A stretch of 64,000 nt of DNA. It comes from a virus. The stretch is taken from IMG/VR virus record IMGVR_UViG_3300045007_000250, positions 1 through 64,000 of that record; one strand, 5' to 3'. The notes beneath the pieces are model-generated. The model was not told the origin of the DNA, ran no database searches, and saw nothing but the letters and a program-made list of their open reading frames with translations. Both the position numbers and the translations under genes were made by a program. Each line of letters starts with the position of its first letter. Positions within the stretch are counted from its first letter, which is position 1. Of this stretch, positions 1 through 64,000 are shown piece after piece.

Positions 1-300
1 AAAGGACGAAGCGCGGGTGGTGTGGGTGGAGCAGTAAATACTAAACCACTGGTGTTGGTGCGTTACGGGTATATGCCAATAACACTCTCAAACGATGGGC
101 GTACTTGGTACACAACCATCCAAGCTGTTTCTGGTCAGGAGTACGGCGTTGGACGAACAACGGCTCAAAAAGAAGCAGACAAGACGAATCGCATTCGTCG
201 TGAAAAGGGTGATGATGTGGCGAGGCGGTCTCACGCTGCGTGGTTGTCGCGGTTCGACAAGGCTGTTCGGGACGAACTAAAGCGTAGTGGCGGTCGGTAA
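1..300 (+). CDS. MGKGR-leader family basic protein (5' truncated by window edge)
   Basis: Frame 1 is open from base 1 and reads KGRSAGGVGGAVNTK..., the same leader as the downstream paralogs; true start lies just before the window. Confidence 0.75.
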   Translation, partial: KGRSAGGVGGAVNTKPLVLVRYGYMPITLSNDGRTWYTTIQAVSGQEYGVGRTTAQKEADKTNRIRREKGDDVARRSHAAWLSRFDKAVRDELKRSGGR

Positions 301-824
301 TGGGCAAAGGACGAAGCACAGGTGGAGCAGGCGGCGGAGCGCCGGGAGTACGTCCCGCCGGTGGTGGTTTTTCCTTGGCCGCGGCGCGTGACGTTGACCG
401 TGTGGAAAAGATTTTCAACGGCAGTATCGGTCCCATGCACGGAGTTTATTCCCGACGCTACTACAAGGGGGCGGCTGCGGCTGAGATGGTCATGGCCGGA
501 GCGCGGGGCACCGGAAGCCCGACGTACAACGCCTTCCGATTCAGGACGATGGCTGCGGCGATGCGTGATCCTGCCTTTGCCGGTCTCTCCTTCAAATTCG
601 GGCGTGAGTATTCCCCGGTGCTCTACGTGAAGGGGCCGGAGGCACAGCTTCGGACCTTCATGACACGGCACGGGCGCACGGCGGATGAGAAGTGGATTGT
701 GCCGAAGGATGCGCGGGAGATCGTGCGGGGTCGTCGGGGCAATGCTTTGCTTGACGCCACCGGAACCGCCGTTCGCACGAAGGTTAGTCCGTTCCGCGGA
801 CAGCTTCGGCTTTGGTGGGATTGA
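300..824 (+). CDS. MGKGR-leader family Arg/Gly-rich protein
   Basis: Starts MGKGRSTGGAGGG; ATG overlaps the upstream TAA; ends RGQLRLWWD. Confidence 0.8.
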   Translation: MGKGRSTGGAGGGAPGVRPAGGGFSLAAARDVDRVEKIFNGSIGPMHGVYSRRYYKGAAAAEMVMAGARGTGSPTYNAFRFRTMAAAMRDPAFAGLSFKFGREYSPVLYVKGPEAQLRTFMTRHGRTADEKWIVPKDAREIVRGRRGNALLDATGTAVRTKVSPFRGQLRLWWD

Positions 825-851
825 GTGCGGGCACCTGCACGGGAGTAGCGC

Positions 852-1436
852 ATGGGCAAAGGACGGTCAGGTGGTGGGATGGGCGGCGGGGCCGCTGCGA
901 ACATGAATCGCGCTGTGCCTTCTCTGCCGAGCCAGTTGATCGGCGGGGTTTCCGAGAAGCGCACAAAGGCCGCTGCGGAAAAGTTGGCGGAGCATCTTGC
1001 TCTGACCATCCCCGGACGTGATCTGCGGGCCTTCACGGAGCGGGAGCGGGCGGCAATGAACACGTTGCCGCGGCGTTCTCCTGCACGGTTGGCGTCTGAG
1101 CCTTCCTTGAAGGTGTATGAGCGGGCGTTGGCTTTACAGCGCGGGGCCGGGATCGTTCCTATCACCTTCAAGGTGCTGCGCACCATGCCGGGACCGGGGC
1201 GATTGGGACCGGCGGAACAGGCGCGTGTGGCCCGCGGTTTGGCGCTGCGGCACACCGGGGAAGACCTGCGGGCGCTGGCGACCCATGCGCGTAAAGATGC
1301 CACGGATATTCGTGCGGCCATGCGTGGGGCTTCAAATCCCTTGCTTGCACGCCGCATCAAGGTACTCGAATACCGGGCAAGGGTGCTGGATCAAGCTGTC
1401 AGATACGCTGATGAGTTCGCAATTACACGCCCGTGA
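852..1436 (+). CDS. MGKGR-leader family Arg/Ala-rich protein
   Basis: Starts MGKGRSGGGMGGG; GGGAG RBS at 841-845. Confidence 0.8.
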   Translation: MGKGRSGGGMGGGAAANMNRAVPSLPSQLIGGVSEKRTKAAAEKLAEHLALTIPGRDLRAFTERERAAMNTLPRRSPARLASEPSLKVYERALALQRGAGIVPITFKVLRTMPGPGRLGPAEQARVARGLALRHTGEDLRALATHARKDATDIRAAMRGASNPLLARRIKVLEYRARVLDQAVRYADEFAITRP

Positions 1437-1449
1437 TGGGGGTTGACGG

Positions 1450-1542
1450 ATGGGTGACAAGGGCCGGGCAGGTGGCGGTTTGCGGCGATTCCGAACTCTA
1501 CCAAGGGGTCTTTGCGTCTTTGGTGGGATTGAGCGCGGATAG
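1450..1542 (+). pseudogene. Internally deleted relic of an MGKGR-leader gene
   Basis: ATG 1450 reads MGDKGRAGGG; another frame ends TKGSLRLWWD* at 1532; 1518-1538 matches 810-830 at 20/21 nt. Confidence 0.6.
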
Positions 1543-1560
1543 CCGTGTAGGAGGTTTGTG

Positions 1561-2187
1561 ATGGGAAAAGGACGTGCTGGCGGTGGAATGGGCGGTGCCG
1601 GTGGGATGACGCAGAGTGAGCGTGACCGCGCCGAGATCGCACGCGAAGTCCGCCGGAACAGGGCGATTGACCTTCGTTCCATGCTTTCCGCCAATCGTCC
1701 TCTCGGTGCCACCCTTGAGGGACAGGCTTCGGAGATGGCTCGGTCCACTCGAAGCACTGAAAGCGTTGACCGGGCGCTTCGGGTGAGCCGTGATCTGCTT
1801 TTGCGGACACAGAGGGATGTGGCTTCCGGTATGACCATCCCCGCCGGTGACATGCTTCAACTGAGGATTCAGGTGGCCCGTGACAACCGTGCTCTGTACC
1901 TGCGTGGCCGTGACGCCGTGGATGCGGTGAATCGCACTGGCTGGCATACGGCGACGGACGGACAGATTGGTGCGATTGGGCACTACTTCGCCGGGTCGCG
2001 GGGCATCACTCAGATGCGGGGACAGATTGCCACACTTACTCGACGGGCTGCGGAAGCGCGGACTTCCGGTGAGTCGGCCACAGCTACCCAAGGCAGACGC
2101 AATGCCATTGCCGCCTTGCAGAGAGGCTACAACCTGCGGATGGAAGCACGACAGTTCGGACGTGACTTTACCCGTGCGGGTGGGTGA
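1561..2187 (+). CDS. MGKGR-leader family Arg-rich helical protein
   Basis: Starts MGKGRAGGGMGGAGG; AGGAGG RBS at 1549-1554. Confidence 0.8.
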   Translation: MGKGRAGGGMGGAGGMTQSERDRAEIAREVRRNRAIDLRSMLSANRPLGATLEGQASEMARSTRSTESVDRALRVSRDLLLRTQRDVASGMTIPAGDMLQLRIQVARDNRALYLRGRDAVDAVNRTGWHTATDGQIGAIGHYFAGSRGITQMRGQIATLTRRAAEARTSGESATATQGRRNAIAALQRGYNLRMEARQFGRDFTRAGG

Positions 2188-3289
2188 TGAAAGTACCTGC
2201 GTTGACCACCCCCGCACTCAACCTGATTCGACGGCTCCCTCTGCCTTACGCCATGCTTCCCAAGGTGTTGAAGGCGGAAAGGGCTGTTCCTACGCAAGCC
2301 GGGGGTGGGGTGCCTACCTCTGCCCAGGACACTCCCGTTCCCACGGAAAAGCATGAGAGTGGGGATACCCTCAACCCCTAGATTGCTTCTTTCCTGACGC
2401 AAAGACATGGAGCTACCCATGCGCACCACGAGGACTGTGCCTCGTGCTCTGGTGCAAGCACTTGCATGGTGTCACCCTGCGCTACTTATGCCTTTAGATT
2501 GTGCAGCGTGACGCATGAAGGGGGTGGGGTGTGTTGCATTCCCTTGTCCATAGCGAGTTCAACGCAGGGGCAGGGCGCAAGTCAAGCAGCCTTGCAAGGA
2601 AAGCGGGGGTGGGGGGCGGGCAGTAAGCAGGCGGTGTCCCGTGTGCGGGGACTAGGACCACCTGATAGGTAGGGCTTGCGGGGGTGTTCACGTAGCCAAG
2701 ACCCTACACACACGGGGACTATGCCCACCCACGCCCTTGTTTCACGCGGAGCCGTAGGCCATGTCCTGCCCTCGTCCTTGTACGGGTCCACGGATCAAAT
2801 TCACGCCTTTTTCGTTGTGTTTGGGTCGGGGGAGTGTCCGGGGGTGGCCCTCGATTTGAAAAGTCCCTTTTTCTAATCGTTTTTCAACCTATGTGCCGGA
2901 GGGGAATGGGGCATAGGACGTTGGTAATTCTCAAGAAAATCAGGCGTTTCGGCGGGAGTGTTCGCCACGGATGCCCCGTGTGTTCATAGGACAAGAAAAC
3001 TGAGCGCGTAGGACCAAAAAACACTCCGAGAGGGGCTTTGAGGGGGCCGGAAGCCCTTGAATAAGGAAAAAATCGTACCCGTGGGGGTGATCGCGGCCAG
3101 GAAAACGCCCTCAAACCTCCCATCCAACCCTCTCAAACCCTCTCAAACCCCTCCGACGAGTCGCGCCTTTGTCCAGAGGACAAGATAAAGGATTTCGACC
3201 GGGTGGCCCCCAAAGTTTCTAACACGCCTTTACTCTTGCATTATGGCCGGGACAGGTTTATGATAGGGATGACATGAAGGAGAAATTCC

Positions 3290-4204
3290 ATGATTGCTGG
3301 TGAAGAACCGGGGAAGCGGGACGGACAGCAGCCCTCTCAGTTTGGCGAGGGTTGGTCTCAGTGTTTTCTCTGGCATAGGCGTTGGCCGGTGGCCTCCGGC
3401 GTGTGGCTCCTTCTCCTTCTCGGCATCGTCACGAACGCCTTGTGGTGGTGGAATTACGAACAGGAAACGACGGAACACGGGCAGCATCATGCGGAATTGT
3501 CGTCGCTTGAAGCTGACACCACAAAATACAAACGGGAGATTGAGGTTCTTGAAGGTGCCGCCGATGTATTGCGGCAGGAGATTGAAAATGCTCCCTCCAA
3601 AACAACGGTACGAGTTGTACGGATCAGTGACGAACGCGGCCCCACGGCTTTACCGCCGGGTACGCCGCCCGATCACGAAAATACACCGACACCGGAGCCG
3701 CTGCCACTCGACTGCATAACCTGTTTCCGGCAGGTGGAGATACCCTATCAGTTCACGAATCAATACGTGGTCCTCACCGACCTTTTGCGTTGGAACGAGC
3801 GGGCGCAAACCTTGGAATCCGACCCCGATCACCGCGCCATTCGTTTCACCCCGGAGTTCAATCGCGCCTTGGTGGATGCCGGTATTGCCGGATTCGTCAC
3901 TTATGACAACCGGGTGGCGCGCGCCCGTTTCTTCTTTGGGGTGGACGGTGGCGTGGCCCTGGCCGACACCCCGGTTTTCGGCGTGGGTGCCGGTCTTGAG
4001 TTCCTGAATTTCGAGAAATGGATTCGTGCGCCCATCGGGCTGCAAGCGGGCTTCTTCGGCACACCGATGGACTGGTGGCAAAGCCACGCTTCCCTTGGTC
4101 TTAGTTGGCGTTTCGTGCGCAACGTGAGCCTGAATCTTTCCTACGGACGGGCGTGGCGAACGAATCAAGTGCTGCTCGGCTTGAGCGTGTACCCTTTCGA
4201 CTAG
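3290..4204 (+). CDS. Membrane protein: N-terminal TM helix, coiled coil, C-terminal amphipathic beta strands (spanin-like candidate)
   Basis: Hydrophobic VASGVWLLLLLGIVTNALWWW; heptad region; Pro-rich linker; alternating beta strands ending LGLSVYPFD; AAGGAG RBS. Confidence 0.6.
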   Translation: MIAGEEPGKRDGQQPSQFGEGWSQCFLWHRRWPVASGVWLLLLLGIVTNALWWWNYEQETTEHGQHHAELSSLEADTTKYKREIEVLEGAADVLRQEIENAPSKTTVRVVRISDERGPTALPPGTPPDHENTPTPEPLPLDCITCFRQVEIPYQFTNQYVVLTDLLRWNERAQTLESDPDHRAIRFTPEFNRALVDAGIAGFVTYDNRVARARFFFGVDGGVALADTPVFGVGAGLEFLNFEKWIRAPIGLQAGFFGTPMDWWQSHASLGLSWRFVRNVSLNLSYGRAWRTNQVLLGLSVYPFD

Positions 4205-4212
4205 GGGGTTTC

Positions 4213-4491
4213 GTGAGCACCGAGACGACGTGGTTGGACATTCAGTTTGATGTTGGTTTCCGACTTCGTGCCACCCGGTTTGGGGACGAGCACTGCACGT
4301 CTCGTTTTTCCATCACCACCCCAAGCGGTGTGTCCATACCGGCGTCAAAGGTGCTGGCGAATGGACAGGTTATCCTTGACGCGGTGGAAGCTGATCCGGT
4401 GATGCCGGAAGCCGACATTCTGCGTCTGGTGCAATCCCCCAACGTCGTAATCGAAGCCCATTCCCGTGGCGATGTGGTGCTTCTAACATAG
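4213..4491 (+). CDS. Hypothetical protein
   Basis: GTG start after the previous stop; co-directional. Confidence 0.45.
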   Translation: MSTETTWLDIQFDVGFRLRATRFGDEHCTSRFSITTPSGVSIPASKVLANGQVILDAVEADPVMPEADILRLVQSPNVVIEAHSRGDVVLLT

Positions 4492-4529
4492 TGCAGGCGC
4501 TTGCACGGATAGACGAAGGAGATTTTTGC

Positions 4530-4781
4530 ATGGCGAAGACACCGGAAATCCGGGTGGACGCATCAAAGCTGGCGGAGTTGGTGCGGGAACGGGGTGCGCG
4601 TCCTTCGCCACCTTCCAACCCTTTTGTGGACGCCATCCGCCGTGGGAAGTCCGCGTTTGACGCCGGGGCCAAACCCGGAGATCAAGCATCCTGTCCCACT
4701 CACGAAGGCTCCAAGTTCGTTGCCTTCACCGGCAAGGGGCTGATCTGCGCCGTCTGTGCCAAGGAGCACGGTGTAAAATGA
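4530..4781 (+). CDS. Small zinc-ribbon protein
   Basis: GAAGGAG RBS; CPTH...CAVC. Confidence 0.55.
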   Translation: MAKTPEIRVDASKLAELVRERGARPSPPSNPFVDAIRRGKSAFDAGAKPGDQASCPTHEGSKFVAFTGKGLICAVCAKEHGVK

Positions 4782-5053
4782 CCCCACCCCTAAAATTTAG
4801 GGTGGTACGAGCACTCAAGCAGGCGATCTACCACGTCCTGCTCTTCCCCCTACTCGTCTTTTTCTGGATTCTGCGGTACATCGTCCTGCTCATTCCGTTC
4901 TGGATTCTCGAAGGGGTCTGATGCTGGCCTTCATCTGCAACCGCTGTGGCTGGTGCTGCCTCAACATGCGCGCCGGATGCTACGTCACCAAGCCGACCAT
5001 GCTCAGGATCATCGCGGCAGGACTGGCACAGGCGGGGGATTTCTCCCCGACAA

Positions 5054-5899
5054 TCATACCAAAGGCCATTTATCCCACTCCGTTCGGGCTTCATAGCAGT
5101 CCGGGCAAAGGTATTGTCCGTCTTCGCGGATCAAATCACACTCCGCAAATTCTTCATGGCAACCGTCGCAGTAATTGTGTCCGCGCCGGTGTCCGTGGGT
5201 TTCGGCGTAGCATGTGTCACATTGTTGTCGTCCGCAGTGATGGCAGTGCTCTATACAATGCGTGCAGAAATGCCCCTTGCAGGTTGCGCACGTCCGCACG
5301 TCGGCACTCGATTCCAAGGCTTTCCCGCAGCTTGCGCAGACTTCCGATTTTTTCATGTGCTCCGCACAAGGCTTGCATACACGCCCACCAGACGAGTCCA
5401 CGGTGACGGTGTAGTGTTGGAAATGCGTCTGACCACAGTTGGCGCATTCCACCGTCTCTCCGTGAATGATTTTTTCGGTCTCATACACCTGCAAGTGACC
5501 TTCCGTCTCAAGGCGCTCTATCAGGTCCATTTTTCGCACCGCAAATACGGTGGCCGGATCGTAGTGGTCGGGGGGCTTCAAGAAGAAAAGCGTCTCTTCC
5601 GGCTTCTCTTCCATTGTGGAGAGGATAAGCGCAATCGGAATGGTCTCAAGATGTTCTTTTGGGGCAAGTGGTTTTGTGTCTTTGTGTTCAAACTGAATGC
5701 AGACGGGGGCGGAGTTCCCGTTCGACCAAACGCGGAACATGGTGAGCGTGGTGAATGGAATTTCAATCACGGTCACGACACCATGAATTTTTTGCTTGGC
5801 TTCAAGCAGGTTCACCAGCGTACCCCGTTGACGTACCACTCCGCAACGGTTTTCGCCGGGCCTTGTATTATTTGAACGTCGTGAACACTCATGGTTCAT
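5054..5899 (-). CDS. Multi-zinc-ribbon (CxxC repeat) protein
   Basis: About ten CxxC motifs in the C-terminal half. Confidence 0.7.
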   Translation of the reverse strand: MNHECSRRSNNTRPGENRCGVVRQRGTLVNLLEAKQKIHGVVTVIEIPFTTLTMFRVWSNGNSAPVCIQFEHKDTKPLAPKEHLETIPIALILSTMEEKPEETLFFLKPPDHYDPATVFAVRKMDLIERLETEGHLQVYETEKIIHGETVECANCGQTHFQHYTVTVDSSGGRVCKPCAEHMKKSEVCASCGKALESSADVRTCATCKGHFCTHCIEHCHHCGRQQCDTCYAETHGHRRGHNYCDGCHEEFAECDLIREDGQYLCPDCYEARTEWDKWPLV

Positions 5900-6141
5900 C
5901 CCTCAGACGGCGTGGTGTCTCCCTTTTGGTCGCAGAGTTGCACCATTGTCAGCATGTAGTCCACCACGCTTGTCGCGCCGTTGTGTACTTGAAGGTTCGG
6001 ACAAGCCAATACCGGCTTTTTCGGTGCTCCCTGGGGGAAGTAGAATACACGCCACTCGGCCCCTTGCCCATTGCGGGAACGGGCCTTGGCGCGAAGGTCT
6101 CCGTCCTTGTCACGGATTTCCACCATGATCGTGCGTTCCAT
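5896..6141 (-). CDS. Hypothetical protein
   Basis: Tightly packed in the minus-strand operon. Confidence 0.55.
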   Translation of the reverse strand: MERTIMVEIRDKDGDLRAKARSRNGQGAEWRVFYFPQGAPKKPVLACPNLQVHNGATSVVDYMLTMVQLCDQKGDTTPSEG

Positions 6142-6142
6142 C

Positions 6143-6589
6143 TCAGATTTCCTTGCTCAAAGATTCCTCGTCAAATTCAATCGCGCATTCCCGGCAAAGA
6201 TGCTTGCCGTGGCGATCTTCTAAGATTTCCGGTACTTGGATTTGAATTTTGTTGCACTTTTCGCACGCCACCTCCTTCATGGAAGAGCGCGTGATTTTTT
6301 CGTCCCCTTCCTCATCGCAGTATTGTACTTCCACCCACGCCGCGAGGAAGAGGGTGTGCAGGTGTTCAATAAAATGAGCGCGCCGAGCGTTCCCCTTGTC
6401 GGATTCGGGCCACCCCTCTTTGCTTCCGTCCGGGCCGACAAAGACGGTGTAGTATCCGTTGATGGTGCCTCGAAGCACATCGGACACCATTTGCGATGGG
6501 AAGAGCCGCTTGGCCGTCTTGTGGACTTCCTTGATTGTTGCTTTGTCCCACGTCGTCACGATGATGGCGTGGTGTCGCGTATAGCCCAT
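6143..6589 (-). CDS. Phage hypothetical protein with C-terminal zinc ribbon
   Basis: MGYTRHHAIIVT...PDGSKEGW; CEKC/CREC; GGGAAGGAG RBS. Confidence 0.7.
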   Translation of the reverse strand: MGYTRHHAIIVTTWDKATIKEVHKTAKRLFPSQMVSDVLRGTINGYYTVFVGPDGSKEGWPESDKGNARRAHFIEHLHTLFLAAWVEVQYCDEEGDEKITRSSMKEVACEKCNKIQIQVPEILEDRHGKHLCRECAIEFDEESLSKEI

Positions 6590-6966
6590 TAGTTGTTCTC
6601 CTTCCCGATGGGGAGTAAGTCTTCCAGCCGGATCAGTACCGGCTTCCGCTCGATCCCTTGCACGGCCAATTCGTCCACCGGGCAGGCATCCGTGGGCTGA
6701 ATCACCACGGGCAGGCGGGAGTGGAGACTGAGATGGGCTTGGAGTACGGTGAGCAGGGCGGGGTAGGACGAATCGCGGACGTGAGACCAATCCCACTCTA
6801 CCTGATTCGCAAACGCCTCATCCTGCATTCCAAACCCATCGCAGAGCAGCCAGAGTCGCTTCCACTCTTCGGTTGAAAGGGCGGTGTTTCGCATCACGGA
6901 GAGCGCCTTGTGTCGAATGGACGCCCAACCCAGCTTCACCACTTGGAGTGTCTTGGCATCGTGCAT
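6589..6966 (-). CDS. Hypothetical early protein
   Basis: First ORF after the leftward promoter; AAGGGG RBS. Confidence 0.6.
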   Translation of the reverse strand: MHDAKTLQVVKLGWASIRHKALSVMRNTALSTEEWKRLWLLCDGFGMQDEAFANQVEWDWSHVRDSSYPALLTVLQAHLSLHSRLPVVIQPTDACPVDELAVQGIERKPVLIRLEDLLPIGKENN

Positions 6967-6995
6967 TGTCGGTCCCCTTCTTAGTGTCTGAGGGC

Positions 6996-7082
6996 AACGT
7001 AACACGTCTTTTCCGGCTTGTCAAGAAAAAATGCAATCGCTTGCACTTTTTTCTTGACAAGTCGTTTTAGAAGTGTTACGTT
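6996..7082. promoter_or_regulatory. Back-to-back divergent sigma70 promoters flanking the TGCAATCGCTTGCA palindrome
   Basis: TTGACA-17-TACGTT on both strands (-35 at 7019-7024 minus and 7054-7059 plus); palindrome at 7032-7045. Confidence 0.85.
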
Positions 7083-7124
7083 GTAATCATGGCGGCAAGA
7101 AGCCGCAAGGAAAGGACACGGACC

Positions 7125-7403
7125 ATGATCGGCACGGCTTTGGTAGCTCCCCGTTTCTGGCTTTGCGAGAAGACGGAAGGGGAGGAAAAGGGCTCGTGGT
7201 ATCGGAAGGTGTTGCAGAGACGCCCGGACGGGTCGCTTCTGCACATCGGCACCGTTGGTTTTTGGCGGGGCCTTTTCCTGGTGAGGGTATCGAAAAAGCG
7301 GCTAGCGCACTCTCCGCTGGTTGCAAATACACTTCCCAGCCAGGAAGACACCTTTTGGGGCGCTCTCAGTCACGTTGTAAAGGATTTCGCGCTTCTAGGC
7401 TGA
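7125..7403 (+). CDS. Hypothetical early protein
   Basis: GAAAGGA RBS downstream of promoter. Confidence 0.55.
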   Translation: MIGTALVAPRFWLCEKTEGEEKGSWYRKVLQRRPDGSLLHIGTVGFWRGLFLVRVSKKRLAHSPLVANTLPSQEDTFWGALSHVVKDFALLG

Positions 7404-7411
7404 TTTTCGTC

Positions 7412-7440
7412 TTGACAATCCGAAAGAGGCGTGTTAGCTT
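7412..7440 (+). promoter_or_regulatory. sigma70 promoter with extended -10
   Basis: TTGACA-17-TAGCTT with GCGTGT before -10. Confidence 0.75.
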
Positions 7441-7459
7441 CTTGAGAAGGGGACTGACA

Positions 7460-7783
7460 ATGCCGAGACACTTCAACTCCATTCCCGATGAAGAGGACGT
7501 GGAAGCCTACCGCGACGTGGCGGAGCAGATCGTCTCTCTTTTTACCGGCAAGACCAACAACATCGGGCTTCACGAACCGGCCTTTGCGCAGGCGCTTGTC
7601 AACGCGATGCACCGGCAGCACCGGACACTCCAAGCCAACGTCATTCGTGTCTTGCAGCACTTTCTTGTGGAATACGGCAAGCGTGACGGTATGCAGTGGG
7701 TGGATTTGCGGAACAAGGCGGCGGTGGAGCTTTGCCAGAAGGTGACGCCGCTTCTCATCGACAGCTACGTGCCCACGATTTAG
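7460..7783 (+). CDS. Hypothetical protein
   Basis: AAGGGG RBS after promoter. Confidence 0.65.
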   Translation: MPRHFNSIPDEEDVEAYRDVAEQIVSLFTGKTNNIGLHEPAFAQALVNAMHRQHRTLQANVIRVLQHFLVEYGKRDGMQWVDLRNKAAVELCQKVTPLLIDSYVPTI

Positions 7784-7792
7784 GGGTGAGCC

Positions 7793-7990
7793 ATGATCGG
7801 CAAAGACTTTGCTCCGATTCTGCGTGAGCGTGTCCGGCGAGACAAAAGCCGCCTCTGGCGTGCCCGGCGGTGGTTTGGTTTTTCCGACTACTCATCGTGG
7901 GGGTACGTGATCGGAGAACTGATCGGGGGGATTCTTTTTCTCTCGTGCCTTTTCGTCTTCCCGGCGCTCTTCATGGCGCTGGGGGCTTGA
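7793..7990 (+). CDS. Small membrane protein
   Basis: C-terminal hydrophobic helix. Confidence 0.55.
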   Translation: MIGKDFAPILRERVRRDKSRLWRARRWFGFSDYSSWGYVIGELIGGILFLSCLFVFPALFMALGA

Positions 7991-7992
7991 CA

Positions 7993-8454
7993 ATGAACAT
8001 GCAAGTAGAGACGGCCAAGCGGAAAAGTTCCGTTGGTGAGCGGCGTTTTGCCAGAGAAAGGGCGTGGGCGCTTTATGCTCCGGTCGTCTTGTCTGATAGG
8101 CAGTGGCCGTGCGCCGATTGGATCAAAGAAGCACTGCCCTTGGCCCGGATGCTTCATCTTGGGGAGCACTATGCGAAAAGCAATGACCCCGTGGCCTTGG
8201 CGTCTGAACTTGATGTGCTTGCCCATTTGCAGAGCGCGTGCATGGAAGCCCCGATGCCTTCGGAGTACGTCCACATCTTCCTGCACCTTGGGGCGAAGAT
8301 GATGGAGCAGTGGCAGGGAGCGACGAATGCATGGGATGTTACGGCGGCTCCACGGGAACTTTCGAGATACGAACGGTTGTGCCTTCTTGAGCTTCAAGGC
8401 AACATTTACCGGAAGCAAATGAACGCTCTGGATACTCCGGGGAAGAAGTTATGA
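7993..8454 (+). CDS. Hypothetical protein
   Basis: Operon packing. Confidence 0.6.
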   Translation: MNMQVETAKRKSSVGERRFARERAWALYAPVVLSDRQWPCADWIKEALPLARMLHLGEHYAKSNDPVALASELDVLAHLQSACMEAPMPSEYVHIFLHLGAKMMEQWQGATNAWDVTAAPRELSRYERLCLLELQGNIYRKQMNALDTPGKKL

Positions 8455-8554
8455 AACGAGGGTCTTGCCCCACCCCTTCTTATGCAGAAGGTGAAGCAAA
8501 ACGTAATCCGCTTCGTTGTGGAAGTGGCCTTTTTCACAACAGCACGGAGGTAGC

Positions 8555-8779
8555 ATGAGTCCCAAGGAATTTTCGACAGAGCGGACGCCCCTTGTTCGGT
8601 TACAGGCGGCGAAGGAACTTCTCAAAGCAGTGAAGGTGCATGGCGTTCCAGCCGTGACCGACAAGGTTTCCGATTTTTGGGAGTCCTTGGAGTCGGCGGT
8701 GAACGCGGGCCTTGAGTTGCACCAGGCCCTTTCCGCCATTGAATACCGGGCTAAGATGGCCAAAGCGGGGCGGGCGTGA
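8555..8779 (+). CDS. Hypothetical protein
   Basis: GGAGG RBS. Confidence 0.6.
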   Translation: MSPKEFSTERTPLVRLQAAKELLKAVKVHGVPAVTDKVSDFWESLESAVNAGLELHQALSAIEYRAKMAKAGRA

Positions 8780-9537
8780 GCATGAACGAAGAGAAGTTGG
8801 ATGGTAGCACGGAGCAGACGGTGGGACAGAAGGACCGCCAAGTGCGGGTGATGTGGGACGACGGGAATCCGCCGATGGCGAAGGCGGTATGTGATGTTGA
8901 CGGCACTAACTTGCGCTACCGTGTGGTGTACGACTCCAAGACGGGGTACGAAGAATGGTACGAAGTGGAGCGGCTTCCGTCTGAAGTCTGCCCGTACTGC
9001 CACGGTCGCGGCACCACCGGCACGCTGATACAGCCACGGAAGAAGGGTCTTGCCATTGTCGGAAAGATCGAGGCGGGGCGTGCCGATCTGATCCGCAGGA
9101 CGGTTGTGTGCAAGTGCCTTGGCAAGATTGGAAAACGGGTGCCGAAACCGCTTGTGGTTCCGCCGCGCGCGAAGTTTGATCCGATGGTGGCGTGGGTGAT
9201 TGCCGTGCGCCAGTTGGATCAGGCCGTATCTCACTTCAACACGTCTTGTGCCGTTTCGCAGGGTGAAGTGCCTCTGAGCATCGCGGAGCATGGACCCTTC
9301 TCCACGGCTCCGACCTGCTATGTGCTTGAAACGGAAGGCGGAAAGCCGCTCACCGAGTTTCCTGACAAGGACCGGGTGTTGGCCGTGGAGCAGGCGGTGA
9401 AGCTCGCCAATGACATGCGGGCGATAGTGCCGCCGGAGCAGCGGACGAGTGAGAACTTCACAAAAATGGCCGTGGCGATTCAAATGGCGGAAGCGCGGAT
9501 GCGGTCCGTCAAGCCGCCGGAGACGCCGCCGGGATGA
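8776..9537 (+). CDS. Hypothetical protein (CPYCHG...CKC zinc motif)
   Basis: Overlapping start/stop with both neighbours. Confidence 0.6.
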   Translation: MSMNEEKLDGSTEQTVGQKDRQVRVMWDDGNPPMAKAVCDVDGTNLRYRVVYDSKTGYEEWYEVERLPSEVCPYCHGRGTTGTLIQPRKKGLAIVGKIEAGRADLIRRTVVCKCLGKIGKRVPKPLVVPPRAKFDPMVAWVIAVRQLDQAVSHFNTSCAVSQGEVPLSIAEHGPFSTAPTCYVLETEGGKPLTEFPDKDRVLAVEQAVKLANDMRAIVPPEQRTSENFTKMAVAIQMAEARMRSVKPPETPPG

Positions 9538-10136
9538 CACTTCCCGTCTTCATTTACACGGATGGCTCCTGCTACCCGAATCCGAATGGAGAGGGCGGAT
9601 GGGCCTTCGTATTGAATTGCGGGTCTTGGTGGATGGCGGAGACCGGGTATCTTCCAAGAACGACGAACAACATAGCGGAGTTGGAAGCGGCGGTTCAGGC
9701 GTTGCTGGTTTTAGACGCCGATTTGCTGCGTAAACAGGGGCAAAGCGTCATTCTCACCACCGATTCGGCCTACCTCAAGAACGGAATCACGGATTGGGTG
9801 TGGGGCTGGCAGCGTCGGAGATGGCGGACGCGCACTGGTGCACCGGTGGCGAACGTGAACCTATGGAAGCGGTTGATGGCAGTTTTGGACGACCTGAAAG
9901 GTGTGTTCGTGCAATTCAAGCACGTACCGGGCCACCGCGGTCATACGGAGAATGAAGCAGCCGACTTCTTTGCGAAAACGGCGAGAACTAATCGGTGCGG
10001 TCTGAGCTTGCGTGAGGCGCGGTCTCTTGCTGAGCTTTACGCATGGAGTGGGTTGACACCAAAAGGAGAACATCATGGGTTCCGAAGAAGGGATGGACTC
10101 CAAGGAGCACGCGAAAGCTGTTGCCCGCGCCCGTAG
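9534..10136 (+). CDS. rnhA: Ribonuclease HI
   Basis: IYTDGSC, GGWA, TTNNIAELEA, TDSAY, HVPGHRGHTENEAAD. Confidence 0.93.
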   Translation: MTLPVFIYTDGSCYPNPNGEGGWAFVLNCGSWWMAETGYLPRTTNNIAELEAAVQALLVLDADLLRKQGQSVILTTDSAYLKNGITDWVWGWQRRRWRTRTGAPVANVNLWKRLMAVLDDLKGVFVQFKHVPGHRGHTENEAADFFAKTARTNRCGLSLREARSLAELYAWSGLTPKGEHHGFRRRDGLQGARESCCPRP

Positions 10137-10545
10137 ATACTTCCGCGGTTTTACCCACGGGGCGGGCATGGGGCCGGTGGATGATGATTCGTCGCCGGAG
10201 TACACGCAGGGGTGGCGTGATGGAAGAGCAGCCAAACACCGGGCCGTCAACCGGTTCCGTGCGCGTCTCGGTCTTCCACCGGAAGTGATTGTGCGTCCGA
10301 CCAAGGTGAAGCCGCCAAAGCGTGTGTTTGAGGGGTGGGTACGGTTGGACAGTCTTTCCGTGGGTGATACCTTTGAACCGGCGCGGAATCGGGGGCTAGG
10401 TGCGGGGCTCGTCGGACGGGTGCTGGAAAAACAGCCGAAGGACATGCACCCGAAGCTCCGCCCGTGGGCAATCAGGGTGCAGTTTGAAGGTTGCGATAGT
10501 CCGACCACGCTGGGGCTTTCCACACGAGTTTTACGGAAACCATGA
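10075..10545 (+). CDS. Hypothetical protein
   Basis: AAGGAG RBS; overlaps the rnhA tail. Confidence 0.55.
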   Translation: MGSEEGMDSKEHAKAVARARRYFRGFTHGAGMGPVDDDSSPEYTQGWRDGRAAKHRAVNRFRARLGLPPEVIVRPTKVKPPKRVFEGWVRLDSLSVGDTFEPARNRGLGAGLVGRVLEKQPKDMHPKLRPWAIRVQFEGCDSPTTLGLSTRVLRKP

Positions 10546-11222
10546 TGGGGCGGTATCAGGACTTAGATCAATTCACCCTCTTTCCGATGGATGAAGCCAA
10601 AGTGCGTCGGGAAGGCATTTATCGCGTGCTCTCCGGTGAAGCAGCGGAGCGGGCGGCGCTCAAGATCATTCAAAAGCAGATAGACCCGAACGCCAAACGT
10701 CACCGGCAGGCTCACGGAGCTTTGGTGCCGGACCTGACTTTCTCCTTCATGGGGTACCCGGTGTGGGGGGAAGTGAAGAGCGTCAATATGCCTCACGGTG
10801 ACGTGCTTCTTCGTATGGATCAGCACCACAACTTCGGGTTAGTGGAGCGGGATCACCAGGATGCAAACGTGGCCTACTGTTTCCTGCTTCATCCGCCGGA
10901 TGTGCAAACGATTGCACCGGCTGACTTGGTGGGTTGGTTTTTGGCGCATGGACGGTTGCGCTTGCTTTCTCTGAATGAGGTGGATTGGCGCTTGCATCGG
11001 ACGGGTGCGAGGGCGTACATACAGAAGAGCATGGTAGAAGCCCATGAACGCTACCGGCGGAAGCACAACATTCCAAAGGGTAGGCGGCGTGGGTGGGCGG
11101 CGTATCTCTGGTGGCGTGTGAAAGGAAGCCGGTTCTTTGAGGGGTGGGAAGGAACGGAGTACACTTTTGCCGAGGTTGAATTGCAAGGACGGGCGACGCA
11201 GGAAGCGCAAACCCAAGGGTAA
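10542..11222 (+). CDS. Putative PD-(D/E)xK nuclease
   Basis: GEAAE...VPDLTF...VWGEVKS. Confidence 0.55.
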   Translation: MMGRYQDLDQFTLFPMDEAKVRREGIYRVLSGEAAERAALKIIQKQIDPNAKRHRQAHGALVPDLTFSFMGYPVWGEVKSVNMPHGDVLLRMDQHHNFGLVERDHQDANVAYCFLLHPPDVQTIAPADLVGWFLAHGRLRLLSLNEVDWRLHRTGARAYIQKSMVEAHERYRRKHNIPKGRRRGWAAYLWWRVKGSRFFEGWEGTEYTFAEVELQGRATQEAQTQG

Positions 11223-11676
11223 TTTGGGCCGTTGGACCAACAAACGGGCGGATGGCACGTACATGACTCGCGGGGGAAAGCGCAAGGCCGGGTGGTCCTA
11301 CTGGCGAATGCAGACCTGTCCCCACTGCGGACGGAAGTACCGATACTTCCGTATGGGCATGGCTCGTGAATCCGTGTATGAAAGCCTTTTGTCCGAGCAG
11401 CGTGCGGGGAAAAGAAACCATGTAACCTTGCGGACCTATCTTGGAAAAATGCACGAAATCAAATTGCGAGCGTGGGAAGCTCATGTTACCTTTTGTGAGA
11501 TGAATCAGAAGTATCTTCGCGGTGAAATTACCGACATGGAGATGGAACAGATATTTAGAGATGCCTACTCGCGTGGGGAACTGCCGGGAGAGTTTATCAA
11601 AGGGAGAGGAGGAAGGACGGCATGGCTAGAGGAACAGAAGAAACGCAAAAGGGCGGCGAACGACGTATCATTTTGA
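11137..11676 (+). CDS. Hypothetical basic protein with CPHC motif (start uncertain)
   Basis: ORF track; co-directional. Confidence 0.5.
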   Translation: MRGGKERSTLLPRLNCKDGRRRKRKPKGNLGRWTNKRADGTYMTRGGKRKAGWSYWRMQTCPHCGRKYRYFRMGMARESVYESLLSEQRAGKRNHVTLRTYLGKMHEIKLRAWEAHVTFCEMNQKYLRGEITDMEMEQIFRDAYSRGELPGEFIKGRGGRTAWLEEQKKRKRAANDVSF

Positions 11677-11999
11677 TGGTGGCGTTTTTCCTTGGTGGCG
11701 CGATGCTGTACCTATTCGCCGCGCTTTGCTTCGGCATTCCATTTCTTCTGGTGTACTCCGTGGGGCACTGGCTGGCCGGATGGCAATTTCCGCCGTCTTC
11801 GGTGGGGGGACAGGTGGTGATTTACTGCGTTGGGTGTCTGCACGCAATGACGGTGTACCGTCTATTGGGCATTTACCAAGAAAAACACAAGCAGCACCGT
11901 GCGCAAACCAGTCCTGTCCCTCAGATGCGAGTGCAAAAGCGTGTGGGTGACGCGCTTCTTCGATCTCGGCAGGCACAGGGGGGTCCGCCGGATGCCTAA
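11622..11999 (+). CDS. Small membrane protein (start uncertain)
   Basis: Two hydrophobic segments. Confidence 0.4.
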   Translation: MARGTEETQKGGERRIILMVAFFLGGAMLYLFAALCFGIPFLLVYSVGHWLAGWQFPPSSVGGQVVIYCVGCLHAMTVYRLLGIYQEKHKQHRAQTSPVPQMRVQKRVGDALLRSRQAQGGPPDA

Positions 12000-13080
12000 A
12001 ACATTGAGAAAACATGATGATTTGACTATTGAGAATATAGACCTTCATTGTGGGGATTGTCGGGAAGTTCTCCGTGATTTTCCCGATAATTCCTTTGATT
12101 CCGTGGTGACGGACCCCCCATACGGATTGAGCTTTATGGGCGTAGGGTGGGATCATGGAGTGCCGGGAGTGGTTTTTTGGCGAGAGATTTTGCGCGTAAT
12201 GAAGCCGGGAGCACACCTTCTGGCTTTTGGGGGCACTCGTACTTATCATCGGCTGGCTTGTGCAATAGAGGATGCTGGTTTCGAGATCAGAGATCAGATT
12301 CAATGGCTTTATGGGTCTGGTTTTCCAAAAAGTTTGGACGTTTCAAAAGCGATAGATAAATCCGTTGGCGCAAAGCGGTGGAACGCTAATAACACAGATG
12401 GAGATTATATTTATATGGCCCCGGCCTCCGACGCGGCTAAACAATGGGACGGTTGGGGAACGGCTCTCAAGCCAGCCAATGAGCCTCTTTGCCTTGCCAG
12501 AAAGTTCCTATCCGAGAAAACGGTTGTGGCTAACGTGCTGAAATGGGGAACGGGAGCTTTGAACATAGATGTGTGCAGAATCGCTTACGTGTCGGAGAAG
12601 GACAAGAATGGCGCTACGCCGCAAGGCTCCTGTACGAGCAAGGAATTGGCCGCTATCGGAGCCGAGCCGGATGCGGGCCGTAATCTAAATCGAATAACCT
12701 TTGAAAGACCGGAGCAGAAAGGACGTTGGCCTACCAACGTAATTCACGACGGGTCGAACGATGTTGTTGAAGTCTTTGCTCAAGAGGCGGGGGCTTTGGA
12801 TGTGGAAAATACGCCTAGTCGTTTCTTCTACTGTGCCAAGGCTCCGAAGTCGGAGCGCGGACAGGCAAATACGCATCCCACCGTAAAGCCCGTGGCTTTG
12901 ATGAAATACCTTGTGTCCCTGATTACTCCACCGGGGGGTACGGTTTTGGACCCATTCATGGGAAGCGGTACGACCGGAGTTGCTTGTGCCTGTTTGGGGC
13001 ACTCTTTCTGCGGCATGGACGTGGAGCAAGAGTTTTGCGACATTGCCAGCGTGCGTATAGGCGCTCTTTTTGATGAATAA
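11992..13080 (+). CDS. DNA N6-adenine/N4-cytosine methyltransferase (beta class)
   Basis: DSVVTDPPY near N terminus, HPTVKP, VLDPFMGSGTTG; visibly more AT-rich than flanks. Confidence 0.92.
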   Translation: MPKTLRKHDDLTIENIDLHCGDCREVLRDFPDNSFDSVVTDPPYGLSFMGVGWDHGVPGVVFWREILRVMKPGAHLLAFGGTRTYHRLACAIEDAGFEIRDQIQWLYGSGFPKSLDVSKAIDKSVGAKRWNANNTDGDYIYMAPASDAAKQWDGWGTALKPANEPLCLARKFLSEKTVVANVLKWGTGALNIDVCRIAYVSEKDKNGATPQGSCTSKELAAIGAEPDAGRNLNRITFERPEQKGRWPTNVIHDGSNDVVEVFAQEAGALDVENTPSRFFYCAKAPKSERGQANTHPTVKPVALMKYLVSLITPPGGTVLDPFMGSGTTGVACACLGHSFCGMDVEQEFCDIASVRIGALFDE

Positions 13081-13582
13081 AATCCACGGCGACTTCCTGC
13101 AAACCCCGCCTTCGGTGCTCATGCCGGTGCTTCCCTACTTGAAAACGCGATGGGTGGTGTGGGAATGTGCCGCGGGGGAGGGCTCCTTGGTTCGTGGATT
13201 GACGGATGCGGGTTTCATGGTGATCGGATCGGACGTGGATCAGGGGCAGGATTTCTTGAAGTGGGCACCGGAGAAATTCGATTGCGTCGTGACGCACCCG
13301 CCACACTCTGAGTTGACCCGTTTCCTGGCGCGGGCCTACGAGTTGGACAAGCCATTTGCCCTCCTCATGCCCCTGCACGCTTTGGACACGCCGAAACGAC
13401 AGGCGCTTTTCCGCCGAGGGCTTGAATTGATCCTTTTGCCGGAGCGGGTGTGTTTCTATAAGCCGGGGATGGAGAAGCCGTTGGATCAGTGGATTCTTGC
13501 ATGGTTCACTTGGAGACTGAGAGTAGGGCGGCAACTCACCTTCTATCAAGGTGCGGTGAACATCTACCCGAAAAATCCTTGA
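13070..13582 (+). CDS. Small adenine methyltransferase-like protein with HPPH variant motif
   Basis: VWECAAGEG SAM-binding motif, GQDFL, VVTHPPHS in place of NPP(Y/F). Confidence 0.7.
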   Translation: MMNKIHGDFLQTPPSVLMPVLPYLKTRWVVWECAAGEGSLVRGLTDAGFMVIGSDVDQGQDFLKWAPEKFDCVVTHPPHSELTRFLARAYELDKPFALLMPLHALDTPKRQALFRRGLELILLPERVCFYKPGMEKPLDQWILAWFTWRLRVGRQLTFYQGAVNIYPKNP

Positions 13583-13671
13583 CACCGCAGGGCTTCGAGG
13601 GGGAGCAACGCGGGGCTTAGTCAGCCTCATGTGCCGCGTCACACGATCTTTGAGAGAAAAAAAAAAAATAC

Positions 13672-13700
13672 TTGACACGTCGAATGCGGGGTGTTACGTT
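13672..13700 (+). promoter_or_regulatory. sigma70 promoter preceded by an A12 tract
   Basis: TTGACA-17-TACGTT; A-tract at 13657-13668. Confidence 0.75.
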
Positions 13701-13706
13701 GAAAGT

Positions 13707-13809
13707 GCATTGTTGTAGGAGTGGCCCCCAAGCCACTCGCCCCTTGGTCAAGTGTCCAGTGTCAGGCAGTGCCCGGTGGGGCTGGTCCTCATCGGGCATT
13801 TGCCTTTTT
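13707..13809 (+). ncRNA. Candidate ~100-nt small RNA
   Basis: Lies between promoter 13672 and terminator hairpin 13764-13809; internal hairpin GAGTGGC/GCCACTC; no convincing ORF. Confidence 0.45.
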
Positions 13810-13829
13810 ATGGGAGCGGTATGCGAAAG

Positions 13830-13880
13830 TGCAAGCGCGCGCATTTTTCCATTGACAATCCGTTTTTGACGTGTTAGGTT
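13830..13880 (+). promoter_or_regulatory. sigma70 promoter with degenerate palindromic site upstream
   Basis: TGCAAGCGCGCGCA, 8 bp, then TTGACA-17-TAGGTT. Confidence 0.7.
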
Positions 13881-13909
13881 TCGGATGAACACTTGAACTA
13901 CAAGAGGAC

Positions 13910-15256
13910 ATGACAATGCCAGAAGCGAGAAAAAGACCGAGATGGATGGCCGGAAGGGGCCGCAAGGATATGGCTTCCACAATCCCCCATTCCGTCAGGG
14001 AGCGGGTGACTTCCGAAGAAGCGGGAACCGCGGCGAAGCGTGTCCCCCGTGTCCCGCCGATTGCTTCTGCCAGTACGGACCCGGAGCTTGCGAACCGGTT
14101 TGCGGATTTCCTTATTACTGATATTCAGGATCATCCCGATGAGTACCCCAAATCCGTTGCGGATTTGGGACGGGCCGCGAAGGTCTCCGCCACTTACGTT
14201 CGTTTTCAGGTTGCCAAGCCGGACCTGATTGCTCGTGTACGTGCTGAGACCGGAATGACAATGGAAAGTGATGGTGCGACCGTTACCCTTGATGGTACTC
14301 CGGTAGCACCCCGCACCCCCAGCGGCGAGGGGGTAACGGTGAAAAAGGATGGAGCACGCCCCGATACGTGGCGGGTGCGTCCTATGTCCTCGTCAACGGA
14401 CTCCACGGTGGACCACGACCCCAATTTTTTCCACTATCCGCCGGGTTTCAAGGAGCGTGTTCGGGCCATTCTTGCCGCCGATCTAAACTTGTGGTTTTAC
14501 GGAGAAACCGGCACCGGCAAGTCAGAAGGCTTTGAGCGTATCTGCGAAGAGGATTCGCGCAAGGTAGTCAAGGCGTCCTGCAACGGGGAATCGTCGGTGG
14601 ACGACGTGCTTGGACATTTTATCCTGCGTGGTACGGAAACCGTGTGGGTGGACGGCGCTCTTCCTCTAGCCATGAAGACCGGCGCGGTGCTGATCTGCGA
14701 AGAAGTGGACGCGGCTCCGGCGGAGATCAACCTTGCTCTGCAACGGGCTTTGGAAGTGCGTGTTGGACGTAAACGGCATTTCCTGAATCCGCGCAACGGG
14801 GAGGAAGTTGAAGCGCAGCCGGGCTTCCTGATCGCCGCGACGGCCAACACCAGTGGCGGCGGGGACTACTCCGGTATCTATGCCGGAACGCAGACGCAGA
14901 ATGCGGCCTTCCGAGATCGTTTCGTGTTTATTCAGGTGACGTACCCGGATGAGCCTTCTGAGATCAAGATTCTACAACATCGGGTGAAGGATTTTCCCTT
15001 TACGATTGCACAAAAAGCAGTGCGTCTCGCCAACTACGCCCGTAACGCAATGAAAAACGGGCAAACCTTCACTCCGGTTTCAACACGCTCCCTACTTGGG
15101 TTTGCGCAGTTGTATATGGCTTTCACCACCGGTGGTATTGGGGAGCGTACTTCCTTGCGTGACGCCTTGAATGCCACGATCTTTCACAAGGCGGCTTCCC
15201 CGTCCGATTCCAAGGCCCTCTCCGAGATGGCGCAAAAACTCTTTGGCACCTTCTGA
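13910..15256 (+). CDS. MoxR/CobS/CbbQ-family AAA+ ATPase (start may be 13970)
   Basis: GETGTGKS Walker A, ICEEVD Walker B, ATAN sensor 1, AFRDRF Arg finger, STRSL. Confidence 0.9.
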   Translation: MTMPEARKRPRWMAGRGRKDMASTIPHSVRERVTSEEAGTAAKRVPRVPPIASASTDPELANRFADFLITDIQDHPDEYPKSVADLGRAAKVSATYVRFQVAKPDLIARVRAETGMTMESDGATVTLDGTPVAPRTPSGEGVTVKKDGARPDTWRVRPMSSSTDSTVDHDPNFFHYPPGFKERVRAILAADLNLWFYGETGTGKSEGFERICEEDSRKVVKASCNGESSVDDVLGHFILRGTETVWVDGALPLAMKTGAVLICEEVDAAPAEINLALQRALEVRVGRKRHFLNPRNGEEVEAQPGFLIAATANTSGGGDYSGIYAGTQTQNAAFRDRFVFIQVTYPDEPSEIKILQHRVKDFPFTIAQKAVRLANYARNAMKNGQTFTPVSTRSLLGFAQLYMAFTTGGIGERTSLRDALNATIFHKAASPSDSKALSEMAQKLFGTF

Positions 15257-15262
15257 AAATAC

Positions 15263-15291
15263 TTGACAAGTCTTTTGCGCCGTGTTAGGTT
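15263..15291 (+). promoter_or_regulatory. sigma70 promoter
   Basis: TTGACA-17-TAGGTT. Confidence 0.7.
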
Positions 15292-15326
15292 ATACTTGAC
15301 GTGGCGCTTTGGTTCAGGGAGTGCCC

Positions 15327-17279
15327 ATGACGACAAGGGCAATACAAGTCCTAGAAACGGCGAGCGAAAAAGTTGCACGGATGATGACGGCAACGGGCGT
15401 CACCGTGCAATTTCATCCGAAGTGCACGGTGCCTTGTGCAGACCCCGAAACGCTGTCCATTGTGCTCCCACCGCTGCCTGAAAAGCTGACCGAGGAAGAG
15501 GAAATGAAACTCCGTGGCGCTCTTGACCACGAAGTTGCGCACATCCTCTTTAGCAAGAACAAGGATGGAAAGCCGGAAAACTTGGGCAAGCTGGGGGGAA
15601 CACTAGCCGGGTACTTGTTCAATATCGTGGAAGACGGGCGCGTGAATCGCCTCATTGCCGAAAAATTCATGGGGGCTGGTGAGAATATCTTGGTGGAAGA
15701 ACGGATGATTTTCAGGCATCATGCCGCAGAAGTGGCAACCAAGCGACCTACTTTGTCGGAAAAAGACAGGGTGAACTTGGAGCGATGGATTGCAGTGATG
15801 CGGGCGGTTGAAAAGTACGTTTTTCGGAGCGGGGAAGATGTCACGACTCCGCTGGGGCCGTCTCGCTTTGATGCGACCCTTCCTGCTTCCCTGAAAGCTC
15901 GTCTTGAAGCCGTGGCGACCTTAGAAGACGCCAAGGAGTGTGCGGACCCTATCAAGGTGTGGCTTTTCGGCAATCCTGATGAAGCCAAAAAAACCAAAAG
16001 CGACGCCCGCAAAGACGCGGGGAAGACCAAATCCGACAAACGCGGCTCCGGTTCAGGCAAACCAGACCCTTCCAAGGGGTTTGAGGAGCCGGAGAAGGAT
16101 GCAAAGGAGGAAGCCGGAGACAACAAAGCCGTGGAGGAAGAGAAGAAAGAAGCAGGGGGTAAGAACAAAGAGGAAAAGAAAGAAAAACCGGAAGCAAAGA
16201 GCGATTTAGAAGACGGTGAAGGCTTCGAGGAAAAAGATACCGATAGGGATGGTGAGTTATTTGGGGAAGATGACGAAGAAAACGTCGGCGCTCTTGTCGC
16301 AGTTATGATGGAAGGGGAAGCGGATAAGGCGGAGTTCCTAGAGATTTCCGTTGATGCCTTCCGGGGGGAGACCCGGTACTACGTGGACACGTCAACGGAT
16401 GCGGAAGTCCATGTGAGGGACGTTGCCAAGTATAGTTGGCGGGACGGAATGATTGACCCGGAGGCCCTCATTGAAGGGAAGCGTCTTTTCTCTGGCTTGG
16501 TGGACAAGGTGGCGGCTCTCCGTGGGCGACTCATTATGGACCTTCAAAGCATCGGAAGAAAATGGGAGCGCCATCTTGAGACCGGTATCTTGGATACCCG
16601 CGCTCTTCATCGTCCATTCGTCGGTGATCCGCGGATGTTCGCCAACCGGGTCAAAAGGGAAAAAATCCATACGGCGGTTACGCTGCTTCAAGACTGCTCA
16701 AGTTCCATGCACGGAAAAAAGTTCAACACGTCCATTCAGCTTGCCGCCCTCTTCTGCGATGCGTTAGAGATGGCAAACGTACCGTGTGAAGTGCTTGGTT
16801 TTACTACGCATTATAATGCACGTCCCACGTTTGGCATTCGCCATGAATCCTTGCTTCATGTCGTTTTCAAGAGTTTCCAAGAGCGGGCTTGGTCGCACCG
16901 GAATGACTGGTATGCAATGAATGACCTGCTAGGTCAGAATGTGGACGGGGAAGGTGTGCTTTGGGCGGCAAAGCGGCTTGTGGTGCGGCCTGAGCGCCGG
17001 AAGGTGCTTTTTGTACTCTCCGATGGTATCCCGATGGCGATGGTTGATGGGCGTGGGACTGGTGGTGTTTACATTCTTCACTCCCACCTGAGAGAATCAG
17101 TCCGGGCGGCGGAGTTGGCCGGGATCGAGGTGATCGGTGTGGGGATCAGGACGGATGCACCCCGGTATTTCTACCGGAAGCATGTTGTTTACGATAGCCT
17201 TGGCGATTTGATGACGGGCTTCTACTCCGGGGTAGCTTCCCTACTTAGAGGGGGTCCGGGCTTGCCGATGGCCGTGTGA
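15327..17279 (+). CDS. CobT-like protein: HExxH domain, charged linker, VWA domain
   Basis: LDHEVAH, NIVEDGRV, MIDAS DCSSSM, VLSDG; adjacent to the AAA+ ATPase. Confidence 0.88.
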   Translation: MTTRAIQVLETASEKVARMMTATGVTVQFHPKCTVPCADPETLSIVLPPLPEKLTEEEEMKLRGALDHEVAHILFSKNKDGKPENLGKLGGTLAGYLFNIVEDGRVNRLIAEKFMGAGENILVEERMIFRHHAAEVATKRPTLSEKDRVNLERWIAVMRAVEKYVFRSGEDVTTPLGPSRFDATLPASLKARLEAVATLEDAKECADPIKVWLFGNPDEAKKTKSDARKDAGKTKSDKRGSGSGKPDPSKGFEEPEKDAKEEAGDNKAVEEEKKEAGGKNKEEKKEKPEAKSDLEDGEGFEEKDTDRDGELFGEDDEENVGALVAVMMEGEADKAEFLEISVDAFRGETRYYVDTSTDAEVHVRDVAKYSWRDGMIDPEALIEGKRLFSGLVDKVAALRGRLIMDLQSIGRKWERHLETGILDTRALHRPFVGDPRMFANRVKREKIHTAVTLLQDCSSSMHGKKFNTSIQLAALFCDALEMANVPCEVLGFTTHYNARPTFGIRHESLLHVVFKSFQERAWSHRNDWYAMNDLLGQNVDGEGVLWAAKRLVVRPERRKVLFVLSDGIPMAMVDGRGTGGVYILHSHLRESVRAAELAGIEVIGVGIRTDAPRYFYRKHVVYDSLGDLMTGFYSGVASLLRGGPGLPMAV

Positions 17280-17289
17280 GGAAGACTGC

Positions 17290-18351
17290 ATGAGGTTGTG
17301 CCTTGTGCCGGATACACTGACCGGGGTAAAGCCGGTGACGGCACAAGTGTATCTGCTCATGGCATCCCGAACCAACGAGTACGGGGTGTCCTGCATTTCC
17401 CAGGGGGAGATTGCCAAGACCTTGCGAATAAGCGAACGCACGGCCAAGCGTTGCACCGGGGAACTTGAAGACCTTGGAATGATTCGGCATGTTGGCCGGG
17501 GTAGATGGGAGACGGCTGTGGGAGTGTTCTACTCGAAAAACCGGGCGGCGGGCTACCGAAAGCGAGAGGGGACGAAAGGTGACGCCCGTGACACCTTTGG
17601 GGGGAAAGGTGACACCCATGACCCGTTACAAGTAGTCAGTAAAAAATTTCCTACTTTGAATGTACTTGGTACGAATAATGCTAATATACTAGCTGCGGGC
17701 CACCCATGTCACCTTTCGGGCCAAAAGGTGCCACCCATGTCACCTTTCATGTTTTCCGCGGAGTTGAACATGGCTTTGAATCTCAAAACAGTGGTGCAAT
17801 CCTTCACTCCTGGTGCTCCCCCGGCGGATCAGAAGAAGGATACCGAGAAGAAGTTGTTTTCCCGATCTGATACGGGGCAGTTTGCCGCAAGAGAGACGGA
17901 ATTGGATGCCTTGCCGGTGGAGCGATGGACGGTGGGGAATTTCGCCTCATATTGGCGGCAGCGGTACTATGCTCTCTACCCGAACGAGGGGCGGGTGCCT
18001 GCGGACGTGTTGATTGGGCGCAAGGGATTCGGGCAGTTGAAGAAGCTGCTTGGGCGCTTGGGCGACTCCCGGATGACGGAAGAGGACTCCCTTGCCGAAG
18101 CCCGGCAGAAGTTACGTGCGCTCCTGGACCATTTTTTCGACAATGCGCCGCGGATCATGGCTGGTCTTGGGTTGACAGGTCGGCCTTTTCCCGGCTTGTT
18201 GGTGGGGTGGCAGGCGTCCATTGAGGAAGACATGAGGGGGACCAAGCGCATTTCCCCGCGAGTGGCGACGGCGATGGATGAGGAGTGTCCGGGCGGGGAC
18301 AGTGACGATCACGGCTTGGCTGGCGTTGAGGATTTTCTGAATGACGAATGA
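17290..18351 (+). CDS. HTH replication initiator (lambda O-like organisation)
   Basis: N-terminal HTH (SQGEIAKTLRISERTAKRCTGELEDLG); internal iterons; upstream of loader and helicase. Confidence 0.7.
   Translation: MRLCLVPDTLTGVKPVTAQVYLLMASRTNEYGVSCISQGEIAKTLRISERTAKRCTGELEDLGMIRHVGRGRWETAVGVFYSKNRAAGYRKREGTKGDARDTFGGKGDTHDPLQVVSKKFPTLNVLGTNNANILAAGHPCHLSGQKVPPMSPFMFSAELNMALNLKTVVQSFTPGAPPADQKKDTEKKLFSRSDTGQFAARETELDALPVERWTVGNFASYWRQRYYALYPNEGRVPADVLIGRKGFGQLKKLLGRLGDSRMTEEDSLAEARQKLRALLDHFFDNAPRIMAGLGLTGRPFPGLLVGWQASIEEDMRGTKRISPRVATAMDEECPGGDSDDHGLAGVEDFLNDE
17574..17748. repeat. Putative replication origin: four iterons around an AT-rich core
   Basis: GAAAGGTGAC at 17574 and 17604; GCCACCCATGTCACCTTTC at 17699 and 17730; AT-rich 17626-17692. 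Confidence 0.75.
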
Positions 18352-18982
18352 GCACAGAGGGCGTGGGCCGCACCCCACGATACAGGCCGATTCGTGCTCC
18401 ACGGTGCGTGAGCTTGGTCCGCGTGACATGGAGATTATGAATTTGCCCGCTGCTTTTTGGGGCACTACTCTGAGCGGATTGCCGTTGGGACCGGCGCGGG
18501 TGGCGGTGGACAGATTCGTTCGGCAGACCGTGGAAGCCATGCGCAGCCCCGTGCACACCTGTTTCATCTTTCATGGGAACCTCGCCGTGGGTAACGATGC
18601 CGCGTCCATCATGGCGAAGAAGTCACGGGCGCATGGTTTTCGCGTTTTGTTTGTGTACGCGACCGACTTGGTGCGTCTCTGCATGGAAGACGACCTCTCG
18701 CCGGACGATGAGCAGACGTTTGAAGAGCGCCTTTACACCACCGACCTTTTGGTGATCTCCGGCCTTGGGATGGAAAGCACCACGGACAAGTTTCGGGAGC
18801 TTTTCGGAAGCATTTTGCAGACGCGACAGAACGAGCTTTTCAAGACCGTGTTGGTTTCTGGCTTGTCCCTTTCGGTGTTGCGTTCTCACTACAAGGGGGC
18901 CATTTCTGGACTTTTTGAGGGGCGCGGACTTCAAATACCGTGCGGGGATGCAAGCGATTGCACCGGGGGTGAGAAGAGATGA
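18341..18982 (+). CDS. DnaC/IstB-like helicase loader with degenerate Walker motifs
   Basis: FIFHGNLAVGND at Walker A, DLLVISGLGME at Walker B; lies between initiator and DnaB. Confidence 0.65.
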   Translation: MTNEHRGRGPHPTIQADSCSTVRELGPRDMEIMNLPAAFWGTTLSGLPLGPARVAVDRFVRQTVEAMRSPVHTCFIFHGNLAVGNDAASIMAKKSRAHGFRVLFVYATDLVRLCMEDDLSPDDEQTFEERLYTTDLLVISGLGMESTTDKFRELFGSILQTRQNELFKTVLVSGLSLSVLRSHYKGAISGLFEGRGLQIPCGDASDCTGGEKR

Positions 18983-20256
18983 GCCAGCTTGAGCAAGACC
19001 TTCTCTCCCGTGTGCTCCGGCACCCCGAAGAATTGAAAGAAGTGTTGACGCACTCTCTTACCGACCGGCATTTTCGTGACCCGTCGAGGCTGGATGTGTT
19101 CAAGTACATCATGGGCGTTCGCCGGACCACGGGAAAGGTGCCAAGCCCTGAGACTGTGGCCCGGTACACCGGCTTCACCGCGTCTGATCCGCCGGAGACG
19201 GCCAAGTTCTATTGTCTTGAGATGGTGAAGCGGGCGACCTTCTATGCGTTGCAAGAAGGTGTGAATACCGCGGTGGACATGCTCAACGCCGGGAACGTGT
19301 ATGATGCGGTCAGACAGGTGGCGTTGGCACATCGGGATGCGGCACGGGAAGCCGCGTACCAGCATGAGGTATTTTCCACGGAAGCGGTTGAATTGCGTGA
19401 AGAGCGGTATGACAAGGCCAAGGCTCGCGGCGGGGAGCCGGAAGGCTGGCCAATGCCTTGGGAACCTTTGACGAAGGCGACGATGGGATGGCGTCCAAGC
19501 CTGCTCGGTTTGATTGCGGCCCGCACTGGCGTCGGCAAAACGATGCAAATGATAATGCACGCCGACTGTGCGTGGTCGGCGGGGGCCAAGGTAACGATCA
19601 TTTCGCCTGAAATGTCCCCCCAATCCTTGCAGCTTCGCCACGATGCCTACGTTGCGCAGGTGCCAATGAGTCGTCTTTTGGAAGGCACTTTGTCGGAAGA
19701 CGATGAGGCGGAGTACCGGCGCACACTTGGTCTGCTCCGGTCCTACGAAGGGATCAAGATTGTCGGGCACAACATGGCCGCGACGGTGCCGGACGTGATT
19801 GCCACGATTGAACGGACGGAGCCGGATATTCTTTTCATTGACAGCCTTTATCTGGTCCGCCCCACCCACTTTTCCGCCCGGATGAGTCGGAATGACCGTT
19901 TGGCGGAGTTGGGTGATGAGATGGCGACGTTGGCGAACGATTACAAGATTCCCATTGTCGGATGCGTGCAGATCAACCGACAGCAGAAGAAGGGCGCGAA
20001 GGAAGTGGACACCGAAAACATCTACGGCACGGATGTTTTCGGGCAGCACGCCAGCATCATTCTTGGGATGGTGCAGTACCCCGAAGACAAGGCGGAAGGG
20101 TCCATGCACCTTTCCTGCTTCAAAAACCGTGACGGCCTCGTGTGTGCCTTGAAGGTGCGGTGGGACTTTGAGGACATGGTGTTTGACACCGTGGCCTTCG
20201 AGATGGGAGTGACCATGTTGAAACCGGCCAGGCCGCCGGTGGTGAAGGTGTGGTGA
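18979..20256 (+). CDS. dnaB: DnaB-like replicative helicase
   Basis: AARTGVGKT, SPEM, ILFIDSLY, QINR, KNRDG. Confidence 0.92.
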   Translation: MSQLEQDLLSRVLRHPEELKEVLTHSLTDRHFRDPSRLDVFKYIMGVRRTTGKVPSPETVARYTGFTASDPPETAKFYCLEMVKRATFYALQEGVNTAVDMLNAGNVYDAVRQVALAHRDAAREAAYQHEVFSTEAVELREERYDKAKARGGEPEGWPMPWEPLTKATMGWRPSLLGLIAARTGVGKTMQMIMHADCAWSAGAKVTIISPEMSPQSLQLRHDAYVAQVPMSRLLEGTLSEDDEAEYRRTLGLLRSYEGIKIVGHNMAATVPDVIATIERTEPDILFIDSLYLVRPTHFSARMSRNDRLAELGDEMATLANDYKIPIVGCVQINRQQKKGAKEVDTENIYGTDVFGQHASIILGMVQYPEDKAEGSMHLSCFKNRDGLVCALKVRWDFEDMVFDTVAFEMGVTMLKPARPPVVKVW

Positions 20257-20336
20257 TGGGCTGTTGTTGAGGAGGGGGTTGGGGCGGTGGATGTGCGTTT
20301 GAGGCAGACGACGACCTTCCCTTGTGAGGGTGAGAG

Positions 20337-21434
20337 ATGAACACGGTTGATTTACATTCTTTGGCCCGGATGCTTGATTTGCAAGCCGAGACTGTGACCG
20401 GTAACGTGATGATGCTTTGCCCGTTTTCCCCGTGGTTGCATGGAAAAAGCAGGATGCAGAATCCGCCGGGGAGCATGAGTCTGCAAGTCAGCGAGGGGGA
20501 ATCCAAGTGGCACTGTTTTGCGTGCAACCGTGCAGGGCACAATCTTTACGGATTGCTTTTCCAAATCAATTACTTAGGCTTTTTCAAAGCCCGCGGTGGT
20601 GAGGAATCTTATAAACGTGTCTTGGCTTTTGTGGAAGCGCGGGAGAAGCGTGTTGCCCCATCTCGTCGGTCGTATGAGGATGCGGTGATGATGCCTCGTT
20701 TGGTGAGCCTCTATTCGGCTCCGCCGGAAGACGTGCCGATGTATGACGACGGGCGGTTAGATCGCATGTCTATTCCTCTTACGAACCCGGCAGCGTCTCC
20801 CGCGTTGGCGTATTTGCGGGATCGCCATGTGTTACCGGAGACGTGGGAGACATTGGAGATTCGGTACGATCAGTTGCATGACCGGGTGGTTTTTCCCGTG
20901 CGGTGGTTTGGCGGGCAACTTGTGGGTGCTCTTGGCCGGTTGATTCATCCGCCGCGGGAGATTGAAGTGGTGCGTGATGGAAAGAAGGTCACGGAGAAGG
21001 AGAAGCCGCACCACACCTACTGGAATTTTCCGAAGGGGCAGGTGCTCCACGGGGAGCATTTGCTTCGCCCGGAGCCGGTGGTGGTGGTGGAGGGGCCGTT
21101 TGACCATGTGCGTGTTCGGCAGGCGGGTTTCAACGTGGTGGACACGGCGGGGGCCGGGTTTGCACAGGAACAGGCGGATAAATTGGTGGAGTTCGGTCAA
21201 CCGGTAGTGATCTTTTATGACCCGGATAGGGCTGGTCAGATAAACGGTGACAAACTCCATAGTGCTATTGTGAAACAAGGTGGACGTGCGGTACTCTACC
21301 TTCCGGTGGTGCTCGGCAAAGATGCGGGGAGCCACACGGAAGAGGAAGTGAAGGCCGCGCTTGGTCCACTCATAGAATCGTTGTCTGGCGGTTTGGCACG
21401 CCGGGTAAGCGGCGCTCCGATACATTGGGACTAA
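20337..21434 (+). CDS. dnaG: DnaG-like primase
   Basis: CPF..H / CFAC zinc finger; TOPRIM VVVEGPFD and YDPDRAG. Confidence 0.9.
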   Translation: MNTVDLHSLARMLDLQAETVTGNVMMLCPFSPWLHGKSRMQNPPGSMSLQVSEGESKWHCFACNRAGHNLYGLLFQINYLGFFKARGGEESYKRVLAFVEAREKRVAPSRRSYEDAVMMPRLVSLYSAPPEDVPMYDDGRLDRMSIPLTNPAASPALAYLRDRHVLPETWETLEIRYDQLHDRVVFPVRWFGGQLVGALGRLIHPPREIEVVRDGKKVTEKEKPHHTYWNFPKGQVLHGEHLLRPEPVVVVEGPFDHVRVRQAGFNVVDTAGAGFAQEQADKLVEFGQPVVIFYDPDRAGQINGDKLHSAIVKQGGRAVLYLPVVLGKDAGSHTEEEVKAALGPLIESLSGGLARRVSGAPIHWD

Positions 21435-21447
21435 GAGGGGGAATCGT

Positions 21448-21921
21448 ATGGGTGCAGTACCAACGGCAAAAGTGGTGGGATTGGTAGTCAATCTTGTCAC
21501 GCACACAGACGGTTTGGTTCGCCTCTCGTTTTCCGGTGTCTCGCTGCGGTGCTTCCCGGCGTTGTCCGATTTTTTCGCGGTGAAGTTGACGGGATGCCCG
21601 GTCGGGCAATTTGTCCTTCCTCCGGCATTGCAGCTTGAGGCGGTGACGGACAAACGGGTTGTCCATCTCTTCCAACTCGGCTGCACTACCGCACTTGCCG
21701 GGTATGGTGCACTCAAACAATCACTTGCACCCCTTCTTTCGTCCGAAGAATGTGAAGCCGCGGCTCTCTCCCTGCTTCCTTCCGCCCGTGCTTTGCGGGG
21801 GGAGCTTGAGGCGATTTCCTTGGACGCCGGGGGTTTCTGCAAGCGGTATTCGGATTCCCCGGACCATGAGCTTCGGCAGTTGGCGCGAAAAATTTTCGTG
21901 CTTCTCCACGAATCTTCTTGA
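21448..21921 (+). CDS. Hypothetical protein
   Basis: GAGGGG RBS; operon packing. Confidence 0.55.
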   Translation: MGAVPTAKVVGLVVNLVTHTDGLVRLSFSGVSLRCFPALSDFFAVKLTGCPVGQFVLPPALQLEAVTDKRVVHLFQLGCTTALAGYGALKQSLAPLLSSEECEAAALSLLPSARALRGELEAISLDAGGFCKRYSDSPDHELRQLARKIFVLLHESS

Positions 21922-21946
21922 CAATCCGCAAAGACGCAGTTAGATT
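21918..21946 (+). promoter_or_regulatory. sigma70 promoter
   Basis: TTGACA-17-TAGATT. Confidence 0.7.
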
Positions 21947-22029
21947 TTCGGTAGTGTCCGAGCGTCCCTTGACCTGCGTTGTCAACTTGGGGGACTGCTA
22001 AACTGAAACCTCTTTGAAAGGAGATTCCT

Positions 22030-22674
22030 ATGGCCGTTTCGACTCCCTCGTGGATGAAGGGCAAAGGCACCAAGACGATGGCGCACACCATCAAGGAAGC
22101 CGAAGCCCTCAGCAACCGTGGCCCCCGCCGATTCTGGCTCAAACCCCATACCGATACCGTGATCGTCTTTGTGGACGACGACGCTCCACAGATCATGGAG
22201 CATCAGGTTCGTGCGAACGGGCGGTGGGACAACTTCGCAACGTGCCCCGGCCCGGAGTGCCCCGTGTGCGCCGCCGGTGACACCCCCTATTTGGTGGCCT
22301 TCTGGACCATCATTGATCGGACGCAGTACGTCGGCAAGGACGACAAGACGTACAAGGATCAGGTGCGTCTCTTTGCGGCGAAGCAAAAGGTCATGGAGAA
22401 GTTGCGTCGCCGGTCGGAAGAGTTGATTGCCGGTGGATACGCCAAAGGCTTGCAGGGGATCGTCGTGCAAGTCTTCCGGGGGGACGACAAGACGCCGGGC
22501 AGCGGTGACGACTTCACCATCAAGGCGCAAGCCGCGCCGGAATTGCTGATTGGGCCGGATGGCAAGCTCATCAAGCCCTTCGATTATGAGGCGATTCTGG
22601 CTCCGAATGAAGCCCGTTTGGCGCAGTTCGCCCGGATCGTGTCGGCGGGCGGCGGGAAAGGCGTTCCCTTCTGA
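22030..22674 (+). CDS. Putative phage single-stranded DNA-binding protein
   Basis: H...CPGPECPVC zinc site; C-terminal VPF; directly before the polymerase. Confidence 0.7.
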   Translation: MAVSTPSWMKGKGTKTMAHTIKEAEALSNRGPRRFWLKPHTDTVIVFVDDDAPQIMEHQVRANGRWDNFATCPGPECPVCAAGDTPYLVAFWTIIDRTQYVGKDDKTYKDQVRLFAAKQKVMEKLRRRSEELIAGGYAKGLQGIVVQVFRGDDKTPGSGDDFTIKAQAAPELLIGPDGKLIKPFDYEAILAPNEARLAQFARIVSAGGGKGVPF

Positions 22675-22675
22675 A

Positions 22676-24607
22676 ATGGACTTCAAGTCCGCCCTCATCC
22701 GAACAAAGGACGAATGGTTACGGGAGCGTGCCCGCTTTGAGGCCGCTCCCGTGGTCTCCTTCGATTTTGAAACGGTTTCTCTTGACGATCACACCGTAAC
22801 CGGTCTTTCCTTGGGGATTCCGCCCGTTACGTCGGAAGGCTTCGGGTATGCGGTGTATCTTGGTTTTGAGGACGACTGCGACCTTTCTTTTGATCGTGAT
22901 GTGAAACCTTGGCTTGAGATTCTTTTTGCCGATCCACAGCGGGAAATTGTGGGGGTCAATCTCAAATTTGATACGATGGTGCTTCGTAACAATGGCGTGG
23001 AGAACGTGCCCGGAAATGTCGGCACGGCTCGTATTTTCGATTGTATGGTGGCTTCGTGGATGCTTTCAAATGATGAGCGAAAGCATGGTATTGAAGCCGC
23101 GGCGGAGCGTTTTCTTCATACGACGGTGGTGAAAGACCTTGGTGAGATTCGCAAGCTGAAAGCTACAAATCCAGACCTTTATTGGAAAGAGATGTTGCGC
23201 TACGGGTACGTGGACGCGACGATTCCGTTGCAGCTTCGCTCCGTGATGATTCCGATGCTTCATGCCCGGAATTTGGAAAAGGCTTTCAAAGAACTTGAGA
23301 TGCCGTGCGTTGGTGTGACGACGGAGATGGAGATGGCCGGTATTCCGATGGACACCGTTCATCTGCAAGCGATTGCACCGGGGATTGAAGAGGCGGCGAA
23401 GGCTGCACAGACTGAAGTTTTCAAGTACGCCGGGCGGGAGTTCAACATCGGCTCCCCGGTGCAGTTGTCGGAAGTGCTTTATGAAGGCACTCCGCCACTT
23501 CTTTCGAGTGAGGGCTTGGAGCGCGGAAAGTCGCGGGGCAAGAAGAATCCCAAGCCCGGCGCTTATCCCACTGGTTCTGAAATTCTTAAATACTTTGACC
23601 ACCCTATTGCCAAGGCGGTTCTCGATTGGCGTGGGTCGGAAAAGTTGCTTAGGACATACGTGTATCCTCTCATTGAATTTTCCCATTCCCACGGGGGCCG
23701 GATTTACACGTCTTGGAGGCAGACGGGAACCACAACCGGGCGCTATGCCACTTCCGATCCCCTCAACGTGCAGAATTGGCCTCGGAAAAAGGGACTGATT
23801 CGGAAGGCGGCGAAGGCGTCTCCTGGTTTCGTGATAGTGGCAAGCGACTATTCGCAGATTGAGTTGCGCCTAATGGCTCACCAAAGTTGTGACCCGGTGA
23901 TGATCGCGGCGTACCTGGCGAACGAAGACTTGCACCGGCGTACTGCCGCGTTCCTTTTGCGCATTCCTGAGAGCGAAGTCACTAAAGAGCAGCGACACAT
24001 GGCGAAGGCGGTGAATTTTGGCTTCTTGTACGGAATGTCCGCGCAGTCTTTCGTGGAGTACGCTTTCTTGAATTATGGGGTGACGGTGAGTCCTTCCGAT
24101 GCCGAAGCCTTCCGCAAATCTTTCTTCTTGCTTTATCGTGGGGTTGCTGAATACCACAATTACATGCGTGATTTTGTTTGGGAGAGGGGGTACGCGGAGA
24201 ACGTCATTGGCGAGCGTCGGTATCTGCCGGAACATCGGTCTTCTGATAATTACAAGCGATGGTTGGCGTGGTCGGAAGGCGTGAACTACACGATTCAGGG
24301 GAGCGCGGCGGCGCTTATCAAGATCGCCATGCGCAACATCTACCGTGACTTGATTCGTCCGCACGGGTACAAACGGTCCACCCGGTATGGACGGCTTTTG
24401 ACGTGTTGGGGCGCTCCGTCTCTTGCCCACGAAGTCCGCTTGGTGATGCAGGTGCATGATGAATTGGTGTTTGAGGTACGACAGGAAATTGCGGTGCCTT
24501 TCTCCAAATGGTTGCGTCACAAGATGGAGACTGCGGTAACGGCTTTCAAGATTCCGATTATCGCGGAAGCTGGGATTGGCCCGGACGTGGAAAGTGCGAA
24601 AGTGTAG
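22676..24607 (+). CDS. polA: Family A DNA polymerase with 3'-5' exonuclease
   Basis: SFDFET, NLKFD, DYSQIELR, RHMAKAVNFGFLYG, QVHDELVFE; no 5'-3' exonuclease domain. Confidence 0.96.
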   Translation: MDFKSALIRTKDEWLRERARFEAAPVVSFDFETVSLDDHTVTGLSLGIPPVTSEGFGYAVYLGFEDDCDLSFDRDVKPWLEILFADPQREIVGVNLKFDTMVLRNNGVENVPGNVGTARIFDCMVASWMLSNDERKHGIEAAAERFLHTTVVKDLGEIRKLKATNPDLYWKEMLRYGYVDATIPLQLRSVMIPMLHARNLEKAFKELEMPCVGVTTEMEMAGIPMDTVHLQAIAPGIEEAAKAAQTEVFKYAGREFNIGSPVQLSEVLYEGTPPLLSSEGLERGKSRGKKNPKPGAYPTGSEILKYFDHPIAKAVLDWRGSEKLLRTYVYPLIEFSHSHGGRIYTSWRQTGTTTGRYATSDPLNVQNWPRKKGLIRKAAKASPGFVIVASDYSQIELRLMAHQSCDPVMIAAYLANEDLHRRTAAFLLRIPESEVTKEQRHMAKAVNFGFLYGMSAQSFVEYAFLNYGVTVSPSDAEAFRKSFFLLYRGVAEYHNYMRDFVWERGYAENVIGERRYLPEHRSSDNYKRWLAWSEGVNYTIQGSAAALIKIAMRNIYRDLIRPHGYKRSTRYGRLLTCWGAPSLAHEVRLVMQVHDELVFEVRQEIAVPFSKWLRHKMETAVTAFKIPIIAEAGIGPDVESAKV

Positions 24608-24618
24608 CGTGGTGAAGT

Positions 24619-25965
24619 ATGACGACTCCTTTTGTGGATTCTTGGCTGCACCTACCCGTTGGACCATACAATCCGTCCACGTTGGCCGGGCGTCTGACTT
24701 TTTTGAGCCGAGCGTCCGAGTTTGACCCCACCGGTGCGCAGTCTCAGATAGACCTTTTCAAGATGGAGCCGGGTGGGATCGCCATTCCGCGCAATGCTGC
24801 AATCGTTCCGCGAAGTGTGATCTTGGGTGCAACTGATTGCACTACCGCGGGGGATTATAGGCTTTTCAAAGCCCCGTCCATCACGCTTCGTCCTCATCAA
24901 GAGCCGGTGTTGGCAACCGTGATGGACGCTTTGAGTGGTTCGTATCCTTATGGTGGGATTATCCTGGCGAAGCCGGGAAGCGGAAAGACGGTGATGGCGT
25001 TGGAGGTCGCCCGCCGCCTGTGTCGCACCACCCTGATTTTGGTCCACACGACGGCTTTGATGACGCAGTGGGGAGACCGTATCCGTGAGCATCTTCCGGG
25101 TGCGCGGGTGGGTTTTGTTCGTCAAGGCATGTGTCAGTTCGGTGATAATTACGACTTCGTGGTGGGGATGCTAGAAAGTCTATCCGTCCGACAGTACCCT
25201 TCTGCGTTCTACCGATGGCCGGGTGTGGTGATTACGGATGAGGTTCACCGGCTTGGGGCGGAGACATGGGCACCAGTGATTGTGCAGTTTCCTGCGAAGG
25301 TGCGCCTTGGGTTGACGGCCACCCCGCGACGCAAGGACGGGTTGGAGCCGGTTTTTTTCTGGCACGTCGGGCCGATCATTTCCACGGCGAAGCACGACGC
25401 GATTATGACCCCCACCGTGAAGGTGGTGAAGTACATCAAGACGTACAAACGAAACTTCATTCAGCGAAACGGGAACTTCAACAGGGCGCGGTGGCTTACC
25501 AGTATCGGAGAGGATGCGGAGCGGAATTGGGTGCTCTGCCAGTTCATTTTGAAGGCGTTGCGGAATGGTAGGAAGATTCTTTGTCTTTCTGATCGTCTTG
25601 AGCAGATTGCCGCGGTTCGCACCATGCTTGCTCCCCACGTTCCGACCGGGAAGTGGGTTAGTCCCTACGTTGGGGAGTGTACTCCGGCGGAGCGAATGGA
25701 GGCCGTGGCGTCGGACGTGATTATGGCAACGTACCCGATTGCGGCGGAGGGCTTGGACATACCGGACTTGGACACCCTTATTTTTATGACTCCCCGTGGC
25801 GATGTGGAGCAAGCAGTGGGGCGTATTCAGCGTGTGGTGCCGGGGAAGTTGACGCCGGTAGTCATAGACATTGTGGACGCGGCTTATAGGTTTGGGGTTG
25901 CACTGGCAAAGGTTCGGCGGCGGGTTTACGAAAGAATCGGGGCGATGATGCACGAAGGGCGTTGA
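24619..25965 (+). CDS. Superfamily 2 (DExH) helicase
   Basis: LRPHQ, GSGKT, DEVH, LTATP, EGLDIP, QAVGRIQR. Confidence 0.93.
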   Translation: MTTPFVDSWLHLPVGPYNPSTLAGRLTFLSRASEFDPTGAQSQIDLFKMEPGGIAIPRNAAIVPRSVILGATDCTTAGDYRLFKAPSITLRPHQEPVLATVMDALSGSYPYGGIILAKPGSGKTVMALEVARRLCRTTLILVHTTALMTQWGDRIREHLPGARVGFVRQGMCQFGDNYDFVVGMLESLSVRQYPSAFYRWPGVVITDEVHRLGAETWAPVIVQFPAKVRLGLTATPRRKDGLEPVFFWHVGPIISTAKHDAIMTPTVKVVKYIKTYKRNFIQRNGNFNRARWLTSIGEDAERNWVLCQFILKALRNGRKILCLSDRLEQIAAVRTMLAPHVPTGKWVSPYVGECTPAERMEAVASDVIMATYPIAAEGLDIPDLDTLIFMTPRGDVEQAVGRIQRVVPGKLTPVVIDIVDAAYRFGVALAKVRRRVYERIGAMMHEGR

Positions 25966-25990
25966 CAAGCCCCTTTTGGCGTGTTATAGT
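25962..25990 (+). promoter_or_regulatory. sigma70 promoter
   Basis: TTGACA-17-TATAGT with GGCGTGT. Confidence 0.8.
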
Positions 25991-26024
25991 TAGAAAGGGT
26001 GAAACTTTGAAAGGAGAAACCCCC

Positions 26025-26960
26025 ATGAGAATACCCGTGAAAGCGAGACCAAGGACGAAGGGCGATGCTCTTCTGGTTTCTTCCGCAGCGTCCGGCGGAC
26101 CCGTGCAAGACGGGGAGTTGTCGGAGACCGTGGATACCAGCGTTTTCGACGAGATTGACGGTGTGACGCCTGATCCGGTGGACGACGCCGCTTTGGAGAA
26201 GGAACATCTTGCGGCGGGCGCTTCGGTGGAAGAGGACGCCAATTTGGGTCCGGTGGCCCACATCGAAGACGCAGCGAATATGACGGAAGGCGACGCCGTG
26301 AGCGGTGACAAGCCGGTGACGATTCCCCAGGGCGGCTTGCCGGTACTTGGCAAAGAGGGTGCTGTGGTGACTTCCGGCACCAAGACCGGGCGGTTTACCA
26401 CGGCGGTCTCATCCGTCAAGGAAGTGGAGAAACCGGTGGATTTGGTGAAGGGGCGCGGGGATGCTCCGGTGGAAAAGCATCCGGCTCCGGCTCCCGGTGA
26501 GACGGCGGAGATCATCTTGGTTCCGTCCACCATTACCGTTCGCAAGCAATTCTTGAAAGTCACGGACGGCAAGATGAGGATGGTGCGGGAAGAGGAAAGC
26601 ACGGAGACCATTGCCGTGCATCGCTTCGTAACCATACCGGCGCAGCCGGGGTACACGGCGCAACGCACCGTCAACCTTGGGGACTTCAACTCCCTGAAAG
26701 TCGGCGTGTGGGGCACCGTTCCGTGCTACAAGGAGGAGTACGACGAGGCTTGCCAGTTCATTCAGGAACACACCGACGCTCGCATGGACTCCATTTCGGA
26801 CGCGATTGACAAGAGCATGGAAGGCGGGGACGCACCGGAGACCACGTATGAGAAGACTCCGGTTTCCAAAGACAAGGAAACGGCTCCGGCTTCCGAGACC
26901 CCGGTGGCGGGAAAAGGTGTGCGTGAGATTTCCACGTTCAAGCTCCCGATTGTGAGGTAG
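26025..26960 (+). CDS. Hypothetical acidic protein
   Basis: AAGGAG RBS after promoter. Confidence 0.7.
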   Translation: MRIPVKARPRTKGDALLVSSAASGGPVQDGELSETVDTSVFDEIDGVTPDPVDDAALEKEHLAAGASVEEDANLGPVAHIEDAANMTEGDAVSGDKPVTIPQGGLPVLGKEGAVVTSGTKTGRFTTAVSSVKEVEKPVDLVKGRGDAPVEKHPAPAPGETAEIILVPSTITVRKQFLKVTDGKMRMVREEESTETIAVHRFVTIPAQPGYTAQRTVNLGDFNSLKVGVWGTVPCYKEEYDEACQFIQEHTDARMDSISDAIDKSMEGGDAPETTYEKTPVSKDKETAPASETPVAGKGVREISTFKLPIVR

Positions 26961-26963
26961 GGT

Positions 26964-27725
26964 ATGGACGTGATGGCACAAGCAAAGACGGTCTTGGGGA
27001 CCGCCAAGAAGATTGTGGTGTTGACCGGAGCGGGGATTTCCGTTGAAAGCGGTATCCCCGCCTTTCGCACCGATGCCGACGCCTTGTGGTCGAAGTTTGA
27101 CATGGGCAAGGCCACGCTTTCCTATTTTCTCCATAACCCGGAAGGGTTTTGGAAGGCTCTTGGCCCGTTGGCGGGGAAGTTCATGGGCGCGAAGCCCAAT
27201 GCTGCACATGCGGCTTTGGCCGGTTTGGAGCAGACCGGGCGCTTGAAGGCACTTATCACGCAGAACATTGACGGTCTTCATCAAGAGGCCGGGAGCAAGC
27301 GCGTGATCGAATTTCATGGCAATGCCCGGCGCTTGGTCTGCTTGAAATGCGGCAAGGCGTACTCCGTGGCGGAGATACTTGCCGTGCATGACCCGGAAAA
27401 TGAGACCATCGTTCCGGCGTGTGAGTGTGGACAAATCCTGAAACCGGATGCCACCCTTTTCGGTGAATCAATACCCCCGGATGCGCTCAAGGCTGCGCTC
27501 AAGGCGGTGCGGGGAATGGTGGACGCCATGCTGATTGTCGGTACATCCGGTTCCATTCAACCGGCAAACCAGCTTCCTCAGATCGCCAAAGAGCGCGGTG
27601 TCAAAGTGATCGAAGTCAATCCTTCCCCCACTCCGTACACTCAGCACCGGATTACGGATATTTTTGTGAAGGGGGCTGCGGGGATGGTGCTGCCGCAAAT
27701 TTTGGGGGGAAAATTATGTCAGTAA
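26964..27725 (+). CDS. cobB: Sirtuin NAD-dependent protein deacylase
   Basis: VLTGAGISVESGIP, ITQNIDGLH, HG, CLKC/CECG, VGTSG, EVNP. Confidence 0.93.
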   Translation: MDVMAQAKTVLGTAKKIVVLTGAGISVESGIPAFRTDADALWSKFDMGKATLSYFLHNPEGFWKALGPLAGKFMGAKPNAAHAALAGLEQTGRLKALITQNIDGLHQEAGSKRVIEFHGNARRLVCLKCGKAYSVAEILAVHDPENETIVPACECGQILKPDATLFGESIPPDALKAALKAVRGMVDAMLIVGTSGSIQPANQLPQIAKERGVKVIEVNPSPTPYTQHRITDIFVKGAAGMVLPQILGGKLCQ

Positions 27726-27922
27726 TTGCTACGAAACCGTGTTTTGATTTTGCGGGTGGTCCTGATGCGGGGATTTTGCCTTGTCAAACGGACGGGGCTT
27801 TTTCCGGCAAGGTAGAGTGCCTTGAATTACTTGAGGGCGGGTGTTGGTCCAAGTGTGTGATGGGCAAGCTGCACCCGCTTTACGAGGATTGGAAGTCGTC
27901 AAAGAAAGCGGTGTCAAAGTGA
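27716..27922 (+). CDS. Small Cys-rich hypothetical protein
   Basis: Overlaps both neighbours. Confidence 0.5.
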   Translation: MSVIATKPCFDFAGGPDAGILPCQTDGAFSGKVECLELLEGGCWSKCVMGKLHPLYEDWKSSKKAVSK

Positions 27923-29193
27923 GCGAAAAGATCAACGCGAAGTACGGGCCGGGCACACTTGTTCGGCTCGGTGAGCAGGTGCTTGGGCACCGGATTTCCA
28001 CTGGTATCTTCGACTTGGACCTTGCCCTTGGCGGCGGGTGGCGTGGCCCTTTCGATGAGATTTGGGGTGGGCGTTCCACCGGAAAAAGCACGGTGGCGGC
28101 ACATACGGTCCATGAGGCTCAACAGATTTGCCGGTACGACGGTTTGCTTCTCGGTGATCCGAAGGTGGAAGGAAATTCCCCCTTGCCGTTGGTGCCGACA
28201 TGGACCGACCCGAAGGGTGGTCTGCATTCGGGGCCGGATACGGACACGGATGAGTTCAAGAAAGCCGCCTACGAAGTGAAGAAGGTCAAGGTCAAGGACG
28301 AAGAGGGGAAAGAGACCGGTGAAGTGCAGGAAGTCACCGTATTGCGCAAGGGGTGGGTGCAGCATCGGGTACAGGAGCCGCTTCGTTGCACCGTGGTCAA
28401 CGTGGAGCAGGCGGTGGACCCGGATTGGTACATTCACTGCGGGGCTGACCGTGACTTGACCAATCTTTTGAACGTGACCACGACGGAGCACGTTGTTGAC
28501 CTGATTGACGTGCTGATTCGGGAACAGACCGCCGATTTTGTGGTGCTGGATTCCATCGCGTCCATGTCTCCTCTGTGGGAGCAGGAGAACACGGCGGAGA
28601 AAAAGGCTCCTCCTAAAAACGCCGAATTGCTCAACCGCGCCCTGCGCTGTTGGCTTGCCGCTATCGTGGCTCGGCAAGGCGCGACCGTCCTTCCCCGCAT
28701 CCTGTTGGTCAACCAGGTGCGTTCCAAGATCAACCTGCCCTATCCCAACATGAATCCCGATGTAAAGACTGCCGGATTGGGGCAGGACTTTGCCTCTGTC
28801 TCCGAAGTGAAGTTAGAGCCGGGAAAGCATGACAAGTCCGATTTTCTGTCCCCGGAAGACGGCGGTTTGTCAATTCTCAACCGCACCAACTTCAAGGTGA
28901 CGAAAAACAAGACCTACCCCCCTCTTGGTTATGGTCAGTTCATCACTTGCCTGATTGGGCACGACGGGTATTCACAGGGCGAGATCATGCAGCTTCGCTC
29001 GGTGTTCGAGACGGCGCGGCGGTACAACGTCATTCAGACCGTGAAAGACAAGTGGTTTCTCGGTGGCTTGGAGTTCCGCACGCAGAAGGCGGTGGCGGAG
29101 CATCTTCGGGAACATCCTGCTGATTTTCGCGCCTTGTGGCGGGTGCTGGTTCCCCTTGTCACTGCGGCGCGGATTGGTCGGAAAGTCGCATGA
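27919..29193 (+). CDS. recA: RecA-like recombinase with insertion
   Basis: STGIFDLDLALGGG, EIWGGRSTGKST, VVLDSIA, VNQVR, KNKT. Confidence 0.9.
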   Translation: MSEKINAKYGPGTLVRLGEQVLGHRISTGIFDLDLALGGGWRGPFDEIWGGRSTGKSTVAAHTVHEAQQICRYDGLLLGDPKVEGNSPLPLVPTWTDPKGGLHSGPDTDTDEFKKAAYEVKKVKVKDEEGKETGEVQEVTVLRKGWVQHRVQEPLRCTVVNVEQAVDPDWYIHCGADRDLTNLLNVTTTEHVVDLIDVLIREQTADFVVLDSIASMSPLWEQENTAEKKAPPKNAELLNRALRCWLAAIVARQGATVLPRILLVNQVRSKINLPYPNMNPDVKTAGLGQDFASVSEVKLEPGKHDKSDFLSPEDGGLSILNRTNFKVTKNKTYPPLGYGQFITCLIGHDGYSQGEIMQLRSVFETARRYNVIQTVKDKWFLGGLEFRTQKAVAEHLREHPADFRALWRVLVPLVTAARIGRKVA

Positions 29194-29585
29194 AGGCCCT
29201 GGCCGATCATATTCCTAGAAGGGTGGGGAAGAAAGTTGGGCGGGAGTGCGACGTTCCGACGTGGAAAAGGCAGGAGCGGCGGGTTGCGAAGCGGCGCGGG
29301 GCCAAGTTACAACCGAGAAGCGGGGCACACCCTACCCGGAAGGGGGACACTGTTGACTCCGTGGTGGTGATTGAAGCCAAGAGCACTAAGCACGCTTCCA
29401 TCTCAATCACGGTGGGGCATCTTCAAAGGGTGACGGATGCCGCACACGCGGCAGGGGTGTCCCCGGCCATGTCCTACACCTTCGAGAACATGCCGCCGGG
29501 GGTGGACCCGGATTGGGTTTTGATTCCGTTAGGGGTGTTCAACGCTTTGACTGGCACCCCGGAGCCGGGGTTGAAAGAGGGGTGA
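29190..29585 (+). CDS. Hjc-like PD-(D/E)xK resolvase/nuclease
   Basis: QERRVAK, SGA, KGD, IEAKST. Confidence 0.7.
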   Translation: MKALADHIPRRVGKKVGRECDVPTWKRQERRVAKRRGAKLQPRSGAHPTRKGDTVDSVVVIEAKSTKHASISITVGHLQRVTDAAHAAGVSPAMSYTFENMPPGVDPDWVLIPLGVFNALTGTPEPGLKEG

Positions 29586-29593
29586 AAAAAAAG

Positions 29594-29644
29594 TGCAAGC
29601 GATTGCATTTTTCTCTTGACAAGCCAAAAGTGGCGTGTTATATT
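29594..29644 (+). promoter_or_regulatory. Palindromic site plus sigma70 promoter
   Basis: TGCAAGCGATTGCA, 8 bp, TTGACA-17-TATATT. Confidence 0.85.
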
Positions 29645-29695
29645 GTGCCCATGATGACACGGACCACAAACCACGAAACACGAAAGGGCACGACA

Positions 29696-30091
29696 ATGCG
29701 TAACACTCACACCACGAATCCGGCTGCTTCCATCGCTATCGCCATCGCGGTTGTCCGCGCTCGGATGGGTCAGTATCGCGCCACCATCATGCGAAACTTG
29801 GAAAAGGCGGTGAAGGCCGGGAAGTTCTCGCAGAAGGCGGTGGCGGATCGTGCGGAGCGGGCGGTTGAAGTGCTCCGTACCTACTCCATTACCGACACCG
29901 GGCGCAAGATCAACGGGTGGGGTGAGTTGGTTCACGCCTTCACTCTGGAAAATCCGAGAGGCCGTGAGTACGAAGTGCAGGTGCGCGACAACGGGCAGAC
30001 TTCGTGCAACTGCCCGGACTGGATTTACCGGCGTGGCTCTCACGGCGGATTCTGCAAGCACTCTCTTGCGATTTCCGCCTTGGTGTGGTAG
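29696..30091 (+). CDS. SWIM zinc-finger protein
   Basis: SCNCPD...FCKH. Confidence 0.8.
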   Translation: MRNTHTTNPAASIAIAIAVVRARMGQYRATIMRNLEKAVKAGKFSQKAVADRAERAVEVLRTYSITDTGRKINGWGELVHAFTLENPRGREYEVQVRDNGQTSCNCPDWIYRRGSHGGFCKHSLAISALVW

Positions 30092-30104
30092 TTGGTGAAG
30101 ACAC

Positions 30105-30130
30105 GGGCGGGGGTAAAACCCCGCCCTTTT
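30105..30130 (+). terminator. Rho-independent terminator
   Basis: GGGCGGGG-loop-CCCCGCCC then TTTT. Confidence 0.75.
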
Positions 30131-30151
30131 GTGCGTGAAATAGGAGTAAAA

Positions 30152-31135
30152 ATGCGGTGGGTCAGGACCGGCCTCAAGAAGCCGTCCGTTCCGGCGGTAA
30201 AGCCCCTTGGTGCGGCTGAAAAGAAGTCTTCCGTTGTGTCGGGTATTCCCGTCACTCTCCCTCGTCCGTTGGTGCTTCCCGCTTTGATTGAGGCGGTGAA
30301 GGAAGACGACGTGCGGGATGATTCCTACCTTCATGCGTCTTCCCTTGAGGATTACTGCCCGCGTATGCAGGTGATCCTTCATGTGTTCGGGTTGCGGGTG
30401 TCCAAGCCGGAGCTTTCGTTGAACCTGAAATGGACGATGGAGCTTGGCAAGATGATTCACACCACCCTGCAAAACCGCTTCCTTGGGCGGCGGGGGGTGT
30501 TGGTCGGGAAGTGGAAGTGCCTTGCGTGCGAGCATCGCGTTGGCCGGGATATGCCGAATGAGTGGGTACGAATGCCGGACCCTGGCGAATGCCCGGCTTT
30601 GTCCACTTTCAGTGGTCGGGAACGTCCGCACCTTTGGGTGCATGATGAATGCCACGCGGTTGATGCAGAGCTTGGGATTGGTGGGGACATTGACGGCGGG
30701 ATTCGACACTCCAACGGGGAGATCGTCGGCTTGGAGATCAAGAGCATTTCTGCGGACGGGCACAATCGTCTTCGTGGGGTGAAGGCGGACCATATTGTGC
30801 AAGCCAACGTCTATATGATGCTCTTTGGGCTTCGACAACAGGTTTTTGTTTATACATCGAAGGGTTGGCATGATGAAAAAGAGGCGACCGTGCGTGACGC
30901 GGCTGGGGGTTGGCGCAACGGTCCTTTCTATGAAGTTTCGTTGAAGCGCGATGAGCGGGTGATTGCCGACTTCGTGCTCAAACGCCGGTCGGAACAAACG
31001 GCGCGTGCGGATATGGCGCGAAGCGGTGGGGAGTGTTACCCACCGCGGTTGGAGAGGGAGTGCGCTTCGGAATTTACAGGTCGGGCCAAGGCTTGCCCGG
31101 TGAAAGACCTTTGTTTTTCTCTGGCGGCTGAGTGA
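30152..31135 (+). CDS. Cas4-like PD-(D/E)xK exonuclease
   Basis: YCPR, G..IH, GDIDG, LEIKS, QANVYM, C-terminal Cys cluster. Confidence 0.8.
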   Translation: MRWVRTGLKKPSVPAVKPLGAAEKKSSVVSGIPVTLPRPLVLPALIEAVKEDDVRDDSYLHASSLEDYCPRMQVILHVFGLRVSKPELSLNLKWTMELGKMIHTTLQNRFLGRRGVLVGKWKCLACEHRVGRDMPNEWVRMPDPGECPALSTFSGRERPHLWVHDECHAVDAELGIGGDIDGGIRHSNGEIVGLEIKSISADGHNRLRGVKADHIVQANVYMMLFGLRQQVFVYTSKGWHDEKEATVRDAAGGWRNGPFYEVSLKRDERVIADFVLKRRSEQTARADMARSGGECYPPRLERECASEFTGRAKACPVKDLCFSLAAE

Positions 31136-31824
31136 TGGAGAGACCCGTACCGAAGCCGGATGGCTTTGTTCATCCGACATGGGCTGTTGGCCTTGACTTG
31201 AGCTTGGATTCCGCCGGTGTGGTGGTTCTTGGCGATGGGCTGGTGCAGCATCACGAAGCCTTGCAGTATGCCCCTGTGTCCGCAGAGATGACCCGCACGA
31301 AGTCCGGTAAGAGCCAGTCCCTTACGTTGCGGCAGAAGGCGGCGCGATTGGCTTTCGTCTGTGATGGGGTGTGCCGAATCATGTTGGATGCCGGTACTCC
31401 GCACGCCGTCATTGAGAACTACGCCTTTTCACGGGGCGGGGCTTCCGCGTCCGTGACCGGGTTGGCCGAAGTGTCCGGGGCGGTGCGGGTTGCTCTTTTC
31501 AAGATGGGGGTTGTCCCCCTGGTTGTGGAAGTTTCCGTGGCGCGGGCTTTTGTCTGCGGGAAGGGGAATGCGACCAAGGAAGACACCATTGCCGTGCTTC
31601 AAGGCGCGCAGTATGGAAAGCAGCAGTTTGGAACGGAAGATGAGTACGATGCAATGGCCTTGGCGCTGATTCTCTACTATCTTCGTAATCCGGGGAAGCG
31701 CGAGGGTTTGTCCATGAAGCAGGTGTTGACTCTCTCCCGGTGGAGTGACCGGGTGGATCGGGTGACGGGGGTGGTTGTGCCGTCAAAGTTCAAAAAAGTG
31801 CAACTGCTTGCACAGAAGCCTTGA
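31135..31824 (+). CDS. ruvC: RuvC-like Holliday junction resolvase
   Basis: VGLDLSL, AVIENY, GKGNATKE, DEYDA. Confidence 0.8.
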   Translation: MERPVPKPDGFVHPTWAVGLDLSLDSAGVVVLGDGLVQHHEALQYAPVSAEMTRTKSGKSQSLTLRQKAARLAFVCDGVCRIMLDAGTPHAVIENYAFSRGGASASVTGLAEVSGAVRVALFKMGVVPLVVEVSVARAFVCGKGNATKEDTIAVLQGAQYGKQQFGTEDEYDAMALALILYYLRNPGKREGLSMKQVLTLSRWSDRVDRVTGVVVPSKFKKVQLLAQKP

Positions 31825-31849
31825 CATTCCAAAAGCGGCGTGTTAGATT
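31799..31849 (+). promoter_or_regulatory. Palindromic site plus sigma70 promoter
   Basis: TGCAACTGCTTGCA, 8 bp, TTGACA-17-TAGATT. Confidence 0.8.
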
Positions 31850-31891
31850 TTTCTATAGGGCTTAGTACCAGTTTGAGAAGGGGAAACGACA

Positions 31892-32113
31892 ATGGCTTTG
31901 ACGATTCGAGTAGTCAGGGAAATGGACCCGTGGGACGCTTTCTTGGAAGAGTCGGGGTTTCTGATGGATGATCCTACCGTTCGCGTTCGCGGCAAGGGTG
32001 ACGTTTTGGACATGCTCAAACAATACACTGACTTCTTGGAGAAGAAGCGCACGGAAGCCGGGGCGTGTCCGGTGTGTGGGTGGCGCTTCCGCAAGAAGGA
32101 GGAGGGTGACTGA
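31892..32113 (+). CDS. Small hypothetical protein (CPVC)
   Basis: AAGGGG RBS after promoter. Confidence 0.6.
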   Translation: MALTIRVVREMDPWDAFLEESGFLMDDPTVRVRGKGDVLDMLKQYTDFLEKKRTEAGACPVCGWRFRKKEEGD

Positions 32114-32859
32114 TGGGACGCAAGCCTTTCATGGAAGGGAGCAACGCGGAGATCACTTTGGCTCCCGAAGCCGTAGCATCTCTCCGCACGGAAGCGGCTC
32201 GCCTGGCGTGTGTGGTGGAAGAGACCTACTTTGACCTTGGACACGTCCTCTTGGACATCGCCCGGTCCACCTGCTACAAGGCGTGGGGCTTCAAGGACTT
32301 CGACACCTACGTTGAGAAGGAGTTGTCTTTTCAGCGTCGGAAGGCGTACTACCTCATACTCATTTATGACCAAGCGACGGAGCTTGGCTTGACGATGGAA
32401 GACCTTGCCGGGATCGGGTGGAGCAAGGCCAAGGAAATTCTCGCCTACGTTCATACGCGGGCTGACTTTGACGTGTGGGCGGCGAGGGCCAGAAAGATGA
32501 GCCTGCGGGAACTGATTGACGCCATCCGAATCGCCCGCGGGGTCGGTCCGAAGCCGGAGCACCCCATTTCGGAGCATCCCGTCACCGGTGAAACTCTGCA
32601 CACCATGACGTTCGCCCTCACCGATGGGCAGTACGCCAACGTGATGCTGGCGATGGAGACGGCAAAGCGAATCGGCAAGACGGACAAGGATTCGCACGCC
32701 TTCGACCTGATTTGCCTTGACTTCGCCTCTCACAATGCGGCAACCTCTGACTTGGCGGTGAAGCTGGCTCAGTGGTTCGTGACCACGCCGGACTTGGGGG
32801 ATCGGATTGCGGCGGCGGTGAACGCTGGCGTGCTTGAGGAAGTGCCGCCGGGGAGCTAG
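32113..32859 (+). CDS. Hypothetical helical protein, possibly DNA-binding
   Basis: GFKDFDTYVEKELSFQRRKAYYLI; GGAGG RBS. Confidence 0.65.
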   Translation: MGRKPFMEGSNAEITLAPEAVASLRTEAARLACVVEETYFDLGHVLLDIARSTCYKAWGFKDFDTYVEKELSFQRRKAYYLILIYDQATELGLTMEDLAGIGWSKAKEILAYVHTRADFDVWAARARKMSLRELIDAIRIARGVGPKPEHPISEHPVTGETLHTMTFALTDGQYANVMLAMETAKRIGKTDKDSHAFDLICLDFASHNAATSDLAVKLAQWFVTTPDLGDRIAAAVNAGVLEEVPPGS

Positions 32860-32875
32860 ACCGAGGGGGTGACGA

Positions 32876-33100
32876 ATGCCCTTGAGCGGACAAGTGTTGG
32901 GTCAGGCGATCATTGCGGCGGTGCAGGCTCCGCCGGACGCTCAACCGAAAATCTTGGCGATGGCGGAAGCCATCGTGCAGCACTTCATAACGAATGCGGT
33001 GGTGACGGTCCCTATCACGGGGACCGTCATTGCCACGGGAGCGATGGCCGGTGGTCCGGGTGTTCCTTGTGCGGGGACTGCCACTGGCACCGTTGGCTGA
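32876..33100 (+). CDS. Small hypothetical protein, possibly a virion protein
   Basis: GAGGGG RBS; Gly/Thr-rich C terminus. Confidence 0.5.
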   Translation: MPLSGQVLGQAIIAAVQAPPDAQPKILAMAEAIVQHFITNAVVTVPITGTVIATGAMAGGPGVPCAGTATGTVG

Positions 33101-33170
33101 AATCTCTTGCGGGCGTGGTTGTTTTGCTTTAGCATGTTGACAGAACATTCTTGTCCGCGGGGGTGTGTGA

Positions 33171-34244
33171 ATGGCCGGAAAAGGACGTGCAAGCGGAGCA
33201 GCGGGTGGTGGCGGTGGTCCGACCCGCGAGCAGATTGAAGAAAAAGAGCGGGCGGCAGCGCAGATCGCCGAAGAGCAGCGTGCTCGTGAAGAGTTGATGC
33301 GTCGGCAAGAGGCCGAAGCCAGAGCGCGGGCGCAGGCTGCGGCGCAAGCGGCGCAAGCGGATCGGGCTTTCCAGCAAGCCTACACTCGTTTCGTTTCGCA
33401 TGAAACCATTACGGGCGCGGCGCGTGATCGTGGTGTACCCCCCGAATTGCGAAAACAGTTCGTGGGGAACGTCCGTGGGATGCGCGATCAGGTGATGAAG
33501 GAAAAACCCGCGAGCATCATTGCAAAATTCCGGGCCGATGGGCATACGGTGGACGCTCATGGTGTGTCGGATCGGCGGTTGCGGCAGGCGCTAACCGAAG
33601 GCGGGATCAAGCCCATTCGTGGTGTCACCGCTGCGGAACAGTTGGCGGCTATCTCCGGTATTGCGGGGGTTGGTTTGCGTGGGTGGAATTTTACCATTTC
33701 GGGAGCGGGGGACTCTCTTCTTGTGAGCGGCAAGGGTCCGAGTGGCGGGAGCGTGAGCTATGCCATCTCGAAGGTGTGGAACGCGGAGGCGGGACGTGCC
33801 ACTCCCATGCTCGGTTATGGCGGCTTTTTTCCCGGACAGCAGCGCGGCGCGGGTGTGAGTTATTCCGCTATGCCGCGTATGTTTATCATGGCGCGGGCTT
33901 CTGGCATTCACGGGTTGGGCTTTCTCGCTGGTACTGGTGGTAACATGACCGGGGCGGTTGCTTGGCCTTTGATGGGCGCTCGCTTTTTGAATCCTACAGA
34001 GGCGCGTGGCGCAATGGAATACATGGCGCGGGCCACGGGGAATCGCCAGTGGTTGCGGTTGCGCGATCCGCGTGACATGATTGGAAAGGATCGGCTGGTG
34101 CGTGAGTGGAAACAGCACGCTCGCAATCTTCCGTCAATGCCGGAGATGGGGCTGAGTTTGCTTGGTCCGCAAGCGCGTGTGGACGGGAAGTATTTGAACA
34201 AGTCAACTCTCGAATCGGCGTATCGCATGATTCGTAGGATGTAG
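33171..34244 (+). CDS. MAGKGR-leader protein with coiled coil and C-terminal GNAT-like domain
   Basis: MAGKGRASGAAGGGGG; GQQRGAGV resembles GNAT motif A, then ARASGIHGLGFLA...GAVAWPLMG. Confidence 0.7.
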   Translation: MAGKGRASGAAGGGGGPTREQIEEKERAAAQIAEEQRAREELMRRQEAEARARAQAAAQAAQADRAFQQAYTRFVSHETITGAARDRGVPPELRKQFVGNVRGMRDQVMKEKPASIIAKFRADGHTVDAHGVSDRRLRQALTEGGIKPIRGVTAAEQLAAISGIAGVGLRGWNFTISGAGDSLLVSGKGPSGGSVSYAISKVWNAEAGRATPMLGYGGFFPGQQRGAGVSYSAMPRMFIMARASGIHGLGFLAGTGGNMTGAVAWPLMGARFLNPTEARGAMEYMARATGNRQWLRLRDPRDMIGKDRLVREWKQHARNLPSMPEMGLSLLGPQARVDGKYLNKSTLESAYRMIRRM

Positions 34245-34254
34245 GGGAGAAAAG

Positions 34255-34461
34255 ATGGCTCCGAAAAATGGCGAAGTGATGCCGTGGAATCTTTCCGGGT
34301 TGAAACGGGGAAAGCCGGAAAAACCGCGTGGTATTTCTCCCGATGCCGCGGACACACTCATTCAGAATCCGCGGGATTTGCTGAATGACTCGAATCCGGG
34401 GATCAGGAAGGCCGCACAGCGGGCCGTGGAGCTTGCGGATCGGGTCAAGAAGGGGAAATAG
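34255..34461 (+). CDS. Small basic hypothetical protein
   Basis: GGGGAG RBS; packed between neighbours. Confidence 0.6.
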   Translation: MAPKNGEVMPWNLSGLKRGKPEKPRGISPDAADTLIQNPRDLLNDSNPGIRKAAQRAVELADRVKKGK

Positions 34462-34464
34462 TGT

Positions 34465-35670
34465 GTGGGTTTCGACATAAACCAAAAACGTGATGCTGAG
34501 TATCGTCACACCTTTGCAGCCCGCGACTACGACTATTTACGAAATTGTAAAACCTGCCCGTTGAAAGAGCTTTGCGGTGGGTGGAGTGTCTGGAATGATG
34601 CTCGGTGGTGTGTTGGACCCGGAGAAGTGTGCGTTGGCGGGGAGTCCGGTAAGTGGGTGCATGGTTGCCGGGCTATCTGTTCCCGTTCCCCGGAGAAGGT
34701 GAGTTACCTGGCTACTCTCTTGGGTCAGGATCATTGCTTTCTCAATCCAGAATACAACCCTGAAAGCCCGGATGTGTGGAAGCGCGTGCAGTACCTTCCG
34801 CGGCTCTCCATCGTTGGGGAGCATCCGTGGGTGTCTTGGGAGTACGATTGGCCGGACGTTGGGTTTCAGGTGAACGCCCATGTAGAAGGGATTTACCAAG
34901 ACCTCTACACCATTTCTTTGAAACATCTCTATTACCCGGATCGGGATTCGTGGTCCCCTCAGAAGGATGTACGGAAGCGTTTTCAGATACCCAAAGATTC
35001 AGCAGTGGCGATCACCACCACGACCCACGATTTTCATTTGGATCGTCTCTGTGAGGACTTGGATTTGTGGGCGGATGAGATGGTGGAGTTTGAGGGGGTG
35101 GACTTCATCATTGCTCCGAATCTTTCCGTGTACGACAACTACCCGCGTCTGGACAACCTTTTTCAGATCAAGCGCAAGTGGATCATGCTGGAAAAGCTGC
35201 AACGCCGCGGGGCGCTGGTGCTTCCCGACGTTTGCTTTGTAACTTCTGGCGATTTCAAGAATCAGGTGGCGTGGATGCGGGACAATCACTGTACCTGCAT
35301 GATGATGAATTTTCAGGTGCAGGCGGTGACGACTACGACCCCGCAATGGCGTGCTCAGTTGAAGAACGCTCTCATGGTCCGCGACTTCTTGGGGTGGCCG
35401 GTGCAAATGCTTGCATACGGAGCCACGGGTGGGGACCGTATGGTGGAGATTGCCAAGCACTATCCCACCACGACGTTCCTTGACGCCAAGAGCTTCCGGC
35501 TGGCGGAGTTCCACCACGATCTGTTCGGGGGGACGGACAAGACGAAGCTGGTGAAGGTGCAGTTTCGTGAGAACTGTGCCGCGATGATTGAGCGCGTGCG
35601 GAAGGCGAAGAAAGGATTTGCGCTCGGCGACGACCTGTGCGATAATGCGACAAACGGTGAGGATGAGTGA
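34465..35670 (+). CDS. DUF4417-like protein with N-terminal Cys cluster
   Basis: FIIAPNLSVYDNYPR...LQRRGALVLPDV resembles the DUF4417 core; N-terminal CKTCPLKELCGG plus further Cys. Confidence 0.65.
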   Translation: MGFDINQKRDAEYRHTFAARDYDYLRNCKTCPLKELCGGWSVWNDARWCVGPGEVCVGGESGKWVHGCRAICSRSPEKVSYLATLLGQDHCFLNPEYNPESPDVWKRVQYLPRLSIVGEHPWVSWEYDWPDVGFQVNAHVEGIYQDLYTISLKHLYYPDRDSWSPQKDVRKRFQIPKDSAVAITTTTHDFHLDRLCEDLDLWADEMVEFEGVDFIIAPNLSVYDNYPRLDNLFQIKRKWIMLEKLQRRGALVLPDVCFVTSGDFKNQVAWMRDNHCTCMMMNFQVQAVTTTTPQWRAQLKNALMVRDFLGWPVQMLAYGATGGDRMVEIAKHYPTTTFLDAKSFRLAEFHHDLFGGTDKTKLVKVQFRENCAAMIERVRKAKKGFALGDDLCDNATNGEDE

Positions 35671-37088
35671 TGCCCGCTATTCTGGACCGCTGTGTAGCAC
35701 ACCTTCAAGCCCGCGGGGTAAGCACGTCTTCGTCCTACGCCATTTGCACGTCTTCTCTGCAACGCGCTGGCAAACTTCCCCGCGGAAAGTCCAAGAAAGA
35801 GCTTGAGGTTGAGTTCGGCGAGTGGTCCAAACGGGTACTGTTGCCTTCCGATTTTACTCTTTCCATGCAGATGATTTGGGAGCATTTTGCTCCCGGTGAC
35901 GTGAATCTCTTGAAGGCTCTTCGCAAGGTATCGGTTCTGGATGAGGATTACTCCGATCAGACCGATCCCGTGAAGCGCAAGAGGGAGTTGGCTCGGAGGA
36001 AGCGCATTCTTGGCGAGGCGCGGTTGCACTCCAAGAACATCTCCATGAATCCGAAGGCGCTGGTGCGTATCGGGGATCATCCGGTGTGGTATGGTACGGT
36101 GGCGATCCATGAGGCGCAACATGCGGTGTACGGTTTTGGGGAGCACGAAGCAACCCGCGGGGAACAGCGGTGGCTTGGGAAGCTCTTTGCGGAGTATTCC
36201 TTGGATTTCGACAAACCGGCCATGATGCTCACGATGAGGGCCGCGGCAGTGGCTCAGGCGCAGAGGGAGAAGGACGTGCATCATGCGCACCGGGCCAAGG
36301 ACTTTCACTTCTTGAACTCGGTGGGCTTCACTGCCCGTGCTGCTCGCAGGATTCTTGCCATTGGCCGGGCGATGGAGAAGTACCGGAAGTGGCATGTTCA
36401 ACAGGAAGATGATGCTGCGAAGGATTATTACGACTTCATGGAAGGCGATCTTACGTGGATCGAAAGGACCGTGGACGCCGATCTTGAGGAAGCCTTCGGC
36501 GATTTGATTGAAAAGACCTTTTTTCCCGTTGTGCATGGGGTGGAGAGGTTGCTTGGCTCCGGTGCGGGCGGGTACGCGGACGCGGTGGACTCCAAGGGGG
36601 CGCGTGGCGGGCGGAATCCTTACATGGGAAGCCCGGCGGAGCGGCGTATTTCCACTGGTGGCGATGTGCCCGTGTCATCTGGTGTGTCGTCTCCAAGCCC
36701 TCCCTCCACTGTGCGGAATCCGTATGACGACCGGTACGATTACATGGTGACGGCGGACACGCCTACACCGTGGACTACGGTTGCGGGCATGATGGAGCGA
36801 TACATCAATCGGTCCATCACTCGGCGTGTGGGAAAGGAACTTCGTGGGCCTTTGGGCGTGGTTCCTGCCTTGCGTCGTGCCGGATGGGATGCCAAGAATC
36901 TTCCTGCTGAATGGAAGGAGAAACGCCTTGCTTCTCTGCGCGAATGCTTGCCTTCGTTGAAAACACAGGGGCTTTTTGATGAGGACGGGGAAGTGACGGA
37001 CGCCCATCTTCTTTGCCTGCTCCATGCGTGGACCCCGGTGCCCCACTTGATCTTTGACGACGAAGCCCTAGACGTGGTTCTCGTCTGA
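35670..37088 (+). CDS. Hypothetical protein with HExxH metallopeptidase-like motif
   Basis: MPAILDRCV...YAIC N terminus; AIHEAQH...EHEA. Confidence 0.6.
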   Translation: MPAILDRCVAHLQARGVSTSSSYAICTSSLQRAGKLPRGKSKKELEVEFGEWSKRVLLPSDFTLSMQMIWEHFAPGDVNLLKALRKVSVLDEDYSDQTDPVKRKRELARRKRILGEARLHSKNISMNPKALVRIGDHPVWYGTVAIHEAQHAVYGFGEHEATRGEQRWLGKLFAEYSLDFDKPAMMLTMRAAAVAQAQREKDVHHAHRAKDFHFLNSVGFTARAARRILAIGRAMEKYRKWHVQQEDDAAKDYYDFMEGDLTWIERTVDADLEEAFGDLIEKTFFPVVHGVERLLGSGAGGYADAVDSKGARGGRNPYMGSPAERRISTGGDVPVSSGVSSPSPPSTVRNPYDDRYDYMVTADTPTPWTTVAGMMERYINRSITRRVGKELRGPLGVVPALRRAGWDAKNLPAEWKEKRLASLRECLPSLKTQGLFDEDGEVTDAHLLCLLHAWTPVPHLIFDDEALDVVLV

Positions 37089-37160
37089 TCCCACAATTAG
37101 TAGTTGCATATTCCTCTTTTGGCGTGTTATGATTTCGGCGGATGTTTTTGAGGATGCATC

Positions 37161-38141
37161 ATGCCGAAGAAAAAGGTTGTCAATGTTTCTGAGCCAAGGA
37201 CGGAAGCCCCGGCTGTTCCGGTCGAAAAGAAGAGTCGCTTGTCTCGCCTTCCATTTCGGGGACGCATCGCCGCCCGTCCTGTTCCCGAAGAGCTTGGCGA
37301 ACCTGGGACAGCGCATAAGGATACTGCGTGGCTTGACGAGGGTTTCCTTCCCCCCGATTCTCTGGCGAGTACGCCGGAATCCATGAAGCTGCCCGGCACC
37401 TTGGCCGACATTTCCTTGGTGAAGCTCAGGCCGAACACATGGAATCCGAACAGGATGACCAACAAGACGTTTGATTTGTTGGTGCGCCGGATGCGTGAGG
37501 CGGGGTGCTTGCAGCCGATTCGTGTGTGGCTTGACCCCGCGGATGGCATGTACGAGATTGTGGACGGGTTTCACCGATTCAAAGCCGCTGGCATCTTGGG
37601 GTGGGAGACCATTCCCGCGCTGGTGTTTCCTGAAAAGTGGGACGATCCCGATTTGCGGGTGTTCACCGGCATGACGCTCAATAACGTCCACGGACAGAAC
37701 GATCCTGTGGAGTTTTTGAAGCTCTACAACCAGTTGCTTCCGAAGTACCCGGACAAAGAGTTGCAAGACCTCATGGGCTTTGCGGAGCGAACCAAGTGGA
37801 AGATTCTTACCAAGGGCATCATGGAGGGACTGCCAAAGGGGATGAGGAAGGCGTTTGGTGAGCGGGTGAAGGACGCCACTGCGGATGAGTTGGGCGGCAT
37901 CCTGCAAGAGTTGATGGCGCACTACGGCAATGATCTGCGTTTCAATTTCATGGTCTTCACGCTGGACGGCGTGGAGAATGTGTGGATTCGGTGTCTTCCC
38001 GAAACAATGCAAGGGATTGCACAACTCGCGGAGAAATGCCGGGAGAGCGGTGTGGACATAAACTATCCTCTCATGGATGGACTCACTCATGCGCTCAACA
38101 GCTTTACCGCGGAGCCGGATAAGGAAACTGCCAGAGCATGA
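37161..38141 (+). CDS. ParB/Sulfiredoxin N-terminal domain protein
   Basis: LRPNTWNPNRM, QPIRV, EIVDGFHRFKA, NNVHG. Confidence 0.85.
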   Translation: MPKKKVVNVSEPRTEAPAVPVEKKSRLSRLPFRGRIAARPVPEELGEPGTAHKDTAWLDEGFLPPDSLASTPESMKLPGTLADISLVKLRPNTWNPNRMTNKTFDLLVRRMREAGCLQPIRVWLDPADGMYEIVDGFHRFKAAGILGWETIPALVFPEKWDDPDLRVFTGMTLNNVHGQNDPVEFLKLYNQLLPKYPDKELQDLMGFAERTKWKILTKGIMEGLPKGMRKAFGERVKDATADELGGILQELMAHYGNDLRFNFMVFTLDGVENVWIRCLPETMQGIAQLAEKCRESGVDINYPLMDGLTHALNSFTAEPDKETARA

Positions 38142-38917
38142 GTACGCGACCGCAAGTGCGAAGATCGAAGCAGTCAAAAAAGCCGGTGCCGAAGCAGGCG
38201 GTGACGCGGCTTCAAGACCTGCCCATTTACAATGTGCTCCTTGAAAAATTGCTCTCCGGTGTTTCTTGCAATCAGTTGGCGGGGTGGATCAAGGGGCAGG
38301 GGTTTTTTCCCGACGTGAATACCGAAGCTCTGCGAAAGGCGCTTGACCGTCTTCGTCGTGCCGAGCAGAGGGCGCATCCCCCGTTGGCTCCGACGTTGAG
38401 TAATCCCGTTCCGCAGCCTGTCACCGATGACGGAGCCGTGGAGATCAAGGAGACCAAACTTCTTCCACCGGAGATTGCGGCTTTGGAAGAGTTGGCGATG
38501 TTGCAACAGGACCGTATCAACCTGCTCCACGATAATGAAAGGAAGATCAAACACCTTTTCCCGCAAGGAAGGGGGGAAGTTGCTGAACTGCGTGCGATAC
38601 TACACACCCTTCTGGACAAGAAGCGAGAGCTTGGCACGCCGGGGTACGGTGGTCCGCAGCAACCCGCGCCGGAGCGTGGTGGTGATGTGAACCTGACCCT
38701 CCATGTTGGGCAACTCACCCAACAGACCATGACTGTGTTGGGAGACCCCGGATCGCGGCGGCGGGTGCTGGATGCGTTGCGGGCGTTGGGCACTAAGGGG
38801 GACTTGGACAGGCTGCTTTTGAAGAAGCGTCTTGGAGACAATGTTTTGTCCGAAGCCGGGCTGCTTGAGGACGGCGAAAAGAAAGAACCTGTAACGGTAG
38901 TGGTGGCTGGTCCATGA
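38138..38917 (+). CDS. Putative terminase small subunit
   Basis: N-terminal HTH-like region and helical body; directly overlaps terL. Confidence 0.6.
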   Translation: MSTRPQVRRSKQSKKPVPKQAVTRLQDLPIYNVLLEKLLSGVSCNQLAGWIKGQGFFPDVNTEALRKALDRLRRAEQRAHPPLAPTLSNPVPQPVTDDGAVEIKETKLLPPEIAALEELAMLQQDRINLLHDNERKIKHLFPQGRGEVAELRAILHTLLDKKRELGTPGYGGPQQPAPERGGDVNLTLHVGQLTQQTMTVLGDPGSRRRVLDALRALGTKGDLDRLLLKKRLGDNVLSEAGLLEDGEKKEPVTVVVAGP

Positions 38918-40752
38918 GCCCCCCTGAGACTCCTCTTCCGCCGCAACTCCTACCCGAAGAGGCGGAGATGCTTTCTCGCCTTTCGCCGGAAGAGCGGGAA
39001 GTTCTGCAAATGATCCTCTTGGGCAATGAGGATTTGCTGACCGCTATCTACGATCAGGAGTATGAAGAATCCCCGGTGGATGCTAAGACCTTTTTCACCG
39101 ATCCTTATTACTTGGGTGTAACCGGTGGAGACCTCTATCCGCAGGTGTTGGACGACCTTTGTGAGATTTTCAACCCGGAGAGGAATTATCTTGAAGTAAT
39201 CCTTGGCGGAGCAATCGGATGGGGAAAGAGCACTGAAGTTGAATTTGGTTTGCTTCGGTGCCTTTATGAGATTGCTTGCTTGCGTAATCCCCAGCGGTCC
39301 TTTGGTCTCATGGAAGGCTCGTCTATCGTCATCATCAACCTTTCGGTCACGGAGCAACAGGCGCGGAAGGCCATTTTTTCCGGTCTTCTGGCGAAGGTGC
39401 GGCAGTCTCCGTTTTTCAAGAACAACTTTGCCTATGATCCTACCGTAGTCTCGGAGCTTCGTTTCCCCAAAGGCATCACGGTGTTCCCCGGAGCTTCCAC
39501 GGACAATTCCATTCTCGGTTTGAACGTCGTGGCCGGAGCGGTGGATGAAACCAACTTCATGCCCATCATGGAAGTACGGAAGACTGCTGGGGGAAGGTCC
39601 GCGGGCGTGTATGATAAGGCGGCGTCCTTGTATAACGCCATGATTCGTCGCATGAAGAGCCGCTTCCTTCGACATGGACGTTTGCCCGGCAAGATGTTTT
39701 CTCTTTCCAGTGCGCAGTACCCCAACGATTTTATTGAGCGGAAGGTGCGGCAGGCGCTTTCCGACACGACCATTTTTGCCCGCCGATATGCCCTTTGGGA
39801 CGTGAAGCGTGAACAGTTCTCTACGCAGACTTTTCCGGTGGAAGTCGGCACGGACCTTTCCGGTTCCCGTGTGCTTTACCCCGGAGATCAGCCGACCGGG
39901 AAAGTGATTGACGTTCCGGTGGACTTCCGACCTGATTTTGAAAAGGACTGTGACGGCTCTCTTCGTGACATTGCCGGGGTCAGCACGCTTACCGTGGATC
40001 AGTTCATCAAGGACTTCGGGAAGGTGGTGGAATGCGTCAATGAGAAGCGCCGCCACGCCTTCACTAAGGAGTTCACCACCCTTGAGGATGGGGCTAAACT
40101 TCGGCTTTCTACTCTGCTCAAGGAGAATCCTCAGAATCCGCGGTGGAAGCCGGTGCTCATTCACAATCCTGAATCCTTGCGAGTGGTTCACATTGACCCC
40201 TCGCTAACCCGCGACGCCACCGGCATTGCCGTGGGGCACATTTCCGATATGGTGCGGGTGGTGCGGCGGCAGGATGATGGGACGGAGAAGGTGGAGTGGG
40301 CACCCTTCATCGTCTATGACTTGCTGTTGCGTATTGTTCCACCGCGGCACCGGGAGATTCAGTACGACCGAATCCGCGACATTATTTATCGGCTGCAAGA
40401 GGTTGGGATGCGGATTGGGTTTGTGTCTATGGATAGCTTTCAAACGGCGGAGATGAGGCAACAGCTTACGCGGCGGCGCATTCCCAACGATGTGCTTTCG
40501 ATTGACCGCACCACCGAACCATACGAAATTCTCAAGGCGGCTTTGTATGAGAAGCGGGTGGACCTGTACCCCTACCCCGTTGCGATGAAGGAGCTTCGCC
40601 AGTTGGAGCATGACCGACTCAAGGGAAAGATTGACCACCCGGAGCATGGGTCCAAAGACGTGTCCGACGCGATGGCGGGCGTGGCTTATATTCTCACTTT
40701 GCACGCGGCTCGTTTCTATAAGCCCAAGGTGAGCGTAAGCACATTCGGTTGA
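38914..40752 (+). CDS. terL: Terminase large subunit
   Basis: GGAIGWGKST Walker A, AVDE Walker B, VHIDPS and DHP..GSKDVSDA nuclease motifs. Confidence 0.92.
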   Translation: MSPPETPLPPQLLPEEAEMLSRLSPEEREVLQMILLGNEDLLTAIYDQEYEESPVDAKTFFTDPYYLGVTGGDLYPQVLDDLCEIFNPERNYLEVILGGAIGWGKSTEVEFGLLRCLYEIACLRNPQRSFGLMEGSSIVIINLSVTEQQARKAIFSGLLAKVRQSPFFKNNFAYDPTVVSELRFPKGITVFPGASTDNSILGLNVVAGAVDETNFMPIMEVRKTAGGRSAGVYDKAASLYNAMIRRMKSRFLRHGRLPGKMFSLSSAQYPNDFIERKVRQALSDTTIFARRYALWDVKREQFSTQTFPVEVGTDLSGSRVLYPGDQPTGKVIDVPVDFRPDFEKDCDGSLRDIAGVSTLTVDQFIKDFGKVVECVNEKRRHAFTKEFTTLEDGAKLRLSTLLKENPQNPRWKPVLIHNPESLRVVHIDPSLTRDATGIAVGHISDMVRVVRRQDDGTEKVEWAPFIVYDLLLRIVPPRHREIQYDRIRDIIYRLQEVGMRIGFVSMDSFQTAEMRQQLTRRRIPNDVLSIDRTTEPYEILKAALYEKRVDLYPYPVAMKELRQLEHDRLKGKIDHPEHGSKDVSDAMAGVAYILTLHAARFYKPKVSVSTFG

Positions 40753-40813
40753 TTGTCTTTCCGACACGCCCTACTACCTGTGCCCGTCTTTCTTTCAGTG
40801 GCGCTTTTTTGTG

Positions 40814-40842
40814 TTGACACGGCGGAAAAGGCGTGTTACGTT
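40814..40842 (+). promoter_or_regulatory. sigma70 promoter
   Basis: TTGACA-17-TACGTT with GGCGTGT. Confidence 0.8.
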
Positions 40843-40892
40843 GATGGTGCCCGTTGGGAAAGCACCGTTCACAAAGAACGGGGTGGAGAAAG

Positions 40893-41303
40893 ATGAGCGA
40901 CGTGAAGGAGAAGAAGCAGCAGCGATTGGCGGAGCGTTGGCGCACTCGGATTCTCGTGGAGCTTGGCACGATGACGGATGCGGCCTTGGCAAAGAAGTAT
41001 TCCAAGAAGGTCGGATTCGTCATTGGGCGGCACACCATCTTCTATTTGCGCAAGGCCAATGGCATTCCGGCTTTTGAACAGCGGGCGTATTCGCCTCCGT
41101 CTTTCCGCGGTCGTTTGGAAGATGCGCACCCGGAGATCAAGGAGTTACTCGGTAAGGTGCCCGTGGTCGCGCTGGCGATGAGGTACGATGTGTCCCGGTC
41201 TTGCGTTCGGGCAGCGGCACAACGCCTTGGGCTTCCGACCCGTGCGCAGAATTTCGACGATGTGATTGCCGCGGCAGAGGCTAAGGTACAAGCGACGGCG
41301 TAG
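40893..41303 (+). CDS. Tandem HTH-like protein
   Basis: Two LG..D..LA..Y...R..GIP-type repeats. Confidence 0.65.
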   Translation: MSDVKEKKQQRLAERWRTRILVELGTMTDAALAKKYSKKVGFVIGRHTIFYLRKANGIPAFEQRAYSPPSFRGRLEDAHPEIKELLGKVPVVALAMRYDVSRSCVRAAAQRLGLPTRAQNFDDVIAAAEAKVQATA

Positions 41304-41323
41304 GCTCAAGTCAAGAAGCAAGA

Positions 41324-41659
41324 TCAGGCGGCTTTGTTCTCAACTCGCCGGTCAATCACGTCCGTTAGCATGTCGCAGTACACGGTATCCACCGTTTCCA
41401 CCGTCGTCCACTTACCCCGGCGGATGCAGCCAAACTCCACGGTATAATCGTCGGAGCAGGTGAGCCATACGATGACCCATCCGGTGAAGTGGCGACCGGA
41501 GACGTAGAATTTCAAACCGCCTTCCATGAAGCTGCCAAAGCGGTGCGTCTTTGGCATGGCGATCAGCTTGCGCATTCCCCAAGAGCCGGGCACGAATGGG
41601 CCGTGCGCAGCAAAGATTTGGGCGCGGATGATGCTGGCGATTTCCATGTGGCGTTGCAT
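41324..41659 (-). CDS. Phage early hypothetical protein
   Basis: GAAAGGA RBS; downstream of leftward promoter. Confidence 0.7.
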   Translation of the reverse strand: MQRHMEIASIIRAQIFAAHGPFVPGSWGMRKLIAMPKTHRFGSFMEGGLKFYVSGRHFTGWVIVWLTCSDDYTVEFGCIRRGKWTTVETVDTVYCDMLTDVIDRRVENKAA

Positions 41660-41661
41660 TG

Positions 41662-41820
41662 TCAGTTCCTTTCCGTATCAAAGAGCGACTCGATTTCCCG
41701 AAGTTCGTTTTCCATGTCGGCAATCTCTTCCGGGGTGGCGGTAGCGCGTGCGGCTTCAAGTTCTGCCCGCAAGCCTTCGAGCATCTTCCCCGCCGCTTCA
41801 ATCATTTCTCGGTGTGTCAT
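41662..41820 (-). CDS. 52-aa coiled-coil protein
   Basis: MTHREMIEAAGKMLE...; GAAAGGA RBS; too short for the ORF track. Confidence 0.6.
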   Translation of the reverse strand: MTHREMIEAAGKMLEGLRAELEAARATATPEEIADMENELREIESLFDTERN

Positions 41821-41850
41821 GGTCCGTGTCCTTTCTCAGTGTCTAGGGGT

Positions 41851-42106
41851 ATTCTGACACGCCTTTTTCGGCTTGTCAAGGAAAAAGTGCAAGCGATTGC
41901 ATTTTTTCCTGGCCTCAAAATGCGGGGCACCCGGCTTTGCGACCGGGTGCCTTTTGGTGGGCTTTGTTGGAGGGGCCAAGTGGCAGTGTGGATGCTTTAT
42001 AACACGACTTTTTTGGCTTGTCAAGAGAAAAGTGGGGTGAGAAACCTTTTTTGGCCCTTCCCGCGACTTCTTTTTTCTTGACACGTCGGGAATGGCGTGT
42101 TAGGTT
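41851..42106. promoter_or_regulatory. Divergent promoter cluster with palindromic site
   Basis: Minus-strand -35 at 41874-41879 and 42019-42024; plus-strand -35 at 42078; TGCAAGCGATTGCA at 41888-41901; hairpin 41926-41951. Confidence 0.8.
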
Positions 42107-42134
42107 TGGAGCAGGGACACGAAGGGGGACTTGA

Positions 42135-42266
42135 ATGCAATGCTCAATCTGCGGTGGTGAGTTGGTGGAGATGGGGGTGCTTGGCCGTTTGGTTCACCTT
42201 TGCTGCCGGAATTGCGGCCTGTGGTTCACTAAACGGAAGCGTCTCAAGCGCAAGGCGTCAAAGTAA
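42135..42266 (+). CDS. 43-aa zinc-ribbon protein
   Basis: MQCSICGG...CRNCG; AAGGGGG RBS. Confidence 0.6.
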   Translation: MQCSICGGELVEMGVLGRLVHLCCRNCGLWFTKRKRLKRKASK

Positions 42267-42475
42267 TGTCTTTGACAAAAGAGGAAGAGGCGTTGGCGGA
42301 GCTTGCCTTTGGGCGCATTCTTCGCATGGCTTTCCGCCCCGCGCAAGCGGGGGACGTGGAGGAATACTACCGGTGCCGGGGGATCATGCTCGATCTTCTT
42401 GAGCCGGTATTTTCTTTTCAGGATACGCGCCCCAACTACGCCCGTGACCGTCTAAAAGGTGCGGCGGGGGGCTGA
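42266..42475 (+). CDS. Hypothetical protein
   Basis: TAATG coupling with the upstream ORF. Confidence 0.6.
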   Translation: MSLTKEEEALAELAFGRILRMAFRPAQAGDVEEYYRCRGIMLDLLEPVFSFQDTRPNYARDRLKGAAGG

Positions 42476-42476
42476 C

Positions 42477-42833
42477 ATGGTAAACGACAAGGATTTTGTT
42501 CTCATTGCCGGTGATCCTTCCAAGTGGGACGCTGAAATACGCTCCCTTGCCGGGAATGTGTCTTTGTCCGCGTTGCAGAGTGCGCAGTTCATGGACGGGA
42601 GGCGCGGTGCGATTCTTCAACCGGTGCATGGTGGCAGAGAGTGGGTAGTCACGCATGACAGTTCCCTTTCTGGTTTTGTGGCGATCAACGGCATGAAACC
42701 GGTGGTGGACAAGCTGGTGGCGATCCGTGTGGGAATCGCGTGGGCGGAGAGGGCTCCGTTGAAGCGGGAGTTCTATGCTCGCCGGGTAGATGTGACACCG
42801 GAAGAGGTTGAAGCGGCGAGGAGGGCTGGATGA
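42477..42833 (+). CDS. Hypothetical protein
   Basis: Operon packing. Confidence 0.55.
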   Translation: MVNDKDFVLIAGDPSKWDAEIRSLAGNVSLSALQSAQFMDGRRGAILQPVHGGREWVVTHDSSLSGFVAINGMKPVVDKLVAIRVGIAWAERAPLKREFYARRVDVTPEEVEAARRAG

Positions 42834-42926
42834 TGGTGTGGAGACCTGAGACAGAACGCGGTGCTTGGGTCGTGCGGTGCTCTCAAAGACCGGGAAGAAA
42901 AATAATCTTTCAGTTGACAACGCTTT

Positions 42927-43211
42927 TTGGGTGTGTCAGAGTATCCGGTAATGAGTGAGGTTGCGCCAGCTATCTTGAGGGAACCGGAGAAGTTGGTGGG
43001 CGTACCGAGTGAGAAAAAGCCTTTCTATGTTCGCTGTCCGCAGTGTCAGGTGCCTATCAGAATCTTAGATCGAGAGCGGAACGCAAAGCGCACGCTTTGT
43101 ACGTCCTGCTTCTCGGTTTTTGATCCTGAGACACAGCGGGTGTTGGTGAAACGCAATCTTCGCAACACCGATCCAATTGATCTTGACGACTTGGATGAGG
43201 TCAAACTATGA
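42927..43211 (+). CDS. Zinc-ribbon protein (start probably near 42951)
   Basis: CPQC...CTSC; promoter at 42914. Confidence 0.55.
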
Positions 43212-43681
43212 AACGATTTGTACTGGCGCTTTTTCTCTTCACCTTGGCTGTGTTCGTTCCCTTGGCGATCTCTGCCGCGCCCTCTCCGTTGCCGGTCATT
43301 GAGGGGGGCCGGGCGACGTACTATGCGGAGCCTTTTCATGGAAGACGGACAGCTTCGGGTGAAATCTACGACATGAACGCCATCACCGCGGCTCATCCGC
43401 GGTGGCCGTTTCACTCTTTGGTGCGTGTGACAAACAAAGATAATGGCAAGTCGGTGGATGTGCGTATCAATGATCGTGGTCCCTTCACCTGTGGCCGACG
43501 TGGGGGTGCGCGGTGCGTGCAGTGGGTCAGGCGTGATGATCGCCACATTGATCTCTCTCGTGCCGCCTTCTTCGCGATCTGTCAAAACTGCGGCAACCCC
43601 ATGACCGTGCGCCTTGAAGTGCTCCGGTGGGGTGCCGTTCCGCGAGGAAGTCGTGCCTGTGTTGTGGAAGCGGCTCCATGA
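43208..43681 (+). CDS. rlpA: RlpA-family (DPBB) lytic transglycosylase
   Basis: Signal peptide; [35 protein letters not shown]. Confidence 0.9.
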
Positions 43682-44080
43682 GTGGGCGGTGTGGCGGTGC
43701 ATCCGGCGCTCCCAAAAAGAACGATCCCGCTTGAAGCCGTTGGCGGGAGTGTTGAGAAGGAAGTTCTACCTCTTGACCGTGCGGAGAGTAGCGTAGCGGG
43801 TGTGCAATTCGTCAAATCTATTCAGGTGATTGGCTTTGAAGGGCGGAGACCAAGAGAGAAGATGCGGCTCTCCCTTACCTGCCAGCACATACCGGATGTA
43901 TTTACGGTGTTGGTACCCTTGGTTCCGCTGGTGCAGGCGTTGGACTTGTTCTCTGGTGACTTTGAAGATTTGGATTTTGATTTTCACCTGAAAAAGAAGA
44001 AGCTCCACCTGCTTTGCCCCTTTCTACTTTTGGTGGACGTGTTGGAGCGGGATGGAGCCTTGCTGCGTTACGAGAGGTCT

Positions 44081-44479
44081 TTAGTGAAGGATGGTCCAAC
44101 CCCTCCAAGAGCAGAGTAGAACGTGTCCGAGCGGATTTACCAGCACGTCACCGAGCATCATGGACGTGTGGTGGATTCCTTTTTCTTCTAGGAAAGCGTT
44201 GGCTTCGCCATCGGGGGACCAATTCTCTCCCTGCATAGCGAGAAACACCCCGTCGATTCCGTTTCCATCGGGGAAGCCAACGGTGCCTAAGAGGGTGTGT
44301 GTTTTCTCCAAGCGTTTCGGGTCGATAGGAACGGGATCAGGAAGCCAGTCCTTTCCGTCATCCGCAATCTTGCGCAGGGACTTTTCTTGCGCCAGATTTG
44401 GAATGAAACCCCTTTTCAAGTACCATACTTGGACTTTTCCGGGTATGAGGCCGAAATCTTGCAAGGTTGTTCTTTTCAT
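44081..44479 (-). CDS. YodL-like hypothetical protein
   Basis: HTSMMLGDV motif. Confidence 0.55.
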   Translation of the reverse strand: MKRTTLQDFGLIPGKVQVWYLKRGFIPNLAQEKSLRKIADDGKDWLPDPVPIDPKRLEKTHTLLGTVGFPDGNGIDGVFLAMQGENWSPDGEANAFLEEKGIHHTSMMLGDVLVNPLGHVLLCSWRGWTILH

Positions 44480-44892
44480 AGTGCCACCATTGAGCGGGAT
44501 TCCGCCGGAAGTTCGTGGTCAAGCAGGGGGCGTCCGTTTTCCGCGTGGAAACGGCGTCCGTCCATGTAACGCGGGAACGTGCGCACGATGCTCTTTTCGT
44601 TGATTCTCAGGACACGCATGATCGGATCGTGCCCATACTTGGCTTTGAAGGCGTCCGCGAAGCACGCCGCGTCGCTATCTTCTTCCAGATAGACGAAGTA
44701 CCCGGTGTGGGGCGTCTGGAAAGAGTAGGACGTGATCTCGGTGGCGATTCCGAGTTGTTCTAAGAAGCGCCGGGCCACCTTGAGGTAGCCATGTCCCGGA
44801 TCGGAGATGAAATTGAAGGGGCGGTTCGGATTCAGTTCCGCGGTGCTTTCCGTCCGGGGATGCCAGCAGGTTTTGTGGGTTCTGGTACGCAT
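44476..44892 (-). CDS. Conserved-looking phage early protein
   Basis: SDPGHGYLKV...YLEEDSD; follows leftward promoter. Confidence 0.7.
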   Translation of the reverse strand: MRTRTHKTCWHPRTESTAELNPNRPFNFISDPGHGYLKVARRFLEQLGIATEITSYSFQTPHTGYFVYLEEDSDAACFADAFKAKYGHDPIMRVLRINEKSIVRTFPRYMDGRRFHAENGRPLLDHELPAESRSMVAL

Positions 44893-44929
44893 CGCCTTGC
44901 CCTTTCGTGGTCCGTGTCATCATGGGCAC

Positions 44930-44958
44930 ACTCTAACACGGCTTTTCCGGCTTGTCAA
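44930..44958 (-). promoter_or_regulatory. sigma70 promoter
   Basis: TTGACA-17-TAGAGT on the minus strand. Confidence 0.8.
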
Positions 44959-45260
44959 GGAAAAAAGGCGTACAAGCGTGGAAAGTGGGGTGTCCCGGTG
45001 ATTCGGTGGACGAAAGTTCAAGACCCCGGTGCTTGAGTGTGACCCCGCCTTTTTGCCGAGCGCGCCCAATTGCGGAGAGCCGGTCTTGAGTTCCTTGAGC
45101 GGGTGAAGAGTGCTCCGAGACCCGGCACCTAAGAAACCGGTGGGGTTGTCTTTGCGTTTGGTGCCGGTACATGGCCCCCGTCCCTTTTGATTTTCTCGCT
45201 TGCCTTTTTTACAGATTGCCGGTATCCTTGTCGTAGCGATTTCTCGAAAGGAGAGGGCCG

Positions 45261-45467
45261 ATGGCAGTTCTCAAAGTGTTCCACACGGACAAGATTGACG
45301 GAACTTCCATTCAGGAGACGGCGCTTGCGGCGGACGATTTCGTGAAGTATTTGGCCGCGCAGCAGGCGGTGGACCCGGCGCAGATGGACACGGCGATGAG
45401 TGACAACGGTTTCACCATCACGATCATGTCCGGTCTGAGCGACAGTGACTTTGGTGGGCCGCAGTAA
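45261..45467 (+). CDS. Small acidic protein, paralog 1
   Basis: FHTDKID...DNGF shared with the next gene; AAGGAG RBS. Confidence 0.75.
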   Translation: MAVLKVFHTDKIDGTSIQETALAADDFVKYLAAQQAVDPAQMDTAMSDNGFTITIMSGLSDSDFGGPQ

Positions 45468-45482
45468 GGACGGGGGTGAAGC

Positions 45483-45683
45483 ATGGCCGGAATCAAAGCC
45501 TTTCACACGGACAAGATTGACGATGCTTCAATCAAGGCGGTTGAGGCGGATGCCAGTCTCTACGTGGACTCCCTGCGTCCTGACACGGTGGTACAGGTGC
45601 GCACGACCAAGTGTGACAACGGTTTCGTGATCGTTGTCATGGACGGTTTGAGTCGGTTCGGGGTGATTCTGCCGCCCAACTAA
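45483..45683 (+). CDS. Small protein, paralog 2
   Basis: FHTDKID...DNGF...GLS. Confidence 0.75.
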   Translation: MAGIKAFHTDKIDDASIKAVEADASLYVDSLRPDTVVQVRTTKCDNGFVIVVMDGLSRFGVILPPN

Positions 45684-46014
45684 GCGGTGGGTGACGCATG
45701 AAGGACAAACGCGGAGGCGTGAGCTTTCAGGATCGCGGTACGCCCGGCTCTCCGGTGAGGGTGGCGGGCCGTCCGGCGAAGACGACGGATTTGACTCCGG
45801 GGAACAAAACCAAGGGTCTGAGGGTCCGTCTGATTGAGGACAAACCGCTGAAATTCGATCCTCAAGGCGTGCGCTGAGACAGTAGCTTTTCTTGGGATGT
45901 GCGCTAGGACTGCCCGGTGGTCTTGGCGCATTTCTTTTCTCTTGCCATTCCCTGTGCCTTCCTTTAGAATACTTGGCGGAGTGGGCGAAGCCCCAAACAC
46001 AAAGGAGTGTGCAA

Positions 46015-46356
46015 ATGGCCTTGGTGCAGTATTTCACGGTGAACCGCCAAGATCAGCGGGCGCTTGAAGACCTACAAGATCAGGTCAACACGTTTCTCGC
46101 AACTCTGGCGGGTGGTACTCCCGTTGAGACATCCCTGAAATTCAGTCGCTACGAAATCGTGGCTGAGATCATTTACGGGGATGGCGTCGGCGGGCAGGTG
46201 ATCGGGGACGATGGGTTTGGCAACGTCATTCTGTGGTTCTCGTCGGACCACAAGAACTGGCTGCGTTTCAACGTGGCGGAAAACCGCTTCGAGTTCGCTT
46301 TGAACGACGTGGTGGTGGGGATCGTTGACGAAAACGGCCCCGGCCAACCGTCGTAA
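46015..46356 (+). CDS. Hypothetical protein, possibly a virion protein
   Basis: AAGGAG RBS; TTGCCA-17-TAGAAT upstream. Confidence 0.65.
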   Translation: MALVQYFTVNRQDQRALEDLQDQVNTFLATLAGGTPVETSLKFSRYEIVAEIIYGDGVGGQVIGDDGFGNVILWFSSDHKNWLRFNVAENRFEFALNDVVVGIVDENGPGQPS

Positions 46357-46367
46357 GGGGGACGACA

Positions 46368-48650
46368 ATGCCTTACATTTGCAGCATCACGAAGAACGGA
46401 ATTGCGGTTCACGAAGAGGGCGTGGATCATCACCAGCAGTACGTTTTCTACGTGGACTACGATGACGTGACCAACCGGGTGACGTTGGAAATCCGCGACA
46501 TTGCGGGCAACGTCGTCCTGTCCGTCGTGGAGACCGCGGGCGATCCCACCATGACCGGCAAGCTGGTGGACATGCTCATGGCGTCCATCGCCGCTCTGGA
46601 CTGGCAGGAGAGTGTGCTTGATCGTCTCGCCGCTCCCCCGATGGGTCCGGCGGACGGGGCGCGTTATCTTGCCACGGCCACTGCCGGTGGGTGGACCGTG
46701 GATCACATCTACGAGTGGGACGCCGGTGCGACCGCTTGGGTGGATACGACTCCCAACGAAGGCATGTGCGTGTTTGTGGAATCGGAAAACACCTTCTACC
46801 GCTACGCCGGTGCGGTGTGGGTGACGTTCTTCAACATCACCGACCTCAAGGCTTCGTCCGTGGGTCTCACGGCTTCCGCCGATCCTGAAATCCTCTCGAA
46901 GACCGGCAGTGTTTCTCCGGTGTCCGTGTCGGTTCAGGACATGCTGAATGACCTGATCGTGGTGGCGGGAAGTTTTCAATACACGGCGCTTGATCTACTC
47001 GCTGCTCCGCCGGTGCCTGCTCTGGATGGCGATACCTACGCGGTGGACGTGGGTGCTATCGGCCCGTGGGCGGGACAGGACGGCAATCTGGCGGTGGCCG
47101 TTTTCAGCATGGGCGCGTTCGATCATTGGGACTTCATCATCTTCTCTGGCGGGGAGATGGTGGTGGTGGGTGCCGTTTCCTCCTACGTCATTGTCAGTGA
47201 TGGGGCGGCGGGCTGGTATCAATTCCACGCCATGATTGCCACTCCCGTTCCGGGGACGGCGGATGAGCAGGAGACCTTGGCGCAGAAGGTCGGCGCTCCG
47301 GCGAATCTCGGCGCGGCGACTTTGGCCCTGATCCAATACCTGAACAACATCCAGAGTTTCACGGTTTTGGATTGGACGGATACTCCGCCGATGGCTCCGG
47401 GTGATGGCGATACCTACGCCGTGGCCGCGGGTGCGATTGGTGCCTGGGTTGGGCAAGACGGCACGTTTGCCCGGTGGGATGCGGGTGGCCCGGCGTGGGT
47501 CTTCTTCAACGGGGAGCCGGGTGACATCGTGTATGTCAACGTGGGTACTCCGTACCTGATTCAGTACACCGGCGGGGCGGATTTCGTGAACTTCGGTGCC
47601 GTTCTCCTGGCGGCGGGCATCCCGCTGGTGGATGCCGACAACTACTTCACCACGGACAACGTGGAAGCGGCGTTGCAACAGGTCGGGGAGACGTTGGCGA
47701 ACATCGCGGCGCTTGGCACCGAGATCATGTCGGTGATTCTGATTGCCAATGACGATCCGGTTCCGGCCAATGATGGAGACACCTACGCTGTTGGTCCTGC
47801 CGGTATCGACGGCTGGCTTGGGCATGACAACGAGATCGCTGTGGCGGTCTTTTCTATGGGCGCGTTCGATCATTGGGACTTCATCACGATGGACGACGGC
47901 CACATGGTCTATCGTGAGGACTACGCGCAAATCTACATCAAGGACTACACCACGCACGCCTACATCCCGGCGTCCGAGTTCTTTGTGCCGGTGGACGCGA
48001 TCTACTGGCAGTATGACGCGGACGGTGTTCTTCGGTGGCAGACGGGCATGGCGGAGCAGGTGCGCAATCAGGGTCACATCGGGAAAGCGATCTGGACGCC
48101 CGTTAACAACCCATCGAACGGCGACACCGTGACCATCGGTGCGGACACCTATGAGTTTGACGACGGCGGTGGTGTCGGTCCCGGCAACATTCAAGTGCTG
48201 ATTGGCGTTGCTCTGACGAACACGCTGGACAACCTCGTTACTGCGATTGATGTCAACGGTACGCAGAATGTCGTCGGTGCCAATACCGGCGGAACGGCGC
48301 TGACCTTGGAGACCGCGATTTCGCCTGGCGGCGCGGTTCTTTGCGGTGTGCTTCCCGCCGTGTCCGGGTCTGTCCCCGCAGATGTGTGGGTGGTGTATGC
48401 CACCGGCAAGGTTGTGGGTGGGCGGCATACGATTGGGGAAGTGGGGTTGACCACGGCGAACATCGCTGCGGCTTTCGACATCGACTTGGACTTCACTCCG
48501 ACGTGGTGCAAATTCAGTGTGTACGACGCTTCCGGTGTGCCGGTGGCGCTTGACAGTGCGAGCATGGTGGTGGGCGCGTCCAAGGTGACGTTCGATCCCG
48601 ACAACGACTGCGCTGACACCAATGTTCTGGTGTTTGAAGCGGGCAACTAG
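46368..48650 (+). CDS. Acidic virion/fibre-associated protein with four DUF2793-like repeats
   Basis: Repeats of PP..P.DGD.Y.V...A.G.W.G.DG..A...W.F. Confidence 0.75.
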   Translation: MPYICSITKNGIAVHEEGVDHHQQYVFYVDYDDVTNRVTLEIRDIAGNVVLSVVETAGDPTMTGKLVDMLMASIAALDWQESVLDRLAAPPMGPADGARYLATATAGGWTVDHIYEWDAGATAWVDTTPNEGMCVFVESENTFYRYAGAVWVTFFNITDLKASSVGLTASADPEILSKTGSVSPVSVSVQDMLNDLIVVAGSFQYTALDLLAAPPVPALDGDTYAVDVGAIGPWAGQDGNLAVAVFSMGAFDHWDFIIFSGGEMVVVGAVSSYVIVSDGAAGWYQFHAMIATPVPGTADEQETLAQKVGAPANLGAATLALIQYLNNIQSFTVLDWTDTPPMAPGDGDTYAVAAGAIGAWVGQDGTFARWDAGGPAWVFFNGEPGDIVYVNVGTPYLIQYTGGADFVNFGAVLLAAGIPLVDADNYFTTDNVEAALQQVGETLANIAALGTEIMSVILIANDDPVPANDGDTYAVGPAGIDGWLGHDNEIAVAVFSMGAFDHWDFITMDDGHMVYREDYAQIYIKDYTTHAYIPASEFFVPVDAIYWQYDADGVLRWQTGMAEQVRNQGHIGKAIWTPVNNPSNGDTVTIGADTYEFDDGGGVGPGNIQVLIGVALTNTLDNLVTAIDVNGTQNVVGANTGGTALTLETAISPGGAVLCGVLPAVSGSVPADVWVVYATGKVVGGRHTIGEVGLTTANIAAAFDIDLDFTPTWCKFSVYDASGVPVALDSASMVVGASKVTFDPDNDCADTNVLVFEAGN

Positions 48651-48721
48651 GCGGGCGGCTTCCTTCTCTGCCATCGTGAACCCCTAAAGGGCCGGGTTGG
48701 TGCTCGGCCCCCCTTTTATGC

Positions 48722-48750
48722 TTGACACGCCATCTTTGACCTGATAGAGT
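48722..48750 (+). promoter_or_regulatory. sigma70 promoter of the lysis cassette
   Basis: TTGACA-17-TAGAGT, just after hairpin and T-run at 48687-48718. Confidence 0.65.
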
Positions 48751-48782
48751 TGAAAATGGTTGACAACTCTTAGGGGATCAAT

Positions 48783-49058
48783 ATGGCGGAACAGAACGGG
48801 AAACTCGGTGGCCGGAAATTTTGGGCGTTGAAGTTCGTTCTTGTGCTCGCCTTTCTCTCCTTCATCCTCTCCCTTGTGACCATCATTGTGAAGCCGACTA
48901 TTGCGCAGCAGGTGGTGGACCTTGCGGGCAGCTTGGGAACCACTCTGCTTGTGGTGGGCGGCGGTTACATCGGTGCGCAGGGGGTGGTGGATTATCGTAG
49001 CGTGCAAGCGAATGCACAACCGGCGGCGGTGGCACCGGTGCCTCCGCCTGCTCAATGA
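48783..49058 (+). CDS. Putative holin
   Basis: Two TM segments, RKFW N terminus, precedes endolysin. Confidence 0.7.
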   Translation: MAEQNGKLGGRKFWALKFVLVLAFLSFILSLVTIIVKPTIAQQVVDLAGSLGTTLLVVGGGYIGAQGVVDYRSVQANAQPAAVAPVPPPAQ

Positions 49059-49065
49059 GGTACCT

Positions 49066-49869
49066 ATGTTGCTTCAAGAAGGATCGCGTGGACCCGAAGT
49101 GGCGGAGATGCAGGGCATTCTCTTGGCGCATGGTTTCGGTGTCGGGCGCATGGTCGTCAACGGTGTCCTGGACGACCCAACGATGGATGCTCTGCTTTAC
49201 TTTCAACAGACGCATTTGAACTCCGAGGGGCGTTTTCTTGAGCCGGACGGGAAGGTGCTGGTGGGCGGCACCGAGACGTGGTGGGCGCTTTACAATGCTT
49301 CCGGTGATGCGCAGCGCAATTATTTCGACCCGTTCATTCCCGAAGGAGTCTCCGGCATGGCGCGGGCCATTCTGGAAGTCGCGTTGGCGGAACATGCCAA
49401 GGGCGTCCGCGAAGAGCCGGATGGGTCGAATTGGGGGCCGGAGATTTCCAAATACGGCGGTCAACCAGGCTGGCCGTGGTGCTGTCTTTTCACAAGTTGG
49501 TGCGAGATGATCGCCTATGGTGCGTATCCCTTGGGGGCCAAGTACGCGCTTTGCGCGGCGGCGTGGAAACGGGCGAAGGAGATGGGGCGGACGTTTACCG
49601 CCGTGCGGGGCCAACTCCGTCCGGGACAGCAATTTATGATCCTGCGCGGGGATGGCACCGGGCATACCGGCTTCATCGCCGCGGTATCGGCGGACGAAAC
49701 CGTGGTGAACACGGTGGAAGGCAACTGTGGCAATCGCGTGAAAGTCGGCCAGCGTCCTGTGTCTCAGTTCGCCGGGGTGATTGACTTCTTCGATCTTCCC
49801 CTGAACTCCATGTGGTTCGAGCGAGGTCTTTTTTCCGCGAAACCCGTGGGGCAGGACGGCACAAGATGA
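49066..49869 (+). CDS. Endolysin: peptidoglycan-binding plus CHAP domain
   Basis: LQEGSRGPEV..Q..L...T..A...FQ; PWC, GHTGFI, TVEGN. Confidence 0.88.
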   Translation: MLLQEGSRGPEVAEMQGILLAHGFGVGRMVVNGVLDDPTMDALLYFQQTHLNSEGRFLEPDGKVLVGGTETWWALYNASGDAQRNYFDPFIPEGVSGMARAILEVALAEHAKGVREEPDGSNWGPEISKYGGQPGWPWCCLFTSWCEMIAYGAYPLGAKYALCAAAWKRAKEMGRTFTAVRGQLRPGQQFMILRGDGTGHTGFIAAVSADETVVNTVEGNCGNRVKVGQRPVSQFAGVIDFFDLPLNSMWFERGLFSAKPVGQDGTR

Positions 49870-50063
49870 GAAAGCGCCTGCTTTTTCTGGCGTGGTGGTT
49901 TGAGACGGTGTACCCCGTATTACAGAAGCCGGATGGTACTCCGATTCTGAATCAGCATGGTACGTCGGTTCAAGACGATTTGCGACGGTGGGCGCGCTCT
50001 CTTTGGTGGAAACGCCTTTTTCTTTTCGGGGCCGGGGTTGTCCTGGGGTTGCTGATTGAGTGA
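49866..50063 (+). CDS. Small membrane protein
   Basis: C-terminal TM; overlaps the endolysin stop. Confidence 0.5.
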   Translation: MRKRLLFLAWWFETVYPVLQKPDGTPILNQHGTSVQDDLRRWARSLWWKRLFLFGAGVVLGLLIE

Positions 50064-50412
50064 TCCGAAGTATCAGTTTCACCAGAAACAGACCGCGTGG
50101 GCATTGAACATTTCCACGTCTCGTTTGACTTTCTTGCGTCGTGTCGGGAAGTTTCCTGCCACCGGTCGGGATGGGACGGGTTTTTTGTGGTCCGCCGCGG
50201 CGATTATGGAGTGGGCGGGCCGAAAGAAGGGTGAACAGGCGGACGCTTACCGTAGTATGGTGTCCGAGCGATTGCGGGCTTTGATGTATGATGGCAAAAC
50301 GTCGGCGTCTCTACACGCACCGGGGGGACGCCCCAAGAGAGAGGAAGAAACAAATGCTGCTGACGGGTACGGAGATTCGCAAGGCGATGGAGGAAGGGCG
50401 GATCATCGTTGA
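50056..50412 (+). CDS. Excisionase/AlpA-like winged HTH protein
   Basis: TAWALNISTSRL..LRRVGKFP...W....I..W. Confidence 0.55.
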   Translation: MSDPKYQFHQKQTAWALNISTSRLTFLRRVGKFPATGRDGTGFLWSAAAIMEWAGRKKGEQADAYRSMVSERLRALMYDGKTSASLHAPGGRPKREEETNAADGYGDSQGDGGRADHR

Positions 50413-51019
50413 TCCTCTCACCCCGGAGCATGTTGGGCCAAACTCGGTGGACTTGACGTTGGCCGACGTGCTAATTCTCTATGAGCTTGCGCTGGATGAC
50501 GGGATCATTCGACAGCAGGCGACCCCGGATGGGAAGCAGTTGGTGTTGCCGATTTTCTTGGACACGGCCAATGCGCAACACCCATCCTTGTCCTTGAAAA
50601 TTCCTGAATCCGGTCTCCTACTTCGCCCCGGCAAATTCTACTTGGCGGCGTGCCGGGAGAGGGTGCAGGCGGATGAGTACGTGGCGGAGATTCAGTCGCG
50701 CTCTTCCGTTACCCGTCTTGGCTTGATTGTTCATGGCGGGGTGGGGGAGATGGGCGCGACGGGAACGTGGACCTTTGGGCTTCAACCGTTGGTGCCCGTG
50801 TACGTTCGCCCTGGTTTGCGTATCTGCAAAATGGTGTTTCACAAGGCGGAAGCCGGTGGGACGCTCTATCGGGGCAAGTACCTCAATGAAACTGGTGTGG
50901 GCGCTTCCAAGATCGGTTTGGACGTGAAAAAGCGTCCCCCTTTGGAAGTTGTGTCGCCCGCCCCGGAGTCTGGCAGTTCCGAACCGGCGAAGCGGAAGGA
51001 GGCGGAAAAAAATTCTTGA
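50354..51019 (+). CDS. dcd: dCTP deaminase / trimeric dUTPase-family protein (atypical active site)
   Basis: MLLTGTEI, GPNSVDLTL, SRSSVTRLGL, YRGKY. Confidence 0.75.
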   Translation: MLLTGTEIRKAMEEGRIIVDPLTPEHVGPNSVDLTLADVLILYELALDDGIIRQQATPDGKQLVLPIFLDTANAQHPSLSLKIPESGLLLRPGKFYLAACRERVQADEYVAEIQSRSSVTRLGLIVHGGVGEMGATGTWTFGLQPLVPVYVRPGLRICKMVFHKAEAGGTLYRGKYLNETGVGASKIGLDVKKRPPLEVVSPAPESGSSEPAKRKEAEKNS

Positions 51020-51044
51020 CAAGCCCTTCATGGCGTGTTAGATT
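51016..51044 (+). promoter_or_regulatory. sigma70 promoter
   Basis: TTGACA-17-TAGATT with GGCGTGT. Confidence 0.8.
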
Positions 51045-51085
51045 TGGGGCATGGTAAGGACTAACCACGAAAGGAGACCTTGACC

Positions 51086-51766
51086 ATGCCAAAGAAGCCG
51101 AAGAAAACCGGAGCGAATTTGTCGCCGGAACCGAAGCCGATGCTGCCCGTTGGCAAAGCGGCCTCGAAAGCCGCTGCAACGGGGCCGCAAGAGCCGGGGG
51201 AGAACGTGCCCTTGTCGCAGGACGCCGCCACCATCTTTGAGGCGTTGCAGACCGTCGTGGGAGACGTGAAAGCCGGAGCCGTGACCACGGATGAAATTCC
51301 GATTTTCGACGCCTTCCGGCAGGGCTTGGACAAAGCCAGTGACGCCTTGAAGGAAGCGATGCGACCGGCTGCAATCGAAGCGGCCAAGGGTGCGGAAGGC
51401 ACGTACCGGTGTGAAACGGGGCAGATCACGTACACCTTCATCCCCGGCAAAGAGACGGTGGAGTACACCGAAGAGACCGTGGCCTACTTGGAGCGTATCG
51501 GTTCCTTGGAAGAGGCGGTGAATCTCACTGCGACTTTGAAGCCGGGTGTGGACGTGAAATCCATGTCCGAAGACGACCTGAAAGTGCTCCAAAGGTTCTT
51601 CATCATTGAGCATGAAGTGGCGCAGGACAAGCTCGCGGCCCTCTTCACGTTGGGCAAGGCGGACCCCGCCGAAGTCGAAAAGACGGTGGTTCGCACCCCC
51701 GGCAAAGCGACGGAGCGCGTGACCATCACGCCCAAACCGGAGATCAAAAAGGCGTTCACGCTCTGA
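51086..51766 (+). CDS. Hypothetical protein
   Basis: AAGGAG RBS after promoter. Confidence 0.7.
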   Translation: MPKKPKKTGANLSPEPKPMLPVGKAASKAAATGPQEPGENVPLSQDAATIFEALQTVVGDVKAGAVTTDEIPIFDAFRQGLDKASDALKEAMRPAAIEAAKGAEGTYRCETGQITYTFIPGKETVEYTEETVAYLERIGSLEEAVNLTATLKPGVDVKSMSEDDLKVLQRFFIIEHEVAQDKLAALFTLGKADPAEVEKTVVRTPGKATERVTITPKPEIKKAFTL

Positions 51767-51863
51767 TTCTCGGCGCGTTGGAAGCGGTTTTGGTCTTGCT
51801 CTAGCACGCGGAAGAGGCTACCATGTTCGGTAGTCTTTTCCGCGTTGCATTCAGGGGTTGACG

Positions 51864-53834
51864 ATGTTGCCGATTACGCCTTTCCAGCTTACCGACACAT
51901 TTCTTGAGCAATACAAACACAAGCCCCCGGCGTGGGGTTACGGAGTAGTTGGATGGCTCACCTTTCTTCGCACATACGCCCGTCCAAAAGAGGGTGGTGG
52001 TGTGGAAGACTGGTGGGAGACCGTAAAGCGCGTGGTGGAGGGGTGTTACGCGGTCCAACGGTATCACTGCGACTTGCATAAACTTCCGTGGAATGGGCAG
52101 AAAGCGCAGCATTCAGCGCAGATCATGTACGACCTGATTTTTCACTTCAAATTCCTTCCGCCGGGCCGTGGGTTGTGGGCGATGGGCACTGACTATGTGT
52201 GGACCCGTGGTGCGGCTTCCCTCAATAATTGTTCTTTCTATTCCACGAGGGATATTCGACAGGACTTTGCCGCGCCTTTCCTCTTTTTGATGGACATGAG
52301 TATGGTCGGTGTGGGTGTTGGTCTGGACACCCGTGGTGCAGGCACTTGCACTATCAAGCACCCGCCCGGTCAGTCGTCCAATCCTTTCGTGGTGGAAGAT
52401 TCGCGGGAAGGGTGGGTGGCGTCGGTCAAAGTTCTTTTGGATGCCTTCTCCGGCAAGGGTCCATTGCCTAGCGGCTTTGATTACTCGCGGGTGAGACCGG
52501 CGGGGAGTCCATTGCGGGGTTTCGGTGGGGTGGCTTCTGGTCCCGGTCCTTTGGAGGAGTGCCACGATGCTCTGCTTGGTCTTTTTACAGATCACATTGA
52601 GAGGCCGGTGACTTCCCGGATCATCGTGGACATGGCCAACATTCTCGGTCGGTGCGTGGTGGCCGGGGGCATTCGTCGGACGGCGGAGAACATCTTGGGC
52701 GCTCCCGATGACGCCGAATTTTTGGACTTGAAAAATCCGTCTCTGCATCCCAAGGAGTTGCGGGAGTGGCGGTGGGCAAGCAACAATTCCGTGCTGGCGG
52801 AAGTCGGCATGGATTACTCTCCGTTTGTGGATCGCGTGATGGCGAACGGGGAGCCGGGTTTTTTCTGGTTGGACAACGCACAGCACTACCGCAGGATGGC
52901 CGATCCCCGCGGGGATTGGGACACTTTTGCTCTTGGGTGTAATCCGTGTTTTGAGCAGACGTTGGAATCAGGTGAATTATGCAATTTGGTTGAGACCTTT
53001 CCCGCGCACCATGCTTCTTACGAGGAGTACCAACGCACCCTCAAGTTCGCCTACCTTTTTGCCAAGGTGGTCTCTCTGATTCCCACGCATAACTCCAACT
53101 CCAACGCGATTATCGGTCGGAACAGGCGTGTGGGTACGTCCATGAGCGGCATCACGCAGGCGATTCACAAATTCGGCTTCCGGCAGTTCATGGAGATGTG
53201 CAATCGCGGTTACAACTATCTGCGGCATCTGGACAAGATTTACTCGCGGTGGCTTTGTATCCCCGAATCCATCAAGCTCACGTCGGTCAAACCGTCCGGC
53301 ACCGTCTCGTTATTGGCTGGGGCCACTCCCGGTATTCACTTTCCCAAGGCACAGTTCTACGTTCGCAACATTCGGTTTGATCCGTTGTCACCCCTTTTGG
53401 AAGTCTTGGCCAAGGCGGGGTATTCAACGGAGTCTTCGGTGGCGAAGGATGGTACGGTGGTTGTATCGTTCCCTGTGGAACAGCCGCACTTTTTGAAGTC
53501 AGAGGGGAACGTCTCCTTGTGGGAGCAGATGGAATTGGCCGCGCAGATGCAGCATTGTTGGGCGGACAATCAGGTGTCTATCACCGTTGCTGTGCGTGAT
53601 CGTGATGCGGCAGACCTGCCTCGGTGTCTTTCCATGTACGATACTCGTTTGAAGAGCGTGAGCTTCATTCCAGAGGGGAAGAAGCACGGCTTCAAGCAGG
53701 CTCCATACATTCCGATTACGGAAGACGAATACAAGGAGATGAGGGCGAAGATCAAACCCCTCAAGGGGATGGCCGGAGCCGCGGCCCATGAGGTCACGGA
53801 AAAGGGTTGTGATGGCGAAACCTGCACAATCTGA
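51864..53834 (+). CDS. nrdJ: Class II (adenosylcobalamin-dependent, monomeric type) ribonucleotide reductase
   Basis: FLPPGRGLW, LNNC, NPCFEQ, ELCNLVE, KPSGTVS, C-terminal CDGETC; no beta subunit gene in the window. Confidence 0.93.
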   Translation: MLPITPFQLTDTFLEQYKHKPPAWGYGVVGWLTFLRTYARPKEGGGVEDWWETVKRVVEGCYAVQRYHCDLHKLPWNGQKAQHSAQIMYDLIFHFKFLPPGRGLWAMGTDYVWTRGAASLNNCSFYSTRDIRQDFAAPFLFLMDMSMVGVGVGLDTRGAGTCTIKHPPGQSSNPFVVEDSREGWVASVKVLLDAFSGKGPLPSGFDYSRVRPAGSPLRGFGGVASGPGPLEECHDALLGLFTDHIERPVTSRIIVDMANILGRCVVAGGIRRTAENILGAPDDAEFLDLKNPSLHPKELREWRWASNNSVLAEVGMDYSPFVDRVMANGEPGFFWLDNAQHYRRMADPRGDWDTFALGCNPCFEQTLESGELCNLVETFPAHHASYEEYQRTLKFAYLFAKVVSLIPTHNSNSNAIIGRNRRVGTSMSGITQAIHKFGFRQFMEMCNRGYNYLRHLDKIYSRWLCIPESIKLTSVKPSGTVSLLAGATPGIHFPKAQFYVRNIRFDPLSPLLEVLAKAGYSTESSVAKDGTVVVSFPVEQPHFLKSEGNVSLWEQMELAAQMQHCWADNQVSITVAVRDRDAADLPRCLSMYDTRLKSVSFIPEGKKHGFKQAPYIPITEDEYKEMRAKIKPLKGMAGAAAHEVTEKGCDGETCTI

Positions 53835-54001
53835 AAGAAGGCGATTGCAAAGTTGTCGAAATTGCCGCACAGTATGTGTGGTAAGGGATTCGTCCGGGCT
53901 TTGTGACTTGTGCCGCGGAGTGCCCGTTGCTTCCACGGTTCGCAAGGTGGGTTTCGACAATGAAAGTGTGGTGACACGCACCTTGTTTGGTGGGAGAGAA
54001 G

Positions 54002-56827
54002 ATGCCCGAAGAAAAGTCAAACAAAGATTCCGCTAGGCCGGGGTATTTTGAGGCTCTTGTTGCCGATTCCGAGCTAACCATTGTCAAGGTTTTCGGTGGC
54101 GAGAGTGACGTGGGTTTACCCGGAGCCGCGAAGTCTCAACAGCTTCCGCCTAACTACTTTGAGCAGGACATTCGTGCGGGGAAGGTTATTGCTCCGCTCT
54201 ATGATCCGCTGGTGTGGGCTTTCCTTCTTGAGCAGAGTACCCGCCTCGCCACGCTGGTTCGCAGCATGGCGAACAACACCGTGGGGTTGGGATGGGAGCT
54301 TGTGCCGGTCAAGGAAGAGGAGACGTGGCTTGAACAGAACAAGGATGCAATCGCGGCGGAGAAAGAGAACGTCACCGGTCTCTTTGAGGCTCCCAATCCT
54401 GAGTTGCCTTTCTGTGAAACTCTAAAGTGCGTCAAGATTGATGAGGAAGCGACCGGCGGCGGTTGGCTTGAAGTGTTGCCCACCGTGAGCGATCCTCACG
54501 CCATTGCCGGTTTTGACCACATCCCGTCCTATACGATGCGCGTTGCCAAAGAAGGCGACAAATACGTGCAAATGCGTCCTTCCGACACGTCCAAGCGCGT
54601 GTATTTCAAGCCGTATGGGGAACGGCGTGACTTGAATTGCGAAACCGGCGAGTGGGGGACGGACAAGATTCCGGTGCCGAAGGACAAGCTGGCGCATGAG
54701 GTTCTTTACTGGAAGCTCTACTCTCCGCGGTCTTCTTTTTACGGTGTCCCGCGTGCTGTTGCCACCGCACCGGCGATTGCCGGAACACGCTTGGCGCACC
54801 GGCGGAACGTCAATTTTTTCGAGAATGATGCATGTCAGCCAAAAAGTGCAATGATTCTCACACCTTACGGGTGGTCCACGATGGGGGAGATGTGCGTTGG
54901 CGCTCTTGTCATCGGTTCTGATGGCAAGGCTCATGCGGTTACGGGGGTCTTCCCACAGGCCGGTGAGCGGGATGTGTACCGGGTGCATTTCTTCGGCGGT
55001 GCTTCAACGGAATGCTCTTTGGATCACGTTTGGACCGTGACCAACGCTTATGATCGGAAGCGGGGTGTGATGCGAAAGATGACCCTAGAGGATATTCTCA
55101 AAGACGGTTTATTCTACGAGTGCGGTACGGCGAAGTGGGCCGTGCCGATGCTGGACCCCGTGGAGTATGCGCCGGTGGAATCTCTCTCCGTGGACCCCTA
55201 TTTGCTTGGGTATCTTTTGGGTAATGGGTGCTTGCGTGGCGGTGGGGTATCCATTTCTTGCAATGCTACCGACACGGATTTTGTGGAGAGCATGTTTAAG
55301 AGTACCACGGGACTTCCCGTTTCTCGGTCGGATATGAAAGGTTGGTCCACGCTGCGATCTTGTGGTGGTCGTAATAATTCCATCCGTGAGGCGTTGAAAG
55401 TCTTGGGTGTTTACGGTCTTTTGGGAAAGGAGAAATTCATTCCTGAGAGCTACTTGCGGGCGTCTGTGGCGGATCGTACTGCTCTTCTTCAAGGTTTGAT
55501 TGATTCGGATGGGCATGTGGGGGATACTTTTGTCCGCTTTACGACGGCCTCGCGCCGCTTGGCGGAGGGCGTGCAGGATTTGGTGGGTTCCTTGGGGGGT
55601 GCTACGACGTTTGCTCCTTGTAAGGGGCGCTCCACCATGAATGTCACCATTCGGCAGTTGCCGGAAGAGATTGTGCCGGTGCGTTTGCCTCGAAAGGCTG
55701 CGGCCTATTCAATGTTGTCGGTGACACGGGTTCGCACCATGATAGGTGCAGAGTTTGTCCGAAAAGAAGCGGTACAGTGTATTCGCGTGGACACGCCGGA
55801 TTCGCTTTACGTCACGGATAATTTCATTCTTACGCACAATACGCCCCGGTTGGCCGTGGTCGTGAACGGCGGGGAGCTTTCGTCCGAGAGCCTTGAGATG
55901 ATTCGGGACTTTGCGGAAGTTCGTGGGAAGGGTGTGGCGAATGCCGGGCGTGTCATGGTGTTGCAGGCGCGTGCCGCGGATAACATCACGCAGAACACGG
56001 ATCAGTTGAAGATTCAGTTGGTGCCTTTGACAGTTGGTGTGCAGGATGACGCCTCGTTTGCCAAATACATCGCCATGAACAATGAAGAGATCAGGGAAGC
56101 CTTCGGTATCGGGCAGATTTTCATTGGTACGTCGGACAACGTGAACCGGGCCGTGGCTCTGGCAATGAAGCAGTTGACCGTGGAGCAGGTCTTTGAGCCG
56201 GAAGCCGTGCGGTACGAGTACAAATTCAACCTCATCTTGCGTGATCGTTTCGGTGTGAAGCACATCCGGTTGAAGTTCAAGCGGCCTCGTACCACGGATT
56301 TGCAGGCGGAGGCACAGGCATTCTCCATGTTGGCCGCGGCTGGCGGAGTTACGCCCAACGACATTCGTGACTTCCTTGGAAAGCCGCGGTTTGAGGGCGC
56401 GTGGGCCAACACTCCCATCGCCATTCTTCGTTCCGGCATGATGGAGAAACGTGGTGAAGCGGATGCGACTCTTTGGACGCATTACGGGGACAAGCTGCCG
56501 TCTATGCGTCTTACGGATGAACAGGCTGATTTGGCCGAGGCTCAAGCGGGGACGGCGAAGCAGCAAGGAGAGACGCAAAAGATAATGGTACCGATGCAGC
56601 AAGAGGGTCTGAAAGCGCAGTTGGAAGTGACCAAAGCGCAGGCTGCGAAGCTCTTGCAGGAAGCCAGAACAGGCGGGCAGGCTCCGACTCCGACGCAGAT
56701 TCAGGCTGCGGCGAAGGAGTTTTGGGATGATGACTACCTCGCGCTCATGGAGCAGGTGCAATCGCTTGCAGACAAGCTCGCTGGACTCGGCATGGCGGTG
56801 GAAGTTCGTCCGGTGGTGGAGATATGA
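54002..56827 (+). CDS. Portal protein interrupted by an intein
   Basis: DEEATGGGWLEV, YGVP, NFFEND, TPNDIR; upstream of protease and capsid. Confidence 0.88.
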   Translation: MPEEKSNKDSARPGYFEALVADSELTIVKVFGGESDVGLPGAAKSQQLPPNYFEQDIRAGKVIAPLYDPLVWAFLLEQSTRLATLVRSMANNTVGLGWELVPVKEEETWLEQNKDAIAAEKENVTGLFEAPNPELPFCETLKCVKIDEEATGGGWLEVLPTVSDPHAIAGFDHIPSYTMRVAKEGDKYVQMRPSDTSKRVYFKPYGERRDLNCETGEWGTDKIPVPKDKLAHEVLYWKLYSPRSSFYGVPRAVATAPAIAGTRLAHRRNVNFFENDACQPKSAMILTPYGWSTMGEMCVGALVIGSDGKAHAVTGVFPQAGERDVYRVHFFGGASTECSLDHVWTVTNAYDRKRGVMRKMTLEDILKDGLFYECGTAKWAVPMLDPVEYAPVESLSVDPYLLGYLLGNGCLRGGGVSISCNATDTDFVESMFKSTTGLPVSRSDMKGWSTLRSCGGRNNSIREALKVLGVYGLLGKEKFIPESYLRASVADRTALLQGLIDSDGHVGDTFVRFTTASRRLAEGVQDLVGSLGGATTFAPCKGRSTMNVTIRQLPEEIVPVRLPRKAAAYSMLSVTRVRTMIGAEFVRKEAVQCIRVDTPDSLYVTDNFILTHNTPRLAVVVNGGELSSESLEMIRDFAEVRGKGVANAGRVMVLQARAADNITQNTDQLKIQLVPLTVGVQDDASFAKYIAMNNEEIREAFGIGQIFIGTSDNVNRAVALAMKQLTVEQVFEPEAVRYEYKFNLILRDRFGVKHIRLKFKRPRTTDLQAEAQAFSMLAAAGGVTPNDIRDFLGKPRFEGAWANTPIAILRSGMMEKRGEADATLWTHYGDKLPSMRLTDEQADLAEAQAGTAKQQGETQKIMVPMQQEGLKAQLEVTKAQAAKLLQEARTGGQAPTPTQIQAAAKEFWDDDYLALMEQVQSLADKLAGLGMAVEVRPVVEI
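54833..55840 (+). mobile_element. Intein with LAGLIDADG homing endonuclease (336 aa)
   Basis: ENDA|CQPKS...FILTHN|TPR; block B CSLDHVW; YLLGYLLGNG and LLQGLIDSDG. Confidence 0.92.
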
Positions 56828-56844
56828 TTGACAACGAAATAGAC

Positions 56845-56873
56845 TTGACACGTTTTCGTGTGTTCTGTATCAT
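56845..56873 (+). promoter_or_regulatory. sigma70 promoter for head genes
   Basis: TTGACA-17-TATCAT. Confidence 0.6.
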
Positions 56874-56926
56874 GGCTTCCGTAACGTGAGGATTATCGAA
56901 AGGTCTTCGTACAAGGAGTAGCGAAA

Positions 56927-57127
56927 ATGGCCGACAAGATCAAAGGCGCGACCCCGATTCCCGGCGTGGCTCTTTCCGGCGCGAAGGTGGCTGGTGTGGC
57001 TGACCACGATGCCGCCGCTGGCAAGGATTTGCAGACCGGCGCGGCGAATCCGACGCAGAAGGCGAAGGAGAACACGCCGAACCTGCAAAAGCTGAATCAG
57101 ACTCGCAACGCGAACGCTGCCGACTAA
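56927..57127 (+). CDS. Small hypothetical protein
   Basis: AAGGAG RBS. Confidence 0.65.
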   Translation: MADKIKGATPIPGVALSGAKVAGVADHDAAAGKDLQTGAANPTQKAKENTPNLQKLNQTRNANAAD

Positions 57128-57152
57128 TCCGTGCTCTTGAAGGGGTGCGTGG

Positions 57153-59225
57153 ATGAAAGATCGGTTTGAGTTCGATCTGACTGTGTGGAAGGCTGACCAA
57201 CGCGACGGTAAGCCTTGCTTGCTCATCTACGCCACTGACACTGCGGACGACCGGCATGGCGACAACTGCACTCTCGCGTGTCTTGAAGGCTTGCAGAAGC
57301 AGATTCGGGATGGCGGGATAGAAATTCTCAATTCCCATCACGACGCGGTGGGTCTTGGACAAGCGGTTGATGCCCATATTGTTGACGCGGAACAGTTTGA
57401 TTTCCGCTTGAAGGGCGAGCGTGCCCTTTTGGTGGATACGATTTTGGACCCCCACGATCCGCGGGCGATCAAGCTCTTCGAGAAGGCACAGCAGAGCACC
57501 CCTGAGAATCCTCTGATTCGTTTTTCCATCGGTGGCGAATTGAACAAGGCCAATCCACGGCGCGTTCTTTGGAAGACTGGCGGTGGCAGGCAACTCAACG
57601 ACATGGTTCTTGACCACATCACCGCTTGCCGTCCCCTCAAAGCCTCTAACACACGCACACACATTGCCGAAGCCGTTTTCAAGACGTTGGAATACCCGGA
57701 AAGCGATCCGGGGTCCGTCGTTTTGGCGGACAATGTGGCTGCGGACAAGGACAAAACCATGCCCCCTGACTCCTTCGTTGCGGCACTCCGAAAGTTGGCT
57801 TTCGGTGACGGCGTGGAAAAGGCTCTCTCCACCGCGTACTTTGAGGGCGAGAGCGGCCCCGCGGGGAAGGGGGAGAATGAGCATGTTCACCAGTTCACCG
57901 CCCGTTTGAATGCGGACGGTGGTACGGTGATCGGCATGACGCAGAATTGGTCTGCCGGGGATCGTCATTCGCACATGATTGATCTCATGGGTGACGACGA
58001 TCCCGTGACTTCCGGCCCATCTCGCGGTTTTCAGCATTTTCACGCCTTGGAAATGCCGACTGTTCGCCAATTGACCCAAGCGGAGTATGAAAAGACCGTG
58101 GCGGCCCTGGTTGCGGAAGACCCCAATGCCACCGTCTTGCAGGTTGACCCTGCGGACTTGGAGAAGTTGGCCCCGGCGGTGGAGCCTGCTCCTGTGGACG
58201 TGGCGGCGAAGAAGGCCGAGGACGACGAAGAGCCGGATGAGGATGAGCCGGAAACCAAGGCAGCGATGGGCTTTTTCAAGACCATGATCCAAAAGCTCCG
58301 GCACAAGGAACCACCCACTCCGCTTGTCCTGTTGAAGCAGACGGCGAGCTATCTCACGCCCGAAGCCGTTGCGAAAGACGGTTTCGACGCGGTGGTGGGC
58401 GGAACCATCGAAGTTCTCCGAAAGGTTCTGGCGGCTGCTCCGGCGGATCGTGAGAGCCTTACCGTGCGTGCGGCCAAGACCATTTCTGTGTTGGAAGCCG
58501 CCGCTACCGGTACCGAGCTTCCGAAAGAAGCCGTTGGAGCTTTGGTGGATGCTTTCGCCAAGCATACCAATTCCGCACCGGACGGCCCGACTGCTCCCCC
58601 GGCGGAGGCCAGTGGCGGCGGTAAGTCGGAAGTATTGGAAGGTGAAGCCGGGGAGAAGGCCAAAGAAGAAATGCCCGCGGGTGGTTTCGCGGGTGCGGAG
58701 AATGCAACGAAACCCGCTCCGGTTGGGGGCGGCGAAGAGGATGAGGGAGTGCCCGACATGAAGAGGGAAGAACTATTGGCGGCTCTGAAAGAGTTTGCGG
58801 CGGAGCAGACCGTGGCAATCGTGAAAGGCGTCACGGACGCCTTCCGCAAAGACGGGTTGCTCCCTGCGAAAGACAATCAGACGGAAACCCCGGCTTCGGG
58901 GGCAACCTCGAAAGAGGCCCCTCCGGCGACCGAGACACCGGTTTCCAAAGAGGCGGCTCCGGCGGCTCCGGCACAAGCCGAGACTCTTACGGCCCCGGCG
59001 GACGCGCAGAAGGACGGCGGCGAAGTCGAAGCGTTGAGGGCGACATTGGACACGGTTCTCAAGACCGTGGACGGTCTCAATGCGACGGTACAGCGGTTGT
59101 CCAACGCTCCGGCGGCTCCGCGCAACATCGCGGGGCAGGATGGCCCGGCCACGCCCCCGCAGGCGAAGAGGGGTGTCTTTTCCGGCGCTCTTTTCCGCGG
59201 GGACAAGCCCTCGGCCAAGGCGTAA
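57153..59225 (+). CDS. Prohead protease / scaffold fusion
   Basis: YATDTADDRHGD, NSHH, FSIGG; long acidic Ala/Pro-rich C terminus; precedes capsid. Confidence 0.78.
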   Translation: MKDRFEFDLTVWKADQRDGKPCLLIYATDTADDRHGDNCTLACLEGLQKQIRDGGIEILNSHHDAVGLGQAVDAHIVDAEQFDFRLKGERALLVDTILDPHDPRAIKLFEKAQQSTPENPLIRFSIGGELNKANPRRVLWKTGGGRQLNDMVLDHITACRPLKASNTRTHIAEAVFKTLEYPESDPGSVVLADNVAADKDKTMPPDSFVAALRKLAFGDGVEKALSTAYFEGESGPAGKGENEHVHQFTARLNADGGTVIGMTQNWSAGDRHSHMIDLMGDDDPVTSGPSRGFQHFHALEMPTVRQLTQAEYEKTVAALVAEDPNATVLQVDPADLEKLAPAVEPAPVDVAAKKAEDDEEPDEDEPETKAAMGFFKTMIQKLRHKEPPTPLVLLKQTASYLTPEAVAKDGFDAVVGGTIEVLRKVLAAAPADRESLTVRAAKTISVLEAAATGTELPKEAVGALVDAFAKHTNSAPDGPTAPPAEASGGGKSEVLEGEAGEKAKEEMPAGGFAGAENATKPAPVGGGEEDEGVPDMKREELLAALKEFAAEQTVAIVKGVTDAFRKDGLLPAKDNQTETPASGATSKEAPPATETPVSKEAAPAAPAQAETLTAPADAQKDGGEVEALRATLDTVLKTVDGLNATVQRLSNAPAAPRNIAGQDGPATPPQAKRGVFSGALFRGDKPSAKA

Positions 59226-59280
59226 GGGTTGCCGCGTAAGCGGCGTGAACAATCATCTCGTTTTGTGAAGGAGTGCTATA

Positions 59281-60594
59281 ATGCCCCCGAAAACCGACAA
59301 TCAGGAGTTGATCGAAAAAACGATCACGACTGACATGCTTTTGACTGGCGGACGTTTGAATCCGGCCCAACAGGATGCCTTCGTGCAGTTGGTCAAGGAC
59401 ACGTCCGTTCTCTTGCAGAAAGTCCGCTTCGAGCGGATGGCGACGGCTCGCAAGCAGATCGACAAGGCGTACATCGGCGAGCCTGTCACCCGTGGTGTGG
59501 CTGAAAACGCCGCCACCGCGGTCAACGCTCGCGCCGTGTTCGACCAGATCACCCTCAACGCGACCAAGGTGAAGTCGGATTGGTCCATCACCACCGAGAC
59601 CTTGCAGGAAAACATCGAAGGGGATGCTTTCGAGGACACCCTGATGAGCATGATGACCAAGCGGATCAGCACCGACTTGGAATTGCTCGCCATTCAGGGC
59701 GACGTGACCCTTCCGGGTGGTACGGTGCTCAACAACCTGCTCAGCACGCTGGACGGATGGGACAAGAAATCCCTTGCTGCGCACATCGTTGACGCCAACG
59801 GCTCCGGGATCACCAAGGAAATCTTTGCTCGCGCCATGCGCCGGATGCCGGAACAGTACATGCAAGACCCCGATCTTGTGTGGCTGACTCCGCGTGCGGT
59901 GGCGACGGATTGGGCGGAGCAGGTCGCGGCCCGCGAAACTGCGGCTGGTGATGACGCTCTCAAGGGCAACACGCTCATGCCCTATGGCTTCCCCATGCTG
60001 ATCGTGCCGAATCTCCCGGCGCGGAAGTCTTTGGCGGTTGCGACGGCGACCCCGGCCCTCTGGCTCGGCACACAGTTTGCTCCGTTCGAGATCACTGCGG
60101 GCGTGAACGACCGGCTGACCATCAACGTCAACGCCATCGGCAATCAGGCGTTGGTTCTCACGGCGGGCGTCTATACCGTCGTGGAGTTCATTGCGATGTT
60201 CATGGCGAAGCTGGCGACGGCTTCCCCGGCGAGCGCGGCGGCGTTGCAGTGTTACGATGATGGACAGGGGCGGCTGGTGTTGCAGACCATTGCCACCGGT
60301 GCGGCCACGTCCATCGAGTTCGTGGCGGTGGCTCTCAACTGCTACGCGGAGATCGGTGTCACGGCGGCTTCGCACACGGGCGCGGCGGCGGGCAGTGGCA
60401 CGACCAACGACGGCACGATCCTGTTGCTCACCAACCTCAAGAACCTGATCTTCGGGATGGTGGATGACACGCGCATCTACTCCGAGTACAACAAGGACTA
60501 CGACCGCTACGAGTTCGTGGTTTACAACCAAGTCGCGGTCGAGATCGAAAACACCGAAGCCGTGGTGAAGGTCATCAACCTGAAACGCGGCTAG
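59281..60594 (+). CDS. Major capsid protein (HK97 fold) with insertion domain
   Basis: GGRLNPAQQDAFV, LQENIEG, DLELLAIQGD, LLTNLKNLIFG; strongly biased codons. Confidence 0.88.
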   Translation: MPPKTDNQELIEKTITTDMLLTGGRLNPAQQDAFVQLVKDTSVLLQKVRFERMATARKQIDKAYIGEPVTRGVAENAATAVNARAVFDQITLNATKVKSDWSITTETLQENIEGDAFEDTLMSMMTKRISTDLELLAIQGDVTLPGGTVLNNLLSTLDGWDKKSLAAHIVDANGSGITKEIFARAMRRMPEQYMQDPDLVWLTPRAVATDWAEQVAARETAAGDDALKGNTLMPYGFPMLIVPNLPARKSLAVATATPALWLGTQFAPFEITAGVNDRLTINVNAIGNQALVLTAGVYTVVEFIAMFMAKLATASPASAAALQCYDDGQGRLVLQTIATGAATSIEFVAVALNCYAEIGVTAASHTGAAAGSGTTNDGTILLLTNLKNLIFGMVDDTRIYSEYNKDYDRYEFVVYNQVAVEIENTEAVVKVINLKRG

Positions 60595-60632
60595 GCGTTG
60601 CTCTCCGCAGAGGCGGGGGCGGGGCGTGACGG

Positions 60633-61229
60633 ATGGACGAGGGAATGATGGCTCCGATCTACTTTGACACGATGGGCGGGCGCGTGTCGTTTGCCTGTCG
60701 TTTCAGCCGGAATGTCTATCGCTTCTACGAAGGGCAACCGGAGTTGAATCCCGTGACGAATCCGCATGACGTGGATGAGTTGCGGCAGTGCCCGGACCTG
60801 GTGGAAGTGACGCAGATTGAAGGCGGACGGTGGGTACGGCGTCCCGCCCCCGGTGTACGTCCGCGGCGGACGGTGATGACTTCGGACACTCTGGCGCAGC
60901 CCACACCCGTACCGATCACGGTAGCTGGGGTGGAGAGTTCGGCGAGTGTGCAGCCGACTTTGGTGGGGAATGGCGACACTCACCCCCTAGCGGTAGCGTT
61001 GGCGGAAGAGCCGGTGGGGGAAAGGAAAGAGGAGATTGCGGAAGAGCCGGGGGTGGAAACACCCCCGGTTTCTCCGGTTCTTGGAGAAGAGCCGGTGGGG
61101 GGAGTGCAAGCGGAACCTGATTCCGCTGGTGTCGTGGGAAGCGACGACATCCCAAAGGATGCCGCGGTAATCCCCGCTCCCACCATCAAAGTCAGAGTGG
61201 CGAAGGACAAGAAGCCAAAGGATGAATAA
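60633..61229 (+). CDS. Hypothetical protein (Pro/Glu-rich tail)
   Basis: Directly after the capsid gene. Confidence 0.6.
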   Translation: MDEGMMAPIYFDTMGGRVSFACRFSRNVYRFYEGQPELNPVTNPHDVDELRQCPDLVEVTQIEGGRWVRRPAPGVRPRRTVMTSDTLAQPTPVPITVAGVESSASVQPTLVGNGDTHPLAVALAEEPVGERKEEIAEEPGVETPPVSPVLGEEPVGGVQAEPDSAGVVGSDDIPKDAAVIPAPTIKVRVAKDKKPKDE

Positions 61230-61231
61230 GT

Positions 61232-62305
61232 GTGCGTCCAAAATTCCGATACGCCACACTTCCCGAAGTCAAGCGGCGGATAATTCCGACTGCTCTCACT
61301 GATCCTGACCCCGATATTTCCGACGCGGACATTCTCAAGATCATCGAAGCTGTGTCCGCGGCGCTCAATGAGTGGACGCAGCAGTTCTTTCAGCCCGTTC
61401 CTGAGTTGGTAAGGGTTTCGGGGCAGGGCGATCAAGTGTTGTCGCATCCCTCTGTGGTGCCCATTCTTGCCATTTTACAGATGGCTGGATTGCCGGTGCG
61501 CGGTTACGGGGAATTTCGGGGCAGTGAGAGGATCGTCCCGTTTTCCAACGACTACCCGGAAATTCTTTATGAAGGCTTGGTGTACCCGCCTCAGTACGGG
61601 CAAGCTCTAAATCAAACTGGAAGTGGCCTTGTCGCGTGGGAGCGTGGGAAACGGCATGTCCGTATGCTTTCCCGGCGCGGCGGGTTTGTTCGTGGGTACG
61701 CCAATGTGGAGATGACGGGGTGGTACGGGTGGCTTGAGGGGTACAAGTCGGTGAGCATGACCCTTTCCACTGCCATCGCGGTCAACACGTCCGTCAGTAC
61801 CATTCATGTCAATCAGATCGTGGACCCCACCAGCGGTGATTTCTTGCAGGTTGGGGATACCGTTGCCATCTATTTGCAGGAGCCGGTAGGTGCGCTGATC
61901 CCGTCCGCAGTGGAGTTTGCGATTGTGCAAGCGATTGCAGACCATGTGGGCGGTGGCTATGATTTGACGGTGGACCCCATTTCTAAGTACCCGTTTTCTC
62001 TGCCGATTGGGACTAAGGTGCTGTCCCTTGGAGCGGTTCCGCGAGGTTTGGCGGAAGTGGCGCAGTACCTTGTGGCCAAAGAAGTGATCGCGCTTTCGGA
62101 TTCTCTCACTGGTGGTTCTTCTGGTGGTGGGAGTAGTGGTCCTCTCATTTCCGAATCGGTTGACAACTATTCGTACACGCTGGCCGACACTTCAAGTAGC
62201 GGTGGTACGAGCAAAGGTGCGTTGGGACTCATTACCGGCTCCGTGCGGCATGATTTACTTTTACGTGAGTTTGTCCGTCCGCAGGTGAGCATTTCGTGGT
62301 GGTAG
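61232..62305 (+). CDS. Putative head-tail adaptor
   Basis: YATLPEV N terminus, T.QFF, SESVDNYSYT; synteny. Confidence 0.65.
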   Translation: MRPKFRYATLPEVKRRIIPTALTDPDPDISDADILKIIEAVSAALNEWTQQFFQPVPELVRVSGQGDQVLSHPSVVPILAILQMAGLPVRGYGEFRGSERIVPFSNDYPEILYEGLVYPPQYGQALNQTGSGLVAWERGKRHVRMLSRRGGFVRGYANVEMTGWYGWLEGYKSVSMTLSTAIAVNTSVSTIHVNQIVDPTSGDFLQVGDTVAIYLQEPVGALIPSAVEFAIVQAIADHVGGGYDLTVDPISKYPFSLPIGTKVLSLGAVPRGLAEVAQYLVAKEVIALSDSLTGGSSGGGSSGPLISESVDNYSYTLADTSSSGGTSKGALGLITGSVRHDLLLREFVRPQVSISWW

Positions 62306-62308
62306 CGA

Positions 62309-62722
62309 ATGTCGGTGCCGATGCGCATGAATCTGGTGGACGTGGAGTACACTCCTTTGTTGAGCGGGGCTCAACAAACTATGGATTCCGACTTCAACGA
62401 ACCGCGCACTGGCGCTCGGCGTCAATACGGAGCCGCTGTTTCGGCGAAGTCACAGGTAGTGTGGGGTCAGCGGCATCGTCGGGATGCGAGCGTGACCGGT
62501 GATCCGGCGAATGCGACCGGACACCTGTGTTTGAGCGTAAAGGCAATGACGGCGGGTGGGTGGGTGTTCTCGAAGGGAGACCTCATCACGAAGATTGCCG
62601 GGGTTGCTCAAAATTTGGAAGTGATCGAAGTGCGACCGGTTGGACATTTGAATGGCAAAAGCAATCTGACTCTGGTATTCTTCGGGAACAATGAAGACAC
62701 GAATCCCAACGTGCGGGGGTGA
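62309..62722 (+). CDS. Putative head closure/stopper protein
   Basis: Beta-rich, KGD.I, EVRP; synteny. Confidence 0.5.
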   Translation: MSVPMRMNLVDVEYTPLLSGAQQTMDSDFNEPRTGARRQYGAAVSAKSQVVWGQRHRRDASVTGDPANATGHLCLSVKAMTAGGWVFSKGDLITKIAGVAQNLEVIEVRPVGHLNGKSNLTLVFFGNNEDTNPNVRG

Positions 62723-63079
62723 GTGATGCAACAGTGGACTCATCGGGTTGGTGCCGGGTCTCAGATGGATGGGACGGCGGGCAAGGGTGGTTTCACCGAA
62801 GCGCAGGAGATGTATAGGGCGCAAGGGCACTACTTGATGCAGGTGGTCCTTCGCGTCGGCGCGTCGGTGCTGGTCAAGGATGTGGAAGTGTATCTTCGTA
62901 CCGCTTTTGGCGACGTTCCGGTGATTGCTACCACCGTTGCCGCGGTGGACGAATACTACTTTCTCAGCGATTTTACCATGTATGCGGGGCCGGGCGAGTA
63001 TTTCGTGGTGACGACGGACCACTGTGTAACGGAAGTCTTCGCTTCCATTTACACCGTTGGCACCGTGGCGGAGTGGTGA
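62723..63079 (+). CDS. Hypothetical virion protein
   Basis: Synteny. Confidence 0.5.
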   Translation: MMQQWTHRVGAGSQMDGTAGKGGFTEAQEMYRAQGHYLMQVVLRVGASVLVKDVEVYLRTAFGDVPVIATTVAAVDEYYFLSDFTMYAGPGEYFVVTTDHCVTEVFASIYTVGTVAEW

Positions 63080-63128
63080 CGTGACTCAGATTCTCCTTTT
63101 CACTGAGTTTCCGGCGTAGGGGTTTTGA

Positions 63129-64000
63129 ATGGCGACCATTACGATTACTCTGCTTGCCGGTGCGGGTACTCCGCCACTTGATTTTCAGGTGGGCGATCAG
63201 GTGGGGCTTGAGGCCACTGGTGGTGCTGGGGGTGGTTTGTCCACCCCGACGTACTTGTGGACCTTCGTGGATAAGCCCGCGGCTTCTGCGGCGGTTCTAA
63301 ATAACGCCACGTCTCAAAATGCCGATTTCACGGTGGATGTGGAAGGCACCTACTTGGTGCAGGTCGTGGTGGACGGGTACGATATGACCCGCGCCGCCGC
63401 GGGTTGTCCCTTGGTAGTTATCGGGCCTTCCGTGCTTCGTCCCCCTGCTATTGGCGAGATGGTAGAAGCGAACATGGTGACGGGATGGGGCAGGGAGTTT
63501 CAAAATCTCTTCTACTTGATGGGCACCGTTTCTTCCATCCTGTCGTCTCTTTTCGCTAGCGGGCGTTCTCCCGGCGATCCGCCGGTGTATTTCGTGGATT
63601 CGGTGGGCGGGGACGACGTGACCGGGGATGGGAGTTTTGCCCTTCCTTGGCAGACGGTGGGCTACGCGGTCTCTCAATGTCCGGTGGCTCCTGCTGATAC
63701 CCGCGCTATTCTTTGCCTTTTTTCTGGTACGCATGATCTTGGTTCGGGAGTTGGTTTTTCCGATCAGGCTATTTCTTTTGTGGGTTTGGGTGGGAGCCGC
63801 AACGATGTGAGGATGGAAGCCACTTCTATTCCGGGCGGAAACGCCATCACCCTGTCCGGCGAAACTTGGCCCGACGGTTCGGTGATGTTCTACAATCTCA
63901 CTATTGAAAACTTGACCACCGGTGGAAATGAATCCGCCGTATTTTTTGATGCCGCCTATCGTACCACCAATCCGGCTTTTTTCGTGGATTGTATGTTGCG
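63129..64000 (+). CDS. Virion protein with PKD/Ig-like domain and DUF1565/beta-helix-like start (3' truncated)
   Basis: YLWTFVDKP...DVEGTYLVQVVVD; VYFVDSVGGDDVTGDGSFALPWQTV. Confidence 0.65.
   Translation, partial: MATITITLLAGAGTPPLDFQVGDQVGLEATGGAGGGLSTPTYLWTFVDKPAASAAVLNNATSQNADFTVDVEGTYLVQVVVDGYDMTRAAAGCPLVVIGPSVLRPPAIGEMVEANMVTGWGREFQNLFYLMGTVSSILSSLFASGRSPGDPPVYFVDSVGGDDVTGDGSFALPWQTVGYAVSQCPVAPADTRAILCLFSGTHDLGSGVGFSDQAISFVGLGGSRNDVRMEATSIPGGNAITLSGETWPDGSVMFYNLTIENLTTGGNESAVFFDAAYRTTNPAFFVDCML

Follow-up and report, generated by a model that had tools for sequence, protein, structure and literature searches.

A constant glycine-rich leader on a fast-evolving tandem array of small basic proteins in a freshwater phage

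Introduction

In bacteriophage T4 a short N-terminal capsid-targeting sequence is carried by diverse internal proteins, namely IPI-III and Alt, which are encoded in polymorphic ip loci (PMC3012670), and in phage P1 an N-terminal stretch of fewer than 30 residues, that of DarB of the Dar anti-restriction system, suffices to carry a protein into the capsid (PMC9024508). GNAT, metallopeptidase and ParB modules are furthermore usual among the effectors that phages deliver from the head, and the GNATs of phage polyvalent proteins are RimI-like (PMC5512222).

Here we describe a locus of an uncultivated phage in which a short leader recurs at the N-terminus of a series of small basic proteins. The stretch of DNA analysed, referred to as the window, comprises bases 1-64000 of an 86,920-bp IMG/VR phage record that is rated 82% complete. 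Like the T4 loci, the array presents diverse cargo in a polymorphic setting, as seen from its unalignable bodies, a relic cassette and a member, m3, without a detectable orthologue. We conclude that the array represents a tandem family of small, basic proteins that is specific to this phage lineage and turns over fast, and we tentatively favour a reading in which the leader is a portable recognition tag for capsid loading akin to the targeting signals of T4 and P1, a role that we consider possible rather than probable.

Results

The phage and the position of the array

The same DNA has been found in lake-water metagenomes only, and there is no RNA dataset among the sequencing runs listed as carrying it. 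The phage encodes PolA, a DnaB-like helicase, a UvsX-like recombinase, terminase, an intein-containing portal and an HK97-fold capsid protein. No close phage was found in GenBank, where the identity of PolA does not exceed 33% and the array protein m4 has no phage match. The genome has a GC content of 62% and a positive GC skew throughout, and its plus strand carries most genes from about 8.7 kb onward. The array occupies the far left of this mostly rightward-transcribed genome, 5' of methylase and replication genes and some 52-57 kb away from the portal and capsid genes. A 104,294-bp JGI contig contains the exact m2 sequence, and one lake-metagenome contig runs on for 2,054 nt beyond the left end of the window. 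The capsid protein is encoded at 59281-60594. A protein encoded at 57153-59225 resembles a protease-scaffold fusion by eye and had no match in the family searches; a T4-type prohead protease is not evident in this genome and no cleavage site can be named.

The members are real genes of one operon

The members of the family and the associated features are as follows.

m1, 1 to 300, plus strand: cut by the contig start inside the leader (KGRSAGGVGG...); about 101 aa if its start is MG
m2, 300 to 824, plus strand: 174 aa; N-terminus MGKGRSTGGAGGG, C-terminus ...RGQLRLWWD
m3, 852 to 1436, plus strand: 194 aa; N-terminus MGKGRSGGGMGGG; RBS GGGAG upstream
Relic, 1450 to 1542, plus strand: collapsed cassette of 30 codons with the leader MGDKGRAGGG; repeat D4, 92% over 24 nt
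m4, 1561 to 2187, plus strand: 208 aa; N-terminus MGKGRAGGGMGG / MGKGRAGGGMGGAGGM; strong RBS TAGGAGG
Leaderless small ORF, 2187 to 2381, plus strand: about 64 aa; last gene of the array operon; codon log-odds +0.29
m6, 33171 to 34244, plus strand: 357 aa; N-terminus MAGKGRASGAAGGGG; codon log-odds 0.33

The starts of the four array genes read exactly as the sequence-only reading of this DNA had given them (KGRSAGGVGG, MGKGRSTGGAGGG, MGKGRSGGGMGGG and MGKGRAGGGMGG), and the relic and the distant gene m6 that it had reported are likewise both present, each with the leader. The true start of m4 is the ATG at 1561 behind TAGGAGG rather than the GTG at 1558. Genes m1 to m4 are co-directional and translationally coupled, with stops and starts that overlap or lie 13-27 nt apart; the TAA stop of m1 overlaps the ATG of m2 (TAATG), and the stop of m4 overlaps the ATG of the leaderless ORF (TGATG). 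The array genes and this ORF form one operon, and since no promoter-like site was found within the window, its promoter is placed to the left of it.

The minus strand has longer ORFs, which a GC content of 62% leads one to expect. With confident genes as the training set, codon log-odds are nevertheless +0.23 to +0.25 bits per codon for m2 to m4 and weakly positive (+0.05) for m1, and they are negative in every frame other than the plus-strand frames named above. A strain variant present in one lake run is informative as well, as it differs by 21 SNPs, all of them within 554-680 in m2. Fourteen of the 21 fall at third codon positions, and the m2 protein changes at just five residues. Read in four other frames, the SNPs alter 14-17 residues in three and create two stop codons in the fourth; they also put stops into the minus-strand ORF at 623-1360. 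From the codon statistics and this natural variant it follows that the array members are real plus-strand genes.

The leader is conserved as a peptide

The leader has the consensus (M)(A)GKGR[S/A]xGGxGG, spans 12-15 residues and stands at the very start of all five intact proteins as well as of the relic. No further real gene with the leader was found in a six-frame scan of the 86,920-bp record and in the N-termini of all its ORFs. The paralogues encode the leader with different synonymous codons (CGA, CGA, CGG, CGT and CGT for Arg, and AGC, AGC and TCA for Ser), and the third positions of the Gly codons (GGN) vary freely between copies. Since most of the leader codons vary in this way, the sequences point to selection at the level of the peptide, by which the residues, or at least the GGN periodicity, are kept. 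The exception is the Lys-Gly pair, which is encoded by AAA GGA in all five intact copies and by AAG GGC in the relic, AAA and GGA being minor codons genome-wide (29% and 13%, respectively), and of the seven occurrences of the octamer AAAGGACG in the window five sit in leaders. However, A-ending codons are enriched about twofold in codons 2-12 throughout this genome (AAA 44%, GGA 26%), and the fixed pair therefore fits a general preference close to the initiation site rather than a special site.

The member starts share no RNA fold (z -0.7 to +1.1) and contain no Rfam family or tRNA, and the start regions of m2 to m4 are mostly unpaired in predicted folds. By eye, a two-tetrad G-quadruplex is conceivable in the GGN run, inseparable from the coding of Gly. 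The leader is predicted to be disordered in the AF2 models of m4 and m6, of which the latter is poor. After removal of Met it would start Gly-Lys-Gly-Arg, or Ala-Gly-Lys-Gly-Arg in m6, and the likeness to histone tails that had been noted for it is one of composition only; similar N-termini occur on unrelated proteins.

The bodies do not align

The bodies that follow the leader are Arg-rich (12-16% R) with net charges of +10 to +21. They had been described as dissimilar, and this description holds by BLASTP, by shuffle-controlled Smith-Waterman alignment and by hhalign. BLASTP detects no similarity beyond the leader, the best value for the bodies of m3 and m4 being E 0.37, and the ten pairwise Smith-Waterman comparisons give z -0.9 to +1.9 against 300 composition-matched shuffles. 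With hhalign, m4 and m3 align over 14 leader residues only, and m4 and m6 over the leader and some 15 residues of the charged helix next to it. No member has a sequence match in Pfam, PHROG, NCBIfam or the PDB; m1 to m4 carry no recognisable domain by Pfam and PHROG, and m3 matches phrog_6176 at E 0.04 only. The AF2 model of m4 is an all-helical, seven-helix bundle (pLDDT 80) in which residues 1-14 are disordered (below 50). Fold searches with this model returned generic helical bundles only (best Foldseek E 0.04-0.1; VIA Z up to 7.3) and no DNA-binding fold, and an Atlas search with m2 gave no informative neighbours.

m6 and its neighbourhood

In the model of m6 the leader is followed by a long charged helix (approximately residues 19-74) and an alpha/beta C-terminal domain. 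The gene is the first of a cluster that continues with a DUF4417-like gene, a gene that we take to encode a putative HExxH protein, ParB_N, TerS and TerL. The m6 protein contains the motif QQRGAGVS, to be compared with the acetyl-CoA motif Q/R-x-x-G-x-G/A of GNATs, and in the Atlas its C-terminal domain reaches TM 0.65 to its nearest neighbours, viral 'GNAT family' clusters, one of them partly fused to Phage_Mu_F, and scores of 0.42-0.48 against classical GNATs. It has no GNAT sequence match in Pfam or the PDB and its AF2 model is poor (pLDDT 55). The structural neighbours suggest that the C-terminal domain may be GNAT-like.

Duplication, divergence and decay

The history of the array can be read from the relic and from a duplicated junction, of which the two copies are as follows.

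Junction copy A, 807 to 865, plus strand: end of m2, intergenic spacer and start of m3; homologous to 1515-1575
Junction copy B, 1515 to 1575, plus strand: end of the relic, spacer and start of m4; marks the duplication of a two-gene unit

In the relic an m2-like 3' end follows the leader in a different frame, which reads KGSLRLWWD*. This matches the m2 end RGQLRLWWD* through synonymous differences, and the relic is therefore what remains, after collapse, of an m2 paralogue that had diverged. Likewise, the junction homology (807-865 and 1515-1575) and the relic together indicate that the array grew by duplication of a unit of at least two genes followed by divergence and decay. Because these are the marks of ordinary tandem duplication, m3 and m4, and m2 and the relic, may be paralogues that have diverged beyond recognition rather than unrelated cargo. 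Turnover of the array is evident from the relic and from m3, which has no detectable orthologue, whereas m4 and m6 have one each.

Relatives and occurrence elsewhere

The orthologue of m4 (P0002) is 60% identical overall with a leader identical at 12 of 12 positions, and for that of m6 (P0006) the overall identity is 78% and the leader is unchanged over its first 11 residues. Both are encoded on one 104,759-bp contig of a related phage and they are the only relatives of the family found. No homologue of m3 other than itself was found among 5.8 billion proteins, in a search with a word prefilter that limits sensitivity, and HMMER with an m4 profile against 1.8 billion representatives returned nothing besides the orthologue, a piece of m4 itself and a repeat protein that is a spurious match. 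Searches for related loci with m3, m6, m2, PolA and the m6 alignment likewise found nothing. Back-translated exact patterns of the leader DNA, with near-identical records left out, gave five matches in IMG/VR and 25 in 241 million JGI metagenome records, and these were internal matches, short ORFs, a YbaB-like protein and ABC exporters. The variant MG[R/S]G[R/S] gave 24 matches in IMG/VR, and the sole family among them was the mycobacteriophage phrog_6176, a single hypothetical gene. Comparable leader arrays were found by motif search neither in IMG/VR nor in the JGI metagenomes. Two other header tags, GSGNxGH and NPxHDxxGRF, are absent from this genome. Judged by these sequence searches, the leader family appears confined to this lineage and is known from two phages. 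Gly-rich basic N-termini do arise, however, on unrelated bacterial and phage proteins, as seen in the YbaB/EbfC-like protein, the ABC exporters and phrog_6176.

Discussion

A recognition tag and its alternatives

A peptide that is disordered, fixed in position and under selection while the bodies attached to it diverge freely most readily suggests a handle read by one common partner. Reading the leader as such a tag is supported by its restriction, within the record, to the five intact members and the relic, by the different architectures that it precedes (a helical bundle in m4 as opposed to a coiled coil and an alpha/beta domain in m6), by orthologues that keep it exactly (12 of 12 residues in m4, as against about 60% identity overall, and the first 11 in m6), and by leader codons that have diverged synonymously together with its predicted disorder. 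On the other hand the family is tiny, being known from two phages, too few to demonstrate portability onto known domains, the duplication signature allows plain paralogy, and Gly-rich basic N-termini are found on unrelated proteins. As to where the leader-tagged proteins would go, the likeliest destination in our analysis is the assembling procapsid, from which the basic proteins and the GNAT-like m6 might then travel with the DNA into the host. Weak, circumstantial support for capsid loading comes from the position of m6 5' of ParB_N, TerS and TerL and from its GNAT-like Atlas neighbours. Capsid loading is weakened by the location of the array, which is usual for early genes and remote from the head genes, and by a leader that is neither amphipathic nor hydrophobic as the T4 signal and the encapsulin cargo peptides are. 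The claim that the locus has the layout of a targeting signal can therefore be upheld in part: the short, constant and disordered leader, its selection as a peptide, its exact retention in orthologues, the unalignable bodies and the turnover all agree with it, but the place of the array 5' of the replication genes and away from the head genes does not, and tandem duplication leaves room for paralogy.

If paralogy is taken at face value, the members could be diverged relatives that bind DNA or RNA, be it the host nucleoid, phage DNA or RNA, and the leader a flexible, intrinsic working arm, comparable to the N-terminal tails of histones or of YbaB/EbfC, instead of an address. This notion is in agreement with the Arg-rich composition and high net charge of all members, with a leader that is itself basic and disordered, with the duplication signatures, and with a metagenomic YbaB/EbfC-like nucleoid protein that starts nearly identically (MGKGRGMGGFGGMGGM). 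Generic electrostatic arms, however, seldom retain one precise sequence, fixed in place, on proteins that otherwise cannot be aligned, and since m4 yields no DNA-binding fold and no Pfam match to YbaB or histone-like proteins was obtained, we regard a nucleic-acid arm as rather doubtful. It could also be argued that the peptide has no role and that the RBS, the ATG, the A-rich AAAGGACG and the GGN repeats are kept as an expression cassette for efficient or co-regulated translation initiation, which would spread by duplication, gene conversion or recombination. The invariant minor codons AAA GGA (AAG GGC in the relic), the five of seven octamers that sit in leaders, the roughly doubled A-ending codons early in genes, a duplicated junction that includes the non-coding spacer and the mostly unpaired starts of m2 to m4 would all fit such a cassette. 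It is nonetheless unlikely in our estimate, as the remaining leader codons have diverged synonymously around unchanged residues (Ser is AGC twice and TCA once), the distant m6 retains the peptide despite an inserted Ala and a different upstream region, and the starts have neither a common RNA structure (z -0.7 to +1.1) nor an Rfam family.

Alternatively the leader may be the substrate of a phage enzyme encoded by or beside m6, through acetylation at the N-alpha position or at Lys by the GNAT-like domain of m6, or through cleavage by the HExxH protein. An N-terminal Gly or Ala exposed by removal of Met is of the kind used by RimI/J-type GNATs, and m6 combines the leader with a possible GNAT domain (QQRGAGVS and the Atlas neighbours). 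The GNATs of polyvalent proteins are moreover RimI-like (PMC5512222). But the GNAT of m6 is putative, with no sequence match in Pfam or the PDB and a poor model, and a modification site is in our view quite improbable. More improbable still is a phage-encoded 'histone-tail' system that would combine these roles, with the leader as both a new capsid-loading tag and a modification site and with m6 acetylating the N-terminus or Lys3 and so switching protamine-like DNA binding; in such a system the DNA binding of the array proteins would be switched during packaging and after ejection. Were the leader a cassette or a DNA-binding arm, the array would still be a clean case of birth-and-death evolution that spares no more than the first dozen codons.

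Comparison with known systems

Among proteins that resemble the members at their start alone, the YbaB/EbfC-like protein (MGKGRGMGGFGGMGGM) and phrog_6176 (MGRGRGGGGRGGG) have nearly identical Gly-rich basic N-termini, but they are encoded by single genes with conserved bodies of their own, and no targeting role is known for their tails. The YbaB tweezer fold (PF02575) was not found after the leader, as there is no Pfam match at E up to 1 and m4 is modelled as all-helical. Encapsulin cargo-loading peptides differ in turn, since the leader has none of the Leu/Ile anchors of their hydrophobic GSLxIGSLKG-type motif.

Polyvalent and MuF-anchored effectors are reminiscent of the m6 cluster, in which stand-alone modules lie next to the terminase, namely a possible GNAT, the putative HExxH protein and ParB/Srx (PMC5512222), but polyvalent proteins fuse several effector domains in a single polypeptide, whereas m1 to m4 and m6 are separate genes of 100-357 aa without MuF, portal or large polyvalent-protein-associated (LPD) domains. 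P1 DarB is associated with head proteins of the ParB-like and metallopeptidase kinds, which recalls the m6 neighbourhood; the two signals are not similar in sequence, however, and that of P1 is known from a single giant protein, whereas here the leader is spread over an array of small ones.

The T4 capsid-targeting sequence is an amphipathic peptide of the MKTYQEFIAE type that is removed by the gp21 protease. It is unrelated in sequence to the present leader, which is by contrast Gly-rich, basic and disordered, the two being compared by description; the array genes furthermore lie far from the head genes, and packaging of their products is hypothetical. What the two share is a short conserved N-terminal peptide on diverse, often basic small proteins in variable loci (PMC3012670). 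If the leader is an address tag, it would be a minimal 12-residue Gly-rich signal unlike those of T4 and P1, and the orphan basic proteins would belong together as a single functional arsenal in a novel lineage of 105-kb freshwater phages. It could then reveal the way in which phages load or co-regulate effectors that evolve fast, and might be reused for protein delivery.

Left end, strain variation and downstream region of the array

The IMG/VR record starts exactly at the lysine codon in the leader (window 1-8) of m1, the leader-family gene cut at the contig start, even though other assemblies extend leftwards beyond this point by 2,054 nt or more. The record may break here owing to an upstream repeat of the leader sequence. 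Within m2, the 174-aa member of the array, 21 SNPs cluster at window 554-680 in a strain variant from one lake-water run, with none in the remainder of 1-2720; the cluster looks like a recombined patch, and it is also the point at which contigs from another run break. Directly downstream of the array operon lie about 900 nt without a convincing ORF (window 2381-3290), which contain a palindrome, TGCAAGCACTTGCA, near 2453 and tandem repeats of CCCTCTCAAACC at about 3128-3155, and for which Rfam gave no match.

Genes elsewhere in the window

13910-17279, + strand: paired MoxR/CobS-like AAA+ ATPase and CobT/VWA-like protein, upstream of the replication genes
53987-56827, + strand: portal gene, Phage_portal domain at residues 618-798
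57153-59225, + strand: 690-aa protein, between portal and capsid protein

The portal gene product includes a LAGLIDADG/Hom_end homing-endonuclease region (residues about 490-545), and the matches of residues about 280-540 to PHROG families of terminase and primase type suggest that the insertion is an intein. The 690-aa protein has no match in Pfam, PHROG or NCBIfam; by eye, its first ~180 residues resemble an S78-type prohead protease, and after them comes a long, scaffold-like acidic tail rich in Ala, Pro and Glu.

Comparison with mycobacteriophage proteins

L036:6869-7324, + strand: phrog_6176 hypothetical proteins of a mycobacteriophage cluster (Lumos, Snenia, Whirlwind), at a locus from the leader-variant search

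The phrog_6176 proteins of these three phages start with MGRGRGGGGRGGG, a Gly/Arg-rich N-terminus similar to the array leader, but they are encoded by one right-arm gene with a hypothetical product, as opposed to the tandem array found here.

Follow-up and report, generated by a model that had tools for sequence, protein, structure and literature searches.

Gene content of the locus

The window, meaning the whole stretch of DNA that was analysed (64,000 nucleotides), derives from an uncultivated lake-water phage whose whole record spans 86.9 kb and is 82% complete. Positions 33,171 to 40,752 carry seven co-directional open reading frames (ORFs) on the + strand (Table 1). An earlier note had described this cluster as a leader protein followed by a small ORF, a Cys-rich protein, an HExxH protein, a ParB/Srx protein and the small (TerS) and large (TerL) terminase subunits, and all seven ORFs were found, in a single direction and with the same coordinates.

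Table 1. Positions of the genes and features within the window, with the basis of each assignment.
Feature	Position	Strand	Size (aa)	Basis or remarks
Tagged protein cut by contig start	1..300	+		Frame opens ..KGRSAGGVGG; only first two codons missing
Tagged basic protein	300..824	+	174	Starts MGKGRSTGGAGGG; pI 11.1, 12% Arg
Tagged basic protein	852..1436	+	194	Starts MGKGRSGGGMGGG; pI 11.5
Relic or mini-ORF	1450..1542	+	30	Starts MGDKGRAGGG
Tagged basic protein	1561..2187	+	208	Starts MGKGRAGGGMGGAGG; pI 11.6, 16% Arg
Tagged cargo protein	33171..34244	+	357	Starts MAGKGRASGAAGGGGG; pI 10.8
Small basic ORF	34255..34461	+	68	ORF read
DUF4417-superfamily enzyme	34465..35670	+	401	Pfam matches of homologs, profile, fold model
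Cysteine cluster of the enzyme (C28, C31, C37, C49, C56, C68, C72)	34546..34680	+		Invariant in close family
HExxH protein	35667..37088	+	473	HEAQH at residues 148-152
ParB/Srx-type N-terminal domain protein	37161..38141	+	326	PF02195, phrog_26387, DGFHR
Putative small terminase subunit (TerS)	38138..38917	+	259	Position only
Large terminase subunit (TerL)	38914..40752	+	612	Motifs and weak phrog_9 match

At the packaging end of the cluster, TerL matched phrog_9 weakly (E 9e-5), and its sequence reads a Walker A motif (GWGKST at residue 102), a Walker B motif (AVDE at 209) and nuclease-type Asp motifs at 426, 505 and 582. The preceding ORF, which matched no family in the Pfam or PHROG scans, was assigned as TerS because of its position and its 4-nt overlap with TerL. 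The ParB/Srx-type protein exceeded the cut-off for ParB_N PF02195 (38.5 bits, E 1.2e-9; cut-off 26.3) and matched phrog_26387 with an E-value of 4.5e-42, its Arg-containing box (DGxHR / GxxR) being DGFHR at residue 135.

The HExxH protein gave no sequence match in Pfam, PHROG, NCBIfam or the PDB that would place it in a named zincin family such as M78/IrrE or the SprT-like proteins, and comparison of a poor model with Atlas structures returned weak leads (TM 0.39-0.52). Throughout its family (seven sequences from four lineages) H148, E149, H152, E159 and E166 are invariant, and an LHSKxIALNP-type stretch ahead of the motif may serve as an edge strand for substrate binding; the protein is likely a minimal zincin peptidase. 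It also lies beside the enzyme at three other loci (L001, L002 and L003). The 68-aa ORF may encode an immunity or adaptor protein, and its place is taken at L001 by a 77-aa ORF with no detectable similarity to it.

A glycine-rich tag on unrelated proteins

The start of the leader protein recurs in other genes of the same genome, with a layout consisting of Met, Gly (or Ala-Gly), in most cases a basic residue, and a Gly-rich run of 10-15 residues. When defined as a start followed by [AG]?G[KR]G[KR] and at least four Gly in the next ten residues, the pattern matched four ORFs in the 86.9-kb genome, against a mean and a maximum of 0 in 100 first-order Markov simulations; the member cut by the contig start is a fifth, and the relic at 1450-1542 comes in addition. 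The MAGKGR-type start is a genuine tag, beyond chance, and its codons differ between copies, so that conservation is at the protein rather than the DNA level.

The bodies of the tagged proteins are unrelated and basic, with pI values of 10.8-11.6 in the four scored copies and Arg contents of 11-16% vs a background of 6.4%. The proteins encoded at 300-824, 852-1436 and 33171-34244 belong to no Pfam or PHROG family. For the last of these, the only full-length homolog (78% identical) is found on a 105-kb contig, the other match being a 254-aa cluster that originates from the window. The enzyme gene is 31 kb away from four of the tagged genes, and an RBS-like aggagg lies upstream of the tagged gene at 1561-2187.

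Family and fold of the enzyme

The earlier note had likened the Cys-rich protein to DUF4417, and this holds at the superfamily level. Its own match to PF14386 covers profile positions 57-117 only and, at 20.3 bits (E 4e-4), falls below the Pfam gathering cut-off of 28.9 bits, whereas 48 of its 70 homologs match the family (best E 2.6e-17). Ten canonical DUF4417 proteins were detected by a profile of the close family, with matches to L5 gp1, MissD_0042 and IPP14 gp25, among others, at E-values of 1e-15 to 1e-4 as computed in a set of 10 sequences. The motifs LDD/THD, PDFS/PNxS..P, Q..G..V.P and YGG are common to both groups. By these sequence criteria, the enzyme (401 aa) is a member of the DUF4417 superfamily. 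Similarly to the PF14386 proteins (L5 gp1, gp26 of Streptococcus phage A25-like phages and ParB-DUF4417 fusions), which share its motifs and are linked to it by mutual profile detection, it is encoded ahead of terminase genes and next to a tagged gene. It differs from them in being approximately 170 aa longer, with a Cys-rich N-terminal domain and extra barrel strands, and in having ParB as a separate gene rather than fused as in phrog_940, which is annotated as 'nuclease'.

An AF2 model of the enzyme (pLDDT 92.3) comprises a Cys-rich domain (residues 1-122) and a (beta/alpha)8 barrel (residues 123-397) resembling tRNA-guanine transglycosylases (TGTs). Among 48,161 chains searched by structure, ArcTGT 1iq8 came first (Z 17.3, 253 aa aligned), and the further matches included QTRT2 6fv5 (Z 15.8), bacterial TGT 3unt (14.7), the DNA preQ0 insertase DpdA 7ui4 (14.0) and, in sixth place, Cap10 (Z 13.9); generic TIM barrels reached Z values of at most 14.0 over about 190 aa. 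After re-alignment of the 1,000 PDB chains ranked best by Foldseek, the best 50 entries were all TGTs (Z 15.5-17.3), and a BFVD search returned phage 'queuine tRNA-ribosyltransferases'. The suspected TGT/DpdA-type barrel was therefore borne out by the structure searches, with TGTs (PF01702; PDB 1iq8, 1q2r) and DpdA as the closest structures to residues 123-397. The proposed C-terminal likeness also stood, the last two strands sharing a G-x-G...hydrophobic-hydrophobic-Asp arrangement (MLAYG..TFLD340 vs YLMGVG..MFD264 in E. coli Tgt).

The similarity to TGTs is at the level of the fold only. No ORF of the 86.9-kb record matched PF01702 at E<=1, profile comparison of the enzyme with E. coli Tgt using hhalign gave a probability of 0.6%, and a PDB profile search found nothing. 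The C-terminal zinc site of TGTs (CxCxxC...H) is absent; the stretch beyond residue 300 contains just two cysteines, C371 and C392, in columns that are not conserved, and the enzyme instead bears its seven-Cys domain at the N-terminus, presumed to be a metal (Zn or Fe-S) site.

Conserved residues lie just past the predicted beta-strands (D189, D213, S221, N225, P227, D263, Q284, G319, R325 and D340), several of them also present in canonical DUF4417. By motif and secondary structure only, the invariant D189, which follows strand 180-184, and D340, which follows strand 336-340, may correspond in position to the catalytic Asp pair D102/D280 of Z. mobilis TGT. D340, here aligned with the TGT nucleophile, is N or S in five of 25 family members. 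The subgroup with this replacement nevertheless retains tagged neighbours (L020, L021), and, as a further difference from TGTs, the putative nucleophile is not universal in the family.

As the earlier note had observed for folE and queCDE, no genes for deazaguanine synthesis were found: Pfam scans of 40 window ORFs detected no FolE, QueD, QueE or QueC, and no QueC-like ligase (PF06508) was detected in the 86.9-kb record, which is 82% complete. With neither PF06508 nor PF01702 in the record, a Cap9-type route is not encoded here. Dpd-type 7-deazaguanine DNA modification differs in that its preQ0 genes are co-encoded; supply of the preQ0 pathway by the host is possible.

Enzyme-tag pairing across phages and its possible function

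The earlier note had also placed DUF4417 genes of other phages near ParB and terminase genes, beside small proteins starting MGGRG, and this was borne out: a neighbour with an MGGRG, MGRGG or variant start was found at 14 of 17 scorable DUF4417 loci. One tagged gene lies in synteny at L001, six MGRGG genes surround the enzyme, zincin and ParB genes at L002, L003 has two tagged genes, and genes starting MGNDGG and MGSEGG lie directly 3' of the enzyme gene at L020 and L021. The pairing was also seen in mycobacteriophages L5, Piro94, Steamy, Bromden and Tourach, in Streptococcus phages MissD and phiNJ2, and in a fecal phage. In Bxb1 the gp1-gp3 block of L5 is missing, and enzyme and tag are both absent. 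An enrichment of ParB-DUF4417 fusions in phages has been reported (10.1101/2025.10.10.680097), and IPP14 and Javan394 carry such fusions; in two fusion phages a GGRG motif is located some 65 residues into the neighbouring gene as annotated, and one locus is ambiguous. The superfamily is broadly represented, with 511 INPHARED records matching L5 gp1 and 419 metagenomic clusters matching the enzyme's family.

Several of the tagged proteins resemble effectors. A tagged cargo at L002 matched a DRAT-like ADP-ribosyltransferase above the cut-off (27.2 bits), a 'VIP2-like toxin' and then an 'immunity protein' are annotated after DUF4417 in Piro94, the tagged protein of Steamy is annotated as 'peptidase' and contains HELGH, and L5 gp2 matched DUF3626. 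DUF4417 genes themselves are annotated as 'nuclease' or 'hypothetical'; the searchable literature naming the family gives no function for it, and literature searches found no published description of the enzyme-tag pairing and no virion proteomics or packaging data for tagged proteins.

A TGT-fold protein is already known to act with a glycine-headed tail. In type IV CBASS, the accessory proteins Cap9 (QueC-like) and Cap10 (TGT-like) act on the CD-NTase CdnD: in this NDG deazaguanylation, 7-amido-7-deazaguanine becomes attached to Gly2 at the head of the Gly-rich CdnD tail, and Gly2 sits in the active site of Cap10 (10.1101/2025.04.06.647259; PDB 9ntn); QatB Gly2 behaves similarly with QatC (PMC13376578). 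The likeness lies in the pairing of a TGT-fold protein with a protein headed, after Met excision, by Gly2 and a flexible Gly-rich tail, a feature that the tags here and in relatives (MGKGR.., MAGKGR.., MGRGG.., MGGRG..) share with CdnD residues 2-15 (GGSGGSFGSGFDPR). The differences are that no QueC-like ligase, CD-NTase or effector was found at this locus, that the present enzyme is by sequence a DUF4417 and not a PF01702 protein, that the CBASS tail occurs on one signalling enzyme whereas the tags occur on many unrelated proteins, and that the genes lie in a packaging region of a phage instead of a host defence operon.

Packaging of T4 Alt relies on a targeting peptide at its N-terminus. Alt and the other T4 internal proteins, as well as MuF-fused polymorphic toxins (PMC3482391, PMC5576092), resemble the present system in combining polymorphic toxin-like cargo with a constant N-terminal part and packaging-gene neighbours. 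In the present proteins the constant part is neither a T4-type targeting peptide nor a MuF domain but a Gly-rich peptide roughly 15 residues long, with a TGT-fold enzyme as partner; no MuF/SPP1 gp7-like domain was found, and the N-termini of the tagged proteins are without a Pfam domain.

From the observed genes, fold, tag, co-occurrence and joint absence, we tentatively propose a tag-plus-enzyme module in which the enzyme would mark the tag of polymorphic cargo for delivery with packaged DNA. Met excision would expose a flexible glycine N-terminus, and the TGT-type barrel pocket of the DUF4417 enzyme would take in this tail and modify or conjugate it, by analogy with the deazaguanylation of CdnD by Cap9/Cap10. 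The likeliest chemistry would be a transglycosylase-type transfer attaching a nucleobase or nucleic acid to the tagged N-terminus, and the mark would commit the tagged proteins to enter the next host together with the packaged DNA. Two lineage-specific helpers would be the HExxH zincin, in processing or release, and the ParB-type NTPase, in handling DNA or NTPs; the minimal L5 and MissD versions have neither. Gene neighbourhood, fold and analogy suggest that the enzyme probably acts on the tag. That the purpose is packaging and delivery, which we infer because the genes directly precede terminase and the cargo resembles injected effectors, appears evenly balanced on the same neighbourhood, fold and analogy. 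A covalent nucleobase or nucleic-acid conjugate as the product is doubtful, and a base-exchange reaction in which the free Gly N-terminus of the tag (or a nearby Arg guanidinium) would be the incoming nucleophile, so that effectors would be co-injected with the genome while attached to phage DNA or a nucleobase through a glycosyl-amine bond, is more doubtful still.

The same observations can be read without any nucleic-acid chemistry, the tag being a capsid-targeting or ejection signal recognised by scaffold, portal or terminase, as in T4 internal proteins and Alt, DUF4417 a non-covalent receptor, chaperone or holding factor like Cap10 for CdnD, and the zincin the protease that trims the tag. 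ADP-ribosyltransferase-type cargo, the adjoining packaging genes, the targeting peptide of T4 Alt and the loss of the putative nucleophile Asp in a subgroup that keeps its tagged neighbours are all consistent with this reading; we nevertheless consider it rather unlikely, since the polar residues conserved superfamily-wide past the predicted barrel strands suggest catalysis and the minimal loci of L5 and MissD have no zincin.

Still less probable is that enzyme and ParB carry out a DpdA-like base-exchange or glycosylase-type modification of phage DNA around packaging, allowing escape from restriction, with the tagged basic proteins a separate matter, such as DNA-condensing internal proteins. 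The structural matches to DpdA and to phage queuine tRNA-ribosyltransferase-like proteins, the phage-enriched ParB-DUF4417 fusions exemplified by IPP14 and Javan394, and the occupation of the same genomic niche by ParB-DNA methyltransferase fusions (phrog_498) agree with such a role, but it leaves unexplained both the tagged gene abutting the enzyme at most scorable loci and the joint loss in Bxb1, and the scans of record and window detected no deazaguanine synthesis genes. The annotated toxin and immunity pair of Piro94, and the small ORF directly 3' of the cargo gene here and in L001, would also suit a toxin-immunity or superinfection-exclusion module unconnected with virion packaging, in which tagged toxins act in the producing cell or on competitors, with DUF4417 as an activator or neutraliser that works through the tag. 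This is very unlikely, given that the module stands consistently before terminase genes, lytic-type large phages included, and that genomes carry up to six tagged genes without paired small ORFs.

Under the proposed tag-plus-enzyme module, if the enzyme marks the tag, the nucleobase-protein conjugation of CBASS and Qat would be extended to the phage side. Joining by base exchange, if true, would represent a novel type of protein-nucleic acid conjugation as well as a novel means of delivering effectors, widespread among phages, the L5-like mycobacteriophages included. The module could account for the loading and delivery of effectors, ADP-ribosyltransferases among them, by phages. The tag would provide a sequence handle for finding new phage effectors, and its link to the enzyme makes the anonymous left-end gene pair of L5, D29-like and A25-like phages a testable system.

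Genome context and the tagged module

The source record, a linear sequence of 86,920 bp with 82% completeness (CheckV) whose first 64 kb form the window, was present in seven lake-water metagenome runs (DNA) and in no RNA run among the listed sequencing runs. Its genes lie on the + strand almost throughout and encode a family A DNA polymerase, a DnaB-like helicase, a primase, a RecA-like protein, SIR2 and a class II RNR, together with portal, capsid and tail proteins. Long minus-strand ORFs (29474-31180, 31843-32733 and 37068-38177; 296-568 aa) were rejected as genes, as they overlap well-supported + strand genes for an exonuclease, RuvC and ParB, and are interpreted as shadow ORFs, the genome being GC-rich. 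Among the uncultivated relative loci, L002 keeps both the AAA_5 ATPase and the VWA protein, whereas L003 keeps the VWA protein. The L021 homolog of the portal protein covers residues 67-283 and 621-798 only, so that ~340 residues encoded by the portal gene resemble an inserted intein or homing endonuclease.

All seven co-directional genes of the module are present exactly as the earlier note stated (see table). The phrog_17202 protein is conserved ahead of the module in L001, L002 (within a 681-aa protein) and L005, and faintly resembles a family of Borrelia partitioning proteins (E 0.01). Residues H148, E149, H152, E159 and E166 of the HExxH protein are invariant across four lineages, in a core of ~170 aa; no named family was matched, a PDB sequence search with the zincin profile returned nothing significant, and the Atlas leads, IrrE/M78 and SprT-like zincins, were weak. 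The UBA-like stretch of this protein aligned to the NUB1 UBA region with a non-significant E of 2.1. A PDB sequence search with the large terminase likewise yielded no significant match.

Features of the window and of two related phage loci
Feature	Position	Length	Basis or remark
N6/N4 DNA methyltransferase; dCTP deaminase-like gene	11899-13080 and 50288-51019		
AAA_5 (MoxR/CbbQ-like) ATPase and CobT-like VWA protein	13946-17279		Form a pair
SIR2-family protein	26964-27725		PF02146, E 1.3e-43; upstream of RecA-like gene (27841-29193)
phrog_17202 protein	32113-32859	248 aa	E 5e-30; upstream of module
Tagged protein (cargo)	33171-34244	357 aa	Begins MAGKGRASGAAGGGGG
Small ORF		68 aa	
Cys-rich protein (enzyme)	34465-35670	401 aa	
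HExxH protein (zincin)	35667-37088	473 aa	
Stretch of HExxH protein resembling UBA-type helix motif	36300-36370	~residues 212-235	FLNSVGFTARAARRIL
ParB_N protein			PF02195, E 1.2e-9; phrog_26387, E 4.5e-42
Putative small terminase		259 aa	4-nt overlap with following gene; by position only
Large terminase		612 aa	Weak phrog_9 match; Walker A/B and nuclease Asp motifs
Portal protein	53987-56827	946 aa	Phage_portal, residues 618-798; LAGLIDADG domain, 498-544
IPP14 gp26	L012 4123-4869		GGRGA after ~65-aa N-terminal extension
Javan394_0021	L016 3255-4070		GGRGA after ~65-aa N-terminal extension

The MAGKGR start of the cargo is one member of a family of short Gly-rich N-terminal tags: genes at 300, 852 and 1561 begin MGKGR(S/A)xGG, another copy is cut at the contig start, two codons in (..KGRSAGGVGG), and at 1450 there is a relic of 30 aa. 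Tagged ORFs arose in none of 100 Markov-simulated genomes, and the codons differ among the tag copies, so that it is the peptide that is under selection. Past ~25 residues the tagged proteins are unrelated to each other; the four that were scored have a pI of 10.8-11.6 and an Arg content of 11-16% (6.4% genome-wide), and none matched a Pfam or PHROG family. A GNAT identity for the 357-aa cargo was unsupported by any family search, and the MAGRGRKD start of the AAA_5 ATPase (13946) was rejected as a tag, not being Gly-rich.

Family and predicted fold of the enzyme

The Cys-rich protein had been described as DUF4417-like, a description upheld by its relatives: 48 of the 70 aligned match PF14386 (none matches ParB), although the enzyme itself scores 20.3 bits against the Pfam cut-off of 28.9. 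An exhaustive profile search gathered 419 clusters at E<=1e-3, and the close-family profile found the canonical DUF4417 proteins of the cultured phages L5 (gp1), Piro94, Steamy, Bromden, Tourach, MissD, phiNJ2, IPP14, Javan394 and ChisanaKitsune. Motifs around D189, S221/P227, Q246/P254, D263 and G319 are common to the enzyme family and canonical DUF4417, and the close family shows seven invariant cysteines within residues 28-72. No relatives of the enzyme were found in INPHARED by tblastn, of the close family in GTDB genomes, or in a related-locus search; P0055 gave one weak match, and the Cys-rich N-domain gave no usable match in the Atlas. In the literature library searched, the papers naming DUF4417 give no function for it, and it figures there in table entries or among the ParB fusion partners enriched in phages; the published gene table of A25 lists gp26 (DUF4417), then gp27, then TerS.

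An AlphaFold2 model built from the 70-row alignment (pLDDT 92.3, pTM 0.91) replaced one from 6 sequences (pLDDT 59) that had returned generic TIM-barrel matches only. When the new model was compared with 48,161 chains using VIA-align, the top matches were archaeosine TGT (Z 17.3, 253 residues), QTRT2 (15.8), bacterial TGT (14.7) and the preQ0 insertase of DNA, DpdA (14.0), with Cap10 sixth (13.9), whereas generic TIM barrels reached Z <=14.0 over ~190 residues. Re-alignment of Foldseek's 1,000 best-ranked PDB chains placed TGTs in all of the best 50 positions (Z 15.5-17.3, model residues 123-397), and the BFVD matches were phage 'queuine tRNA-ribosyltransferases'. As modelled, the resemblance to TGT is confined to the level of the fold: PF01702 had no match in the record, hhalign of the family profile against E. 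coli Tgt found nothing, and a PDB sequence search with the enzyme profile found nothing significant. The TGT C-terminal zinc motif is absent, the seven N-terminal cysteines standing in its place. The likeness of the last strands noticed earlier persists as a pattern, with MLAYG319..TTFLD340AKSF in the enzyme against YLMGVG..DMFD264CVMPTR in E. coli Tgt, where D264 is the nucleophile. D340 is replaced by N or S in one family subgroup, and its equivalent is missing from the subgroup that includes the enzymes of L020 and L021.

Tagged genes beside DUF4417 in other phages

The proposed pairing of DUF4417 genes with neighbouring Gly-tagged proteins was borne out, an N-terminal tag being found at 14 of 17 scorable loci, from which L005/L019 was left out because its contig stops at the enzyme. 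L001 (enzyme 60% identical) has the same gene order and a MAKGRSTGGG protein in the cargo position, its body showing no detectable similarity to the cargo of the window. In L002 (33% identity) six MGRGG genes are interspersed with those for the enzyme, ParB and the homolog of the zincin. Two tagged genes are present in L003, and in L020 and L021 the gene directly after the enzyme, ahead of ParB, encodes a basic protein with the start MGNDGG or MGSEGG. ParB and the zincin are absent at the L5 and MissD loci, and the minimal conserved unit is thus the enzyme and a tagged gene.

A gene starting MGGRG abuts canonical DUF4417 in L5, Piro94 (gp2), Steamy (gp2), Bromden (gp126) and Tourach (gp118), as well as in the Streptococcus phages MissD and phiNJ2 and one fecal phage contig. 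In L5 (Z18946), the MGGRGSKGGPG ORF (1081-1419) and the annotated gp2 (1305-2084) are read in different frames, and the frame ahead of gp2 is Gly-rich too, which points to a frameshift, or to an error of sequencing, in the record of 1993; unlike in L5, gp2 of Piro94 and of Steamy are single ORFs. For phiNJ2_0027 (L015 3139-3549), the annotated start (MSEKQ) probably lies 9 codons too far downstream; from the upstream ATG it begins MGGRGASSGMSEKQ, as in MissD. In IPP14 and Javan394, where ParB and DUF4417 are fused, GGRGA lies inside the annotated neighbour gene (see table), and the extension may be either a propeptide, removed so that the glycine becomes exposed, or the result of a wrongly called start. 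The tag is ambiguous at the ChisanaKitsune locus. Bxb1, a Fromanvirus like L5, has neither the gp1-gp3 block, nor DUF4417, nor a genuine tagged ORF, and is a natural control for the joint absence of enzyme and tag.

Possible mechanism and role

In type IV CBASS, the QueC-like Cap9 conjugates G2 of CdnD to 7-amido-7-deazaguanine, and the conjugated G2 then occupies the active site of Cap10, a TGT-like protein (10.1101/2025.04.06.647259); QatB behaves in a like manner with QatC (PMC13376578). The present module likewise combines a TGT-fold protein with partners in which a conserved Gly2 heads a flexible Gly-rich tail. By this analogy, the enzyme would most likely act directly on the tag, with a covalent nucleobase or nucleic-acid conjugate as a possible product. 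When residues 2-60 of the tagged protein at 300-824 were co-folded with the enzyme, for which the 70-row alignment was used, the score was 0.00 in a run without controls; this outcome counts neither for nor against the reading. Unlike type IV CBASS with its Cap9, this record has no QueC-like gene, and no Pfam scan of the window detected deazaguanine pathway genes, in agreement with the absence reported earlier. The DUF4417 barrel might perform the chemistry itself, a host factor might be used, or the enzyme might merely bind the tail. DpdA-like DNA modification is a rival reading of the same barrel.

The tagged cargo proteins look like effectors. One of those in L002 matches the DRAT ADP-ribosyltransferases above cut-off, L5 gp2 matches DUF3626, the SopF family, and Steamy gp2, annotated 'peptidase', contains HELGH; a termite-gut phage with DUF4417 also lists a VIP2 toxin. 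A toxin-immunity module is a further rival, Piro94 gp2 being annotated 'VIP2-like toxin' and followed by an 'immunity protein'. In another rival, the tag would serve to target the capsid, with the enzyme as a holding factor for it. Passages from a survey of polymorphic toxins published in 2012 deal with MuF-type delivery by phages and make no mention of the DUF4417-tag pairing, and a literature search for 'MGGRG' gave nothing relevant. As to the purpose of direct action on the tag, packaging and delivery of the cargo are plausible, since the terminase genes adjoin the module and the cargo is effector-like and DNA-binding-like.
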